DNA from: Guillardia theta CCMP2712
Lineage: Eukaryota; Protista; Cryptophyta
Length of the DNA: 64,000 nucleotides
Direction: 5' to 3'
Assembly (NCBI RefSeq): GCF_000315625.1
Contig: NW_005434654.1
Location: 128,273 to 192,272, forward strand
Shown: one piece after another, positions 1-64,000 of the stretch
Numbering within the stretch: position 1 is the first letter of the stretch
How the letters are laid out: every line of letters begins with the position of its first letter
Made by a program: the position numbers and the translations under genes
The notes under the pieces: generated by a model
What the model saw: only the letters and a program-made list of their open reading frames with translations
Told to the model about the DNA's origin: nothing
Database searches by the model: none

Positions 1-2196
1 GAGACCGGAGCCTGAAGATTGCTTGCTGAAAGAAGAGGATTCAGACAAGGAGGAAAAGGGTTGGGACGGAGAGAGAAAATGGGACGAGGAAGGAGAAGCA
101 AAAGAACAAGCAGAAGAAGTCATCGCGAACCTTGGTGTTGTTGACGTTCAGGGAGCAGATATCTGGCATTCCGAAGTGGCAGAGACCGAACAATTCGCGG
201 AGGTTGAGATGTGTTGCGTTCATAGACGTGATGAAGGTCTGTGAAAGAAAGTGGCTCGACGAAGAGACAAGAGTCGTGTTGAGCTGTCCTCTTTGTCGTC
301 GGATACCCTTCAACACAGATCCAGCAACAAGATCTGCATCCTCCTGCTCTTTCTTCTGCTGCTGCTCCTCATCGAAATACTGTCGGAATGTGGTGTAATA
401 CTTATCGAGCTCGGGGGTGAGGCCAGGGGCGGATTTCTTGTACTCCAAATAGTGAGGGCCGTAGGTAGCTGCAATAGAGGAGCAGACAGGAAAATTGTTC
501 TTGAGGTCTACCGACGCGTAGGAGGAGTGGACGTTTCCAACCTGTGTTGTCCTCTGAAAGCTGTACTCCGTCTTCTCCAGTCGAGTGAGGTTGGCGTATT
601 TCTTGGCTTCGTCGAGCTCTAAAAATTCCTGGCCATCCTTGTAGATATAACTTCGATACTTCAAGTCCCTCGATGCGCGACAGATCCAACCCATTGGGAG
701 CCCTTCCTCTTCGCAAAGGAAGAACACGCACTTGTCTTTGTCTTCCATCTTCTTGAAGTTCTTGAGCACCCTCTGCATGTACAACCCCAGTTTCCTCTTC
801 TTCCTCCTCTTCGCTTTGAGCTCAGCATCCTCGTCAGGGATCTCTTCGACGGGAATGATGCATCCAGAGCCGGCAGGATCGACACAGAACAACTTATCCT
901 TGAACTTGCTCGGGAAAAGGAAAATTTGGCCGGGCTTCAGCTCCCTCCCGTTGTTCAACTTCAATGCAACCTCATACAGCTTTCCTCCTGGGACCATCTC
1001 CTCTTTCTGATAACCTTTCTTGATCCTCAACCTTGTCCTCCCTTGCGGTCTCCCGAGCTCCAGCAGGAGATCGCGTCCTTCAAACTTAGTAGTAGCCTTC
1101 ATGGAGCACCCATGTATCGGAAACTTGTCAGGAACGTAATGCTTCTCCTTAGCCTCGACGTCAGCCAGATCGTCAGAGGTGCTTGAAAACTCCATCTTGT
1201 TGATGTCGAACTCATCGTTCTCTGCACTGTTGTCGCTGGCCACAAACTCAAAGGTCGCATCAACCTCCGACTCGATAAAATCCGGCACGTCCACTCTATG
1301 CACAGTCTTGTATGGTTTTGAATCGTTTCTTTGCGCCGACGTGGCCTCCTCTAATTTTGGTACCTCCATCAATCGAAGGTCATCTTCATCCAGCAGCTCT
1401 TGCAAGCGTTTTGCTCTCTTCTCAGACAGGTACTTTTCATAGCTCTTCATCGGTTCATTGCTGATGGTTTTCTTCGTCTCTTCATGTGTCGATGTTATGC
1501 AGCAGCTTTGAATTTGAAGAGATCACTTACCTTCTAGGTCATCCTTGAAATTCGAGAGTTTGTCTTGAAGCAACGGATCGTCATCCAACGATTTGATGAC
1601 GTCATCAAATCTATCACACAAACTCACGTTATCAGTACGGTCAAGACAAAAGTCTCTCTCACAGTTTGCGTCTGTCTTTGATACCCAAGTTGAAATTCTT
1701 CTCTGCAATTTCTTCTTCCAAGGCCTCGAATTTTTCAGCCTATCAAAACTTTAGCGACAAACACATCGAACCTCTCATCTCATCAACCTGGTCATGGGTG
1801 AGCCCCATGAAATTCTCTGCACCAGGAACTGCCCAGCCCACAGTAGACTCAACTTGCTCCTTGAGCAGCTGCTGGTTCGCCTCCCATGTCTGCGATCTCA
1901 TCTCAGTCCGTCAAGCGTTAGCAAGATCAAGTAGATGTCTCTCTCACGTGCCAAGGATACACGGGAGCAGATGTAGAGCCATTTCTCCACCGCTCGGCAT
2001 TGTGTTCTTGCAGCAGTTTCACTCTCGCCGCAAGGATTCTCTCAGTGATCACGTATCCCCCACGCAACCGCAAGGGGCTCTTGCTGTGTTTGATCCACAC
2101 ATAGCTGCTCCCTCGTGCAAAGCTCTCATCCGCGAGGAAAGTTGTCAGCGCTCCGAGGGAGTACGTCACAACCAACCAGGTCGCCAAACCACTCAT
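1..2196 (-). CDS. Spliced hypothetical protein with hydrophobic leader, LRLRGG motif and an MBD-like segment; 3' end probably runs off the window
   Basis: ATG at 2196 gives MSGLATWLVVTYSLGALTTFLA...SPLRLRGG. Short GT-AG introns link it to the large exon seen as ORF 41..1450, which contains GLPMGWICRASRDLKYRSYIYKDGQEFLELDEAKKYA. Confidence 0.6.
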
Positions 2197-2689
2197 CACT
2201 CGATGAAGTGACAGAGCTTACAGGGTTCTAACAGGTTGAGAACTTAAGAGGTGATGAAATACTTGAAGATACTTTCATGACAACATGATCAGAAGGTTCT
2301 GTTGCAATACCCCAAGACTTGCTCTTCCATGAACACTTGCTCTTCGATGCACCGGTCTCATCGTCAACACTTCCTGGTCTGTACTTGCATCCTGGTCTTG
2401 TTTTCTCTGTGGAGTCTGCTAATCTCTTCGCTCTGCTTCTCACTTGGTCTTCGTTGAAGTTCCTTCTTCCTCCTCCTCCTCTCCTCAGCTCTCTGCCTGC
2501 CGCAGCTGCTGCATACTCCTTGCATGCGACGCCATTAGGCGTATCCGGCTCTAGAGAGCTTTCAAATTCTTCTGTCTATTTTCAAATAATGATGGTAAGG
2601 ACTTTCAAAAGTCCAAGTCTGCCTCAGGCAAGCAACATGGCCCAGATTGCGCGCGAAACTGATCAGAATGTAGGGCAGGGAGGTGAAGA

Positions 2690-2740
2690 GGAGGAGGAAG
2701 AGAGGAGAGGAGGGGAGAGGAGAGGAGAGGAGAGGAGATA
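2690..2740. repeat. Purine-rich (GAGAG/GAG)n microsatellite
   Basis: gaggaggaagagaggagaggaggggagaggagaggagaggagagga. Confidence 0.85.
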
Positions 2741-3196
2741 GAAGTTATAGAGTGGAGCTAGAGCAGGGAGCGAGGGCAAAGGATGCAGTTGGACGCCAAG
2801 AGGGTTTTCCTCCCTCTGCTCTCACGCCATGCTCTTGATCCATTCCTTTCCTGTTTCTTCCTTGCACGCCCTACTTTTAGAGAAGCGCCTCACACCTACC
2901 TCCAATCGTCCGGCATCAGATCTGCATCTTTAGCCTGCATTGCCCTCTCAAACGTTTCTGGTCTTCCCTAAAGCTTTTGACATAGGCGGGAAGCAGGAGG
3001 CAATGTCTCGGATGACTGAGAGGCAGATCTTGAAGATGAGCTCTATGGAGTTCGAGGTCAGCCCAACCATTGTATCAACTAGATCACTCTCCTCATCGTC
3101 CTGCAGATCCGAAATGCTCTGGGCAACATGGGGTTTTCTGCAGACGACATCTCTGCTGCCATCAAGAAGACGGGAGGGAAGAGCGTCGAAGCAGCC

Positions 3197-5823
3197 ATGA
3201 GCGTCTTGCTGAAAGTAGGTAAAAACACCGGCAATGAATTGTGATCATATCTTTGCAGGATGAACGGAATTCTCAGAGAAGCAGCAAGAAGCAGAAGACA
3301 GAAGCGAAGCAGGTGAGAAGGTTTATGGTGTAAAACGGTATCGTCTGAGATTATGTTGAAGACTCCTCCCAAGAAATCACCGAAGAAGAGCAGTAGTGTC
3401 GTTGTCTTTTTTGTTTTTTTTTATTGAGATCTCCTAATTCTTAGACGAGAAGCGTTCCAAGAAGAAATCGAGCAAGCCTCAACGGTCAGCGTACGAAGTT
3501 TTCTTTCTGCAGAAGAAAGAAGAGGTTCGAATATCGAGACAGCTGCATCAATGTAATGCCATAACACATCAACAGTTGATGCAGGAAATGAAGGAAATAA
3601 CATTTGGAGATCTTAAGAATCGCATTGACAAGGCCTGGAATGGTCTTTCACAAGAAGAAAGACTGCAGTGGAAAGAGGTAAACATGGTCAAAGGGTGAAG
3701 TATATGACTGAAATATTCAAAGGAGGAGGAGAAACCAGATAGTGATCATGACGAAGCCAATTTTGAAAAGGCACATAATGAAGATGATCAAAATATGGCT
3801 TCTCCAGCTGAACAAGGTTGGTGGCCTGTTGGATTCAGTACGTGCTCTTTCTGAGTTTGTGGATCATCACAGGGGGACAAGATGACCAAGAATCAGGAGG
3901 AATCATGGAATTTGACGAAGTTGCAGCTTCAACGAGCACAGAACCACCGAAACAACTCGATATTGGAGATCAAGAGAGAACTTTAACTGGCGGAGAGCTG
4001 GATGACCAGGAATCAGATAGTGAGATCGCAATAACATTGCTTCATTTTAATCTGACTTTCATTGCCAATCAGAAAATCAAGAGCGTTTACACACTCCTGT
4101 GAAGTTGGAAGTAACAACACAGTCTAATGTCTCGAACGAAAACAATGAGAAGAGCAAAAATCTATCGGAAGAACCAAATACAGCAAACGAAACGTACGAA
4201 TTGGAGGGGTATGACGAAGAGACGAGTGCAGGGAAAAAGTCCTCGAAGAGACCGAAGTCGCAAGAGAGAATTATCTTTGGAAGTGCACGGCAGATGGCGA
4301 TTGCAGCAGCAAAGGAAGAAATGCAACAAGAGATGGAGAAAAAATTGAAAGAACAAGTCCAGCAGGAAGAAACCAAGAAGAAACCTGTAGCTTCGTCCAA
4401 AATCAAAACTGAAAACTCGACAAGAGATCCTGCAAGGAAGGTTGAATCATCATCAACGTCCTCTACCATCCCAAGAATAAAAGCTTTGGACTCACATGAT
4501 GTTGATCCTGCATGGATGGGTAATGACACACTTCCTAGAATTCCTTACCTCCTTGTGCTGCTTGCGCAAACTTTGTGGCAGCGATCAATCAATGATTCGA
4601 TTTGTTTAATCAAACGTGCTCCGCAGGGTTTGTTTACGACGAAGGCCTTGATTCGAATTTACAAGGACCTGATTGTTTTGCTGAATCTACAACTCTACAA
4701 CTAAAATCGGTAAGCAACAGAATTTCATGATCCTCCAGCTTCTCTACTTTTGTACGTGTTCCGAATTTCGTAATTTGATGATCAGGCGGTTGCAAGTGAA
4801 AGGATAGAAAAAGATGAAACATTGGAAAGCTCTGAAGAAAGAAAGTGAGAGGCGCCTGATCAGAAAAGGCATCCTGACCTTGGTATTCAAAGATTGAAAC
4901 CAAGACTTCGGGGAATGTATCTCTCGGACATCATCAACAAGATCTTGATCAGAGATTGGCAACAAGTGGTGACGAACAAGAAGCTTTACAAGGTGATACA
5001 TTGCATGTGATGCTTGAAAGTGGAGGTGTATTTGCCTTCTTGTCTTTCTGCTGAACATCTGCTTGTTCCTGAATTTCACATCCATTCATGTCAACCGTTG
5101 TTTGTTTCAAAGTCCTCATATTTGTGTCAGTTGCCCCGAGAAAAAAGCCTAAGGGAAATCTTGACGCTGTTCTCTTCTTGCGCATCGGTCTGCCTCTTTA
5201 CGTTGCCAACGGTTGGAATGAGCTCACGAATGACAGAAGGACGATATTGACAGAAGAAACAAATTTGCACAAAGGTGACTCCTGATTGTTTCTGGGGCCC
5301 TTCATCAACTCATTATGCCGCAGTCTATGCCATTATTTCGACAATCTGTGCAAGTAAAAAGACGCTTTCCCACCTTGCATGCGGTCCTGCTCACGTCAGT
5401 TGTAGCCCATGGCTCCTGTATCATACAGCAGAAGTGAAACAGTATCAGCGATTGCTCAAGTACTGTTTAGCATGATGTAACTTATCCCTTTTTCTAACAT
5501 GATGGCAGAGATCAAGAAAATTCTCATCCTTGCGATGTCTATGGAGGAGAACATCTCGCACGCTTGCTCGCCAAACTTCCTGAGTTCCTCACCAACACTG
5601 AGATGGACAAGAGCAAAGTATGCAGACGTTTTGTGCATTCAAATACTGCTGTTACGATTCTGTTGATCGTTATCATTTTGTTGCAGGCAAGTGAAATCGT
5701 CGAGCAGTTTCGAGAACTTGTAACATTCATAGAAAAGAACGTGAGGTAAGACAAAGACGCTAGTCATGACTATTGCCTGATGTACACAATCAGTGCGATC
5801 ATCGAAGGAGGTGAAGCAATCTT
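3197..5823 (+). CDS. Multi-exon HMG-box-containing protein (3' extent uncertain)
   Basis: Removing intron 3525-3575 (GT..AG) joins KKSSKPQRSAYEVFFLQKKEE to LMQEMKEITFGDLKNRIDKAWNGLSQEERLQWKE, an HMG-box pattern. Acidic and low-complexity exons follow (ORF 4099..4704). Confidence 0.6.
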
Positions 5824-5961
5824 GAGAATTTTTTGATCTAAGTGAACGCAATCATCAACATTGATTCCCCTCGATTTATTGGAACTGCATGGCAAACTTT
5901 CTTACTGTCTTTCCAACTTCTTCCTGGAACTTGTTTTCCTTCTCTCTAGTTCTTTTCCATC

Positions 5962-8528
5962 TCAACCTTCCCTCACGTACTTGACGTTCCCCACGAAAGC
6001 TGCAATGACGGGCTGAGACGAAGGAGGCTAAGGGTCAAAGTGTGAGAACAGAAGACGATGGCAAGGGAAGAGTGAGGAAGAACGACGAAACGACCGAGAG
6101 GAGGAGGAGGAGGAGGCTGAAGAGCGAAGAAGAATCGAGGCAAGTGAAGTGGTCCCCGGGCTGAGATCACCGTGTCAAAGGAGCGACTGGCGGCCGTGAA
6201 ACCACACGCAAGAGCCAGGCAGGAATCCTAAGAGCGATGAAAACCAAGTCAGAAAGAGACGGAGGAGACGAAAACAAGGGCGAGCAAGGGAGGGAGGCAA
6301 CTGAAGTTTGGCTGTCACCTCGGCGAAAATTTCTCCTGGCGCAAATGCTCCTCGTGGCAAGCCTGTCACTTCGTCCTGACAAAACTGTCAGCAAGGAGGA
6401 CGAAGAAGGGGAGTTGCGGGCAATGGAGCAAGGAAGACACAAAGAACTCGAAAGTGCGAGAGTGATTCAAGTTGCGAGGGAAGGAGGAGGGGGAAGAAGA
6501 AGAGAGTGGGGGGTGGGGGGGGGGGTGGGGGGGGGAGAAGAGAGGAAGAGCAGCAATGGAGGAGGACTTCGTGAAGAAAGATTAGAGGGGATAGAAGAAA
6601 GAGATACATCTGAGTCGTTTCCTCCGAAATCTTGATCGAGGAAGTCAGAATCCAACGCCACCTGGACCAGGAGATGGTGACGAATGAGCAAAACTACAAG
6701 TCAACAGTTTCACATCTTTCGTCATCCTGATGATCAATCCGTTGATGTTGTTGGTGTGGATACAAACACCTCGAGTCTCTCCCGCCTGCCATTGGTCGCC
6801 CTCACAAGAACATCGATAGTGTCTGTGAACTGAGATCCTCCCCTCCGTCATTTCTTCGATCCTTCCCTTCCCTTCGAATCTTCCCCCCCTTCACCTTCAG
6901 CTTCAAAGTCTTGCTGCATGGAATCTCGCCATATTCCGGCCTTCCGTCCATCCAAGAGATCTGGTGGAAATCACAAGGGAGGCAGGAGCAGAATAAACTC
7001 ACAATGGGCAGTGAGATTTCTCCCCCTCCCAGCGCCTCCCAGCGAGTTCCGTCGAGCTCCTTCCCCCTCCCGCTTCCTTCCTTGCAGACCGAGACCTTCT
7101 CAAGAGTATGAGCAACTCTGTTACAAGAAGACACGGCACAGAGGAACAAAGCAGGACGAACAGTGACAACATGGAAGAGTTGGCTATAGACAACATGGAA
7201 GAGGTGGCTCTAGAGCATGTCATGGGAATACAAACAATCAGTACAAAAGAATCGCATATTACAGTTAGATGACAACCAAAGTCCTCGCTGACCTGAGTCA
7301 CGATGCTTTTTCCAGCCCCAAAGTTCAATGCAGGGGACGAGCCGCTCGCAAACCCTGTGATCTTCAGGGAGGCTTCACTCAACGGCTCCCAGCCGCTCCT
7401 CCCTCTCAACCTCCACAGGGTGCTCCTTGGCGATGATGTCGAAGAAGATCCCGAAGGCTGAAGGCCCGGCATTCACCGGGGGAGTCACCAGCTCCCATCG
7501 TTCACCTTCACTCCTCCCTCAGTGGCTGCGATGGCAGCAGAAAGGCCTACCGATCTCAGGCAACCTGGCTGGGTGCCCTGCTGATGTCCGGACCTCTTCA
7601 TCCTTCGGCTTGTAAGTGATCGACGCAGTGGCTGAGGAGGACATGATTCTGACCGAACAAGATATCACTGAGCACATCGGATTCTGGCATGCCGCGACAG
7701 TACATCTCGGTAGCTCCTTCTAAGGTGATTCCCCTCCTCGCGGCAAACTCAAGCTCTGCAAGGTGAACTTCATTCATGCCTGGCCAATAGAACGACAATC
7801 ACCTTGCTCGGAGCAGTTGGGAAACAGCCTTCGCAGCTGTGTTTTGATCGCATCCAAGTCAACGCTCGGGCGCTGAGCAGCCGTTGACTGCCAAGGGCAA
7901 GTCATGGGTCCATACTCATACTATTAGCACCTACTTGCGAGAAACCTTTGAGCAACTTATCCCACTCATCCGGGCCGATAAGATCTTGCTGGTTGACAAG
8001 AATGTCTCTCACGCTCTGCAAGAGACCTGTTCGAAGTTCTCCCACGCTCTGGGGCAGGCTTCCCGCTGACACCTCGCGCCTGTACTTCCTCCTTGCTACC
8101 AGAGCGGCCGCTCTCATCTCAGCCGCATCGTCTGCAGACACATCGCGGACGAAGACATACTTGTCTATGTACTTGTTGATGTCCTTCATCACCTCGTCTA
8201 TCGTCGTGTCCACATCCAGGGCACCATCATTGCTGTTTTTCATTGCAATCGCCCTCGCTCTCGTTGTGGACAAGTATCGCCGCCTTGCCAGGTTGAAGGT
8301 GTGACCCCGAGCCCTGGAAGGAAAGAGAGACAGAAATACTGTGGAAGAGGATGAGGAGGAGGAGGAGAACGAGACGTGCGGGCTCAAAGAAAAGGCCTGC
8401 GCTGACCACATGGAGGCCATGAGGACGAGAGAGATCAGGCTGGTCACCGATGCCGCAGAGGATGATGCCCGGAAGCATGAGCGACTGAAGGAAGATGACG
8501 AGGAGGCAGTAGAAGGACGGAGTATCAT
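5962..8528 (-). CDS. Multi-exon hypothetical protein with a bipartite plastid-targeting presequence
   Basis: LISLVLMASMWSAQA|FSLSPHVSFSSSSSS...RARGH...RRRYLSTTRARAIAM reads as signal peptide, +1 Phe, then an S/R-rich transit peptide. Downstream exons read SAFGIFFDIIAKEHPVE|ITGFASGS, AGETRGVCIHT and AFVGNVKYVREG*. Confidence 0.6.
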
Positions 8529-10058
8529 ATATACAGAGAGAGGGGTGGATGAAGAAAGGAACGAGACGAGCAGGGGAAGCTGCTCTCTACCATTCGCCCT
8601 CCTCGCACTAGTCGCCATGGTAAAAGGTTCACAGGGCACAAGGCTTTGGGACAAAGTTTGAGAGACGAGTTGCAAGTTGAGAAGTTTGAGGGGTAAAAGT
8701 TGAAAGTTTAAGAGTTCTAAGGTTGAGTTTTACATTTTAAAATGAACTTAATATCTGTAGGGGGCCGCGTGCGATACAAATAAATACTTATATGTGGGCT
8801 GATAGGCCCAGGGAAGTGACTATCACCAGGGATATTTCATATGAAAAACAATAAGAATTATGAATACTCTCTTTCGATGGTGTGATTGGAGGGCCTCTAC
8901 ATGACCCCTCCCCAACACTGAATGACAAATTTAGACCAGCGACCCCAAGTAGTACCGATAATAATTATATTAGACTATTTAAAAGCTTCAACAATATTTT
9001 TAGAGTATTTGTGTGTTTTAAATAGATCTTACTTTGTTTTTATTTCCGTCTATACGCACATCCACCCCACCCCACAATGTGTAAATGCGTCGTTGGGAGG
9101 ACCCCACCTGTTTTCATTTATTAACCCCACCTTGGTCTTTCGAATGAATTTGTGCTGAGATGTAGGGGTGAGGGTGATAACCCCTTGGAATACCTTTCTA
9201 CACATCTGACCCCATGGTGAATTTATGAAAAAGGGGACGGTCGGATATTCGGGGTAGGGTCAGCTCTTTGAAGGGGTATTTCTACAGGAGGGGTGTTAGT
9301 CAGGGATGGATCTTTGTTGAAATCCGAAGATATGTAAAATAAATCGAAGCGTATCATAGTGAATGTCGCTAGTAGAGGTAGGGTCACATATCATTTCGAG
9401 GGAGGATCCAGGAGGGTCGGTGGTATGCAACAAGGTAGGTTGGATTTGATGTCGAAATCAACAGGGTCACTTTGGTGGGGGGTACATATCATCACCGGTA
9501 ATTTCATAGTAAAAGAAAGGGGTACTCTATGGACCCCAGGGGGTCAATCATTTCATTCAGGGGTCTTCTGTAGTCGGGATCGAAGTTTGAAAAGGAGGGG
9601 GTTAGGGTGGAATATGAGGGTAGGGGGTCGTTAGAGCTCAGGGTGTTCAGGGGGTTAAATCTCGTGCAATCGGCTTTCCAGAAGGGTGGGGTTATTGATT
9701 GAAGGGGTAGTACATCACCCGTGGGGTGATCTTTTTGTGTTGGATCCATGTAAGCGTTTGCGAAGAGAAGGAAAGGCATGAAGGAATGCACGGAAGGAGA
9801 GGGCCGACATTGGAAGATGAAAGGAGGTAGAGAGTGGCTTTAATGATAGGAGGATGAGATGAAACAGCTCGGCATGCAGGAAGAAGGCTGAGAGGGAGGG
9901 AGAGACAGAAATGAAAAACAAATGGACGGAAACTGGGCAAACGCAACAACGTGATCCGAAGATATCGAAATTGCAGGGATAGAATAGAAAGGATTCGGAA
10001 TCGAAAGGTGGTAATAATGCAGCATGTTTTCGATTATTCGAATAATGCGAGGCAGAAA

Positions 10059-10849
10059 ATGTCTAACAGGACTGGGGAAAGCTCGAGCGAACTTTGCGCC
10101 TACAATCCTTTGAGAGCAAGCACAACAGATATGGAGGTTGTTCTACAAGATAGTGTCTCAATTGGGGTACACAACAGCACAATCGTGAGGAGTTAGATAA
10201 AGAGAAATGAATATTATACTGCGAGAGTATCTCCAACATGCCAAGTTGCATGTCGTATCCATGAACTCACTTTCCATGTACAGGTGCGAAGTGACTTGGA
10301 TGTAAGCGAGGATAATTGCAGACAAGGGGGAAGATGGTTGTCGAGAGCTTTCCTGTGCCTATTGCAATCGAATATGATATTGCTGTGCAAGGAGGGAAGG
10401 CAAACAGTTCAGACCGAAAGCAAGCAAGGAAAAGGCCTTCCATCGAAGAGCTGTTCACAAGGGATCGCGATGTTCTGTTCACCGTGTTAGGACTGCTGGA
10501 TCCTGCAACTCTTGCTAGAGTGTCTCTTGCTTCTCGTTCCTGGAACGCCTTGGGAAGTGAAGAAAGACTATGGGAAATTCACTGTCGTGTGGAACCACTT
10601 TGTCGCAATTCCTGGACTCCGCAGACAATTGTAAAGAATGGGGGATGGAAGAAGTTTTATGCGAATAGGTAAGAAGATGGTGTTCTGTTGTTATGAGCGC
10701 ACTAATGATTGCTTCAATGTAGAGCAAAAGAAGCAAAACTCGTGCAGGAGCTGTTCAATGAGAGAGACGTTGTGACATTCCGAGACTTGTGGTTGACTAC
10801 TGGAGAAATCCTTTGGGAAAACGTTATCGGGCCCTTGATTCCAATATAA
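10059..10849 (+). CDS. F-box domain protein (5' end uncertain)
   Basis: DRDVLFTVLGLLDPATLARVSLASRSWNALGSEERLWEIHC is an F-box pattern. An intron after ANR leads to the last exon, ending GPLIPI* at 10849. Confidence 0.75.
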
Positions 10850-10981
10850 ATGTTGATTCTAGCAGTCGAAATCGTTTGGACAAACAAAACAACAACCAAG
10901 GCAGATATAGCGTGTAAATCGATTAGTGACTGGACATGTTTGTAGAGAAACAATATGATTATTTATTTCTAACACACTAAT

Positions 10982-13426
10982 TTAAACACACTTGAAAGGG
11001 GTGGCATTGTGCCCCTGGTTCTGATCGAGGAAGAGGAGGTCGCGGTAGGTAGCAAACGGCCAGCTCTTAGCGGGGCAGATGGACTCGACCTCATCCACCA
11101 CTTTCCTTGCGTTGGCCATGACGTCCAGGCGGAGCTCCCGAGCAATCTTCGCCTTCTTCAGGGGGTCCTCCTCGTGCTCAAGCTCCTCGTACTTGGCCTT
11201 CACCTTGGCGCACTCTGCCTCCATCTGAGCGGTGCTGATGCCTGTCTCCTTCACCGAAGGCACGATGTTCTGCGTGATCATGTCGATCATGCATCCTGCC
11301 TCGATCTCCACCAGCCCGGTGTAGTGCTGGAGGGCGATGTCTCGGCGAGCCAAGAGCTCCTCCTTGGACATCACCCCGAGCTTGGCGAACATCTCCAGAT
11401 TCTTCTCGGCTCCCAGCTGCTCCATCGCCTCCACCCCGCTGTCGATGCGGCACAGGCCGCGCTTGCCTGCCTCCGCCTTCCACTCTTCGGAGTAGCCGTT
11501 GCCGTTGAAGATGATCTTCCAGTGCTCCTTGAGGGCCTCGGCCGCCACGTCATCAGCCTTCATGCCTCCCTCGATCTTGTCCGCAAACTCCTTGAACGCG
11601 TCCGCGCAGATGGTGTTGAGCACTGTGTTGACCATGGAAACGTTCTGAGCCGAGCCGACCGCGCGGAACTCGAAGCGATGGCCTCCGTAGGGGAAGGGAG
11701 AGGTGCGGTTGCGGTCCTCCGTGGGGACCTCGAGGGTTCCGAAGAGGTCGCATCCCGTGTCGACAGTGCGAGGCTTGGGCTTGTACTCGCCTCTCTTTCC
11801 CCCCTTGAAGCCCTCCAGGTACTCCGTCAGGCTATCCCCGAGGTACGTCGAGATGATGGAAGGAGGAGCCTCCATGGCTCCCAGGCGAAAGTCGTTGCCG
11901 GGGTCAGCGATGGCTGCTCTCATCAGGTCGCTGTGCTTGTCCACCGCAGTCACCACAGCAGCTATGAGCACAGGGAAGATATCCAAGTTCCCCGTCACCT
12001 CCGCTACTTGCCCCGCATTCATGAGGTTCAGCCCTTCCTTGGTTCCCAGCGACCAGTTGTTGTGCTTCCCGCTCCCATTGACTCCGCTGAAGGGCTTCTC
12101 CTGGAAGAGCGCCGCCAGCTCGTACTTGGCCGCGATCTCCTCGCAGAGCTGCATCACGAGCAGGTTCTGGTCGATCTGAGAGGTCACGTGGCCGAAGTAG
12201 GGAGCCATCTCGTACTGGTTCGGAGCCACTTCCCTGTGCCTGGTCTTGAGGGGGATGCCTAGCTTGAACGCCTCGTGCTGGATCTCGCGCAGGCAGTTGA
12301 GCGCATGCTGGTTCAGCGGCGCCATGTAGTGGTCGCACATCTCCTGCCCTCGAGGCTGCAGCACATGCGATCAGAGGAGCATCAATGCGGCAGGCAGCAG
12401 CTCACCGGCATCTTGCCCAGGATCGTTCGCCCGCACTGCTGCAAGTCTGGCCTGCGGTCGTACGAATCGCGAGGGATGAGGAAGAACTCTTGCTCCAGCC
12501 CGATGTTGGACTGAACCCCAGCAGTCGTATGCCCCATGAGCTTGAGCAGCCTTACGCACTGAGCTGACATGGCCTGTTCCGATCTCAATAGGGGGATCTT
12601 CTCATCGAGAGATTGTCCATGGTACGAGATGAAGATCCTGTATCATAAAGTAAGTTTGCAATAAGATTTTAAACAAGCATCAGTTACGTAGGAGCATAGA
12701 TCGTGTCGTCAAGAATGAAGATGGGAGAGGTAGGGTCGAGCACGGTGTATGCTCCTGCCGTGTGGGTAGCTGCAAAAGAATCTTATCAATAAGCCTAGAG
12801 AGAAGTGAGGGGAGTACCTCTCAGTCCGCCATTTGGATAGGAGGACCCATCAGTCTCGCCACGTAGAAGTTCTCCGGCCTTGAACTTGAAGCATGGCTTG
12901 CCATCCGCGCCGAACGTGAACATGTAGTTGTGGACTTGTCCAGTCTGTCCGTGTCTAACTCCGTTGCTGATGATTCAAATCTTAGACCCACACAAAGCTT
13001 CGGAAGTCACAAGCAAACTTACGCTCCAAGTGGCTGGAACCAGTGGGTGAAGACCGTGGCATTGCTATCCCTTCCCCAATCCAACAAAGCAGCGGCGACT
13101 GAGATAAGGTCACTACGACTACCTGCAAACGTCACAGTAACAACTACCTTTTTCTGCCTTTGCCTGGTCTTTTACCCAGGAGTGATCCTTCAACAGAGCG
13201 CTAGACTCTCCATACTTGCCGAGATACTGCACACGCATGTCATTTGAAGAAGGGGCAACGAACTTCGTTGAAAAGGTTTGAAACCAGGCAGAAGGCGAGA
13301 TAGAAAGCAAGACGAGCATAGAAATAGATGTGTTGCAAGGGAGAAGAGAGTGACAGAAAGAAAGTAAGAATCAGTTACCTTGTCAGCGACAGCTCCGACG
13401 AAGACCTTTTGCCCGTAGTCCTCCAT
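10982..13426 (-). CDS. GSIII: Glutamine synthetase type III
   Basis: Start MEDYGQKVFVGAVADK. Motifs include FTHWFQPL, GETDGSSYPNGGLR, GLEQEFF, HREVAPNQYE, EKPFSGVNGSGKHNNWS, NDFRLGAMEAPP and DRNRTSPFPYGGHRFEFRAVGS. Several short 5' introns and one final exon of about 1.37 kb. Confidence 0.96.
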
Positions 13427-13460
13427 TGCGAATTTGCTTGCTACTGGTTTGCGGAGCACC

Positions 13461-13467
13461 TTTTATA
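13461..13467 (-). promoter_or_regulatory. Putative TATA box (TATAAAA) of GSIII
   Basis: The + strand ttttata reads TATAAAA on the minus strand, about 35 nt upstream of the GSIII ATG. Confidence 0.55.
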
Positions 13468-14019
13468 AGAGGAGGGCGGTGCACCCCACCCCCCTGGAAT
13501 TCAACTTTTCGATGGAATATACTATGGTGGGGTGCATAGGGGTTACAAGATGAAGGAGTTGGTAGGAACATGTAAGATACAGGGGTAGTAAAGGGGAAAA
13601 GAAGGGGTACAGAAGCTTCTTAAACCTCACCTCACCTCCAGACAATACCGAAAGGCCCTTAAGTTGCGACTGAACATGCAGCCCATCTTAAAACTGTAAT
13701 ATAAATTTAAAAAAGAAACTACCCACCCCATCGAATACCGGCGGTGGACTGGGCAACTTGCGGTCAAACTTGAGGCAACTTCCGGCAAATTCCGAGACTT
13801 GTACTGAAATACCTGTTGATAAATTGAATATTTTCTAGATAATTCTGCAATGATGAAATCAACTTGCAGCACCCCAGCTACGCCTTCTAGACGAGTCACA
13901 TAAGGGGTCCGTCAACTCATTAAGTGCTGAAGTAGCGGCACACGTCATCCCCCTTATTATCTGCACACAGAGGTGTAAGATTTACTCTCGGCTGAGCCGA
14001 CACTGAGCTCTTTCTAGTA

Positions 14020-14770
14020 CTGAGGGCCGCGCCCGGGCCGGCCGCGCCGGCCCCGCCGGCCCGGTCTGACTCAGTGACGCCGGGCGGGCGCCGGCAGCCA
14101 CTGACGGTGTGACTCACGCGCCGGCGCCTGGCACCGCGGGCCGGGGCGGCCCCGGCCCGCGGCCAGTGACTCAGTGAGCCGCCGCGTGACCCGGTGACCG
14201 TACGCGCAGCCGGTTGCACGCCGGGGTGTACTACACTGTCAACTAGCCTGAGCCTACGCCGGGTAGCCGAGGCTAGTACTACGGTAAGTTCAGAAGTCAC
14301 TCAGTAGTTCGCTTGGACCCGCCGGGGCCGGCCGTAAGCGGGCGCTCGGCGCCGCGAGTCACGCGGCACAGCCGGGCCCTCCGGCGCGGCTCCGGCGGTC
14401 ACTCAGCCGGTGACCGTCCGTACGGTCGTTCAACGGTTACCGGGATCTTACCGTACGGTGACTGCCGGGGAGTCCGATCATCCAGCCAGTCCCGGGGCGG
14501 CCGCCTCCCGGAGTGACTGTGCGGGCGGCGCCGGGCCGCGGCGGCCCGGCCCCTGTGACTCGCCGGTCACGGGTGACCGGCGGACTCACTGCGGGGGCCC
14601 GGGTCACGGTAGTACGGTGCCGTCTCCCGTACGGTCGGCCACTATGAACTTAAATCCCGAGTCCCGTCGCCCGGGCCCGGCGTGATCACTGAGTCATTCC
14701 CGGAGCACGGTTCCGGCGGGCCGGGGCCCAGCATGGAGTTCCGGTTCAAGTCCAACTGAGCCGCCGCTCG
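14020..14770. other. Extremely GC/CCGG-rich non-coding island with repeated TGACTCAGTGA motif
   Basis: Dense ccgg/ggcc/cgcg runs. TGACTCAGTGA occurs at 14067 and 14167, and as its reverse complement at 14686. It lies between divergent genes, and the overlapping ORFs are low-complexity. Confidence 0.7.
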
Positions 14771-14975
14771 GCAGTTCGCCTCAGAACAGTGCGAGGGGGG
14801 GAAGGAGTGGAGTTGCCTCGCTGTTCGATACTACCAGGAGGTCCGAAAGTGGCGGCGCTTCATGCAGAGATGGCAAAGGGAGCTCAAAGGGATCAGTGAG
14901 AGTCTGAGCCGATGCAGACCTGCCATGCCGCATGCTGGTGTGTTAGAGATGCACATCCACCCTCACCTGGGCAAT

Positions 14976-17900
14976 GAATGAAGAGATTCGAACAGGATAG
15001 GCTCAATCACGATGCCGACATATCTTGTGAGCATGAAAAGTGCATATAGCACCCTGTTGCTTCTAGCTTGTGCTATGCAAGGAGCAAAATGTCTGACAAC
15101 AGTCTTCATGATTCCTGTATATGAATGGACCCTTGTTTGGAAGGTATGGCGTTCCTTCATCTCATTGATATGAGCATGCTATAACGGAGCCTTTTTCAAG
15201 GAGTGGAGAAACGAAAATTATTTATATGGATCAATCTGGAGACCGACATCTATTGTCAACTTCGATAAGAGAGGTAATTCCATCGATTGATCGCATTACA
15301 TCTCACTAGGTTGAATGACAGATTTTCCTGGTGAAATGAACAGGGAAATCGATGGTTATGATGTGCGAAAATATCTGTCAAGCAAGGATTGGGAGGTTGT
15401 TTACCTAGGCGATGTGTTTGTTGCAGGTAAATTCTTCCTTCACTTTGAAATCTTGTAACTAACGTTGTTCTTAGGAATCCAAAAGCCCAATTTCGTGGGA
15501 ACAATCTTGATTATCGATCAGAATGGACAGCCATGTCCTGTCGGAGTCCCATGCTTCAATCGCAACGAGAGTTTTGCAATTTATCAGGTGCGCCGAATGA
15601 CAACAAGAATTCTCAAAGAAAATATTCAATGACGCTATTGAAGGGGCCTTTGTATGCAACACCTGACGGAAATGCTTTTGACACCATCTGGAGCTCAACT
15701 ATATCTCAGGAAAAGTTTGATCACTTTCTGTACAGGACAACTGAGCCCTGCCGTAATTGCAGTGCACTGAGCAAACGTCGATCAAAGTTCCGCTGCTTTG
15801 CAATGGTTGGTTTGCTCGAGTTGGAATTCTTCCATGTTTGAAATGAGAGATCCCAGCCGAAAGTGCAAGTGAAGGCAAATGCCAGAACGAAAGTGGATAC
15901 GCTGCGTTACAGAACCCGATCACGATTCAGAGGCACGCCAGTTGTGCGAAAGACACCTCTTTTGATGCTCCTTCATAGGCCAACATGTCCGGCAAACTTC
16001 TTTGTGTTAGGGCACATCGCTCTCAAGGGCTTCAATGGCAAGTTGTGCGTCTAGTCGAATGAAAGTGATCAGGTGTATAGGGTCGAACACGGCGGAGCTC
16101 CCGATGTCTCAATATAAATGCATCCATGAGACAATGCTGCGAATGACATCGTTTGAAGTGCTTTCCATTGCAAACTCGTTTCCTTGCTCAGTCCAGTTGC
16201 AGGCTCAGCCTGTCTTCTCAAGCGGGTCGCCTGGTCTGCCTTGTCGTGTCCCGTGTTGGTGGGATATTGACGTCTCTATGCAGGCACAAGCGTATGGAAC
16301 CCAAGCCTGATATCTAGAAACTACTCCCAGGTGTCTCGAGGGAAGGAAACGATTGCACTCTCTTACATATGCTCTCTCAAGGAGTTTTCGATCTGGAAAG
16401 CGAATTGTTCAGCCGAAAGTTGCAATGTGCATGGCCAGTGCACTGACACTATCACGCAAGGCATGCTCGCTCCTGTCCTGTCATCAGATCTCAAGGTTGT
16501 TTCAGGCTTGTTTTACGGGAGTCCAAATGCAAATGTACCTGACCTAGTCATAACTGGATCTTCAACATCAAATGTTGCAACAGGACCGAGGAAGACTTTT
16601 GTAAGTGAGTTAATAACGAGTGACTGAGTCTTAATGGTGCAGGTGTTTCGTTGCTTTTAGAGACTGTCTTGCAATGGAGAGCACGAACGGTGCTGGTGAC
16701 TTGTGCTCTGACATTGCAATCCACAACGCAACCTGTGACTCAGAGCTTGGAGGATTTACCAACACATCCTCATCACCATTGATGGATCTGAAAGGGATTT
16801 ATCAAGTAATTCCCAGCGGGATTCCAGATAGATATCCTCTTCCTTTCCTTGTGACTCTGCTGGTCAATCCAACAATTTGTGAAAAAATGGGAAAAACAAT
16901 GACGGGGATCGGCGCTGCTGTGCTTGTCAACCATTTCGAAACAAAAGTGCTTGCAACGCGTGTCTCGACAGACCTGTGCGAGATCGTACTTCAGATACAA
17001 ACAAACGGTGAATTGAAACCAGGCCCTGCAATTTTGTCACTATTTGCCGTCAATTCGCAAGGGGCCACAGAAGAAATCTTGATCAATGGAAATCAAGCAT
17101 GTCCATATTTTCATAACCTTGGGGTATCATTGGGAAGATTGTATGTTTACAAAAATCCAAGTCAAAACGCGACCATCATTGCATCTCGAGCATTGAATGC
17201 AGATTGTGCCTTGTTTGTGCTCGTTAAAATGCCTTTCTTCACGCAAACAATGCTCTATGGAGAATACTTTTGCTACTGGAAGAATCAGGGAGACAGATTG
17301 TGGCGCGAGGCAAGTCCGTCTAGAGCCATCTTCGATCCGGCCACCTCAGCAAGAGGAGTGCAATGCCACATCGCTGGTTCTACATCGAGCCGAGTGCTGC
17401 TCAAAGTTTCTATCAATGGCCTCCAGGGCACCTTCCACCAGCTCTCAAATTTCATCACTCGATTGGGAGATCCAAGCTCTGCCATCCCTGGAGAAGGTAA
17501 GATTTGATCTTGCTCTGTGTCTTCCTCCTTCTTCATATCTTGAAGTCCCAAGCAGGTTCGTTTCGCATCTTCTCGATATCCCCGAATAGTGGACCTCGCC
17601 AAGGAGGAACCCTGTTGACTGTTCGCGGGAAATATTTTTCAAACTTTTGCAATCCAGAATTTTGCACTGATATCCAATGTCAATTTGTCTTGTCTGACTC
17701 GCAACGAATCGGCGTAGATGCAACAGTGACAAGTGATAACGTCCTGACATGCACAACCCCAACAGTCTCAAGTCAGTTTGAAACTGTGCAAGTCCAGGTG
17801 AGCACTGATCCTAATCCCGCGTGCAATGTTCGCACCAATTCAAGTTTGCCGTACAACTCATTTTCCTTCCACTATCAATCTGATGTCGCTGTACAAGTTC

Positions 17901-19631
17901 AGCAGTCGAGCGCTTTGTGGTACTCGTGCAACCCGTCCGCGCAACAATCTTGCGATGTTTGGCCCAACATTAATCAGTCAGTTCAGAGCCTCGGCTATTA
18001 CACATGTTTGAGTGGATTCACCTCCCAAGACAAGAAAAGCACCTCTCCTGCATACCCAGTCTGGTGCATAAGAGCCCTTCCTATCGATGCTGGGAGATTT
18101 TATCAGTTTACAATCACAGACCCTTTCATGAAACTTGCTTCTTTTGTCGTCAGAAAAGTTCCAGTGGAATATCCTGGGTACTGCAATCGAGCAAACCTCT
18201 CAGAGTCTTGGTCAAAGATTGAGACGATGCTAGACTACAGGGTCTTCGACCTCTACGATCGAACGTACTCACAAGGCGATTCGATCCCCGTCGACAAAGA
18301 AACGCAAGGCAAACGCCTCGTCGACAAGATCTTCTCTACAGCTGCAGCCAACGCTTCGAACCTGACATACATGAAAGACGCACTGAACGCCATCGGCCAG
18401 CGATATGGCTTTCTTGACCTCTCGCTGGTATTTGCCATCGAGATGGATTTTACATTGGCTGCAAACTATTCAGAGGCAAACCTTCGGCTGAGCACTCCTT
18501 GTGCGCTTTACCCTGCCAAGTTCGGCCAATATTCAGGATTCTATGGGGAGAGATATGCAAGGTATGCTGTTGTTGAGAACAAATCTTGAAGGAATCTAAA
18601 AAGAATGCAGCACTGGCAACTATATCAACTGGACAGAAGCAGGATGGTTAGCTGGAAAGCCAGCATGTGAGGACTTGTTCTCATGATTTCTTCTCACGCC
18701 GTCGGCAGGTGTTCCTGTTCCTGGACATGAAAACGCCTGCTCTGACCAAATCAAGTTCTCACCGAACATGGAGGATCCGATCGGCGTGATGTTGACTCAA
18801 CCAGCAACGATAGAGACCAGCACCACCATCTCAGATGATGTTGAACTGCCCAAGTGCCGCACATGTTGACTAACTTGACTCGATGCAGACGATGGGATGC
18901 GGGAGGCTGCGAGCAAGTTTCGACTGCTCCAACTTCTCTCTTGATGACTGCATCACGAGCATCATCATGCAGACGAACCCCAACGCCTTCTATCGCAACA
19001 TGGCCGCTCGTCAACCCTACAAGTCCGGCGTCTCCTGGTGTGACTTCACGTACCCGGAGCAAGCAGGTCCCAACAACTTGGGGGAGATGGGATGGAGGGC
19101 AGGGGCTGCAGCCCCTGGCAATGAAGATTGGAGGTGAGCGGTGAGGAGGAGGCAGATGCGTGTCTGACGACCGCTCAAGGTACTTCTACCGCGAATCTCC
19201 GTGTGTCCGCTGCAGACAAGCACAAGAGATTTGCAACGCTCTACAAGCAGAGGACAAGATAGTGAACAACATTCCTGTTGGTCCTTACAACTTGAGCTTG
19301 GGTGACTTGCCTTGACTTGCTGCTATTCGAGCTGACCTGACGACGTTCAAGGGGATAAACAAGCAGCCATCGAGATCAACCTCGGCTGCTTCGGGGGAGC
19401 AGCAGAAGATGAGGTGCGCAACAAGGAGAGCGAGTCTTGGAGTGTTTGACCGAGTCTCAGTGCTGTGATGACGTGTCCAACTTTGGATTGGAGAGCAGCT
19501 GGCCGATGCTGAAGGGCAGGTGCATCCGAACCCTTGAAAGATGCGTCAGACCTTCATCGAGCCATGTCTGCGCGAGAGACGTGAGGCCTCGTCGAGTGAT
19601 GGTGATGCCTCTGACCCTGCTGTCAGGATGA
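14976..19631 (+). CDS. Large multi-exon secreted/surface protein with an IPT/TIG domain (ends approximate)
   Basis: Signal-like TLLLLACAMQGAKC. FRIFSISPNSGPRQGGTLLTVRGKYF...CQF...ATVTSDNVLTCTTP is a TIG/IPT pattern. Long exons 16674..17507 and 17504..18589 are rich in Cys and N-glycosylation sequons. Confidence 0.65.
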
Positions 19632-19822
19632 TGCCAACGGTGTCTGCTCTGACCCTGCCACTGGCCAACTTCCTCTGTGCACGCCAAGATAGGTCGAGTC
19701 ATTGTTTGTGTAAGACACGAGGCGATCTAAATATGCGCATAGCAAGTGAACCATGTTGTAGAGTTTGTGTTGTAGAGAAGTAAAAATGACTAAAGACTTT
19801 AATGGGAGTGACCAGACATCGA

Positions 19823-22399
19823 TCATAAGTCTAAACTGTCGAAAAGCTCAAGGGCCCAATCATGATCAGGTTGCTTGTACAATACAGTCATCAACAAGTT
19901 CTCCACTTCGAGCTTGAAGTGCTTCAATGGTTGCTGTTCGGATCTCGAGAAGTTGACCTTGAGCACAACTGCAAGCAAGCAACGGGCGTCCAAGGAGTCT
20001 TCGAGGAGAGCAAGCGACATGAAATCTCTTGCTATGGCTTCGGCAAGCACAAGATCCTCTCGCTTTCCCTCACGGACCAGCAAGTCTGCGTAGGCTCTAA
20101 AGACGTGCCGGTTACAGACTTTGGGATCTGACAAGATAGCAGAGGGAGAGGAGGAGTCAGAGAGATCCAAGTCCAACACATAGAAGTAGTGACCTAGTTG
20201 ACTTCTATGCTTCCAACTCTTCCAGGTCCACTTTCTTTTCCGCAGAATTTTCACAGCATTGACAAGAACCTAACGAACAAACTTATTACCCACCTCCTCC
20301 TGCATCGTTTCTCAATCTTCACCTGCGAGAGATGATACATGGGAGAAAACGAGATTGCTCGTGACTCAATCTCCTCCGTCTGATTCAGTTGAGCAAGTGC
20401 GTCCTTCACTTCCCCTTCTTCTGATTGCACAAGAAGACACCCAAAAGCTGCCATGGCAGGCTCGTAATCGCTGCACCACGACAGAGCCCGTCGGAGCAAG
20501 AACATGCTGAAGGAGAATATCAGAGATAAGAAAAGAAGGTCAATTCGCACTCACCATATCAAAACTTTGTTGTCAGGGCAGAGTTCTTGCACGCACTTGG
20601 CGAGGAGAGTGAAGGCTCGTGGATAATGTCCGTACAGTTTGCTATTGTAGAACCTGAAACAAGAACATCTCAGGCTTCCAGGAGACCGTATGGAGATGGA
20701 TACTTGTATTCTGCCTTGCTCTCGTTGCCTGTCATCTTCATAAATGAGGAATCAAGGGACTGGAGCAGCATTATTGTCAGTTTGTCTCCTGCGATTGCAG
20801 CTTGCAATTCAGAAGATCACACGTCATAAAGAATATCATGCGCTCTCTGGAAATCTTGCTCCAAATTCATTATACATTCCGCCAGTCTGTACGAGCAGAC
20901 GAAGTCATCCACACGTGCTCTGGATTGAGATAGATTACCCGATTAGAGCATACCCAGTCTTGGGATATTTCTCCAGCACACTTAAAAAAAGCGCCTGGGA
21001 AATGACAATCATTTTATCTCTCGTAAACGACAGCTTTACCTGAGCTGCCATGTAATCGAACTTCGCATCCATGAGGTACATCCCATATTCTAACTTCATG
21101 TCAAAATCCTCTGGATCGCACATGACAGCCTGTCGGAAGTATCTCTCAGCCATCTCGATATCCTCCTGCTGTTTCCAGTGAAATCTGACACCATATTCAG
21201 CAGCATAAACAACATCTTCTTCTTCTACGGCAACTTCATCAGCATCATCCTCATCTTCATCTACATCAATTCCATCCTCATTTTCATCATTTTCTCCATC
21301 ACCATCGAAATCATTTTCGTCTCAACACTTCCTCTCACTTTGCGAGCTCGAGGAAACCCTTCACGTTGTCTTGTCTGAGCATCAACCCTGGCAAGTCCAG
21401 AGGGCAGGCCTCGCGTGCCATTCCCTCGCTCACTGCCTTGCTGGCATGCGCTTGGAGCAGGGAGATGTCGATGTTTGGTCCTGCTCCTGGTCGACGAGCT
21501 GCAGGTTCGCGGGGAGGACGAGAGGAGTTATAGTTGAAGACAAGCTCCAACTGTGCCTGTGTCAGCATGTCTTGATGCTCCTTGCTCAGCTTCTTGGTCC
21601 TTATGAGCTCGGATGTGGTGTTGAAGTCGTGCCACAGCTTTAGGTATCCATACCCCGGACGAGGCACATCTTTGGGCTCGAACTCGAACTCGATGTTCCT
21701 GTCCTTCACTTCCCAGCGGCACTCGTCCTCGTCCAAGATAGGGTCCTGCACGAAGACCTCAGACTCTATCCTCGCCCGGTTCGACAGTTTCAGCTCCTCC
21801 CGCGGGGAATATTTGGTCGCACCAGCAAACATCAGAGCAAGTTCCGAAGCATCGGGAGGCGGCAGGATAGGGTAAGGGGTCGGAGAAGAAGCTTGATAGG
21901 AGGGGTATCCATGATCCTTGTCGTAGAGGTAGTCTGCTTCCGAGAAATTGGCAGCAATCATGCGAGACTGCATCTCCTCCTCGGTCAGAATATGAACTGG
22001 GGCTGGCCCAACCTTGTTCTCAAGCTCTTGGATCACTGTCTCGATGTCTCCTGTGAACTCAAGGCGATATGGAAACTCATCCACCATCGAAAAGGTTGTG
22101 TTGTCGTGCTCCTCCTTATCCTCGCTGTTCTCTGACACGTCCGTAGTGTTGTCGTCCAAGGAAGATACACCAACATACAAGATCCTCCGGTCGGGCGATA
22201 CATCCTGCCATGAGTACTTGACGTTTCCTCCATCCCAACCGACATCCTCTGAGTGTTTCAGCGGGATGTGATGAAATTCTTTTCGAGGATCGAAGGACGC
22301 TGCTGGTGCTTTAGGAACTTCAGTTGCGGGGAGAACGGTGATCTGGCATGCCAGGAAGCATCCTAACAAGCATGTCCCTGCACCAGCGGCCAACCTCAT
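19823..22399 (-). CDS. Multi-exon TPR-like repeat protein with N-terminal signal-like sequence
   Basis: Leader MRLAAGAGTCLLGCFLACQITV. Helical repeats include AERYFRQAVMCDPEDFDMKLEYGMYL, LLRRALSWCSDYEPAMAAFGCLL and LLMTVLYKQPDHDWALELF. Confidence 0.65.
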
Positions 22400-22744
22400 A
22401 TGATATGAAAGCAAGACACGATCTGAGCACTAGAATGCCATCTTTGCGATGATACACCTGAAAGTCATGAAAGCGTCTCTACCGTACGCATCCTCTGCTG
22501 TTAGACTCATTCATTGCTCAACTCATCTGCTTATCACCCCAATCCCTCTTCCAGGCATCCCGGCGGGTGTATCTGATTTCAACCCCAAGGTACCACCTTT
22601 GCCCTTCCAGCTTATGATCTCATCTATGAAATATGAGATGTTGGAGGTATTGGAAATGAGGAGACGTTGGCCTCCGAGTGGAAGACAAAATGCGCTTGAG
22701 CGCATGTTGGAAGCGAGGGCGAGAGGAAGGGAAGAGGAAGATGA

Positions 22745-22808
22745 GAAGGACAAGGAAAAGGACAAGGACAAGGACAAGGACAAGGACAAGGACAAGGACA
22801 AGGACAAG
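22745..22808. repeat. (GACAAG)n hexanucleotide microsatellite
   Basis: About 10 tandem gacaag units. Confidence 0.9.
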
Positions 22809-23017
22809 AGGGTTCAAGATCTGGATCAAGATACAGGAGCAAGAACGAGGACTAGGATGGCAGGAGAGAGCGAGAGAGACACAGTCAGCCAGTGAGTGAG
22901 TTGTGGCCTACCATGAGGGATCGATTATTGCTGCGTCTGGGCAAGGGGAGCAGCAACTCCAACAAGCATGAATGATTGTGAGATGCTCCTCAGTTGACGC
23001 GTTCACTGTGACAGGAG

Positions 23018-24591
23018 ATGAGCGCCGGGAACTCCTTGAACGATCTTCCTCTTCCTGAGCTCTATGCTCACCTCTCGCGATCCGGTGGGTCCCTGGTCTA
23101 CGTTCGTCGATGATGGCTGCTCTCTAGGGCTCATCACTCGCCTCCTTGAACTGGCTCGGGACGAAGATCTTGGCTTCGATGGCAAACCTGGAGATCTCAC
23201 ATGTCAAGTGACTCTAGGCATGCAGACAGCTTGCCATACCTTGAGTGACTCCCGTTTCTACCAGAGGAATCGCATGCGATGGAGACCAAAGTAATGAGCC
23301 GAGCCGAGCTTGTTACTGCAGGCCTTGCTGTGCTGCCTGAGGCTGCAAAGGTCAGTATGTAGACGTTGCAGAAGTCTGAGTGTAGACTGTGAGACATGAC
23401 TTCCTGTCACGCCTTTGACACAGTTGGCGAGCAGATCTTTGCTCCGAATGTCACGGTGGAACCAAAAGTGCAAGATGGACAGAAAGTGCCCAAGGGAACA
23501 GCACTTGCTGTATTAAGAGGGCCATCACACCAAATGCTCCGTCTCGAACGTATTTGCCGAAGTTTCTTGACTTTCCTTCCTTCTCATTCTTGTTAGGGGT
23601 CGCTCTCAACATGATCGGGAGACTGAGTGGAATTGCGACTAAAACCAATCAGTTCCATCAGGAGATGATCAAGATGGCTGGACAAGACTGCAGGTCATCA
23701 ATGGTTCGCAACGCTGTCAGGAGATAACTTTGAAGTAGAGCAAAACTCCTGGACACCCGCAAGACTACTCCAGGTAGAAGATGCCTTATGTGAAGTTCGT
23801 CTCTCTGATAGCTGCCGCTCTAAGGCTTGCGTGTGCTTGAAAAGTATGCAGTACGATGCGGGGGAGGATATTGCCATCGTATGGGCTTGCATGAAGCAGG
23901 TCAAAACTTCGACCCATCATCATGTACAAGGAAATGGGCTTTAACCGCTGCTTGCAGTGCTGATCAAGGACAACCATATCGCTGGCTTACAGCCTAGTGA
24001 AGTTGCAGAGCGTGTGAAGCAAGCCGTCGAGAGGACAAACAAACTGAAGGCAGAAGGAGTGGAGGTCAAGTTCTTCGAGGTAGAAAACTTGGAGCCCTCA
24101 TCGCAAAGTTTACAATCTGGACCAGGTCGAAGTTGACACCATTGATCAGCTGCGCGCTCTCTTGACATTGCCCGACGGGTCATATAAGATTTGGACCCTT
24201 CTCGAACTGACCATGGAGCGGACAGAAGCATCGACTTCATCCTCTGCGACAACTTTACTCCTGACATGCTCGAAATGGTCCTGCCGCTCCGTGCAAGCCG
24301 GAATGTGTATGATATGCTGAATGTGCAGGCTGTAAAACTTCGAGATGCATCGGGAAAGAAAATCTTGCTCGAAGCTTCTGGAGGGGTAAACATGAAACGT
24401 CAAGGATGGGTTGCTGAGCTCAGGCAGGTAAACATGGAGACGATTGGAGAGATTGCGAAGAGCGGGGTTGACAGGATTAGCGTGAGTGAACAAGATGAGA
24501 TGGTGCCTTTGCTTCGCTCATTCTCTATGGTGATCAGGTGGGAGGCCTCACACATCAAGCTGTTTCCATCGACGTCGGTTTAGATGCTTGA
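23018..24591 (+). CDS. nadC: Nicotinate-nucleotide pyrophosphorylase (quinolinate phosphoribosyltransferase), multi-exon
   Basis: Spliced motifs include [88 protein letters not shown] and GVDRISVGGLTH. Stop at 24589-24591. Confidence 0.95.
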
Positions 24592-24856
24592 AACCCCCTT
24601 CATCAGCGATGCGTTGTCATTCATCACCATGTAGAGCCTTGATGAACACGATGAAAACATTTACAAGCAGTTCTCCCAATAAAGCAATTAGCACAAAATG
24701 AAGGAAACCGACACAAAAATAAAGGAGAAAACAACTGCCCGACAAGCCGACCAACAAATTCTTCCCTTCCACGAAAGGAAGAATTGAAGGACGATCAAGT
24801 TCCTAAGTAAGATGTTCTCGGGATCTTAACATATGGAGGGATCAAAAAATGCGCTC

Positions 24857-25227
24857 TCACTTGCACCTAGCTTTCTCCAGATCTAGAGCTCCCTTGTCTG
24901 TATGCTTTGCCTCCCAATGGATTTGCAGCGACTTTTCACTGGGCTGGTCACAAATCAGAAAACAACACATGCAAATCGAAGAGATTATGCAATTAGATCA
25001 CAATACCTGCTGACAAAGACAGACGTAGCACTTGAAACCACATGCTGCATTCTGTCTTTCAGCTTTTCCAGCGGCTCCGCCGCCACGATTCACATTTGCT
25101 TCGAACACCTGGGAACAAATGAAACATTCAGCAACGAAATGCCTCACATCGATTTTGATTCCCCAAGTCTCACCTTCTTTGCAATCTCCTTAGAAGTGTG
25201 CTTCGTTGGTTTTGCCTTGCCACCCAT
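24857..25227 (-). CDS. MBS: Small C2H2 zinc-finger protein, METHYLENE BLUE SENSITIVITY (MBS)-like; 3 exons, missed by the ORF track
   Basis: MGGKAKPTKHTSKEIAKK|VFEANVNRGGGAAGKAERQNAACGFKCYVCLCQQ|PSEKSLQIHWEAKHTDKGALDLEKARCK*. This matches the MBS pattern GKAKP.KHT.KE...NRGGG.AG...C..C......QIH...KH. Confidence 0.85.
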
Positions 25228-26136
25228 CTTCTTGCCAAACCTTGACTAGGCTTTACAGTCAATAAACGCTTGTTGGAATTCCAGAACTGCCCGCCTTTTG
25301 AGATCAACCTGAAGGATCTTGATCCTTCTGTGTTTGTCTGACTTAAGAAACGCGAGGGTCTTGCTGCAAGTTGTCCTCCTGGCCTTGTCTTGCTCTCCCT
25401 CGTGCGCAAGTCTCTTGCCCTTCCCCACAACCTTTCTCCACCCCCACCCCCACCCCCACCCCTGTTCAGAACAATGACTACCCCCAACATCCTCTGTACC
25501 CCCCATGGCCCTCTAAAACTACCCTGTTTGGCTACCCTTCCAAATCACCCACCTCTTCAATCTGGGATCAACCTTGCTTCCCGGATGGTAGTACCCCACC
25601 GCCACTCAACCACCTCGCACCCTCTATCCCATACCACAACACCCACCTTTGGACCCATTTGAAGTACCCCCTTCCATTCCGAAGTCTCTGGCTAGTGTCG
25701 TCATCACACCCCTCCTTATTACCGCCATCGTTTTTGGTCATCAGGGGTGGGTAATGCGCTCATTGTACTACTTGAAACTCTCAGTTCAAGGCTCCGGGTT
25801 GTCAAGCCCGGCCGAGCCAGACAGCCTGAATGACCCCACCCCACCACCCCCCACCCCACCCCCCTAAATAAGTTTCACAACACCGGTATGAATCACGAGA
25901 GTACGTGGTATGGGTTGACAAACAAAGGGGTGGGACTGAGATGAACTTCGAATTCCCTGGGTAGGGGTATCGAATGAGGGGTAGGGGTGCAAAAGTGAAA
26001 GGAGAATTGTAAGTAAAAATACGGGTGATCAAGTCAATGTGGGGGTGTGTCATCATTGCAGGGGGTAGGGGGCTCTCGGGGATACACCAAGGAGGGAACC
26101 AGGGAGGGTGGGTGTCTGGAGGCGAGAGGGACTACG

Positions 26137-28063
26137 ATGGCCGCGAGTTTGGGAAGAATTCCTACGACGACGATGATGAAGCTGACGGGAATGGTGATCA
26201 TGTTGTTCATCGCATCTCAGCCTGTCCTGTCAAAGTCGGTAAGATACAACCCCGAAGCATCAAGAGAAGGGGAGCCGATGTATGTCAACTGCATCGTATA
26301 ATCAGACTGAAATTTCGGACATCATGATGTAGGCGTCGTAAGGTTCTTGAGTTCAGTAGCATAGAAAAGTACTAGTGAGCGAGGAACATTTGATGTATAT
26401 GTGAAGTTAAGATAGAGAAAACGACAGTTAGGGCAGTACCAAACAAGAGAGAAGAGCTTCCTGTGTTGGAGCTGTAATGGGGGCCGACACGTTTCGTCGC
26501 GCCACAGCAACTAGCATGATGAGCATGCCTTAGGTATGAAAGAGTGGAGTGAAGCCTAGCCAGATATGACATTCTTTCACACAATGTCAAAAACGTCGTT
26601 GTGCTATTGTAGTCTTCGATTTGAGCCTGTGATATCTGTTTGACGTTAAATACCTTGGTGTAGACTCTCGGCAAGCTTGATGAATTCCTCGAGGACAATT
26701 CCATGGCTGGGTGCTTATTATTGATTTCCCGAATGATATCTTATTGACCACATATCTTGGTAGGACTTGTGCGAACGGTGTCTGCACTGTTCATGGTCCT
26801 GCCGGAACAGGAGAATACTCCGAAATTTTTGAGCAGTTCGTTCCTGAATTCTTTGCTGGGGCACAGGTTGCCAATCTCTTTTGGTTCCTTTTAGCTGTAT
26901 TCCGATCATTTTGATGGCAGGACATGACAGGATTGATGGAAGCTGCTAAGAATGCAGGAACGAGTGGAGATTACAAGCAGATCCAGAAGTTGGCAGGTGC
27001 CCTTGTCCGTGCGTTATGAGATTGTCACGCTTATATTTGAAAATCAGAAAAGTATCAGAAGGATTCCCAAGACAGGATGAATCCGTGAGTTTTGAACAAG
27101 AAACTATGCTCCCTGCTGATCATCATCCATCAGGTACATCTCACAAATCTACGACCAGTTTGTGTCTCCCAAGGCTCCTGGTGTTGACCCAGAGATTGCC
27201 AGAGCCATGATCAAGGTACTCTACAGCTCTCGTCTCCTCGTCTCCTTGGTATTTCGTGTCCTGATCGTGAATGGTTGCATTTCAGGAGTTCCTCATCGCC
27301 TGTCAGCGCCATATGCCCCTCCTTGCCAAGCAGTCCATGAACGCTGGAATGAAGCTTGGTGCTATGATGCAAGGAGGTGGATGTCTTTCTATTCGTCTAA
27401 TGTCTCCCATAAAGCCTTGAGCAGGAGATGCCAACCCTGCCTTGCTCGCTCAGATGGAGGAGGGCATGAAGGGATATCTCCCACAGGTCACGTTTTGCCT
27501 TTTTCGGTCTGGTTGCACGGAAGGTTGAAGTCCTCAATCTGCAGGTCACTAAGACCATGTCCGGAGTTCTTGTCGAGCTTCTTGCAAGGAGTGACAAGAT
27601 GGCTGATGACATTTTCGAGGTATGTTTTTGAAATTCAATGGGTGTGGCCTGTCGCCATGATGATTGAATTTCTCGCAATCAATTATTGCTTCGTTTACTG
27701 ATGGAACAGGCCATGGACGGTGATCTCATATAATTGCCGTTTCTTTTCGGTGTTGAATGATTGCTTAGGTGACAAGGATGGAATCGTTACACGCAAGGAG
27801 TTCGAGAAGGATTTCCTCACCGCCATGCAGCAGATTGTGAACATGCAAGCTCTCGCTCAGACGGCGCAACAAGTCATGTCTCAAATCAGCGACAAGGACC
27901 TTGAGCAGCTGCGAGGAATGATTGATCCGGACATGCTCAAGCAGTTCAGTCAGATGGACCCTGACACCTTGCTAGATCAGCTCAAGGAGGTGATTACTTC
28001 ACTCCTATGGCGTTTCAATGCTTCCTTAACCTTTATCTTCAGTTGGGCAAGGCAGGTTTGCCT

Positions 28064-28137
<74 letters not shown>

Positions 28138-28192
28138 TGGTCTTGGAGGAAAGCGCAATGGTAGAGCCAACACCTTCGGAAGATTTGCATAA
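26137..28192 (+). CDS. Multi-exon EF-hand protein with (GGM)n C-terminal tail and signal-like N-terminus (may be two genes)
   Basis: Leader [22 protein letters not shown]. Spliced DDIFE|AMDG|[15 protein letters not shown] gives an EF-hand loop. The last exon reads [14 protein letters not shown]...FGRFA*. Confidence 0.6.
28064..28137 (+). repeat. (GGCATGGGC)n 9-bp coding repeat
   Basis: About 8 identical units encoding GMG. Confidence 0.9.
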
Positions 28193-28585
28193 TCTTCTCA
28201 TGTTACGTGAGTGAATGAGTGCAAGAGATTGTCGTATATTGCAATATGATCGAATGCTGCACACCTTTCCCTGCTTCCTGACATCACCATCATATACTTA
28301 GCCTTCTAAGATTGTCCGTTTTGAATGTTCCTTCCAACTTCCCAAAAACGATGGTGTGAAAGTCTTACACTGCTCATGCTCAATAGGCTTTTGTCTGCTT
28401 TCCTGGTCAAATAGAAGAAGAACACATACAGACAGGATGAAAGAATGACTCAAACATACACATCAACCACCCAACGTAGTTCGCGGATACGCATGGGGCC
28501 ATTCCAGTAATCAAAATACAATTTATTTAGTTCGTGTACATTCACGTCAACAAAAGTACTGGAAACAAAATACAAAACTGATCGT

Positions 28586-28991
28586 CTAGATCGCAGTACG
28601 ATCGGAGGGACTGACGAGAAAAATCTCAACTGCCGATGCATACGGGGAAATGCTCCAAACCAGTTCGATGGGTTAAAAACAACGCCTCAACCACAATAAA
28701 GAATAATCCTCCATGAATTTCTGAGGAAATTCTTGACATTCATGAAGAAGAAGGGCGACGGACAGGCGGCAGCACCTCCTTGCCTACCACCACCTTACCG
28801 GCCGCAAGCTCGTGCCCTTGGTAGCATATCCTCATGGTCGTCGCATAACTGTTGTCATCCTTCGCCCATGAAGTCCACTCCTTGGGTACAAGAGGAAGCT
28901 TTCCCTGGCTCCTTTCAAGCAGGAAGCCCGCAGCAAACGACCAGCAAGCCGTCGAAAGAATCTGTTTCGCGCTATTGCTCCATACTGCCAT
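28586..28991 (-). CDS. Small hypothetical spliced protein
   Basis: MAVWSNSAKQILSTACWSFAAGFLLE...GHELAA, followed by a gtaagg donor. TATATAAAG lies about 40 nt upstream on the minus strand (29031-29039). Confidence 0.35.
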
Positions 28992-30029
28992 GACCACAAA
29001 ACTTCTTTATGAATGTCACTCGCACCCACCCTTTATATACCCGAAGAAGTACCCCCACCCCATCCTCGTTAAAGGACCCATCTTCTTACCCCACCCTCAC
29101 GTTCCTGAAAAATGCACCACTTTAGCAAGTACAGCACATGCAGTCGGTCGCTGTACCCCTACCCTCTCTCTACCGTGGTGAACACCCCACCCTCACGTGT
29201 TATCTCCGAACCCTCACTCCCCAACTTCAAAATCCTGCAAACCCTCGTGACAGGACCCCACCCTTCAATGGCCCGGCCGAATGTGACCACCCACACACAG
29301 GGAAATCTCAAATCACCCTTTTAAAACAGACCACATCTTCGCCTATTCAAATGACCCACCCTGTTGTAGAACCCTGTAAAGATAAAGCACCCCACCCTAT
29401 CCTCTCTATGGGAGGATTGGCCCTCACCCCACCCCTTCCTACAAATGATTGTTCACCCGAATGCAGGTGAAATCCACCCCTGCATTCCAGTGTCAAAATA
29501 CCCTACCAGCGATCGCCTCTCCTCAACTGAGATATCTTGAGTAATAATAAAAGAGGCGACCCGCCCTCGTACTCCCCAGAGAAAAACGGAGGGTAGGGGT
29601 AGGCAATAAGAGAACGGCCAAGGGTGACGAGGACTTTTTATTCCTAGGGTAGCATACCACCCCACAGGTAATCCACATACTACGGGTCATTGAGTGGCTT
29701 TTGAATGAGAATGGGGTGGTTCATAGCTCCCCATCCCCACAAGGAGGTGCGGGGTCAGACACGAGCTAGGCGATCCTTGAAAAATATTTTTGAATTGCTG
29801 GTACAAATTTAGATGGTAGTCAAATGTATGCAAGTACAAGATAAAATCAATTAGTGGATATAAACAGTTAAAAACTATAAAACCTCTAAAACGCAACAGC
29901 TTTCTACCTAAGTCCAACACAACAACATTATAAGATAAGATTGTTATTAAAACAAAAGAAGCTTTGAGTAAAAAGTTCATCAAGCAGGAATAAAAATATT
30001 TTGATCTTATAATTGAGTATTTACATTTA

Positions 30030-30350
30030 GGCGGCTTCCGAGTCAGCGGCCCGGGCGGCCGCGCAGGCCCCGGGCCCGGCGGCCCAAACTTCCAACTGAG
30101 GGGGCTCCGACCGCGGCCGGCCGGCGCCGCGGCGGTGGCCTCACCCACGGCCGGCCAACTGACCACTTAAAGTGGCCCAGGACTCCGCGCTCCGAGGCTC
30201 AGTGTGACTCGTGCAGTCAAAGTTGTTAGCAGTCACAGACGGTGCCGCACTCTGTCCGCGTGTGACCGCGGCCCAGTGCCGGAACTTCTTGGGCCTTGAG
30301 CCCCGCCGCGGCAACTTTGTCTTTTAGTTCGGGGCTGAGGTCACCGGTGG
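30030..30350. other. Second GC/CCGG-rich non-coding island
   Basis: gagtcagcggcccgggcggccgcgcaggccccgggcccggc...ctcagtgtgactc, the same vocabulary as the 14-kb island. Flanked by AT-rich DNA. Confidence 0.65.
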
Positions 30351-31326
30351 TCAACTTGCCAAGCAAAAGTGTGGTTGAAGGACCGGTAGTAGACCTTCAC
30401 TCAGCTAAAAGTGTTTGGACCGTTCAGCTAAAAAGTGACTAATTTTTTCTTTTTAAAGGCCCAACCCACCTGAACCTACCCACCCCTGCTGATGAATGGA
30501 AAATGTAGGGAGAAACAGGGGTTGGTCTTGTACACGAAATGTTCCTCAGGGTGGGTGAGACGTGCTGAGCAGTAAATTTGAAATTGATAGCTAAGGGTGT
30601 GAGCTATGGAGTTTCTGACCGTATCCCACTTAACAAATGGGCCATCTAGGGAGTCAGAGATGTACTGCTTGATCCTGTTTTGAGAGTTGCTCGGAGAGGA
30701 GGTAGTGGTGGCTTTCTGTTGGGGACCAATCTGGCGGTGAGAGATTTTTGCCAGCATGGCAATGTAGTGCAGGAGTGTAGACTAGTCATCGTGAGACTTG
30801 GTTGTGCATTCGTTCTGATATGAACCTCTGTCCAAATTTATGTCACAATAGATAGTTACAGTCGTGTTGCATCAATTCAACACGCCACCAGCATTGTTTA
30901 TACTTCATTTGTGGCCTATTTTGGCGCTAGATTTTTAGTAACTCAACAACAAACTAGTCTTTTCGTTTGAAGACGTAGGGCATTTTGAACCCAAACTAAG
31001 ACGATAGATCATCTACCTTCGCTACAAGTTTGCGATCTGTCATGATCTTCTCTTTATTTTTATCGACGTGGTCGTAGTGTTTCTTCCTTTTTACTTGTGT
31101 GTTCATTTTTGTTTATCGCTGGACATATGAGAATGACGTCGAATTCATGAGTGTCACAACTTTTCTATTTCTGAGACAATTTTATTCTTTTCGATGTGAT
31201 AGAAGGTTGCAAGCCCATGATCTTACACAAACTTGGGAGTACTGTGACACAAAACTCCGCTTTGCAGAATTGCAATGACAGGAAAATACCTCTTTGACAG
31301 TTTTTCACAGGTTGTATGCAACCAAG

Positions 31327-34300
31327 ATGTTGAGCTTATGGCGATCAAGATTCTTTCTTGCGGTTTGGGTCCTCATTCCGGCGCTTGTGTCCGCGACTTG
31401 GGATTGTCCAGATCACGCAAGGAAGGCAGATCCAAGAGCCCCTGATGACGTCGCTTATTGCTTCTGCGAACCCGGATATTTTGGAGACTTGCTTCTACCT
31501 GGTTCTTCTTGCCAGCCATGCCCCGGAAATTCTTCATACTTTGGTAATGATACATTGACGATCGGTGCATGCCAATGTGATAGCTACTTCTATGGCGATC
31601 TCGTTGCGAACGGCAGCTGTACACCCTGCCCTCGTGGACTTTTCTCGATGCCAGGCAGCAAAAGCATTGGAGAATGTATGTGTCTAAAGATCATGGAGAT
31701 GCAAACATATACTAATCAGTCGAGTCAATGTGTGTGTCCAAGAAATTATTTCCATAACCAAGAAACAAACAAAGAAGCAGTGGAGTTGACATACGAGCCA
31801 CAGTCAAGCTCTGGAAACGCGATCGAATTAATACAAAGATCCCATCCAGCAATGATAATAGCCGCAACAAGAATCATAACAACTAAACTGACGGCAACTG
31901 GATCAGCAATGTACGGAACAAACTTCTACCTCCGAGCCGAGGACGACCTAGGAGTCTTCGACATCTGGTCGGACTCCGGGACGTACGTGAACCTCCCTCA
32001 GGGCGTGCTGTACCTGCCACGCGGACGAGGAGCCGGGCTGAAGCGGCTCTTCCTGGACTCATACCCGTATCAGTCTTGGTCCTTCCATGGGGTGTACGGG
32101 AGCGTCGCGGTCCAGGCCAGGCGAGTCTGCGTAGCCTGTCCCGAGGGGACGTACTCGCTAGCAGGAGACTCGAGCTGTAGGCCTTGCCCGGGTAACTCTA
32201 CTGCTCTACGTAACCTGACAGGGTCTAACGCGACGGGCTGCGTCTGCAAGCTAGGCTACCGCGAAGACCGGTCGGGAGGGAAGCTGAGCTGTGTAGCGTG
32301 TCCGGCGGGGGCGCGAGCAGGAGTCGGGTCGGAGGAGTGTCGGTGCTGGGGCGGGATGGTCGAGACGCGAGGAGCCGGCGGGGAGCTTGTAGGGTGCGGG
32401 TGCCCCGCGGGTACAGAGGCGGGGAGGAGCTTCGCAGACTGGAATAAGTACGCGGGAGTCGTATACGCCAGCCCCTACATGTCGTACTCGTACATGTCCG
32501 AGGAGCTCGTGCTGGAGTCGCTAGCGGCAGACATGGCCAGACTGATACAGGACGCCGGGGAGCTAGAGGGCCTGGTCAACAGCAGCAAGCCGATCCCTTA
32601 CATGGTGTTGCCGCAGCAGTCGTACTGGTACTACCCGTCGTACATGCAGGACATAGCGGCGATATCCAACTACACGATGAGAGGAGGGACGCTGGTGACG
32701 ATGGGCGACGGGGTACAGGACCTGCTGGCGCAGGCCTTCGGGATAGCAAGGCCGGCGCTGTCTTGGACTTCGTCGGAAGCTCGGCTCAACAACGCGAGCG
32801 CAGCAGGGACGGCGTTCGAGGGGGGCCCGAGCTCGCTGTCGTACTGGTACGCTGTACGCTGGCCACTGTCGGGGCTGCCGCCGGGCGCAAGGAGCATGTA
32901 CGACGACGGGTGGTACTCGTCGGCGGTAGTGATGAGGGTAGGGAGGGGTCAGGTAGTGTGGCTGGCGTACGACGACGGGCTGGCGTCGACGGGGGCGTGG
33001 CAGGAGGTACTGAGGCGGGCGGTGGAGGCCGGGGGCCCCTGCGAGTCATGCGGGGCAGGGACGTACCGGAGCGAGTCGGAGCAGAGCTGCACGGCGTGTC
33101 CAGGGAACTCGACGTCAGAGATCGGGTCGAGGTCCATGGAGGAGTGCGAGTGCAAGGCGGGGTACTACGGAGAGGCTCGGAGGAACGGAGGGAAGGGTTG
33201 CCAGGCTTGTCCGCCGGGCGCCTACTCCCCGAGGGGAAGCCGCAACGCTAGCAGCTGCCGATGCTCGGCAGGGACGACGTGGTTAGGGAGTGTCAACGGG
33301 TCGGCGCTGGCATGCCTGTGTCCGGATAATCATTACGGCCCGGTGGAGCATAGCACGGGGATCGACGTGACCTTGTATCCTGCGACGTCGGACGACAACA
33401 TGATCAGCTTCAGAGACGCCGGGGGCAGGACTTGGCTACAGACAGAGCTGGTAGAGTCGATCGACACAAGGAGGCTGCAGGGCTTCGGTCACTCTCACTC
33501 GGGCACACCGATCGACTTCTACCTCCGAGCCGAGGACGACCTAGGAGTCTTCGACATCTGGTCGGACTCCGGGACGTACGTGAACCTCCCTCAGGGCGTG
33601 CTGTACCTGCCACGCGGACGAGGAGCCGGGCTGAAGCGGCTCTTCCTGGACTCATACCCGTATCAGTCTTGGTCCTTCCATGGGGTGTACGGGAGCGTCG
33701 CGGTCCAGGCCAGGCGAGTCTGCGTAGCCTGTCCCGAGGGGACGTACTCGCTAGCAGGAGACTCGAGCTGTAGGCCTTGCCCGGGTAACTCTACTGCTCT
33801 ACGTAACCTGACAGGGTCTAACGCGACGGGCTGCGTCTGCAAGCTAGGCTACCGCGAAGACCGGTCGGGAGGGAAGCTGAGCTGTGTAGCGTGTCCGGCG
33901 GGGGCGCGAGCAGGAGTCGGGTCGGAGGAGTGTCGGTGCTGGGGCGGGATGGTCGAGACGCGAGGAGCCGGCGGGGAGCTTGTAGGGTGCGGGTGCCCCG
34001 CGGGTACAGAGGCGGGGAGGAGCTTCGCAGACTGGAATAAGTACGCGGGAGTCGTATACGCCAGCCCCTACATGTCGTACTCGTACATGTCCGAGGAGCT
34101 CGTGCTGGAGTCGCTAGCGGCAGACATGGCCAGACTGATACAGGACGCCGGGGAGCTAGAGGGCCTGGTCAACAGCAGCAAGCCGATCCCTTACATGGTG
34201 TTGCCGCAGCAGTCGTACTGGTACTACCCGTCGTACATGCAGGACATAGCGGCGATATCCAACTACACGATGAGAGGAGGGACGCTGGTGACGATGGGCG

Positions 34301-37300
34301 ACGGAGTGCAGGACCTGCTGGCGCAGGCCTTCGGGATAGCAAGGCCGGCGCTGTCTTGGACTTCGTCGGAAGCTCGGCTCAACAACGCGAGCGCAGCAGG
34401 GACGGCGTTCGAGGGGGGCCCGAGCTCGCTGTCGTACTGGTACGCTGTACGCTGGCCACTGTCGGGGCTGCCGCCGGGCGCAAGGAGCATGTACGACGAC
34501 GGGTGGTACTCGTCGGCGGTAGTGATGAGGGTAGGGAGGGGTCAGGTAGTGTGGCTGGCGTACGACGACGGGCTGGCGTCGACGGGGGCGTGGCAGGAGG
34601 TACTGAGGCGGGCGGTGGAGGCCGGGGGCCCCTGCGAGTCATGCGGGGCAGGGACGTACCGGAGCGAGTCGGAGCAGAGCTGCACGGCGTGTCCAGGGAA
34701 CTCGACGTCAGAGATCGGGTCGAGGTCCATGGAGGAGTGCGAGTGCAAGGCGGGGTACTACGGAGAGGCTCGGAGGAACGGAGGGAAGGGTTGCCAGGCT
34801 TGTCCTAGTAATTCTGTCTTGAGTAATCGATCAGGGCTTTTATCTCTTTCGGATTGTTTGTGTGCTTCTGGATACTATATGGATCTTGTCACGTTTCAAG
34901 GCTGCATAGCCTGTCCGTTGGGCTCGGATTCGTTAGTTGGTGGAATTGGGATGGAAAGTTGTACATGTGTTTCTGGTTTTGTTCCTTCAAGGAGTGGCAA
35001 TGGATCTTTGAAATGTGACTGTCCACGAGGATTTGTTGAATCCAGATATGGTGGGGGAAATGAGCATTTTCGGGAGTTATCTATTTATCCAGACAAGGCT
35101 GATGGGAACATCATTGTCTTTGATCTTAATCAACCATCGACAGATCAAATCCTGCGTTCAATTTCAACTACATCCTTGTCCGGCATTGCCCATTCACATT
35201 CACTTCTTCCGGTTTCCATTTCACTGGTAGTCTATGACAGGTCTGGGAGACACCTGGTATGGAACAAAACAATCACGTGGACCAAAATCCCTCAGATTGA
35301 AATTGAACTGATAAACGCTAATGAATGGAGATGGAATGTAAAGCGAATTCAAATGGAAAGTTACCCACCACAAACTGACACATTCCATAGAGTTCAAGGC
35401 ATTTTAAACCTGAGAATGTCTGAAATGTGCAGCCCTTGCGAAGAGGGATCATATTCTTTCCCTGGCGACAAACATTGTAGCATCTGCCCAACAAACACAA
35501 CAACGATTCCGGCGTGGGCAGGGTCTAACGCGACGGGCTGCGTCTGCAAGCTAGGCTACCGCGAAGACCGGTCGGGAGGGAAGCTGAGCTGTGTAGCGTG
35601 TCCGGCGGGGGCGCGAGCAGGAGTCGGGTCGGAGGAGTGTCGGTGCTGGGGCGGGATGGTCGAGTCGCGAGGAGCCGGCGGGGAGCTTGTAGGGTGCGGG
35701 TGCCCCGCGGGTACAGAGGCGGGGAGGAGCTTCGCAGACTGGAATAAGTACGCGGGAGTCGTATACGCCAGCCCCTACATGTCGTACTCGTACATGTCCG
35801 AGGAGCTCGTGCTGGAGTCGCTAGCGGCAGACATGGCCAGACTGATACAGGACGCCGGGGAGCTAGAGGGCCTGGTCAACAGCAGCAAGCCGATCCCTTA
35901 CATGGTGTTGCCGCAGCAGTCGTACTGGTACTACCCGTCGTACATGCAGGACATAGCGGCGATATCCAACTACACGATGAGAGGAGGGACGCTGGTGACG
36001 ATGGGCGACGGGGTACAGGACCTGCTGGCGCAGGCCTTCGGGATAGCAAGGCCGGCGCTGTCTTGGACTTCGTCGGAAGCTCGGCTCAACAACGCGAGCG
36101 CAGCAGGGACGGCGTTCGAGGGGGGCCCGAGCTCGCTGTCGTACTGGAACGCTGTACGCTGGCCACTGTCGGGGCTGCCGCCGGGCGCAAGGAGCATGTA
36201 CGACGACGGGTGGTACTCGTCGGCGGTAGTGATGAGGGTAGGGAGGGGTCAGGTAGTGTGGCTGGCGTACGACGACGGGCTGGCGTCGACGGGGGCGTGG
36301 CAGGAGGTACTGAGGCGGGCGGTGGAGGCCGGGGGCCCCTGCGAGTCATGCGGGGCAGGGACGTACCGGAGCGAGTCGGAGCAGAGCTGCACGGCGTGTC
36401 CAGGGAACTCGACGTCAGAGATCGGGTCGAGGTCCATGGAGGAGTGCGAGTGCAAGGCGGGGTACTACGGAGAGGCTCGGAGGAACGGAGGGAAGGGTTG
36501 CCAGGCTTGTCCTCCGGGCGCCTACTCCCCGAGGGGAAGCCGCAACGCTAGCAGCTGCCGATGCTCGGCAGGGACGACGTGGTTAGGGAGTGTCAACGGG
36601 TCGGCGCTGGCATGCCTGTGTCCGGATAATCATTACGGCCCGGTGGAGCATAGCACGGGGATCGACGTGACCTTGTATCCTGCGACGTCGGACGACGACA
36701 TGATCAGCTTCAGAGACGCCGGGGGCAGGACTTGGCTACAGACAGAGCTGGTAGAGTCGATCGACACAAGGAGGCTGCAGGGCTTCGGTCACTCTCACTC
36801 GGGCACACCGATCGACTTCTACCTCCGAGCCGAGGACGACCTAGGAGTCTTCGACATCTGGTCGGACTCCGGGACGTACGTGAACCTCCCTCAGGGCGTG
36901 CTGTACCTGCCACGCGGACGAGGAGCCGGGCTGAAGCGGCTCTTCCTGGACTCATACCCGTATCAGTATTTGTCCTTCCATGGGGTGTACGGGAGCGTCG
37001 CGGTCCAGGCCAGGCGAGTCTGCGTAGCCTGTCCCGAGGGGACGTACTCGCTAGCAGGAGACTCGAGCTGTAGGCCTTGCCCGGGTAACTCTACTGCTCT
37101 ACGTAACCTGACAGGGTCTAACGCGACGGGCTGCGTCTGCAAGCTAGGCTACCGCGAAGACCGGTCGGGAGGGAAGCTGAGCTGTGTAGCGTGTCCGGCG
37201 GGGGCGCGAGCAGGAGTCGGGTCGGAGGAGTGTCGGTGCTGGGGCGGGATGGTCGAGACGCGAGGAGCCGGCGGGGAGCTTGTAGGGTGCGGGTGCCCCG

Positions 37301-40300
37301 CGGGTACAGAGGCGGGGAGGAGCTTCGCAGACTGGAATAAGTACGCGGGAGTCGTATACGCCAGCCCCTACATGTCGTACTCGTACATGTCCGAGGAGCT
37401 CGTGCTGGAGTCGCTAGCGGCAGACATGGCCAGACTGATACAGGACGCCGGGGAGCTAGAGGGCCTGGTCAACAGCAGCAAGCCGATCCCTTACATGGTG
37501 TTGCCGCAGCAGTCGTACTGGTACTACCCGTCGTACATGCAGGACATAGCGGCGATATCCAACTACACGATGAGAGGAGGGACGCTGGTGACGATGGGCG
37601 ACGGGGTACAGGACCTGCTGGCGCAGGCCTTCGGGATAGCAAGGCCGGCGCTGTCTTGGACTTCGTCGGAAGCTCGGCTCAACAACGCGAGCGCAGCAGG
37701 GACGGCGTTCGAGGGGGGCCCGAGCTCGCTGTCGTACTGGTACGCTGTACGCTGGCCACTGTCGGGGCTGCCGCCGGGCGCAAGGAGCATGTACGACGAC
37801 GGGTGGTACTCGTCGGCGGTAGTGATGAGGGTAGGGAGGGGTCAGGTAGTGTGGCTGGCGTACGACGACGGGCTGGCGTCGACGGGGGCGTGGCAGGAGG
37901 TACTGAGGCGGGCGGTGGAGGCCGGGGGCCCCTGCGAGTCATGCGGGGCGGGGACGTACCGGAGCGAGTCGGAGCAGAGCTGCACGGCGTGTCCAGGGAA
38001 CTCGACGTCAGAGATCGGGTCGAGGTCCGTGGAGGAGTGCGAGTGCAAGGCGGGCTACTACGGAGAGGCTCGGAGGAACGGAGGGAAGGGTTGCCAGGCT
38101 TGTCCGCCGGGCGCCTACTCCCCGAGGGGAAGCCGCAACGCTAGCAGCTGCCGATGCTCGGCAGGGACGACGTGGTTAGGGAGTGTCAACGGGTCGGCGC
38201 TGGCATGCCTGTGTCCGGATAATCACTACGGCCCGGTGGAGCATAGCACGGGGATCGACGTGACCTTGTATCCTGCGACGTCGGACGACGACATGATCAG
38301 CTTCAGAGACGCCGGGGGCAGGACTTGGCTACAGACAGAGCTGGTAGAGTCGATCGACACAAGGAGGCTGCAGGGCTTCGGTCACTCTCACTCGGGCACA
38401 CCGATCGACTTCTACCTCCGAGCCGAGGACGACCTAGGAGTCTTCGACATCTGGTCGGACTCCGGGACGTACGTGAACCTCCCTCAGGGCGTGCTGTACC
38501 TGCCACGCGGACGAGGAGCCGGGCTGAAGCGGCTCTTCCTGGACTCATACCCGTATCAGTCTTGGTCCTTCCATGGGGTGTACGGGAGCGTCGCGGTCCA
38601 GGCCAGGCGAGTCTGCGTAGCCTGTCCCGAGGGGACGTACTCGCTAGCAGGAGACTCGAGCTGTAGGCCTTGCCCGGGTAACTCTACTGCTCTACGTAAC
38701 CTGACAGGGTCTAACGCGACGGGCTGCGTCTGCAAGCTAGGCTACCGCGAAGACCGGTCGGGAGGGAAGCTGAGCTGTGTAGCGTGTCCGGCGGGGGCGC
38801 GAGCAGGAGTCGGGTCGGAGGAGTGTCGGTGCTGGGGCGGGATGGTCGAGACGCGAGGAGCCGGCGGGGAGCTTGTAGGGTGCGGGTGCCCCGCGGGTAC
38901 AGAGGCGGGGAGGAGCTTCGCAGACTGGAATAAGTACGCGGGAGTCGTATACGCCAGCCCCTACATGTCGTACTCGTACATGTCCGAGGAGCTCGTGCTG
39001 GAGTCGCTAGCGGCAGACATGGCCAGACTGATACAGGACGCCGGGGAGCTAGAGGGCCTGGTCAACAGCAGCAAGCCGATCCCTTACATGGTGTTGCCGC
39101 AGCAGTCGTACTGGTACTACCCGTCGTACATGCAGGACATAGCGGCGATATCCAACTACACGATGAGAGGAGGGACGCTGGTGACGATGGGCGACGGGGT
39201 ACAGGACCTGCTGGCGCAGGCCTTCGGGATAGCAAGGCCGGCGCTGTCTTGGACTTCGTCGGAAGCTCGGCTCAACAACGCGAGCGCAGCAGGGACGGCG
39301 TTCGAGGGGGGCCCGAGCTCGCTGTCGTACTGGTACGCTGTACGCTGGCCACTGTCGGGGCTGCCGCCGGGCGCAAGGAGCATGTACGACGACGGGTGGT
39401 ACTCGTCGGCGGTAGTGATGAGGGTAGGGAGGGGTCAGGTAGTGTGGCTGGCGTACGACGACGGGCTGGCGTCGACGGGGGCGTGGCAGGAGGTACTGAG
39501 GCGGGCGGTGGAGGCCGGGGGCCCCTGCGAGTCATGCGGGGCGGGGACGTACCGGAGCGAGTCGGAGCAGAGCTGCACGGCGTGTCCAGGGAACTCGACG
39601 TCAGAGATCGGGTCGAGGTCCGTGGAGGAGTGCGAGTGCAAGGCGGGCTACTACGGAGAGGCTCGGAGGAACGGAGGGAAGGGTTGCCAGGCTTGTCCGC
39701 CGGGCGCCTACTCCCCGAGGGGAAGCCGCAACGCTAGCAGCTGCCGATGCTCGGCAGGGACGACGTGGTTAGGGAGTGTCAACGGGTCGGCGCTGGCATG
39801 CCTGTGTCCGGATAATCACTACGGCCCGGTGGAGCATAGCACGGGGATCGACGTGACCTTGTATCCTGCGACGTCGGACGACGACATGATCAGCTTCAGA
39901 GACGCCGGGGGCAGGACTTGGCTACAGACAGAGCTGGTAGAGTCGATCGACACAAGGAGGCTGCAGGGCTTCGGTCACTCTCACTCGGGCACACCGATCG
40001 ACTTCTACCTCCGAGCCGAGGACGACCTAGGAGTCTTCGACATCTGGTCGGACTCCGGGACGTACGTGAACCTCCCTCAGGGCGTGCTGTACCTGCCACG
40101 CGGACGAGGAGCCGGGCTGAAGCGGCTCTTCCTGGACTCATACCCGTATCAGTCTTGGTCCTTCCATGGGGTGTACGGGAGCGTCGCGGTCCAGGCCAGG
40201 CGAGTCTGCGTAGCCTGTCCCGAGGGGACGTACTCGCTAGCAGGAGACTCGAGCTGTAGGCCTTGCCCGGGTAACTCTACTGCTCTACGTAACCTGACAG

Positions 40301-42156
40301 GGTCTAACGCGACGGGCTGCGTCTGCAAGCTAGGCTACCGCGAAGACCGGTCGGGAGGGAAGCTGAGCTGTGTAGCGTGTCCGGCGGGGGCGCGAGCAGG
40401 AGTCGGGTCGGAGGAGTGTCGGTGCTGGGGCGGGATGGTCGAGACGCGAGGAGCCGGCGGGGAGCTTGTAGGGTGCGGGTGCCCCGCGGGTACAGAGGCG
40501 GGGAGGAGCTTCGCAGACTGGAATAAGTACGCGGGAGTCGTATACGCCAGCCCCTACATGTCGTACTCGTACATGTCCGAGGAGCTCGTGCTGGAGTCGC
40601 TAGCGGCAGACATGGCCAGACTGATACAGGACGCCGGGGAGCTAGAGGGCCTGGTCAACAGCAGCAAGCCGATCCCTTACATGGTGTTGCCGCAGCAGTC
40701 GTACTGGTACTACCCGTCGTACATGCAGGACATAGCGGCGATATCCAACTACACGATGAGAGGAGGGACGCTGGTGACGATGGGCGACGGGGTACAGGAC
40801 CTGCTGGCGCAGGCCTTCGGGATAGCAAGGCCGGCGCTGTCTTGGACTTCGTCGGAAGCTCGGCTCAACAACGCGAGCGCAGCAGGGACGGCGTTCGAGG
40901 GGGGCCCGAGCTCGCTGTCGTACTGGTACGCTGTACGCTGGCCACTGTCGGGGCTGCCGCCGGGCGCAAGGAGCATGTACGACGACGGGTGGTACTCGTC
41001 GGCGGTAGTGATGAGGGTAGGGAGGGGTCAGGTAGTGTGGCTGGCGTACGACGACGGGCTGGCGTCGACGGGGGCGTGGCAGGAGGTACTGAGGCGGAGT
41101 GTTTTGCTTTCTTCTCCTTGTCGAGACTGTCGATGGGTTCGTCATTTTTCACATCTTTCATGGTTTGTTCCAATTTTCCTGGACATTCGTAGAGAATGCG
41201 ATGCTGATGATGCTTTATCATCACACCGCTTCTTCAGGTCGTCGCTTCCGGATCTTTTTGGGCTAGCCAATTCTAGTTTTTCAGGATTTTTCTTCTATGC
41301 ATACGATGGCGGATCGGTTTTCCAGTCATCTATCATGGATGGTGGCAATGATATGTACGACGGTGGAAACAAGATTATGGTGTCTCAGAGCATGTTTTCG
41401 AACTCCTTGTTCTCGGGCTCAGTTCTTTCGTACGGGACCTATTATTTGGAAGCAGGCTTCGAGCTTTTTGTCAGCCTTCCAAACACATACCCACACGTAA
41501 CCGCGTTGTTCCTGCCAGGAGGTAACGTGAGCATCATTTGTGAGGGAAACACGGGGTCTGACGGGGGGGGCTTGGTAGTGAACTACCTCCTGACCTACAA
41601 CACCTCGATGACGCACGGAACGATCTGGGCAAATATCAACTATGGCGCTGGAGACCCGACGATAGGAGACGTCTGGTTCACCATTGAGTCATCGGCATGG
41701 GGATCTGAGCTGAGGGGTTGGGTAGATGGCCGGAAGGCGAGAGACAACGACAATTACCATCATTATGTCGAGGTGGAGGGAAAGAACCTTGTCTTCTGCA
41801 AGATCTTGCTGTCGAGAGTCAGCGGTCGGATCATCTATCCGTGGGAAATCACTGATTACATCGCACGCTATGCTGGAAGCATTCCCTTCGATCCGCGGGC
41901 AGCGGCGGTGGAGGATGACACGGTAGGGATGCGGTGCCATTTGAACGCGACTTGGGACGAAATCATCCGGGATCGCACCAAGTATATCCAGGGAGGGCTA
42001 GGACTCGAGATGGTGAGAGGCCAGACGGAGGTCTGGCTGTGCGCGTATCAACATGCATGTGCACCGATGGATGGAGATGCCATGTGCTTCAAGTACAATG
42101 AAAGCAGCAAAGAATTCATCCCGTGGGGGAGAAACTCTGACCTGTCCCTGGTTTAA
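31327..42156 (+). CDS. Giant (about 3610 aa) secreted Cys-rich repeat protein with GCC2/GCC3 (ephrin-receptor-like/TNFR-like) modules
   Basis: Uninterrupted 10.8-kb ORF. Signal peptide MLSLWRSRFFLAVWVLIPALVSA. Many C.AC P.G.YS / C..CP.NS.S..GS.S...C.C..GYY modules. Short 3' exons beyond 42156 are possible. Confidence 0.9.
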   Translation: MLSLWRSRFFLAVWVLIPALVSATWDCPDHARKADPRAPDDVAYCFCEPGYFGDLLLPGSSCQPCPGNSSYFGNDTLTIGACQCDSYFYGDLVANGSCTPCPRGLFSMPGSKSIGECMCLKIMEMQTYTNQSSQCVCPRNYFHNQETNKEAVELTYEPQSSSGNAIELIQRSHPAMIIAATRIITTKLTATGSAMYGTNFYLRAEDDLGVFDIWSDSGTYVNLPQGVLYLPRGRGAGLKRLFLDSYPYQSWSFHGVYGSVAVQARRVCVACPEGTYSLAGDSSCRPCPGNSTALRNLTGSNATGCVCKLGYREDRSGGKLSCVACPAGARAGVGSEECRCWGGMVETRGAGGELVGCGCPAGTEAGRSFADWNKYAGVVYASPYMSYSYMSEELVLESLAADMARLIQDAGELEGLVNSSKPIPYMVLPQQSYWYYPSYMQDIAAISNYTMRGGTLVTMGDGVQDLLAQAFGIARPALSWTSSEARLNNASAAGTAFEGGPSSLSYWYAVRWPLSGLPPGARSMYDDGWYSSAVVMRVGRGQVVWLAYDDGLASTGAWQEVLRRAVEAGGPCESCGAGTYRSESEQSCTACPGNSTSEIGSRSMEECECKAGYYGEARRNGGKGCQACPPGAYSPRGSRNASSCRCSAGTTWLGSVNGSALACLCPDNHYGPVEHSTGIDVTLYPATSDDNMISFRDAGGRTWLQTELVESIDTRRLQGFGHSHSGTPIDFYLRAEDDLGVFDIWSDSGTYVNLPQGVLYLPRGRGAGLKRLFLDSYPYQSWSFHGVYGSVAVQARRVCVACPEGTYSLAGDSSCRPCPGNSTALRNLTGSNATGCVCKLGYREDRSGGKLSCVACPAGARAGVGSEECRCWGGMVETRGAGGELVGCGCPAGTEAGRSFADWNKYAGVVYASPYMSYSYMSEELVLESLAADMARLIQDAGELEGLVNSSKPIPYMVLPQQSYWYYPSYMQDIAAISNYTMRGGTLVTMGDGVQDLLAQAFGIARPALSWTSSEARLNNASAAGTAFEGGPSSLSYWYAVRWPLSGLPPGARSMYDDGWYSSAVVMRVGRGQVVWLAYDDGLASTGAWQEVLRRAVEAGGPCESCGAGTYRSESEQSCTACPGNSTSEIGSRSMEECECKAGYYGEARRNGGKGCQACPSNSVLSNRSGLLSLSDCLCASGYYMDLVTFQGCIACPLGSDSLVGGIGMESCTCVSGFVPSRSGNGSLKCDCPRGFVESRYGGGNEHFRELSIYPDKADGNIIVFDLNQPSTDQILRSISTTSLSGIAHSHSLLPVSISLVVYDRSGRHLVWNKTITWTKIPQIEIELINANEWRWNVKRIQMESYPPQTDTFHRVQGILNLRMSEMCSPCEEGSYSFPGDKHCSICPTNTTTIPAWAGSNATGCVCKLGYREDRSGGKLSCVACPAGARAGVGSEECRCWGGMVESRGAGGELVGCGCPAGTEAGRSFADWNKYAGVVYASPYMSYSYMSEELVLESLAADMARLIQDAGELEGLVNSSKPIPYMVLPQQSYWYYPSYMQDIAAISNYTMRGGTLVTMGDGVQDLLAQAFGIARPALSWTSSEARLNNASAAGTAFEGGPSSLSYWNAVRWPLSGLPPGARSMYDDGWYSSAVVMRVGRGQVVWLAYDDGLASTGAWQEVLRRAVEAGGPCESCGAGTYRSESEQSCTACPGNSTSEIGSRSMEECECKAGYYGEARRNGGKGCQACPPGAYSPRGSRNASSCRCSAGTTWLGSVNGSALACLCPDNHYGPVEHSTGIDVTLYPATSDDDMISFRDAGGRTWLQTELVESIDTRRLQGFGHSHSGTPIDFYLRAEDDLGVFDIWSDSGTYVNLPQGVLYLPRGRGAGLKRLFLDSYPYQYLSFHGVYGSVAVQARRVCVACPEGTYSLAGDSSCRPCPGNSTALRNLTGSNATGCVCKLGYREDRSGGKLSCVACPAGARAGVGSEECRCWGGMVETRGAGGELVGCGCPAGTEAGRSFADWNKYAGVVYASPYMSYSYMSEELVLESLAADMARLIQDAGELEGLVNSSKPIPYMVLPQQSYWYYPSYMQDIAAISNYTMRGGTLVTMGDGVQDLLAQAFGIARPALSWTSSEARLNNASAAGTAFEGGPSSLSYWYAVRWPLSGLPPGARSMYDDGWYSSAVVMRVGRGQVVWLAYDDGLASTGAWQEVLRRAVEAGGPCESCGAGTYRSESEQSCTACPGNSTSEIGSRSVEECECKAGYYGEARRNGGKGCQACPPGAYSPRGSRNASSCRCSAGTTWLGSVNGSALACLCPDNHYGPVEHSTGIDVTLYPATSDDDMISFRDAGGRTWLQTELVESIDTRRLQGFGHSHSGTPIDFYLRAEDDLGVFDIWSDSGTYVNLPQGVLYLPRGRGAGLKRLFLDSYPYQSWSFHGVYGSVAVQARRVCVACPEGTYSLAGDSSCRPCPGNSTALRNLTGSNATGCVCKLGYREDRSGGKLSCVACPAGARAGVGSEECRCWGGMVETRGAGGELVGCGCPAGTEAGRSFADWNKYAGVVYASPYMSYSYMSEELVLESLAADMARLIQDAGELEGLVNSSKPIPYMVLPQQSYWYYPSYMQDIAAISNYTMRGGTLVTMGDGVQDLLAQAFGIARPALSWTSSEARLNNASAAGTAFEGGPSSLSYWYAVRWPLSGLPPGARSMYDDGWYSSAVVMRVGRGQVVWLAYDDGLASTGAWQEVLRRAVEAGGPCESCGAGTYRSESEQSCTACPGNSTSEIGSRSVEECECKAGYYGEARRNGGKGCQACPPGAYSPRGSRNASSCRCSAGTTWLGSVNGSALACLCPDNHYGPVEHSTGIDVTLYPATSDDDMISFRDAGGRTWLQTELVESIDTRRLQGFGHSHSGTPIDFYLRAEDDLGVFDIWSDSGTYVNLPQGVLYLPRGRGAGLKRLFLDSYPYQSWSFHGVYGSVAVQARRVCVACPEGTYSLAGDSSCRPCPGNSTALRNLTGSNATGCVCKLGYREDRSGGKLSCVACPAGARAGVGSEECRCWGGMVETRGAGGELVGCGCPAGTEAGRSFADWNKYAGVVYASPYMSYSYMSEELVLESLAADMARLIQDAGELEGLVNSSKPIPYMVLPQQSYWYYPSYMQDIAAISNYTMRGGTLVTMGDGVQDLLAQAFGIARPALSWTSSEARLNNASAAGTAFEGGPSSLSYWYAVRWPLSGLPPGARSMYDDGWYSSAVVMRVGRGQVVWLAYDDGLASTGAWQEVLRRSVLLSSPCRDCRWVRHFSHLSWFVPIFLDIRRECDADDALSSHRFFRSSLPDLFGLANSSFSGFFFYAYDGGSVFQSSIMDGGNDMYDGGNKIMVSQSMFSNSLFSGSVLSYGTYYLEAGFELFVSLPNTYPHVTALFLPGGNVSIICEGNTGSDGGGLVVNYLLTYNTSMTHGTIWANINYGAGDPTIGDVWFTIESSAWGSELRGWVDGRKARDNDNYHHYVEVEGKNLVFCKILLSRVSGRIIYPWEITDYIARYAGSIPFDPRAAAVEDDTVGMRCHLNATWDEIIRDRTKYIQGGLGLEMVRGQTEVWLCAYQHACAPMDGDAMCFKYNESSKEFIPWGRNSDLSLV
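31922..41097 (+). repeat. Intragenic tandem array, 1593-bp (531-aa) unit, six full or partial near-identical copies
   Basis: Copies at 31922-33514, 33515-34805 (partial), 35519-36814 (partial), 36815-38407, 38408-40000 and 40001-41097 (partial). Only scattered SNPs seen between them. Confidence 0.95.
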
Positions 42157-42290
42157 TCAGCGAAGTCAAGGAGACTTGTTGTCAGGTCCGAGCCATTTGT
42201 TCTCCGCCTCTTGTTGATTTTCGCGCCGCAGGTTTGCTGTCCTCAACACATGAACAAGCGCAAAAGAGTTGATGTTTTGAATCTGAGATA

Positions 42291-42399
42291 TGATAGTGAA
42301 CAATACAAAAGTTGCAATGACAGCATCTATCACCTGACTTCACAGGCTCAACAACCCGAGCCCCCGGACCACTTTGATCACATGAGCCTAGTATGATCA
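42291..42399 (-). ncRNA. Candidate Fanzor omegaRNA scaffold (structured region 3' of the Fanzor ORF)
   Basis: Three consecutive stem-loops about 155-265 nt downstream of the Fanzor stop. The position fits an omegaRNA, but the region could instead be 3' exon/UTR of the convergent giant gene. Confidence 0.3.
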
Positions 42400-42554
42400 A
42401 TCGCTTGAATTACATATGATTAAAATTCTTAGTTTTCCGTCGAAATTATGGATCATTGAAGACCCACGCACCAATATTGTTTTGTGTCTGACTCGTACTT
42501 ATCCTTTCTATGCCTTGAAGAACAGGTTGACGTATAATCAGACTCACGTGTGAT

Positions 42555-43185
42555 TCAAGGCCGTTTCAGAAAATCTGGTCGCGCTGGTAGAGACATGTAG
42601 CACAATAGAATATTCAAAGCAGCATTGATATCACGAGACTTGATACGGTTTTGAATACAATTGGTGGATCTGCACCATTTCAAACCCCGCACCACTGATT
42701 CTTTTTGATTTGTTTGCGTTCCAAATCATACAATTCTTGATGACATTGATTGCAATATTTTGTTGTTCTGAATTCGTCAACTTCCTTCAACTCGAAGAAA
42801 TTCTGACATCGCCTTTTGATCCATTTTACAGGTACTGATTTCTCTCCATGTCCAGTACAACCAATTGATGAATCACCGTATGCAATTATTGGACTTTGAT
42901 CTGAACGATCACCTTTCATCTTCATGAAGAACATATCAATTGCCTTGTGTTTGGGGATATAATTATCAATTTTCAGGCGTGCAAACTTGTTTTGACAACA
43001 ATGTCCAAACAAGATCTTGCTTAGTCTCACCACGGTGTCGATGTATCATTCATAGTGATCCAGCCGATACGTTTTTGCTGACACTCGTGCCATGTCGTTT
43101 GATTCTTCTGTTATGCCTTGTCTCCATTTTTCTAACTTGGCCCTTATTCTGAGTAATATGAGACTCATAATAGTACTGTCTGCGA
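42555..43185 (-). pseudogene. Fanzor1 (TnpB-related RNA-guided nuclease) C-terminal half, disrupted
   Basis: RRQYYYES..(frameshift)..KWRQGI..SAKT..(stop)..KFARLKIDNYI.K.KAIDMFF..PIIAYGD..GEKSVPVK..VDEFRTTKYCNQC..(frameshift)..VRGLKWCRSTNC..SRDINAALNILLCY..RPDFLKRP*. These are the Fanzor1-type RuvC-II Glu, zinc finger and RuvC-III Asp motifs. Confidence 0.88.
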
Positions 43186-43907
43186 ACATCCTCTCTCTAT
43201 CACACTCTCTCTATCACACTCTCTCTATCACACTCTCTCAAGATGTTCAAGTACTGTACTATTCTGTGCAACAAACTTCCAAAACTATATGTTCTATACG
43301 ATTGGACCAGGAGTCCATGACAAGTTGTGATGATTTTCCCATACGCAAACAATCTGACCTCGTAGACATTTTGGGTTTGTTTCACATCATGGATCAGTCT
43401 TGTCTAAAAGCACAAGCGTTTTTGTCAGTGCTGAAGTTACAACCAAATTTTCAGAAAGAAAGGGACAGTTGATAGCATACAGACTGACGGGGTCGCACTC
43501 TGTGTGACGTTCAAGAAGAGAATACACAACGGTACTGATATGTGGTATCGAGCAAATACATGGTCAAGAAAAACCAAAACAATATCGATATACTCGCAGA
43601 CAGTACTATTATGAGTCTCATATTACTCAGAATAAGGGCCAAGTTAGAAAAATGGAGACAAGGCATAACAGAAGAATCAAACGACATGGCACGAGTGTCA
43701 GCAAAAACGTATCGGCTGGATCACTATGAATGATACATCGACACCGTGGTGAGACTAAGCAAGATCTTGTTTGGACATTGTTGTCAAAACAAGTTTGCAC
43801 GCCTGAAAATTGATAATTATATCCCCAAACACAAGGCAATTGATATGTTCTTCATGAAGATGAAAGGTGATCGTTCAGATCAAAGTCCAATAATTGCATA
43901 CGGTGAT
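42872..43907. repeat. Inverted repeat: 314-bp arms (42872-43185 and 43594-43907) with a 408-bp spacer
   Basis: The arms are reverse complements (atcaccgtatg...gtctgcga versus tcgcagac...catacggtgat). The ORF track shows mirrored ORFs 42940..43152+ and 43627..43839-. Confidence 0.95.
43240..43907 (+). pseudogene. Fanzor1 middle part in the opposite orientation, truncated at IAYGD, RuvC-I apparently deleted
   Basis: YSVQQTSKTICSIRLDQ..., VDSIQTDGVALCVTFKK (Fanzor1-type TDGV motif), LICGIEQ..KQYRYTRRQYYYES, and on to IIAYGD. No DPG motif between TDGV and YY. Confidence 0.8.
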
Positions 43908-44551
43908 GTGCGAAAAGGAGTCAGCATTGCTGTGAAGATGCTTCTTTCTGACCCTCCAGCTTCTGTGTGTCCGTCCACCCTGACAGAAGGCAATTGAAAT
44001 GTCAGTGGTAAACCTCGTTGTTCACAGCAAGAGACGACAAGAGACGACTTTCAAGAGGACCAGGAAGAGAAGCAAGAGACGGCACGGGCACAAGCCCTCA
44101 CATGTCATACATCTATCAGGCCCTGAAACTTTGAGGGAGCACAAGTGAAGAAACCAGACGACGACTTATATCTCGACTATAATCAAGATTGATTGCTTGT
44201 CCCTCATCAGCTGCCTGATGTTATAAAAGCGCCAAGAGCTCCGAGTGACTGCCCGACACACCACCAGGCCTTGTGGTAAGCCCTGGGGTGGTAGGGGCTG
44301 GTTTAGAGGGTCCAAGGACCGGGGGGTAAGATCTGACAACTGCTGGTAACAACGGAATACTGCCTGGTGTTGGTGTGCCCCTGGCATGGCCAGGCAAGGC
44401 CGAGAGCAACAGAGGCGGCTGAGAGAAGCATGCAGCGGTTTTGTGAGAGTAGACGAAGTAAGCCAGCCTGATGCAAGTTGCATCATCTCTTTAGGACAGG
44501 CAGAGGCTCACGGACGGTGGAAGCGTCAGCCCCACAACGCATAACTGATAG

Positions 44552-47500
44552 CAATGTCGACAAAACGAAGCAAGACAAGAAGACAGGTTGTGTGCTCGAC
44601 TTGAGCATGACAGGTGGCTGTACGATGAGATTTTGCACGAGGGACGGTTGAAGATTGACATGGGCGAAACTTCCCAGGTCTTGGACTCGTCGGCAAGGAC
44701 CAGAAAGTCCTCGCACGATGAAGGAGGCAGACACGAGAGCATCCCTCATCCGAAAAGAAGCCATGTGCAGGAAGAGGCTGAAGAAATGCCCTCTTGCATT
44801 CGCATTTGCGGTGCTATGCTGCAGAGCTGCGAAAGTTTTCTAGCTTTCTCCAACCTCACAATGGCCTTCATGTCTGACAACAAAATTCATTTCATAGAGC
44901 CTCTGGCTTCCTTGCCAAATCTGAGGCTTCTTGACCTTAGCTCGAACATGGTGCAATTTTGTGCTGGTAATCACAGCAACTCATTTTTCCCGAGATTGAG
45001 CGTTTTATTTTTGCACAACAACCTCGTAAGAAAGTTACCAGATGTCCAGAGCTTTGAGAGAGCAAAACTAATGCGAGTGCTCACCATGTTTGGAAATCCC
45101 ATAGAAGAAGGGAAGGTGGACGCGCTCGAATGTTTCAATCGTTTTCCGTCTCTCCTGCTAGTCGACAACCATGTCAGAGCAGATCACTTCAAGAAACATG
45201 ACTTGCATTTGGCACCAGTTGATTCAAAAACAGTGCTGAGGACATTCTTGAGAAGAAGGTTCAAATCTCGATTGCAAAGGAAGGTCGATCATCTGTTCGA
45301 AATTTTCCGGGACCCAAGTAGAAACATTCACGACTTCGAACACTTTCAAGACATTCTGTCTCAAGTCCATCGCATTAACTCCAACTCGACGCCTTACAAT
45401 ATCATCAGTCGAGTTGCCATGGGGCATTCAGCAAGAACGAAATTCAGAATGCTGTACAGTCACTATCTCATGCCCACCATCACTCTTCAACGATGGCTCT
45501 TGTCGGCTTACTTGCGTCGTCTTGTGCACAGCTTGCTCTCCGGAGGGATAATCCATGACCAGAACATCGCCAAAAAGCTTGCAAAGCTGCCCCTGTCTGA
45601 TGATGACTTGTTGCTTCGAAGCTCAAACCTGACCATTTACTTTCATCCCAAGTATGCTGATGTGATTGAGCAGTTAGCGGCCAAATGGGGAAGCATGCAG
45701 AGCTCCTCTGATTCACCCATCTTGTACTTGTCCAACATTTTCAGCTTCCAACGTGAACGACATAGCGGAGGAAATGAGTTGTTCCGAGCTGTGCTGAGAA
45801 TGCGTCGAAGAGCGAGAACTCTGCAAGAGGCGAGTCACCTTGCGCGATTTCCAGTGAAACGATTCCGCTTGGGAAGATTGACGCATGTTGACACCAAAAC
45901 AAGAACCATTTTCCTTCAACATTTCGAACAGCATCATGGCTTTGATGCACTGCCAAGCTCTCGTTCTCAACACATCTCTCATCGCTTCTTGGTCGTCCTA
46001 AAGTTCAAAGATGAGGCGTCCAGGAATCATTTCATCAACTATATCACTTATCTTAACAGGACCATCAACAGCTCAAGTCAATCATCGATTGGATCAGTCC
46101 ACTTTCTTCTCGGTGAGAGTGTGTTGAGAGTCCATGCTGCTTGTTGCGTTCAAGCGACAGTGAGAAGATGGCTAGAGTGTCGCTCAACGAAGAGAAGCTT
46201 GAAGAAAGCCGTCCTTCTTCTTCGAAGCACGAAATCCATTCAGCACTGGTGGAGATGGACCTGTACTCGTCTGCGTACCGAAGCTCTGGCTTGTCTGGCA
46301 AAAGCTCTGACAGACAACGGGACTTCGACCACGTTGTATTGCATTTCAAACAACTTGAAGCCAAAGTTGTTGTCTCATGACAAAAGCGTCTCGTTTCTTC
46401 CGGAATCAAAGATTTCATTTGTTTTTGATGAGAACGAAGATGTTCAGGTCTTACAACCAGAGCTCGCCTCGTCAAATGGTCGAGGAGTTCTTCCCTCTTG
46501 GGTGGGTCTACAAGTCAGACTAATACCCTGGTTGCCACATGAAGCAAGTCTAAAGAGTCTGCTGACGCAAGGGACCCAGATCGATATAGCAGAAGCTGAG
46601 AGCTTGAAAGATGAAGAAGATCATGCTTTACGGTTTCCGAATCGAAGGTTGTTTGGTTCAATTCCTGTTTTGAAGTTTCACTTCAAATCGAACAACCAAG
46701 CTCGGATCAGAACTGCTCTTCTGTTCATCAAGACTTGGTCCGCGCAGAAAAGAGATCCGATATGGTTGATGAAAGCGACAGATTGCCAGCAGCATCTTAT
46801 GGCTGCTCTCATTCAGTCTGTGTATAGAGGTCACTTGAGCAGGGCGAGATGTCACAGGCTGAGGAATGTTCGTGATGTTTGGAAGATCGATCGTGTTGTG
46901 AGTAGAAGGAAGTTTGTTGAGTTAGAAAAAGCAGTAGAAAGCCAGCGACTGAGGAAAGAGCAAGTCTCTCCTCCCCCTCCCTCTCTTGCTCCTCGCATAG
47001 CAGGGGAAGACATGGGCTTGACAGGAATGACAGCGTTAGATATGACACGTGGCAGCTTGAAGGATAACATGATGAGGGCAAAGCAGTCGTTAGTGGTCTC
47101 TACCAAGTTGGATAAGATCGTTGCGGGCAAGCTGCAGGAAGAGAAGCTGATTCGCAGCAGGCCGAGTATGAAGTTCCATCCCTCTTCTCAGTCTCGAATC
47201 TTCTCGTCCCAGTCTCGAATCTTCTATTCCAATCTCGAGCTGTTCAACCTGAGCAAGCTCGAAGCGTCAGTTGTGGGCAGCCTGAAGGAGGTTGAGCTTG
47301 AGCAGGTCAGAAACAGAATCAAGACGAGGAAAGAAGTGCATCAGAACGTTATGGAGACGGCGAGCGAGTACAGAAGGTGATGTTATCCTCCGGTCTTTCT
47401 TGACTGACATGTCGTCTCAGTTCTTACCTTGAAAAATGCAAGCATGACCGCAAGGTGCAACGAGAACGCGCAGAGGTCATCAAGAGCATCAACAGCCAAC

Positions 47501-48015
47501 CCCCAACTATTCCTGCAGCTTTAAAGTCAAGGAGCCGGATCAGCAGAAACCTGTCACTGAACTTGACGAACGCGATACGAGCCATCGGTCAGTTGCCAGC
47601 CATCAACACAACAGAGAGTGTGCAGGAGGGAGAGAGGTCTCCGTCAAGACGGTCGACGGAGCTCCAGAAGGAGAAGAGTGAGTCGCTCGTCCCGAGAACG
47701 ATCCAACAGGCATGATGTAACTTGTTTGCAGGCCGTCAACGAGTAGATATCTTGCTGCAGAGGAGGAGGAGAAGCGTTGAGAGGCAGAAAGAGGCATTTG
47801 AGACCCTGAAGCATTCAAGAGAGCTGGTGAGAAAGAAGATGGACCAGTCGGCAAAGAAGACGGAGAGACCGAGTTCAACCGACGTCATAAAGTACATGGA
47901 CTACCCGTGGGATCTAACGAGCATGTCATCACAAAACGTTCAACAGTTTCATTCTGCAGGAATCAGCAGAAATCCGAGCCCTTGGCAGTCTGATATGTAC
48001 TTTATTGATCAATAA
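44552..48015 (+). CDS. Leucine-rich repeat and IQ-motif protein (LRRIQ3-like); 5' exons approximate
   Basis: LRRs include NLRLLDLSSNMV, RLSVLFLHNNLV and MRVLTMFGNPI. IQ motifs AACCVQATVRRW, IQHWWRW and AALIQSVYRGHLSR. One 930-aa exon plus short 3' exons. Confidence 0.8.
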
Positions 48016-48236
48016 AGCACTTGATGAAGTCAACAATTTATGTCGAGCCCAATGATGCATAAAAAACAATCTTTCATTTCATTTCAAAATTCACATGGAA
48101 CATACACGATTACGTGAACACGATATCATTGCTGCTGATCCCACATAAGTCGATACTGTTGTAAGAGGAGCAGATCTCAACTATCACAATCTCTTTCTCT
48201 CGATCTCTCTCACCTGAGATCTCTCTGTGACTCAGT

Positions 48237-48968
48237 CAGACAAGAGTGAGGAAGCTCACCAAGTGTGATCCCTTTGCAAGCGCTATGTCGGCGGCTTCTT
48301 CGACGTCGAAACCTTTCTTGTCTTTGAAGGCAGCTTCCATCTGCTCAATGTGCGCTCGCCTTGCCTCCATCACCTGCCACACTTGAGCCAACAACAACGC
48401 CACCACCAGCCGAAGCAGCCACAATGTCATCATCATCATCGTCGTTGTCGTCGTCGTCATCATAATCGTCATCATCATCATCATGAAAATGATCATCATC
48501 ACCATCATCATCATCATCATCATCATCATGACAATGATCATCATCATTATCATCATCATCATTATCATCATCATCATGGTCGTCGTCATCATCATAGTCA
48601 TCGTCAGATTCATCATCAACTCCATTGTTAGCCTTTAAATCATTGTTTTCTTGATCATGATCGTCTGCTCGTGCACATCTTCTTCCTCATCCTCATCGTC
48701 CTCTTCATCATCAGCATCAAGCAATCTCCCGTCACCTTCTGCATGCCTTCAGCATTTCTCAGTGGTCTTCCACGACCATGGCTATCGATATCAGGAATGT
48801 CCAAGAGCTCATTGCTGACGATCGAGCTGTCCACCTTCAACCTTCTCTGGGCGAGCAGACGCGACAAATCCGTTGGGCAGCCTTTGCCTCCTTCATGCGT
48901 CTGACTGCCTGCACGAGAAATCAACTAACAAGTTTGCGTGTCCTGATCTTACCTCCAGGTGATTCTGA

Positions 48969-49001
<33 letters not shown>

Positions 49002-49172
49002 ATTATTGAAGAGAGATAGCTTCTCTTTGACCGAGATTGACGCAGGTTTCGCTTCCTTCGTCGTTCTGCTGGCACTTGCTCTCGAAAGAAGGGCCTGCTC
49101 ATCCCATGTAGACTCGTCGTTCTCATCTGTTGCTGCTCGTCGACGAGCAAGAATCGATGCGAGATCTGTCAT
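48237..49172 (-). CDS. Hypothetical spliced low-complexity protein
   Basis: Repeated motif TDLASILARRR / TDLSRLLAQRR, a poly-Ser run, and exon VWQVMEARRAHIEQMEAAFKDKKGFDVEE. Confidence 0.45.
48427..48620. repeat. (CAT)n imperfect microsatellite, probably intronic
   Basis: Long catcatcat tract. Confidence 0.9.
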
Positions 49173-49838
49173 CCGTCAAGTTTGATCTCAATCTACAAAG
49201 ATAGTCGTGAGTAGTATGCAGGAGGAGAGTGATGTTCGCAGCTCTTTCGTCTCCTTGGTCCCACCATCTATCCTCCTCCTTAGTCTTCCTCTTGCATGAC
49301 GACGAATGATTCTTGTCAACGTGATGTACTTCCGTGCTTTTGCTGCATTACAGCACGCTCATGCTAAGGAATTCTGGTCGAACAAACCTGGTACATCTCA
49401 TGCCTATTTCAAACTTCATCTGGTGATTCATGATGCTTGCAACATCTTTCTTCTCGTCAAAGGGCTCGTCCCTTCCTCTCCCTCTTCTCCTTTCCAATCA
49501 GACGTCTTAAGCCCAGATGTCGCCTATCAACGTGTTCCAGTATCACAGTCGCTCTCTTGACTTCTCTACCTGGAGGTTTTCTCTATCATCACTCTCTGTC
49601 TCTGCGACGTTCTACCTCTCCTGCAACCTCCATGGTGGCTTCCGTTCGGCCACCTTCCACCTCTCGTCCTCTCCCTCCCGTCAGCGTCTCTTTCCCGTCG
49701 TTTTCTTCCTTCCGCTTCGAGGCGGACGAATCCTAGCTCGCATACAGGAGGGCGGTGGGTTCTATTGAAGTGGGGTCCCATACAAGAGAAAATGAGGGGT
49801 GGTGAAGGTCGGGGTGAGGGTAGAACCAATTTTTATCC

Positions 49839-51478
49839 ATGGCACGAGTGTGGCGCTGGATTCTGAGCGGGAGGTTGGGGAGGGAGGAGATGAGTGGAGT
49901 TTTCCCCCCCCCTCCTCCTCCTCTTCGTCGACTGACGCTCCAAACTTGCCCTTGCCCTCCCCCTTCCAGCTCGCTTCCATCGCCTTCGGCCTCGCCTGCT
50001 TCTACTTGGTGTTCGTATGTTCTACGAAGAGGAAGCAGGCAGGGTGGGTGGGGAAGGACGATGGTAGCAGAGCCGTGGGTAGCATGTCATGGCAGAAGAT
50101 CGTCCGAGTTGAAGGGCGTCTCACACACCATGATCTCGTTCTCAACTTCCAGCATCCTCGCACTGCCTCGGCATCTCCGCCAGTCAAGGAGATTCTCCGA
50201 CGCGGCTTCGGGGTCTGCAGCTGAAGCGTCACAGATAGAGTGGTCGGGGTTGTTCGATGAGAGGGTTAAGGCTATCATCGAGGAATGTCAGGCCCTGGAA
50301 GATGAGATGTGTAAATCAGTCACGACACCCGACCGACAAGCACATATCGGTGAGAATGTTGACATGACTGCTAAGATCGCGATGATCATTATGCTGGTGG
50401 TGATGCTTCGTCTGCTTCTGCTGCTCTTGATTATTCTGATGATATAAGTGATGGTGATGGTGATGATGATGATGATGGCGAGGATGGTGGTGATGGTGAT
50501 GGCGAGGATGGTGGTGATGGTGATGGCGAGGATGATGATGGTGAGGACAGTGATGGTGAGGATGAGGTGGGAATATGGATGCTGAGGACTGAGGTGTTGG
50601 CTTCAGGGAAGTTGCTCAAATCAAATATGAGAATAAGACAGCACGGCAGCGAGCTGATGAGCTGCTACTCGGACAGAAACGAACTTGTCAGCATCCTGTC
50701 GACCCAGAGCGAAGACGAGGAGACGAAATTAGAGTTCAAGAATGAGCTCATGACAGTAATGAAGGCTTCCTTCCGCTCTACTGCTGATCCCCCTTTAGGT
50801 CGAAGAAAGAATCAAAGATTTGCGCCGCATGCTCACTCCTCTCCTTATTCCCCGTGATCCCGACGACGATTGCGATGTGATCTTGGAGGCAAGGCTTGCT
50901 TGCTGGGTCTGACTTCCAAGTCCCTTTGTGACTGTAAGCCTCCAGGTGAGAGCAGCTGCAGGAGGAAGCGAAGCCTCTCTGTTTGCTTCAGAGATGTTTC
51001 AGATGTATCAGTTGTTCTCTGTGAGGTATGCTCCTCTCGCCTCCTTATCCCCCTCCTGCTGCTCTGTTGCTGATGCCAATTCTCCTTTGTCTTGCTCCTG
51101 CTCGTCCTTCTCCTGCTCGTGATACTTTTTCTCCTTCCCCTATCCCCAGATCTCCTTCTGCATCATCTCTATATGGCCTTACTCTATGCACCACAGGAAA
51201 GGTTGGAACTTCGAGGTGTTGGATAAGAGTGAAAGTGAAGTTGGGGGTCTGAAAGAAGCCACTGCTTCAATCACAGGAGGAGAAGAAATGTGAAAAGATT
51301 GAGATGCAGGAGTACTGTCATATTTGACATCTCTTCTACCTCAGCTACGGACTACTCAAGTTTGAAAGCGGTGTTCATCGAGTGCAGAGGGTCCCTGTGA
51401 GCGAATCATCGCAAACATGATTCATCATCATCAACAATTATCAACATGATCATCATCATCGTCATCATGACTATGATC

Positions 51479-51516
<38 letters not shown>

Positions 51517-53252
51517 AATGATGATGATCAACAAACATCATCATCGTCCCCGTCCCCGTCCTCGTCCTCGTCCTCGTGTCCCCGTCCCCGTCCTCGTCCT
51601 CGTCCTCGTCCTCTTCATTGTCATCGTCATCGTCATCAGCATCATCATCATCAACATCAACATCGTCATAGTCATCATCAACATCAACATCAACATCATC
51701 ATCAACAACAACAATCATCATCATCATCATCATCATCACACTATCACCACCAATAACAGCATGAATGCTACCATCGACATCAAAATCTTCACTGGCTCAT
51801 CATCATACTTGATCACCATCAAAAGCTTTCCGTTTCTCACTTTGTGCTAGGAGACGGAGACTATGGGGAGGGTGCACACTAGTACAGTGAGTTGATTTGT
51901 GTGTTCAATTTTCCTTTCCCCCCGGTTCAAGTCGTCTTCTCTTAATCCTATCCCCTTTCTTGAAGTATTCCCCTTCTTGTCTGCTCTTTTACAAAGCTTG
52001 TAGATCAGTGTTGCCATTATGGTCGACTCAGAGACACCAGAGTTTGCGCTGAACCCTTCGGAACTCAAAGTAAGAGCAAGAAGGAGAAGGGGGAAGGCAG
52101 GAGTAGCAGAAGCGGGCGGAATGGAGAGGAGATGGGTGTGTGAACGGCCTGACTAAGTTTTGGATGTTCTAGATCGAACTGATGAGAGCAAGCGGAGCAG
52201 GAGGACAGAGTGTGAACACCACGGATAGTGCTGTTCGCATCACTCACTTACCAACGGGAGTGAGTGTTCATTGTAGGGACGAGCGGTAAGTGAGAAATAA
52301 TGTGTAGGCGAAGAGTTATGGGAAGTGCGATGTTAGAGGAGTGACTGACTTTGATAATGTTGTTGGGAAACACGAATGTTGAGAAGCTGTAACACATATT
52401 GTGGAGGAGAGGAGAAGAATGAAGATTTCCTTCGATCTAATCAGAATCGCTTTTTTTCATCCAGATCTCAGCACAGAAACAAGGCAAAGGGATTGAAGAT
52501 TTTGCAGGCAAGGTGAGAGAAGTTACAGCAAGAACTGGTTTCATTTACTTTCACCCACCTGCTGACAACTCATCTTATTTCATCTTGGCACCTGCCATCT
52601 CTAATGATTTGTTGACGCTAAACTCTTTTTTTCAAGGCTGTATGACATTCACAAGGCAAAGATTCAGAACGAAGAGTCGATTCTGCGCAAGTGAGATGCT
52701 ACTGCTCCAAGCTCCCTTCCTTCTACTTGCTTCTTCCTGCCTGCTGAATTTCCCTTCCTTCCGCCTATTCTCTGCTTCTTGCCTCTCCTCCCTCGCTTCT
52801 CCTAAGTCCTTCCTCCCCTTGTTCCTTTCCCCTCTCTCCTCTCACCCCATGTTGCCTCCTTGTTTAGGTCCCTCATCGGCTCTGGCGATCGGTCCGAACG
52901 CATCCGAACATACAATTACGCTCAAGATCGCATCACCGACCATCGAGCCAATGTCTCTGTGCATGGGGTAGGAGGAGAGAAAGACTAAGAAGTGATGGAT
53001 TTGCTGATGACGAGCAGGTCGAAGAGTTTCTTCAAGGAGGGGAAGCGGTAGAACGCGTGATTGATGCGCTGAGGGGGAGAGAGATTGCGGATCGAATCCA
53101 AGCCTACAAGTTGAAGAATTGAGTCGCAACACAGCTACAGGACCAAGGAGGAGGTTATGTGGGGAGATCAGATGAAGAAAAAGAACAAGAGGGCTTCGAA
53201 TATTCCATTTCTTTCATCTGAACAGAGATCCTACGTCATTCACCCATCCTGA
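49839..53252 (+). CDS. prfA: Class I peptide chain release factor 1, organellar (probably mitochondrial), many introns
   Basis: VILE|[37 protein letters not shown]|[12 protein letters not shown] (PxT = PET), [25 protein letters not shown] (GGQ at 52200-52208), SQHRNKAK and [23 protein letters not shown]-rich N-terminus. Confidence 0.93.
50448..50566. repeat. (GAT/GGT)n microsatellite in an RF1 intron
   Basis: gatggtgatggtgatgatgat... including a duplicated gatggcgaggatggtggtgatggt unit. Confidence 0.85.
51420..51770. repeat. Compound (CAT)n/(CAA)n/(CGTCCY)n microsatellite in an RF1 intron
   Basis: Directly visible tandem tri- and hexanucleotide tracts. Confidence 0.9.
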
Positions 53253-53549
53253 TATCACTGAACCAGCAGTAGGAGCGGCGTTGGGAGCCACGACCTGATT
53301 CCTGATCTGATGGTCCTCGTGCTTCGAGAGCTTCAATTGAATCTTATGATCCTGCAAGCTGCTTCACTTCCTCCCATTTTCTAAAAAGGTGAAACAAAAG
53401 ACCTTCTTGGTCGCGAACCTCCTCCTTGCTTCATGCTCCTGCTCGTTTGATGGTCAAAACTGAGCTGAGCTTAACCATCCTCGCCCCTCCATCTCACTCC
53501 TCACTCATTCTCCTGCTCTTCCTCCTCCTCCTTGGTCTCATCTGAGCCC

Positions 53550-54622
53550 TCACCTTGACCTGATGGCTGTCCGAACACCCTCCGTTCTCCAGCATCTCGA
53601 TGGTGCAGGGAGCGCGTGTGCGTCTCCTCCTGTCCCTTCCCCTCTCTTGCCTAGGATGAACGAATCTTGCTTCCTCCGAGAGCTCCTACGTTGTCAGTGA
53701 GACAATGAACAAGTCACCAAAACAAATCAACTCTGCTTTCCTTGATTTGTTCTGCTCTCTCTCTCTCCTCACCTTCGACTTCTCATGTGATGCATAATCC
53801 CTTCTCGCATACTCTCTCGCATGACGAGCCTCCATAGCTTCATGCAATGTTCGCGGCGGCGCCTGACGAGTTTGAAATCTCAGGTCATGCACGACATAAT
53901 GACACACGGGGGATGACCTGGTTGACGTCTGTGATCAGAAGACCTCCATGTGACCACTGATGGTTTGCTTTCAAATCCCCGAAGATAGCGTTTGTAGTTG
54001 CTTTCATCCTCTGCTCATCTTGCTGGAATTCAGCTTTTACCTACCAGCAACGGTCAGCTTTGTCCATCTCAACAAGCTCCCTCCTCCTACAAGATTTCCC
54101 AGTCCCTTCTTGTCGGCCGCAAAAGGGTGGCGATAGGCAAAAGAAGTCTTTTGATTCTTCGCCTCTCTCTCTCTCTCCTCCCTGATCCTCTCCTGCCGAC
54201 TGGAAGCTCTCTGTACCCCATCGTTACAAATCTTCCAAGCAGGAAACATTCCTCACATGTCTTTGACTCTCATATCGCTCATGTGCTTCATCCGTTCTGC
54301 GTTCGCGGAGGATCCTCTCGACTCTTCTGTGCGCAGACCTCTTCCTCTCCTCATAATCCCTGTGCTCCCTCCTCCTATCTGCTGCTTTTTCACGCCTTTC
54401 AGCCTGCACCCTTTGCTTGTGTTCTGCGTTCTTTTCTCTTCTCTCAAGATTTCGATTCTCCTCTTGCAGGTCTCCGTGAAAATCTGCACTCTGCCCTGCC
54501 TTATACCAGTGTGCATTGCCATAGTTGGGGCTGGCTGACTTGCGCTGAGCGTCCTCCCTGTCAATTCTGGAGCCATCGTCTTCGAGCACTTCCCGCGGCA
54601 AGATGTCCTTTACATGCTGCAT
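53550..54622 (-). CDS. Hypothetical highly charged (E/R-rich) protein, spliced
   Basis: ORF 54224..54622 and further R/E-rich exons (53686..53907) on the same strand. Confidence 0.45.
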
Positions 54623-55258
54623 GAGTTTTGGAGAAGCAGGAAGGAAAGAAAGATTACAGAATCAGGAGCAGTATCACCCGGGTCATAGAAAGAGACTGCT
54701 GAGTTTGCAAACATCGAAAGATCCTCCTTTCCCTTCTGCGATATCATTTTCAGAAAAGCCGAAAAATACTTTCTGTTATGTTCACTTCTGAGGAAAAATA
54801 TAGGGTGATGGTCTCATCTTAAATAGAACATAACGAAGTTTTCATCAGGATGTTCAGGGAGGCAAGGCATTCGATGGAGACAAGTGGGAAAACGAATCGC
54901 AACGAATACCCTTCCCGTTCAACACTGGGAGAGCTGTTTCAAACAAGCAAACAGAGAGCATCTCACCGTCGACAGCTCAACCTTGCTTGTTGTCATCTGT
55001 GTTCTCACACGGTAGATGACTGGCACCATCACCAGCAGCGCCGCTGCCACCATCATCGTCGTCACCCTTGACGACATGGCAGCCATAGCGAAGAGTCAGC
55101 ACCGGCAGGTGTATCCTTGAGGATCTGTGTCCGGCTGATGATACGTTGTTTTCCGTTACATGAGAATTTCACATCAAGGCGCTCCTTGCTTCTCACCGGT
55201 CAATCAATCATTCATTGAGTGGGTGGGGGTCCTGAAGTCTAACTTGGGCAAGCACGGC

Positions 55259-56640
55259 ATGGCAGAACGGCTAGCAAGCCTTGATCATCGAGGGAGGCGA
55301 AGAGCTCGTGATTGAGGAGGAAGGGAGTTCGACAAGACACCTGTGTCCCTACGAATTCCGGTTCAAGTGATGTGCTTGGTGTCTGAGATGCATTGAAGAA
55401 GTGCGGGACTTATTCTCCCGTTGGGTTGAGGGGGCAATGAGTTCAATGGTTGGACCTTCAGCTACAGGTGAGAAGCAGATCAAGTATACAAGACTAAATG
55501 TCGCTCCACCACAAGCAAACCGAAACGAAGCCGATCAACCCCTAAGCAGCAAGTTTCTCCAGAATATTCAGATTATAACACGAGGAGTAGCATACTGCCT
55601 CTCGGGCCATGTTTGCACGATTGGCGCAGCAACAGTTGTGGCGATCTTCATCTGTTCAAGAGCATTCCTCAACATTCGCTTTACAACGTCGCTAGAAGTG
55701 GTGGCCTATGGTACAGTTTTCCCTCTCACTTTCGGGATTCAGGTTGCTTTCGACAACCGCGAGCGCGCTCTCGACGGCCTTGCGTGTATCAAGTCAATGA
55801 TCGCGAGCATATTCTTCCTCCTCAAGTCATGGGAGGTCGGCAAAGGGGGCAAGATACAGAGAGCTTTTACTCCCTACTTCAATGAGCTTGTCGAGAACAT
55901 GCAGAAGTACTGCATAAGAGAGCAAGTGCGGCATTCCGACGGTCAAGAGTCAGCGGATCATCTGGTCTACGACACGTTTGCTAAGATTGCGGCAGAGATT
56001 GAGCTGCAAAGCTCTACTCTGGGCTATGAGTCTGGGACAAAAGGAGGTCAGATGGGCAAGGGCAGGGCGTGGGAATGCCTGAAACGAATGATCTGCGCAT
56101 GGGAGGATGTGAAGATGGCCCGTTGCTACATCAGTCCTCGTGGTCTGCGCTGCTTCTGCTTCTTCACCATTCATGTGGCGCCCATCGTCCTTGCCCCTTA
56201 CTGGTTGGATTTTTGCAAGTCGGAGCAAGGGGCAGAAACTCTGGATCCTCTCTATGGATGTTACTCGGCCTACTTCCTTGGGATTACCTTTTCTGTAATT
56301 CTCATCACCCTGCACCGAATCCGGGATGCACTGGACTCACCATTCACAACGACAGACTTCGATCAGGTTGAGAGAGGTGATGGAGGTCGTTCTACTTATT
56401 CCTTGCTCCAGATCAAGTGGCAGTTCTGGAAAGAGCAGATGACGCAACTGAATTCTTTTGGCCCCAATGTGAGCTCAGCCGTTTGCTTGCGTTCGTTCGC
56501 TTGACGATTGATTCACATAGGGGCCAGAGCTGAGAGAAAGCTTAGGTTACGGAGTCGGGTGCCATGGTGAGATGGCTGAACGGGGATGCTACTGAGCCAG
56601 TCAAAATCAATCAAGTTGGCGCATCCAAGAGCAGCGGATT
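55259..56640 (+). CDS. Bestrophin/UPF0187-like membrane protein (3' end approximate)
   Basis: Four hydrophobic segments, plus VFPLTFGIQVAFDNRERAL, SPRGLRCF and ITLHRIRDALDSPF. Confidence 0.65.
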
Positions 56641-57880
56641 GATTGCATTGGATATGCTCTCAGCTTTGCCTTGTAACATCATTTTTGTACATCCCTTTGA
56701 TGAATTTGGAATTTGAGTCCCTACGCGGATGTGTATGATTTGTTCGCCTTGACAGGAGTAGTGAGATTCTGGAGTCTCTCCATGTGCTGCTTCTAGCAAA
56801 CTGAGGCGTCTGAAACTTTCCATGTTCTCTGCCCACCGTGACCCAGCAGCCGAGAAAGTGAGCTGACTGTACCAGAATGCTTCGATCTCATTCCAAGCCT
56901 ACGGAACTGAAACTCTCTACTGAACAGATTCTTTGACTCTGCGCGTTGTATGTGATGAACACGAGAAGGGAAGGGAGGATGAACAGAGCAGAACAGTGGA
57001 GGAAGAAGCTATAGCTCGTTCTCATGCTCCTTTGTCACCAGGGTGAAGAAGGCTCAGGCTGAGCGAGACGATGCGACATGGGGAATCGAGCGGCTGGTCC
57101 AAAACAAAGTGTGTGTCGCAGACAAGCAGTCCGAAGACTTCATCCTTTTGGTTTTGTTTTATCCTGGAACGGAACCAAACAAACGAACGTCCATGAGTTG
57201 ATCAAGCACAGTAGTATAGCAGGAGATGAAAAACAACATGAAGCTGTGAAAACATAATTCATAGTTCAGCATAACACGATGCAAGGACAATAAAAACAGA
57301 GTATACGCGTGGACTCCTGGGAGCAGAGACCGTGGAGAACAGAGGGAGCACAGCACGAGACCACCTCGCAAACGAGAGTCTGGACGTATGAGTCGCGGGA
57401 GTTCGTGGTCCTTTACAGGCATGGAGTGGTCTTGTCAGTTCTTATGGACCCTCCACGCGGCAGGCAGTCCTGGCATCGCAAAGGAGGACACGGTGGTAAA
57501 GAGAGGACTATGCACATCTATTGTCTAGTGCATGAAGATACAGTCTCAGTCTCCATGACTGATCGCAAGCCATGTGTCGGTGTCAGATCAAGGAGGCAAC
57601 GAAGAGTATGTGCGAGTAGAGTCAGAGGGTCGGGGTGTAGTCATGCTTCATGCAATACCAAGGGAATAAAAGACACAATTCGCCTCTCATGGTCACGGGT
57701 GGCACCCCTGGACTCAACTCATGTCAACCTCCCCGCGTCTTCAAAAGCTGAGCAAACAGGCAGCGTGCACCTGTGCCATCTTGTCGCATATGCCGAGGAT
57801 CGGCCGCCCCGGAAACCGCTCTCGACTAGCTGCTACATCAGACAGAGGCTGGCGTCAGCCCATACCGTGCTGTCCTCCAT

Positions 57881-59080
57881 TCAAGCTTGCACTCGCAGGT
57901 CAACGACCACTATTGTGATGTTGTCTTCGCGTCGATCAATGAGCTTCTGCAACTCTTCTGCCGGATCCTCTTCTTCCGTCAGGGTGTCGAGACGCCGTGC
58001 CACAGCTTCGTTTGTCACGGTTGCCCATAATCCATCGCTGGCAATCACCAGAAACTTGTGCTGCTTCGTGAGCAAGAGCTCCTTTATCTCAGGGTCTGGT
58101 ATGATGCAATCATCTATGGGAATCCAAGTGTCTGTACCGAAATGGCGGTATTGCTTGAGACTTTTGTCGCCTATACATCGAGACATTGCAAGCGATCTGA
58201 TTCGGTTGATGGACCTTCCGTTGATTTCATAGCTTTCAATGCGCTTGTTGTTGGCTTCGATGCGCTTCCGTTCCTCGGGCACAGTCGGGTCGTGATCAGT
58301 GCTCATCGGCATGGGCTCTCCCTCACCGCAGATGATCGCCCGGCAGTCTCCAGCATTCGCCACGAAGAGACGATCTCCATCGATCACTGCCAGGATTGCT
58401 GAGCTGCCATCGTCCCAAGACTGTGCTAGCGCTCTCTTCTCGGCCTCAAGGAAGCTGCTGGTCAGGCTGGCCCCCAATGCGCTGTCTTGAGGGCCCGACC
58501 TCTGCATGATCTGGTCCCTCAGTATCCCTACGATCTCTGTGCTCAGCAGCTTGGCAGCGCGATCACCAGCATGTCCGTCGAAAACCCCGAACACGTGTTT
58601 GTCTTTGTGGAAGCTAAGCTGCGCCACATGCGTATCCTCCATGCGAGGCCTGTCGCCTTGAGCTTCATAAATCCAAAAGCGAGGCAGTGGCCTGCCTTTG
58701 CCTGAGTCACTGCAGGCTTTCTTAGAGACGCTTCTTGTCCTCGTCTTTTTTTTCTTCTTAGGAAGCAACTTTGTGACTTCTGAGGTCTTTGAGTTTCTTA
58801 TGTGCATCTTGACGCCTTTGAGTTGGACAGGAGCAGCAAAGTACAAGAGGCTCGCTGCATAGGCAACAAGTGCGTGCGCGACAGAGAGAGCATCGTGAAC
58901 CATGTAGCCTAGTTGTGCCGCGCTGCCGCTGATCCTGGTAGGATTTGCCGCGGAGAGGAAAATCAGACGACTGTGAGATGAGTAAAACTTCGGGGGATGA
59001 GGGGCAAGCCCAGTCTCCGGTGAAGTTGACCGAGGATTGCTTGTCTCCTTCAACTTGATGCTTGTGCTTGTCCCTTGCAT
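57881..59080 (-). CDS. PP2C/PPM-family Ser/Thr protein phosphatase, copy 1 (5' structure may include short introns)
   Basis: QGDRPRMEDTH, FGVFDGHAG, DGSSA, VANAGDCRA, STDHDP, LAMSRCIGD, IASDGLW and DNITIVVV. Confidence 0.9.
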   Translation of the reverse strand: MQGTSTSIKLKETSNPRSTSPETGLAPHPPKFYSSHSRLIFLSAANPTRISGSAAQLGYMVHDALSVAHALVAYAASLLYFAAPVQLKGVKMHIRNSKTSEVTKLLPKKKKKTRTRSVSKKACSDSGKGRPLPRFWIYEAQGDRPRMEDTHVAQLSFHKDKHVFGVFDGHAGDRAAKLLSTEIVGILRDQIMQRSGPQDSALGASLTSSFLEAEKRALAQSWDDGSSAILAVIDGDRLFVANAGDCRAIICGEGEPMPMSTDHDPTVPEERKRIEANNKRIESYEINGRSINRIRSLAMSRCIGDKSLKQYRHFGTDTWIPIDDCIIPDPEIKELLLTKQHKFLVIASDGLWATVTNEAVARRLDTLTEEEDPAEELQKLIDRREDNITIVVVDLRVQA

Positions 59081-59718
59081 TCCCGAGCTGCTTCACTTCC
59101 TCAATGCTTGTTTCCCAAGCTGCTCTTCGATTTTAGTCACTCTCTGTGAAGCACAATGCTGTCCCTCTTTTGATGGACAATGATCAGGACAAGATAAACT
59201 ATGACCAACTTAGCCAAAACACAAACGCTAGGAAGCTTACCAATGAGCAACACACGAGAATTCAATGGACTACCTGATGCTCCATTCCCATGGCATGCGA
59301 TGTCATCTCCAATCATTTACTGACCCATGCTATTAAAAAATGTCAGCAAATCTAGCCATGTATGGCCCGTTGTGATAATATCTTTCGACGAACCCAGAAA
59401 ATATTCAAGAACGTTACCATGGAATCCTTCGACCAACTGCTTGCATGACCCTACAGGAAACATCGTAATTGAAAAAACATGCGCAGTTTATCCGATGATG
59501 AGTCTCAATGAAGAAAGCTAACACGAATGATCTGAGCTGTTTGCCAAACGTCGCTTCTTCTGTTTGCTCCGGTTTGCTTTTCTTTATATGATATCGTCCT
59601 CAAGCCCCCATGAAAGAAACGAGAGATAGCGCATTGGACATGCTCGTGCGGAAGCGGGGCATGACGTACTAGCAACGCGCTGACCAAATCTTCTTTACGT
59701 GTCTTGCAGCACAGTGGG

Positions 59719-59871
59719 ATGAATCGGGTCATGCAACGATGCTGCGCCCATCCCGTGGAGACTCGCAAGGGATGTAAAGCGTTTACACGTGGACTCCTGG
59801 GAGCAGAGACCGTGGAGAACACAGGGAGCACAGCACGAGACCACCTCGCAAACGAGAGTCTGGACGTATGA
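59719..59871 (+). pseudogene. Truncated 5' copy of the DUF202 gene
   Basis: MNRVMQRCCAHP...ENTGSTARDHLANE-SLDV*. Matches 63533-63672 up to the breakpoint. Confidence 0.8.
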
Positions 59872-60216
59872 GTCGCGGGAGTTCGTGGTCCTTTACAGGC
59901 ATGGAGTGGTCTTGTCAGTTCTTATGGACCCTCCACGCGGCAGGCAGTCCTGGCATCGCAAAGGAGGACACGGTGGTAAAGAGAGGACTTTGCACATCTA
60001 TTGTCTAGTGCATGAAGATACAGTCTCAGTCTCCATGACTGATCGCAAGCCATGTGTCGGTGTCAGATCAAGGAGGCAACGAAGAGTATGTGCGTGTAGA
60101 GTCAGAGGGTCGGGGTGTAGTCATGCTTCATGCAATACCAAGGGAATAAGACACAACTCGCCTCTCATGGTCACGGGTGGCACCCCTGGACTCAACTCAT
60201 GTCAACCTCCCCGCGT

Positions 60217-61416
60217 CTAAGCTTGCACTCGCAGGTCAACGACCACTATTGTGATGTTGTCTTCGCGTCGATCAATGAGCTTCTGCAACTCTTCTGCCGG
60301 ATCCTCTTCTTCCGTCAGGGTGTCGAGACGCCGTGCCACAGCTTCGTTTGTCACGGTTGCCCATAATCCATCGCTGGCAATCACCAGAAACTTGTGCTGC
60401 TTCGTGAGCAAGAGCTCCTTTATCTCAGGGTCTGGTATGATGCAATCATCTATGGGAATCCAAGTGTCTGTACCGAAATGGCGGTATTGCTTGAGACTTT
60501 TGTCGCCTATACATCGAGACATTGCAAGCGATCTGATTCGGTTGATGGACCTTCCGTTGATTTCATAGCTTTCAATGCGCTTGTTGTTGGCTTCGATGCG
60601 CTTCCGTTCCTCGGGCACAGTCGGGTCGTGATCAGTGCTCATCGGCATGGGCTCTCCCTCACCGCAGATGATCGCCCGGCAGTCTCCAGCATTCGCCACG
60701 AAGAGACGATCTCCATCGATCACTGCCAGGATTGCTGAGCTGCCATCGTCCCAAGGCTGTGCTAGCGCTCTCTTCTCGGCCTCAAGGAAGCTGCTGGTCA
60801 GGCTGGCCCCCAATGCGCTGTCTTGAGGGCCCGACCTCTGCATGATCTGGTCCCTCAGTATCCCTACGATCTCTGTGCTCAGCAGCTTGGCAGCGCGATC
60901 ACCAGCATGTCCGTCGAAAACCCCGAACACGTGTTTGTCTTTGTGGAAGCTAAGCTGCGCCACATGCGTATCCTCCATGCGAGGCCTGTCGCCTTGAGCT
61001 TCATAAATCCAAAAGCGAGGCAGTGGCCTGCCTTTGCCTGAGTCACTGCAGGCTTTCTTAGAGACGCTTCTTGTCCTCGTCTTTTTTTTCTTCTTAGGAA
61101 GCAACTTTGTGACTTCTGAGGTCTTTGAGTTTCTTATGTGCATCTTGACGCCTTTGAGTTGGACAGGAGCAGCAAAGTACAAGAGGCTCGCTGCATAGGC
61201 AACAAGTGCGTGCGCGACAGAGAGAGCATCGTGAACCATGTAGCCTAGTTGTGCCGCGCTGCCGCTGATCCTGGTAGGATTTGCCGCGGAGAGGAAAATC
61301 AGACGACTGTGAGATGAGTAAAACTTCGGGGGATGAGGGGCAAGCCCAGTCTCCGGTGAAGTTGACCGAGGATTGCTTGTCTCCTTCAACTTGATGCTTG
61401 TGCTTGTCCCTTGCAT
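60217..61416 (-). CDS. PP2C/PPM-family phosphatase, copy 2
   Basis: Same as copy 1 except S to P (QSW/QPW) and a TAG stop. Confidence 0.9.
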   Translation of the reverse strand: MQGTSTSIKLKETSNPRSTSPETGLAPHPPKFYSSHSRLIFLSAANPTRISGSAAQLGYMVHDALSVAHALVAYAASLLYFAAPVQLKGVKMHIRNSKTSEVTKLLPKKKKKTRTRSVSKKACSDSGKGRPLPRFWIYEAQGDRPRMEDTHVAQLSFHKDKHVFGVFDGHAGDRAAKLLSTEIVGILRDQIMQRSGPQDSALGASLTSSFLEAEKRALAQPWDDGSSAILAVIDGDRLFVANAGDCRAIICGEGEPMPMSTDHDPTVPEERKRIEANNKRIESYEINGRSINRIRSLAMSRCIGDKSLKQYRHFGTDTWIPIDDCIIPDPEIKELLLTKQHKFLVIASDGLWATVTNEAVARRLDTLTEEEDPAEELQKLIDRREDNITIVVVDLRVQA

Positions 61417-62006
61417 TCCCGAGCTGCTTCATACTGAAGCACAATGCTGTCCCTCTTTTGATGGACAATGATCAGGACAAGATAAACTATGACCAACTTA
61501 GCCAAAACACAAACGCTAGGAAGCTTACCAATGAGCAACACACGAGAATTCAATGGACTACCTGATGCTCCATTCCCATGGCATGCGATGTCATCTCCAA
61601 TCATTTACTGACCCATGCTATTAAAAAATGTCAGCAAATCTAGCCATGTATGGCCCGTTGTGATAATATCTTTCGACGAACCCAGAAAATATTCAAGAAC
61701 GTTACCATGGAATCCTTCGACCAACTGCTTGCATGACCCTACAGGAAACATCGTAATTGAAAAAACATGCGCAGTTTATCCGATGATGAGTCTCAATGAA
61801 GAAAGCTAACACGAATGATCTGAGCTGTTTGCCAAACGTCGCTTCTTCTGTTTGCTCCGGTTTGCTTTTCTTTATATGATATCGTCCTCAAGCCCCCATG
61901 AAAGAAACGAGAGATAGCGCATTGGACATGCTCGTGCGGAAGCGGGGCATGACGTACTAGCAACGCGCTGACCAAATCTTCTTTACGTGTCTTGCAGCAC
62001 AGTGGG

Positions 62007-62159
62007 ATGAATCGGGTCATGCAACGATGCTGCGCCCATCCCGTGGAGACTCGCAAGGGATGTAAAGCGTTTACACGTGGACTCCTGGGAGCAGAGACCG
62101 TGGAGAACACAGGGAGCACAGCACGAGACCACCTCGCAAACGAGAGTCTGGACGTATGA
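62007..62159 (+). pseudogene. Truncated 5' copy of the DUF202 gene (next unit)
   Basis: Same as 59719-59871, offset by 2288 bp. Confidence 0.8.
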
Positions 62160-62646
62160 GTCGCGGGAGTTCGTGGTCCTTTACAGGCATGGAGTGGTCT
62201 TGTCAGTTCTTATGGACCCTCCACGCGGCAGGCAGTCCTGGCATCGCAAAGGAGGACACGGTGGTAAAGAGAGGACTTTGCACATCTATTGTCTAGTGCA
62301 TGAAGATACAGTCTCAGTCTCCATGACTGATCGCAAGCCATGTGTCGGTGTCAGATCAAGGAGGCAACGAAGAGTATGTGCGTGTAGAGTCAGAGGGTCG
62401 GGGTGTAGTCATGCTTCATGCAATACCAAGGGAATAAGACACAACTCGCCTCTCATGGTCACGGGTGGCACCCCTGGACTCAACTCATGTCAACCTCCCC
62501 GCGTCTTCACAAGCTGAGCAAACAGGCAGCGTGCACCTGTGCCATCTTGTCGCATATGCCGAGGATCGGCCGCCCCGGAAACCGCTCTCGACTAGCTGCT
62601 ACATCAGACAGAGGCTGGCGTCAGCCCATACCGTGCTGTCCTCCAT

Positions 62647-63094
62647 TCAAGCTTGCACTCGCAGGTCAACGACCACTATTGTGATGTTGTCTTCGCGTCG
62701 ATCAATGAGCTTCTGCAACTCTTCTGCCGGATCCTCTTCTTCCGTCAGGGTGTCGAGACGCCGTGCCACAGCTTCGTTTGTCACGGTTGCCCATAATCCA
62801 TCGCTGGCAATCACCAGAAACTTGTGCTGCTTCGTGAGCAAGAGCTCCTTTATCTCAGGGTCTGGTATGATGCAATCATCTATGGGAATCCAAGTGTCTG
62901 TACCGAAATGGCGGTATTGCTTGAGACTTTTGTCGCCTATACATCGAGACATTGCAAGCGATCTGATTCGGTTGATGGACCTTCCGTTGATTTCATAGCT
63001 TTCAATCTCCTCATCGTTGGCTTCGATGCGCTTCCGTTCCTCGGGCACAGTCGGGTCGCAGATGATCGCCCGGCAGTCTCCAGCATTCGCCACG
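62647..63094 (-). pseudogene. 5'-truncated PP2C copy 3
   Basis: Begins at VANAGD. Lacks the N-terminal catalytic motifs, and a 36-bp in-frame deletion removes GEGEPMPMSTDH. Confidence 0.85.
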
Positions 63095-63532
63095 ACGAGG
63101 CCCGGGCCGGGCCCGGGGGCCGGGCGCCGGCCGGGCTCAGTGCTTTTAAATCTTTCCTGCCTAGTGCCAGTTTGTCCTTGACTAAAAAAGCGTGAAAACC
63201 TGGGGTGAAGAATTCCTTTGTCGAGATGATGATGGGAAGAAGAAGATAGGAATCTGAAGCAAATTAGTAAGTCTTCACAAGGAAAAAAGCAGTGTGGACG
63301 TGACTGAAGCTATTCCATCCGTAGTTTATCCGATGATGAGTCTCAGTGAAGAAAGCTAACACGAATGATCTGAGCTGTTTGCCAAACGTCGCTTCTTTTT
63401 TATGATATCGTCCTCAAGCCCCCATGAAAGAAACGAGAGATAGCGCATTGGACATGCTCGTGCGGAAGCGGGGCATGACGTACTAGCAACGCGCTGACCA
63501 AATCTTCTTTACGTGTCTTGCAGCACAGTGGG

Positions 63533-64000
63533 ATGAATCGGGTCATGCAACGATGCTGCGCCCATCCCGTGGGGACTCGCAAGGGATGTAAAGCGTTTAC
63601 ACGTGGACTCCTGGGAGCAGAGACCGTGGAGAACACAGGGAGCACAGCACGAGACCACCTCGCAAACGAGAGGACTTTCTTGTCTTGGTGCAATACAGGT
63701 ATGACTTTCTTCGGGGCTGGTGTTGCTTTGTTCAGCTCCTTTGAGCTGTTCGACGAGAACTCGACGACGCGCACAGGAGTGATAGGGAGTAGCAGTGGAG
63801 GAATGACCCTGCGCAGCCGACTGTCAGGATCACTCAATCCTCTCTGTCCTCGGGACACTAATCACAAGCCTGCGGGAGGATGGAAAGTAGTCGAGGTAGG
63901 ACTGACACGCTGACGCACATCTTCTCCTCAGCTGCGACCTTGAAGTTTTCACTAACAGGCCGCTTCATTGCTCGTATTGAATGGGGCAATTTTTGTCTCC
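63533..64000 (+). CDS. DUF202 (YidH/VTC1-like) membrane protein, runs off the window
   Basis: ENTGSTARDHLANERTFLSWCNTGMTFFGAGVALF is the family signature RDHLANERTFLAW.RT. Confidence 0.85.

Follow-up and report, generated by a model that had tools for sequence, protein, structure and literature searches.

A degraded Fanzor1 locus with two partial head-to-head copies in the genome of Guillardia theta

Layout of the locus

We found that positions 42422-43908 of the window, that is, of the whole 64,000-nt stretch of DNA that was analysed, most probably represent a non-functional Fanzor1 remnant composed of two partial copies placed head to head; the probability of this reading was put at about 0.9. 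Fanzor1 genes are borne on mobile DNA and encode eukaryotic omegaRNA-guided nucleases akin to TnpB and Cas12. The Fanzor1-like coding remnants, ~1.5 kb in length, lie between a giant secreted-protein ORF (31294-42156, + strand) and a leucine-rich-repeat gene (44588-47380, + strand), and Pfam scans of the flanking genes revealed no transposase, as the initial annotation had stated.

Searches of metagenomes yielded four related contigs, L001-L004, with 85-96% DNA identity by aligned block. L003 contains an intact ORF of 642 codons (protein P0154), L004 an intact ORF of 630 codons (P0155), L002 carries one 2-nt insertion, and L001 is rearranged head to head. L003, with its ORF at 1099-3027, was used as the reference for the lesion map. 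The + copy of the window (43242-43908) corresponds to L003 1558-2689 and spans codons ~154-530 out of 642, being 5'-truncated and having four internal deletions. The - copy (from 43190 down to 42422) corresponds to L003 2371-3156 and covers codons ~425-642, the C-terminal third, together with ~130 nt of 3' tail.

The + copy starts with an N-terminal REC-region fragment (43242-43307, equal to L003 1558-1633, 88-92% identity in blocks). Its next segment (43334-43531, L003 1974-2224) holds IQTDGVALCVTF at 43477-43512, and the part at 43449-43531 showed 96% identity to L003 and a read depth of ~3x. The last segment (43532-43908, L003 2314-2689) reads VLICGIEQ..YRYTRRQYYYES..IIAYGD, with YRYTRRQYYYES at ~43580-43615 and a partial repeat of it on the - strand. 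IIAYGD was found on both strands, at 43890-43907 (+) and 42889-42872 (-), while VDEFRTTKYCNQC, VRGLKWCRSTNC, RDINAALNI and RPDFLKRP with its stop were found on the - strand only (from 42781 down to 42555). The main coding piece of the - copy (42683-43045) comprises the helical insert, the IIAYGD strand, the first zinc-finger CxxC and the Glu of VDEFRTTK. The C-terminal piece (42555-42725, -) comprises VRGLKWCRSTNC, with which the zinc finger is completed, then RuvC-III, RPDFLKRP and a stop codon (42557-42555). This piece shares 96% identity with L003 2884-3064 and had a read depth of ~7x baseline. It is followed by a 3' non-coding tail (42422-42554, -; L003 3028-3156, 91-96% identity), a degraded candidate omegaRNA scaffold region. 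The initial annotation had read these motifs as one joined gene: all of the peptides are indeed present, but they lie on two strands, in two inverted partial copies.

Family assignment

A 121-aa piece of the - copy (43045-42683) was used as phmmer query against 1.8 billion representative proteins. It gave 372 matches, mostly proteins of ~600 aa aligned near their C-termini, and the best match (E 1.8e-22) was P0001, which comes from the cryptophyte Hanusia phi and is 598 aa long. Several of the relatives passed the threshold of the Pfam family Cas12f1-like_TNB. A profile HMM was then constructed from 57 full-length relatives and compared with the pieces of the window, which matched it colinearly at hmm 300-326 (43334-43531, E 1.6e-5), 357-415 (43532-43908, E 1.9e-10), 424-536 (42683-43045, E 2.5e-45) and 538-586 (42555-42725, E 2.4e-18). 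The segment of the + copy at 43532-43908 additionally matched hmm 424-480 (E 6e-17). Only the 424-536 piece had served to collect the relatives, so the three other pieces are independent tests of family membership. When a profile of 24 relatives was searched against the PDB, the sole matches were SpuFz1 (7e-34), PpFz1 (2e-28) and GtFz1 (1e-16); Fanzor2, TnpB and Cas12f were absent from this search at E <= 0.01.

For the fold, P0154 was examined in place of the relic; this intact relative has 642 aa and, in aligned blocks, 88-96% DNA identity to the window. The AlphaFold2 model had a pLDDT of 87 and a pTM of 0.84. With this model, the top seven Foldseek matches were all Fanzor1 (E 1e-20 to 1e-18, TM 0.53-0.72); the next match was Cas12f at 3e-6, and Fanzor2 and TnpB were lower, so that these three groups score at least 12 orders of magnitude worse than Fanzor1. 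Taken singly, the pieces of the window gave no Pfam match at the gathering threshold (best, Cas12f1-like_TNB, E 0.078) and were marginal at best against the PDB (PpFz1 of Parasitella, E 0.87). No matches were found in the phage database or the IMG/VR viral contigs, and the motifs gave no match in the supplementary material to Saito et al. 2023, in which long cells are incomplete.

By sequence profile and by the predicted fold of the intact relative, the assignment of the locus to the Fanzor1 family holds. The initial annotation had proposed this identity and had named a failed match to the profiles or the fold as its refutation; the matches obtained were to Fanzor1, with the family profile and P0154 as the objects. 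The locus belongs to a separate Fanzor1 lineage, of which the nearest named member is that from Hanusia phi.

Catalytic residues and zinc finger

In the alignment of 24 family members, D401 (in IDPG) and E563 (in DEF) were invariant and D618 (in RDxNAA) was nearly so. These residues of P0154 correspond to D383, E541 and D606 of SpuFz1 (PMC10432273). The RuvC-I Asp is absent from the window, the D401 codon being inside the 89 nt deleted between 43531 and 43532; this agrees with the initial annotation, in which the DPG segment was reported to be missing near 43525-43535. The tripeptide GIE (43550-43558) was considered as a mutated RuvC-I and rejected, since its aligned counterpart in P0001, P0154 and the profile is GVE/GLE, which lies downstream of IDPG.

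The IIAYGD motif contains no Glu. An alternative RuvC-II Glu occurs in VDEFRTTK, ~33 residues downstream of IIAYGD; its codon (42775-42773, -) aligns to E563. The RuvC-III Asp is located in RDINAALNI, and its codon (42632-42630, -) aligns to D618. Both residues had been noticed in the initial annotation and were recovered here with their aligned positions. It was reported that the RuvC-II of Fanzors is rearranged, with the canonical Glu lost and an alternative Glu downstream (PMC10530073). The missing Glu in IIAYGD and the Glu of VDEF fit this "rearranged catalytic site" and agree with D383, E541 and D606 of SpuFz1.

YCNQC and WCRSTNC retain the zinc-finger cysteines; the 22-nt deletion between 42699 and 42698 leaves the two halves in different frames. 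In the WED/REC half, codons 1-153 are absent and ~110 more codons are deleted; no significant match was obtained to hmm 1-299, with the fragment at 43242-43307 giving E 4.5. Sequence, fold, the alternative Glu and RuvC-III speak for Fanzor1; RuvC-I and the N-terminal half are wanting, so that the locus is a relic and not a functional member. Since RuvC-I is lost, RNA-guided, TAM-dependent cleavage by the window copy would in practice be excluded.

Lesions and reading frames

At least seven lesions distinguish the locus from the intact copies, which bears out the earlier description of it as decayed. In the + copy, the first 153 codons are missing, and there are a 10-nt deletion, a replacement of 340 nt by 26 nt (43308-43333; net loss of ~314 nt), a 53-nt deletion between 43405 and 43406, and the 89-nt deletion between 43531 and 43532, which corresponds to L003 2225-2313 (..IIAIDPGRN.., Asp-401); the copy is truncated at 43908. 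Two lesions are shared by both copies, namely a 1-nt insertion (43636 in the + copy, 43143 in the - copy) and a change of AGA to TGA (43731-43733 in the + copy, 43048-43046 in the - copy). The - copy in addition has a 22-nt deletion between 42699 and 42698 (L003 2862-2883), which shifts the frame between the zinc-finger halves. The frame is broken by three frameshifts (the 89-nt deletion, the 1-nt insertion and the 22-nt deletion) and one stop; the initial annotation had expected at least two frameshifts and one stop.

Because introns are common in Fanzor genes (PMC10530073), it could be supposed that the frame changes are short introns of a live gene. The ORFs of L003 (642 codons) and L004 (630 codons) are, however, uninterrupted, and each frame change is an indel relative to them; introns in this locus were rejected on these grounds, and with close relatives that are uninterrupted they cannot rescue it. 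Moreover, the catalytic Asp and the first 153 codons are missing and the pieces are divided between the two strands, so that a live intron-containing gene is next to impossible. A programmed shift after ESHITQN was likewise rejected. The AATAA-AAGTTAG spacer that follows ESHITQN is 5 nt in the window and 6 nt in L002, both of which break the frame, and 4 nt in L001, which keeps it; these small indels, independent of one another and seen against the uninterrupted reading of L003 and L004, point to an indel hotspot instead. With RuvC-I and the WED/REC half lost, a frame change inside the zinc finger and a degraded RNA-like structure at the 3' end, the locus cannot encode a nuclease in any reading.

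The L003 and L004 ORFs gave a dN/dS of 0.26, which indicates that the protein is under purifying selection. Between the window and L003, omega was 0.30. On the window branch, counted over codons at which L002-L004 agree and with ~3.8 non-synonymous sites per synonymous site, there were 23 non-synonymous changes (stop included) and 17 synonymous ones, giving an omega of ~0.36. This value suggests that the window copy was under constraint through most of its separate history and that its decay was recent.

The perfect inverted repeat

The two copies share a perfect inverted repeat of 314 nt, with a left arm at 42872-43185 (-; L003 2376-2689), a right arm at 43594-43907 (+) and a spacer of 408 nt. 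The arms are 100% complementary to each other, and both carry the identical 1-nt insertion and the identical TGA stop. The head-to-head junction at 43186-43241, to which no strand applies, lies at the inner end of the left arm and is filled with a 14-nt microsatellite, (CTCTCTCTATCACA)n, at 43191-43239.

Identity of 100% over the exact overlap of two pieces could also result from a chimeric join, and the repeat might then have been created during assembly, by a chimeric read that folds back or by the collapse of paralogues, the real locus being a single, linear, decayed copy. In line with this, neither whole arm was spanned by Logan unitigs, and the read depth of the arms was ~1.3x baseline. 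Against it, the boundary between 43907 and 43908 was bridged into unique flank by contigs of runs X1 and X2, which come from two studies (2011 and 2021), and that between 43185 and 43186 by one contig (run X2). The remaining two boundaries (between 42871 and 42872, and between 43593 and 43594), for which no bridging contig is listed, are native gene continuity, as seen from their colinearity with L003, and have unbroken coverage by 38-nt reads. These 38-nt ChIP reads, from a third study, covered every bin, with no joints or loose ends, and a head-to-head architecture like that of the window is also present in L001, which is an independent metagenome contig. An assembly artefact was considered highly improbable, and we take the inverted repeat as real. 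Eight of the 13 ChIP-seq reads at 43048 carried the base that restores AGA, and the TGA may therefore be missing in one arm, strain or paralogue.

Paralogues and RNA

In the ChIP-seq DNA run, which bears the same species label, the flanks had a depth of ~6-8 per orientation, and the depth rose to ~54 at 42572-42705 and ~23 at 43376-43509, where most reads carried variant bases. The Logan unitigs over these raised segments had 5-19x the depth of the flanking unitigs. Past 43529, the multi-copy unitigs ran into the 30-mer TGAGACAGACAATACTACTACAAAGAAAAG, whose match to L002 begins at 1164 and contains a single mismatch; at 42698, they ran into CACTTCGTC, which L002 has in reverse complement as GACGAAGTG. 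Since CACTTCGTC is part of the missing 22 nt, the paralogues keep these 22 nt. The unitigs leave the window exactly at the lesions, which implies ~5-19 paralogues in the genome without at least the 89-nt and 22-nt deletions. It had been anticipated that intact members of the family may exist elsewhere in the genome. This has indirect support, in that intact ORFs of 642 and 630 aa were found in metagenome contigs; for the genome itself, the result extends to the 5-19 paralogues that lack these two deletions.

The perfect arms of 314 nt with a loop of 408 nt match a family of which the genome has multiple copies. It was considered whether the inverted repeat could act as a functional source of hairpin RNA, with transcription through both arms giving dsRNA that feeds small-RNA silencing of the 5-19 paralogues; perfect identity of the arms amid surrounding decay would fit such maintenance, and a few RNA-seq reads were seen at 42438-42705 and 42974-43241. 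Nevertheless, just 18 RNA-seq reads, from ~6% of one run, fell on the 4-kb stretch; 16 of them fitted only partly, and the reads may come from paralogues, and the stretch was absent from any run on record as RNA. The RNA evidence for the locus is negligible. The near-baseline read depth of the arms further suggests that the paralogues are just ~90% identical in the arm region, and recent duplication or gene conversion explains the perfect arms equally well. A silencing function was therefore regarded as distinctly unlikely, and a non-functional remnant remained the preferred reading.

Origin of the head-to-head arrangement

In L003 positions, the order in the window is an inverted segment from 2371 to 3156, the junction, and then 1558 to 2370 followed by 2371 to 2689. 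Fold-back (palindromic) inverted duplications form when a double-strand break is followed by microhomology-primed synthesis. The locus resembles them in its head-to-head copies and in a single-copy spacer that is contiguous with one arm, and the contig L001 has a GTAT at its junction; it differs in that the junction of the window is overwritten by a microsatellite, and the mechanism is read from the architecture. The arrangement most likely arose from a single copy by fold-back inverted duplication. A break at around position 460 of the gene (L003 1537-1558) would have come first, after which intrastrand priming at ~1270 (L003 2364-2371) might have allowed the 3' part to be copied in reverse; the original 3' end would have been lost later.

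The window junction joins an L003 position no later than 1558 to one no later than 2371. In L001, the reverse complement of L003 sequence ending at 1537 is joined to 2364 onwards, with GTAT as a 4-nt microhomology. The near coincidence of the two junctions has two readings, namely one old junction with within-genome homogenisation, or recurrence. L001 showed 93-95% identity to L002-L004 and 89% identity to the window; as it is closer to L002-L004, and as the window branch was constrained, the two junctions may be independent. Derived sites common to the window and L001 were uninformative (2, against 2 in a control pairing, hence no excess). Repeated formation of the head-to-head rearrangement within this lineage of Fanzor1 was judged unlikely. 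If it did occur, the recurrent junction would indicate a hotspot of site-specific breakage in the element, repeatedly giving fold-back "double" elements, with a source such as self-cleavage or a transposition intermediate; a near-identical junction in an independently sampled contig hints at such a breakage hotspot. The locus is also a base-level example of element death, through deletions, fold-back duplication and growth of a microsatellite at the junction.

The 3' region and the ends of the element

The final 51 nt of the L003 ORF, taken together with ~165 nt downstream, are predicted to fold with a z of -3.5, and none of 200 shuffles was as good. A three-sequence alignment of the 3' region contained one compensatory pair, and an Rfam search of this region gave no match. 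It was reported that the omegaRNA of GtFz1 overlaps 17 codons (PMC10432273). It is plausible that the L003 region is an omegaRNA scaffold, as predicted from its folding, in a position comparable to that of GtFz1. The window 3' region gave a z of +0.11 and has no stable fold; pairs are broken and one arm of the terminal hairpin is lost, and the tail differs from L003 by a 5-nt loop insertion (42513-42517) and a 1-nt deletion.

Homology of the window copy to the family stops at ~42422, where a multi-copy unitig departs from the window and continues as L003. A candidate omegaRNA annotated separately at 42291-42399 therefore falls outside the element. The 3' end of the family extends beyond 42422, and the three other contigs gave no clean end. 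Upstream sequence was available in L003 alone, and no convincing terminal inverted repeats were found in L003.

Comparison with known systems

The relic alone matters little: genomes with Fanzor genes commonly contain partial or dead copies of them, and a Fanzor1 from cryptophyte-type algae, GtFz1, has already been characterised biochemically and structurally. The locus is an ordinary pseudogene of the known Fanzor1 family. Of more interest is the uncharacterised Fanzor1 lineage to which it belongs, which has intact members of 630-642 aa under purifying selection and a 3' region predicted to be well folded. These members may accordingly be candidates for mining compact eukaryotic RNA-guided nucleases.

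TnpB (IS200/IS605, IS607), Fanzor2 and Cas12f share with the family the RuvC-zinc-finger core and a guide RNA from the 3' end of the gene, but their structural matches to P0154 were weaker (E 3e-6 or worse, TMq <=0.3).

Loci with partial Fz genes occur commonly, and "ghost" loci are known in S. punctatus (Saito et al. 2023, PMC10432273). The window resembles these in belonging to a multi-copy family with many partial or degraded Fz genes. Ghost loci keep intact inverted repeats (IRs) and a working omegaRNA without an ORF, whereas in the window the 3' RNA-like region is degraded and no IRs were found. The GtFz1 loci are reported to have neither IRs nor a transposase (PMC10432273), and in this the window locus, with no transposase or IR nearby, is like them.

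Solved Fanzor1 structures are those of SpuFz1 from Spizellomyces punctatus (8GKH, 9CEU-9CEZ), PpFz1 from Parasitella parasitica (9CF0-3) and GtFz1 from Guillardia theta (9CER-T). The sequence identity of the family of the relic to these proteins, measured with P0154, is 13-17%, and the window copy, unlike them, is dead, without RuvC-I and the N-terminal half and with a broken zinc finger. The order of elements in the family is nevertheless that of the solved Fanzor1 proteins: the TDG strand, IDPG (RuvC-I), the helical insert and the AYG strand without the canonical Glu, then the alternative Glu in DEF(R/K)T, the CxxC...C zinc finger and RDxNAAxNI (RuvC-III).

Head-to-head junction and reading-frame lesions

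The Fanzor1 relic consists of two partial copies arranged head to head on opposite strands. A nearly identical head-to-head junction was found at positions 1859–2414 of L001, a related ENA metagenome contig that is 86–89% identical to the window. At this junction, gene position 1537 (numbered as in the intact copy L003), present as its reverse complement, is fused to position 2364, with a 4-nt microhomology of GTAT. Despite a junction almost matching that of the window, L001 was grouped by sequence with the intact copies L002–L004.

At window 43625–43640, AATAA is separated from AAGTTAG by a short spacer of 5 nt, compared with 4 nt in L001 and 6 nt in L002. The spacer is a small indel hotspot, at which the frame was broken independently in different copies.

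At window position 43048 (mirrored at 43731 in the other arm of the inverted repeat), 8 of 13 ChIP-seq reads carrying the same species label showed A>T. This change reverts the TGA stop to AGA (Arg), which is the state in L002 and L003. The variant reads could derive from a difference between the arms, from a strain difference or from paralogues.

Genomic surroundings of the relic

Homology to the family ended at ∼42422, as did the multi-copy signal in the reads, and window 42291–42399 is therefore unique flank outside the element. An uninterrupted ORF of 3620 codons (31294–42156), made up of near-identical units of ∼530 aa, terminates 266 nt short of the relic; its C-terminal part matched Pfam Ephrin_rec_like (E 5e-12). 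Over 44566–45500, contigs from two older runs showed 11–15 differences from the window per ∼400 nt in the LRR gene, which looks like haplotype or strain variation. The flank adjoining the relic was identical to the window in those same contigs.

Regions flanking the intact ORF

Upstream of the intact ORF, L003:700–1090 contains an 88-nt tandem duplication (780–866 and 868–954) and ∼130 nt of low-complexity repeats of the CCCT/CCGCCTT type. A CT-rich character is common to these upstream repeats and the window's junction microsatellite.

The 3' region of intact family copies was strongly structured (L003:2972–3190 and L002:1915–2067; z −3.5), with two hairpins, a long one directly past the stop codon and a terminal one. 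No match to this region of L003 or L002 was found in Rfam. It is a candidate omegaRNA (Fanzor guide RNA) scaffold of an uncharacterised Fanzor1 lineage.
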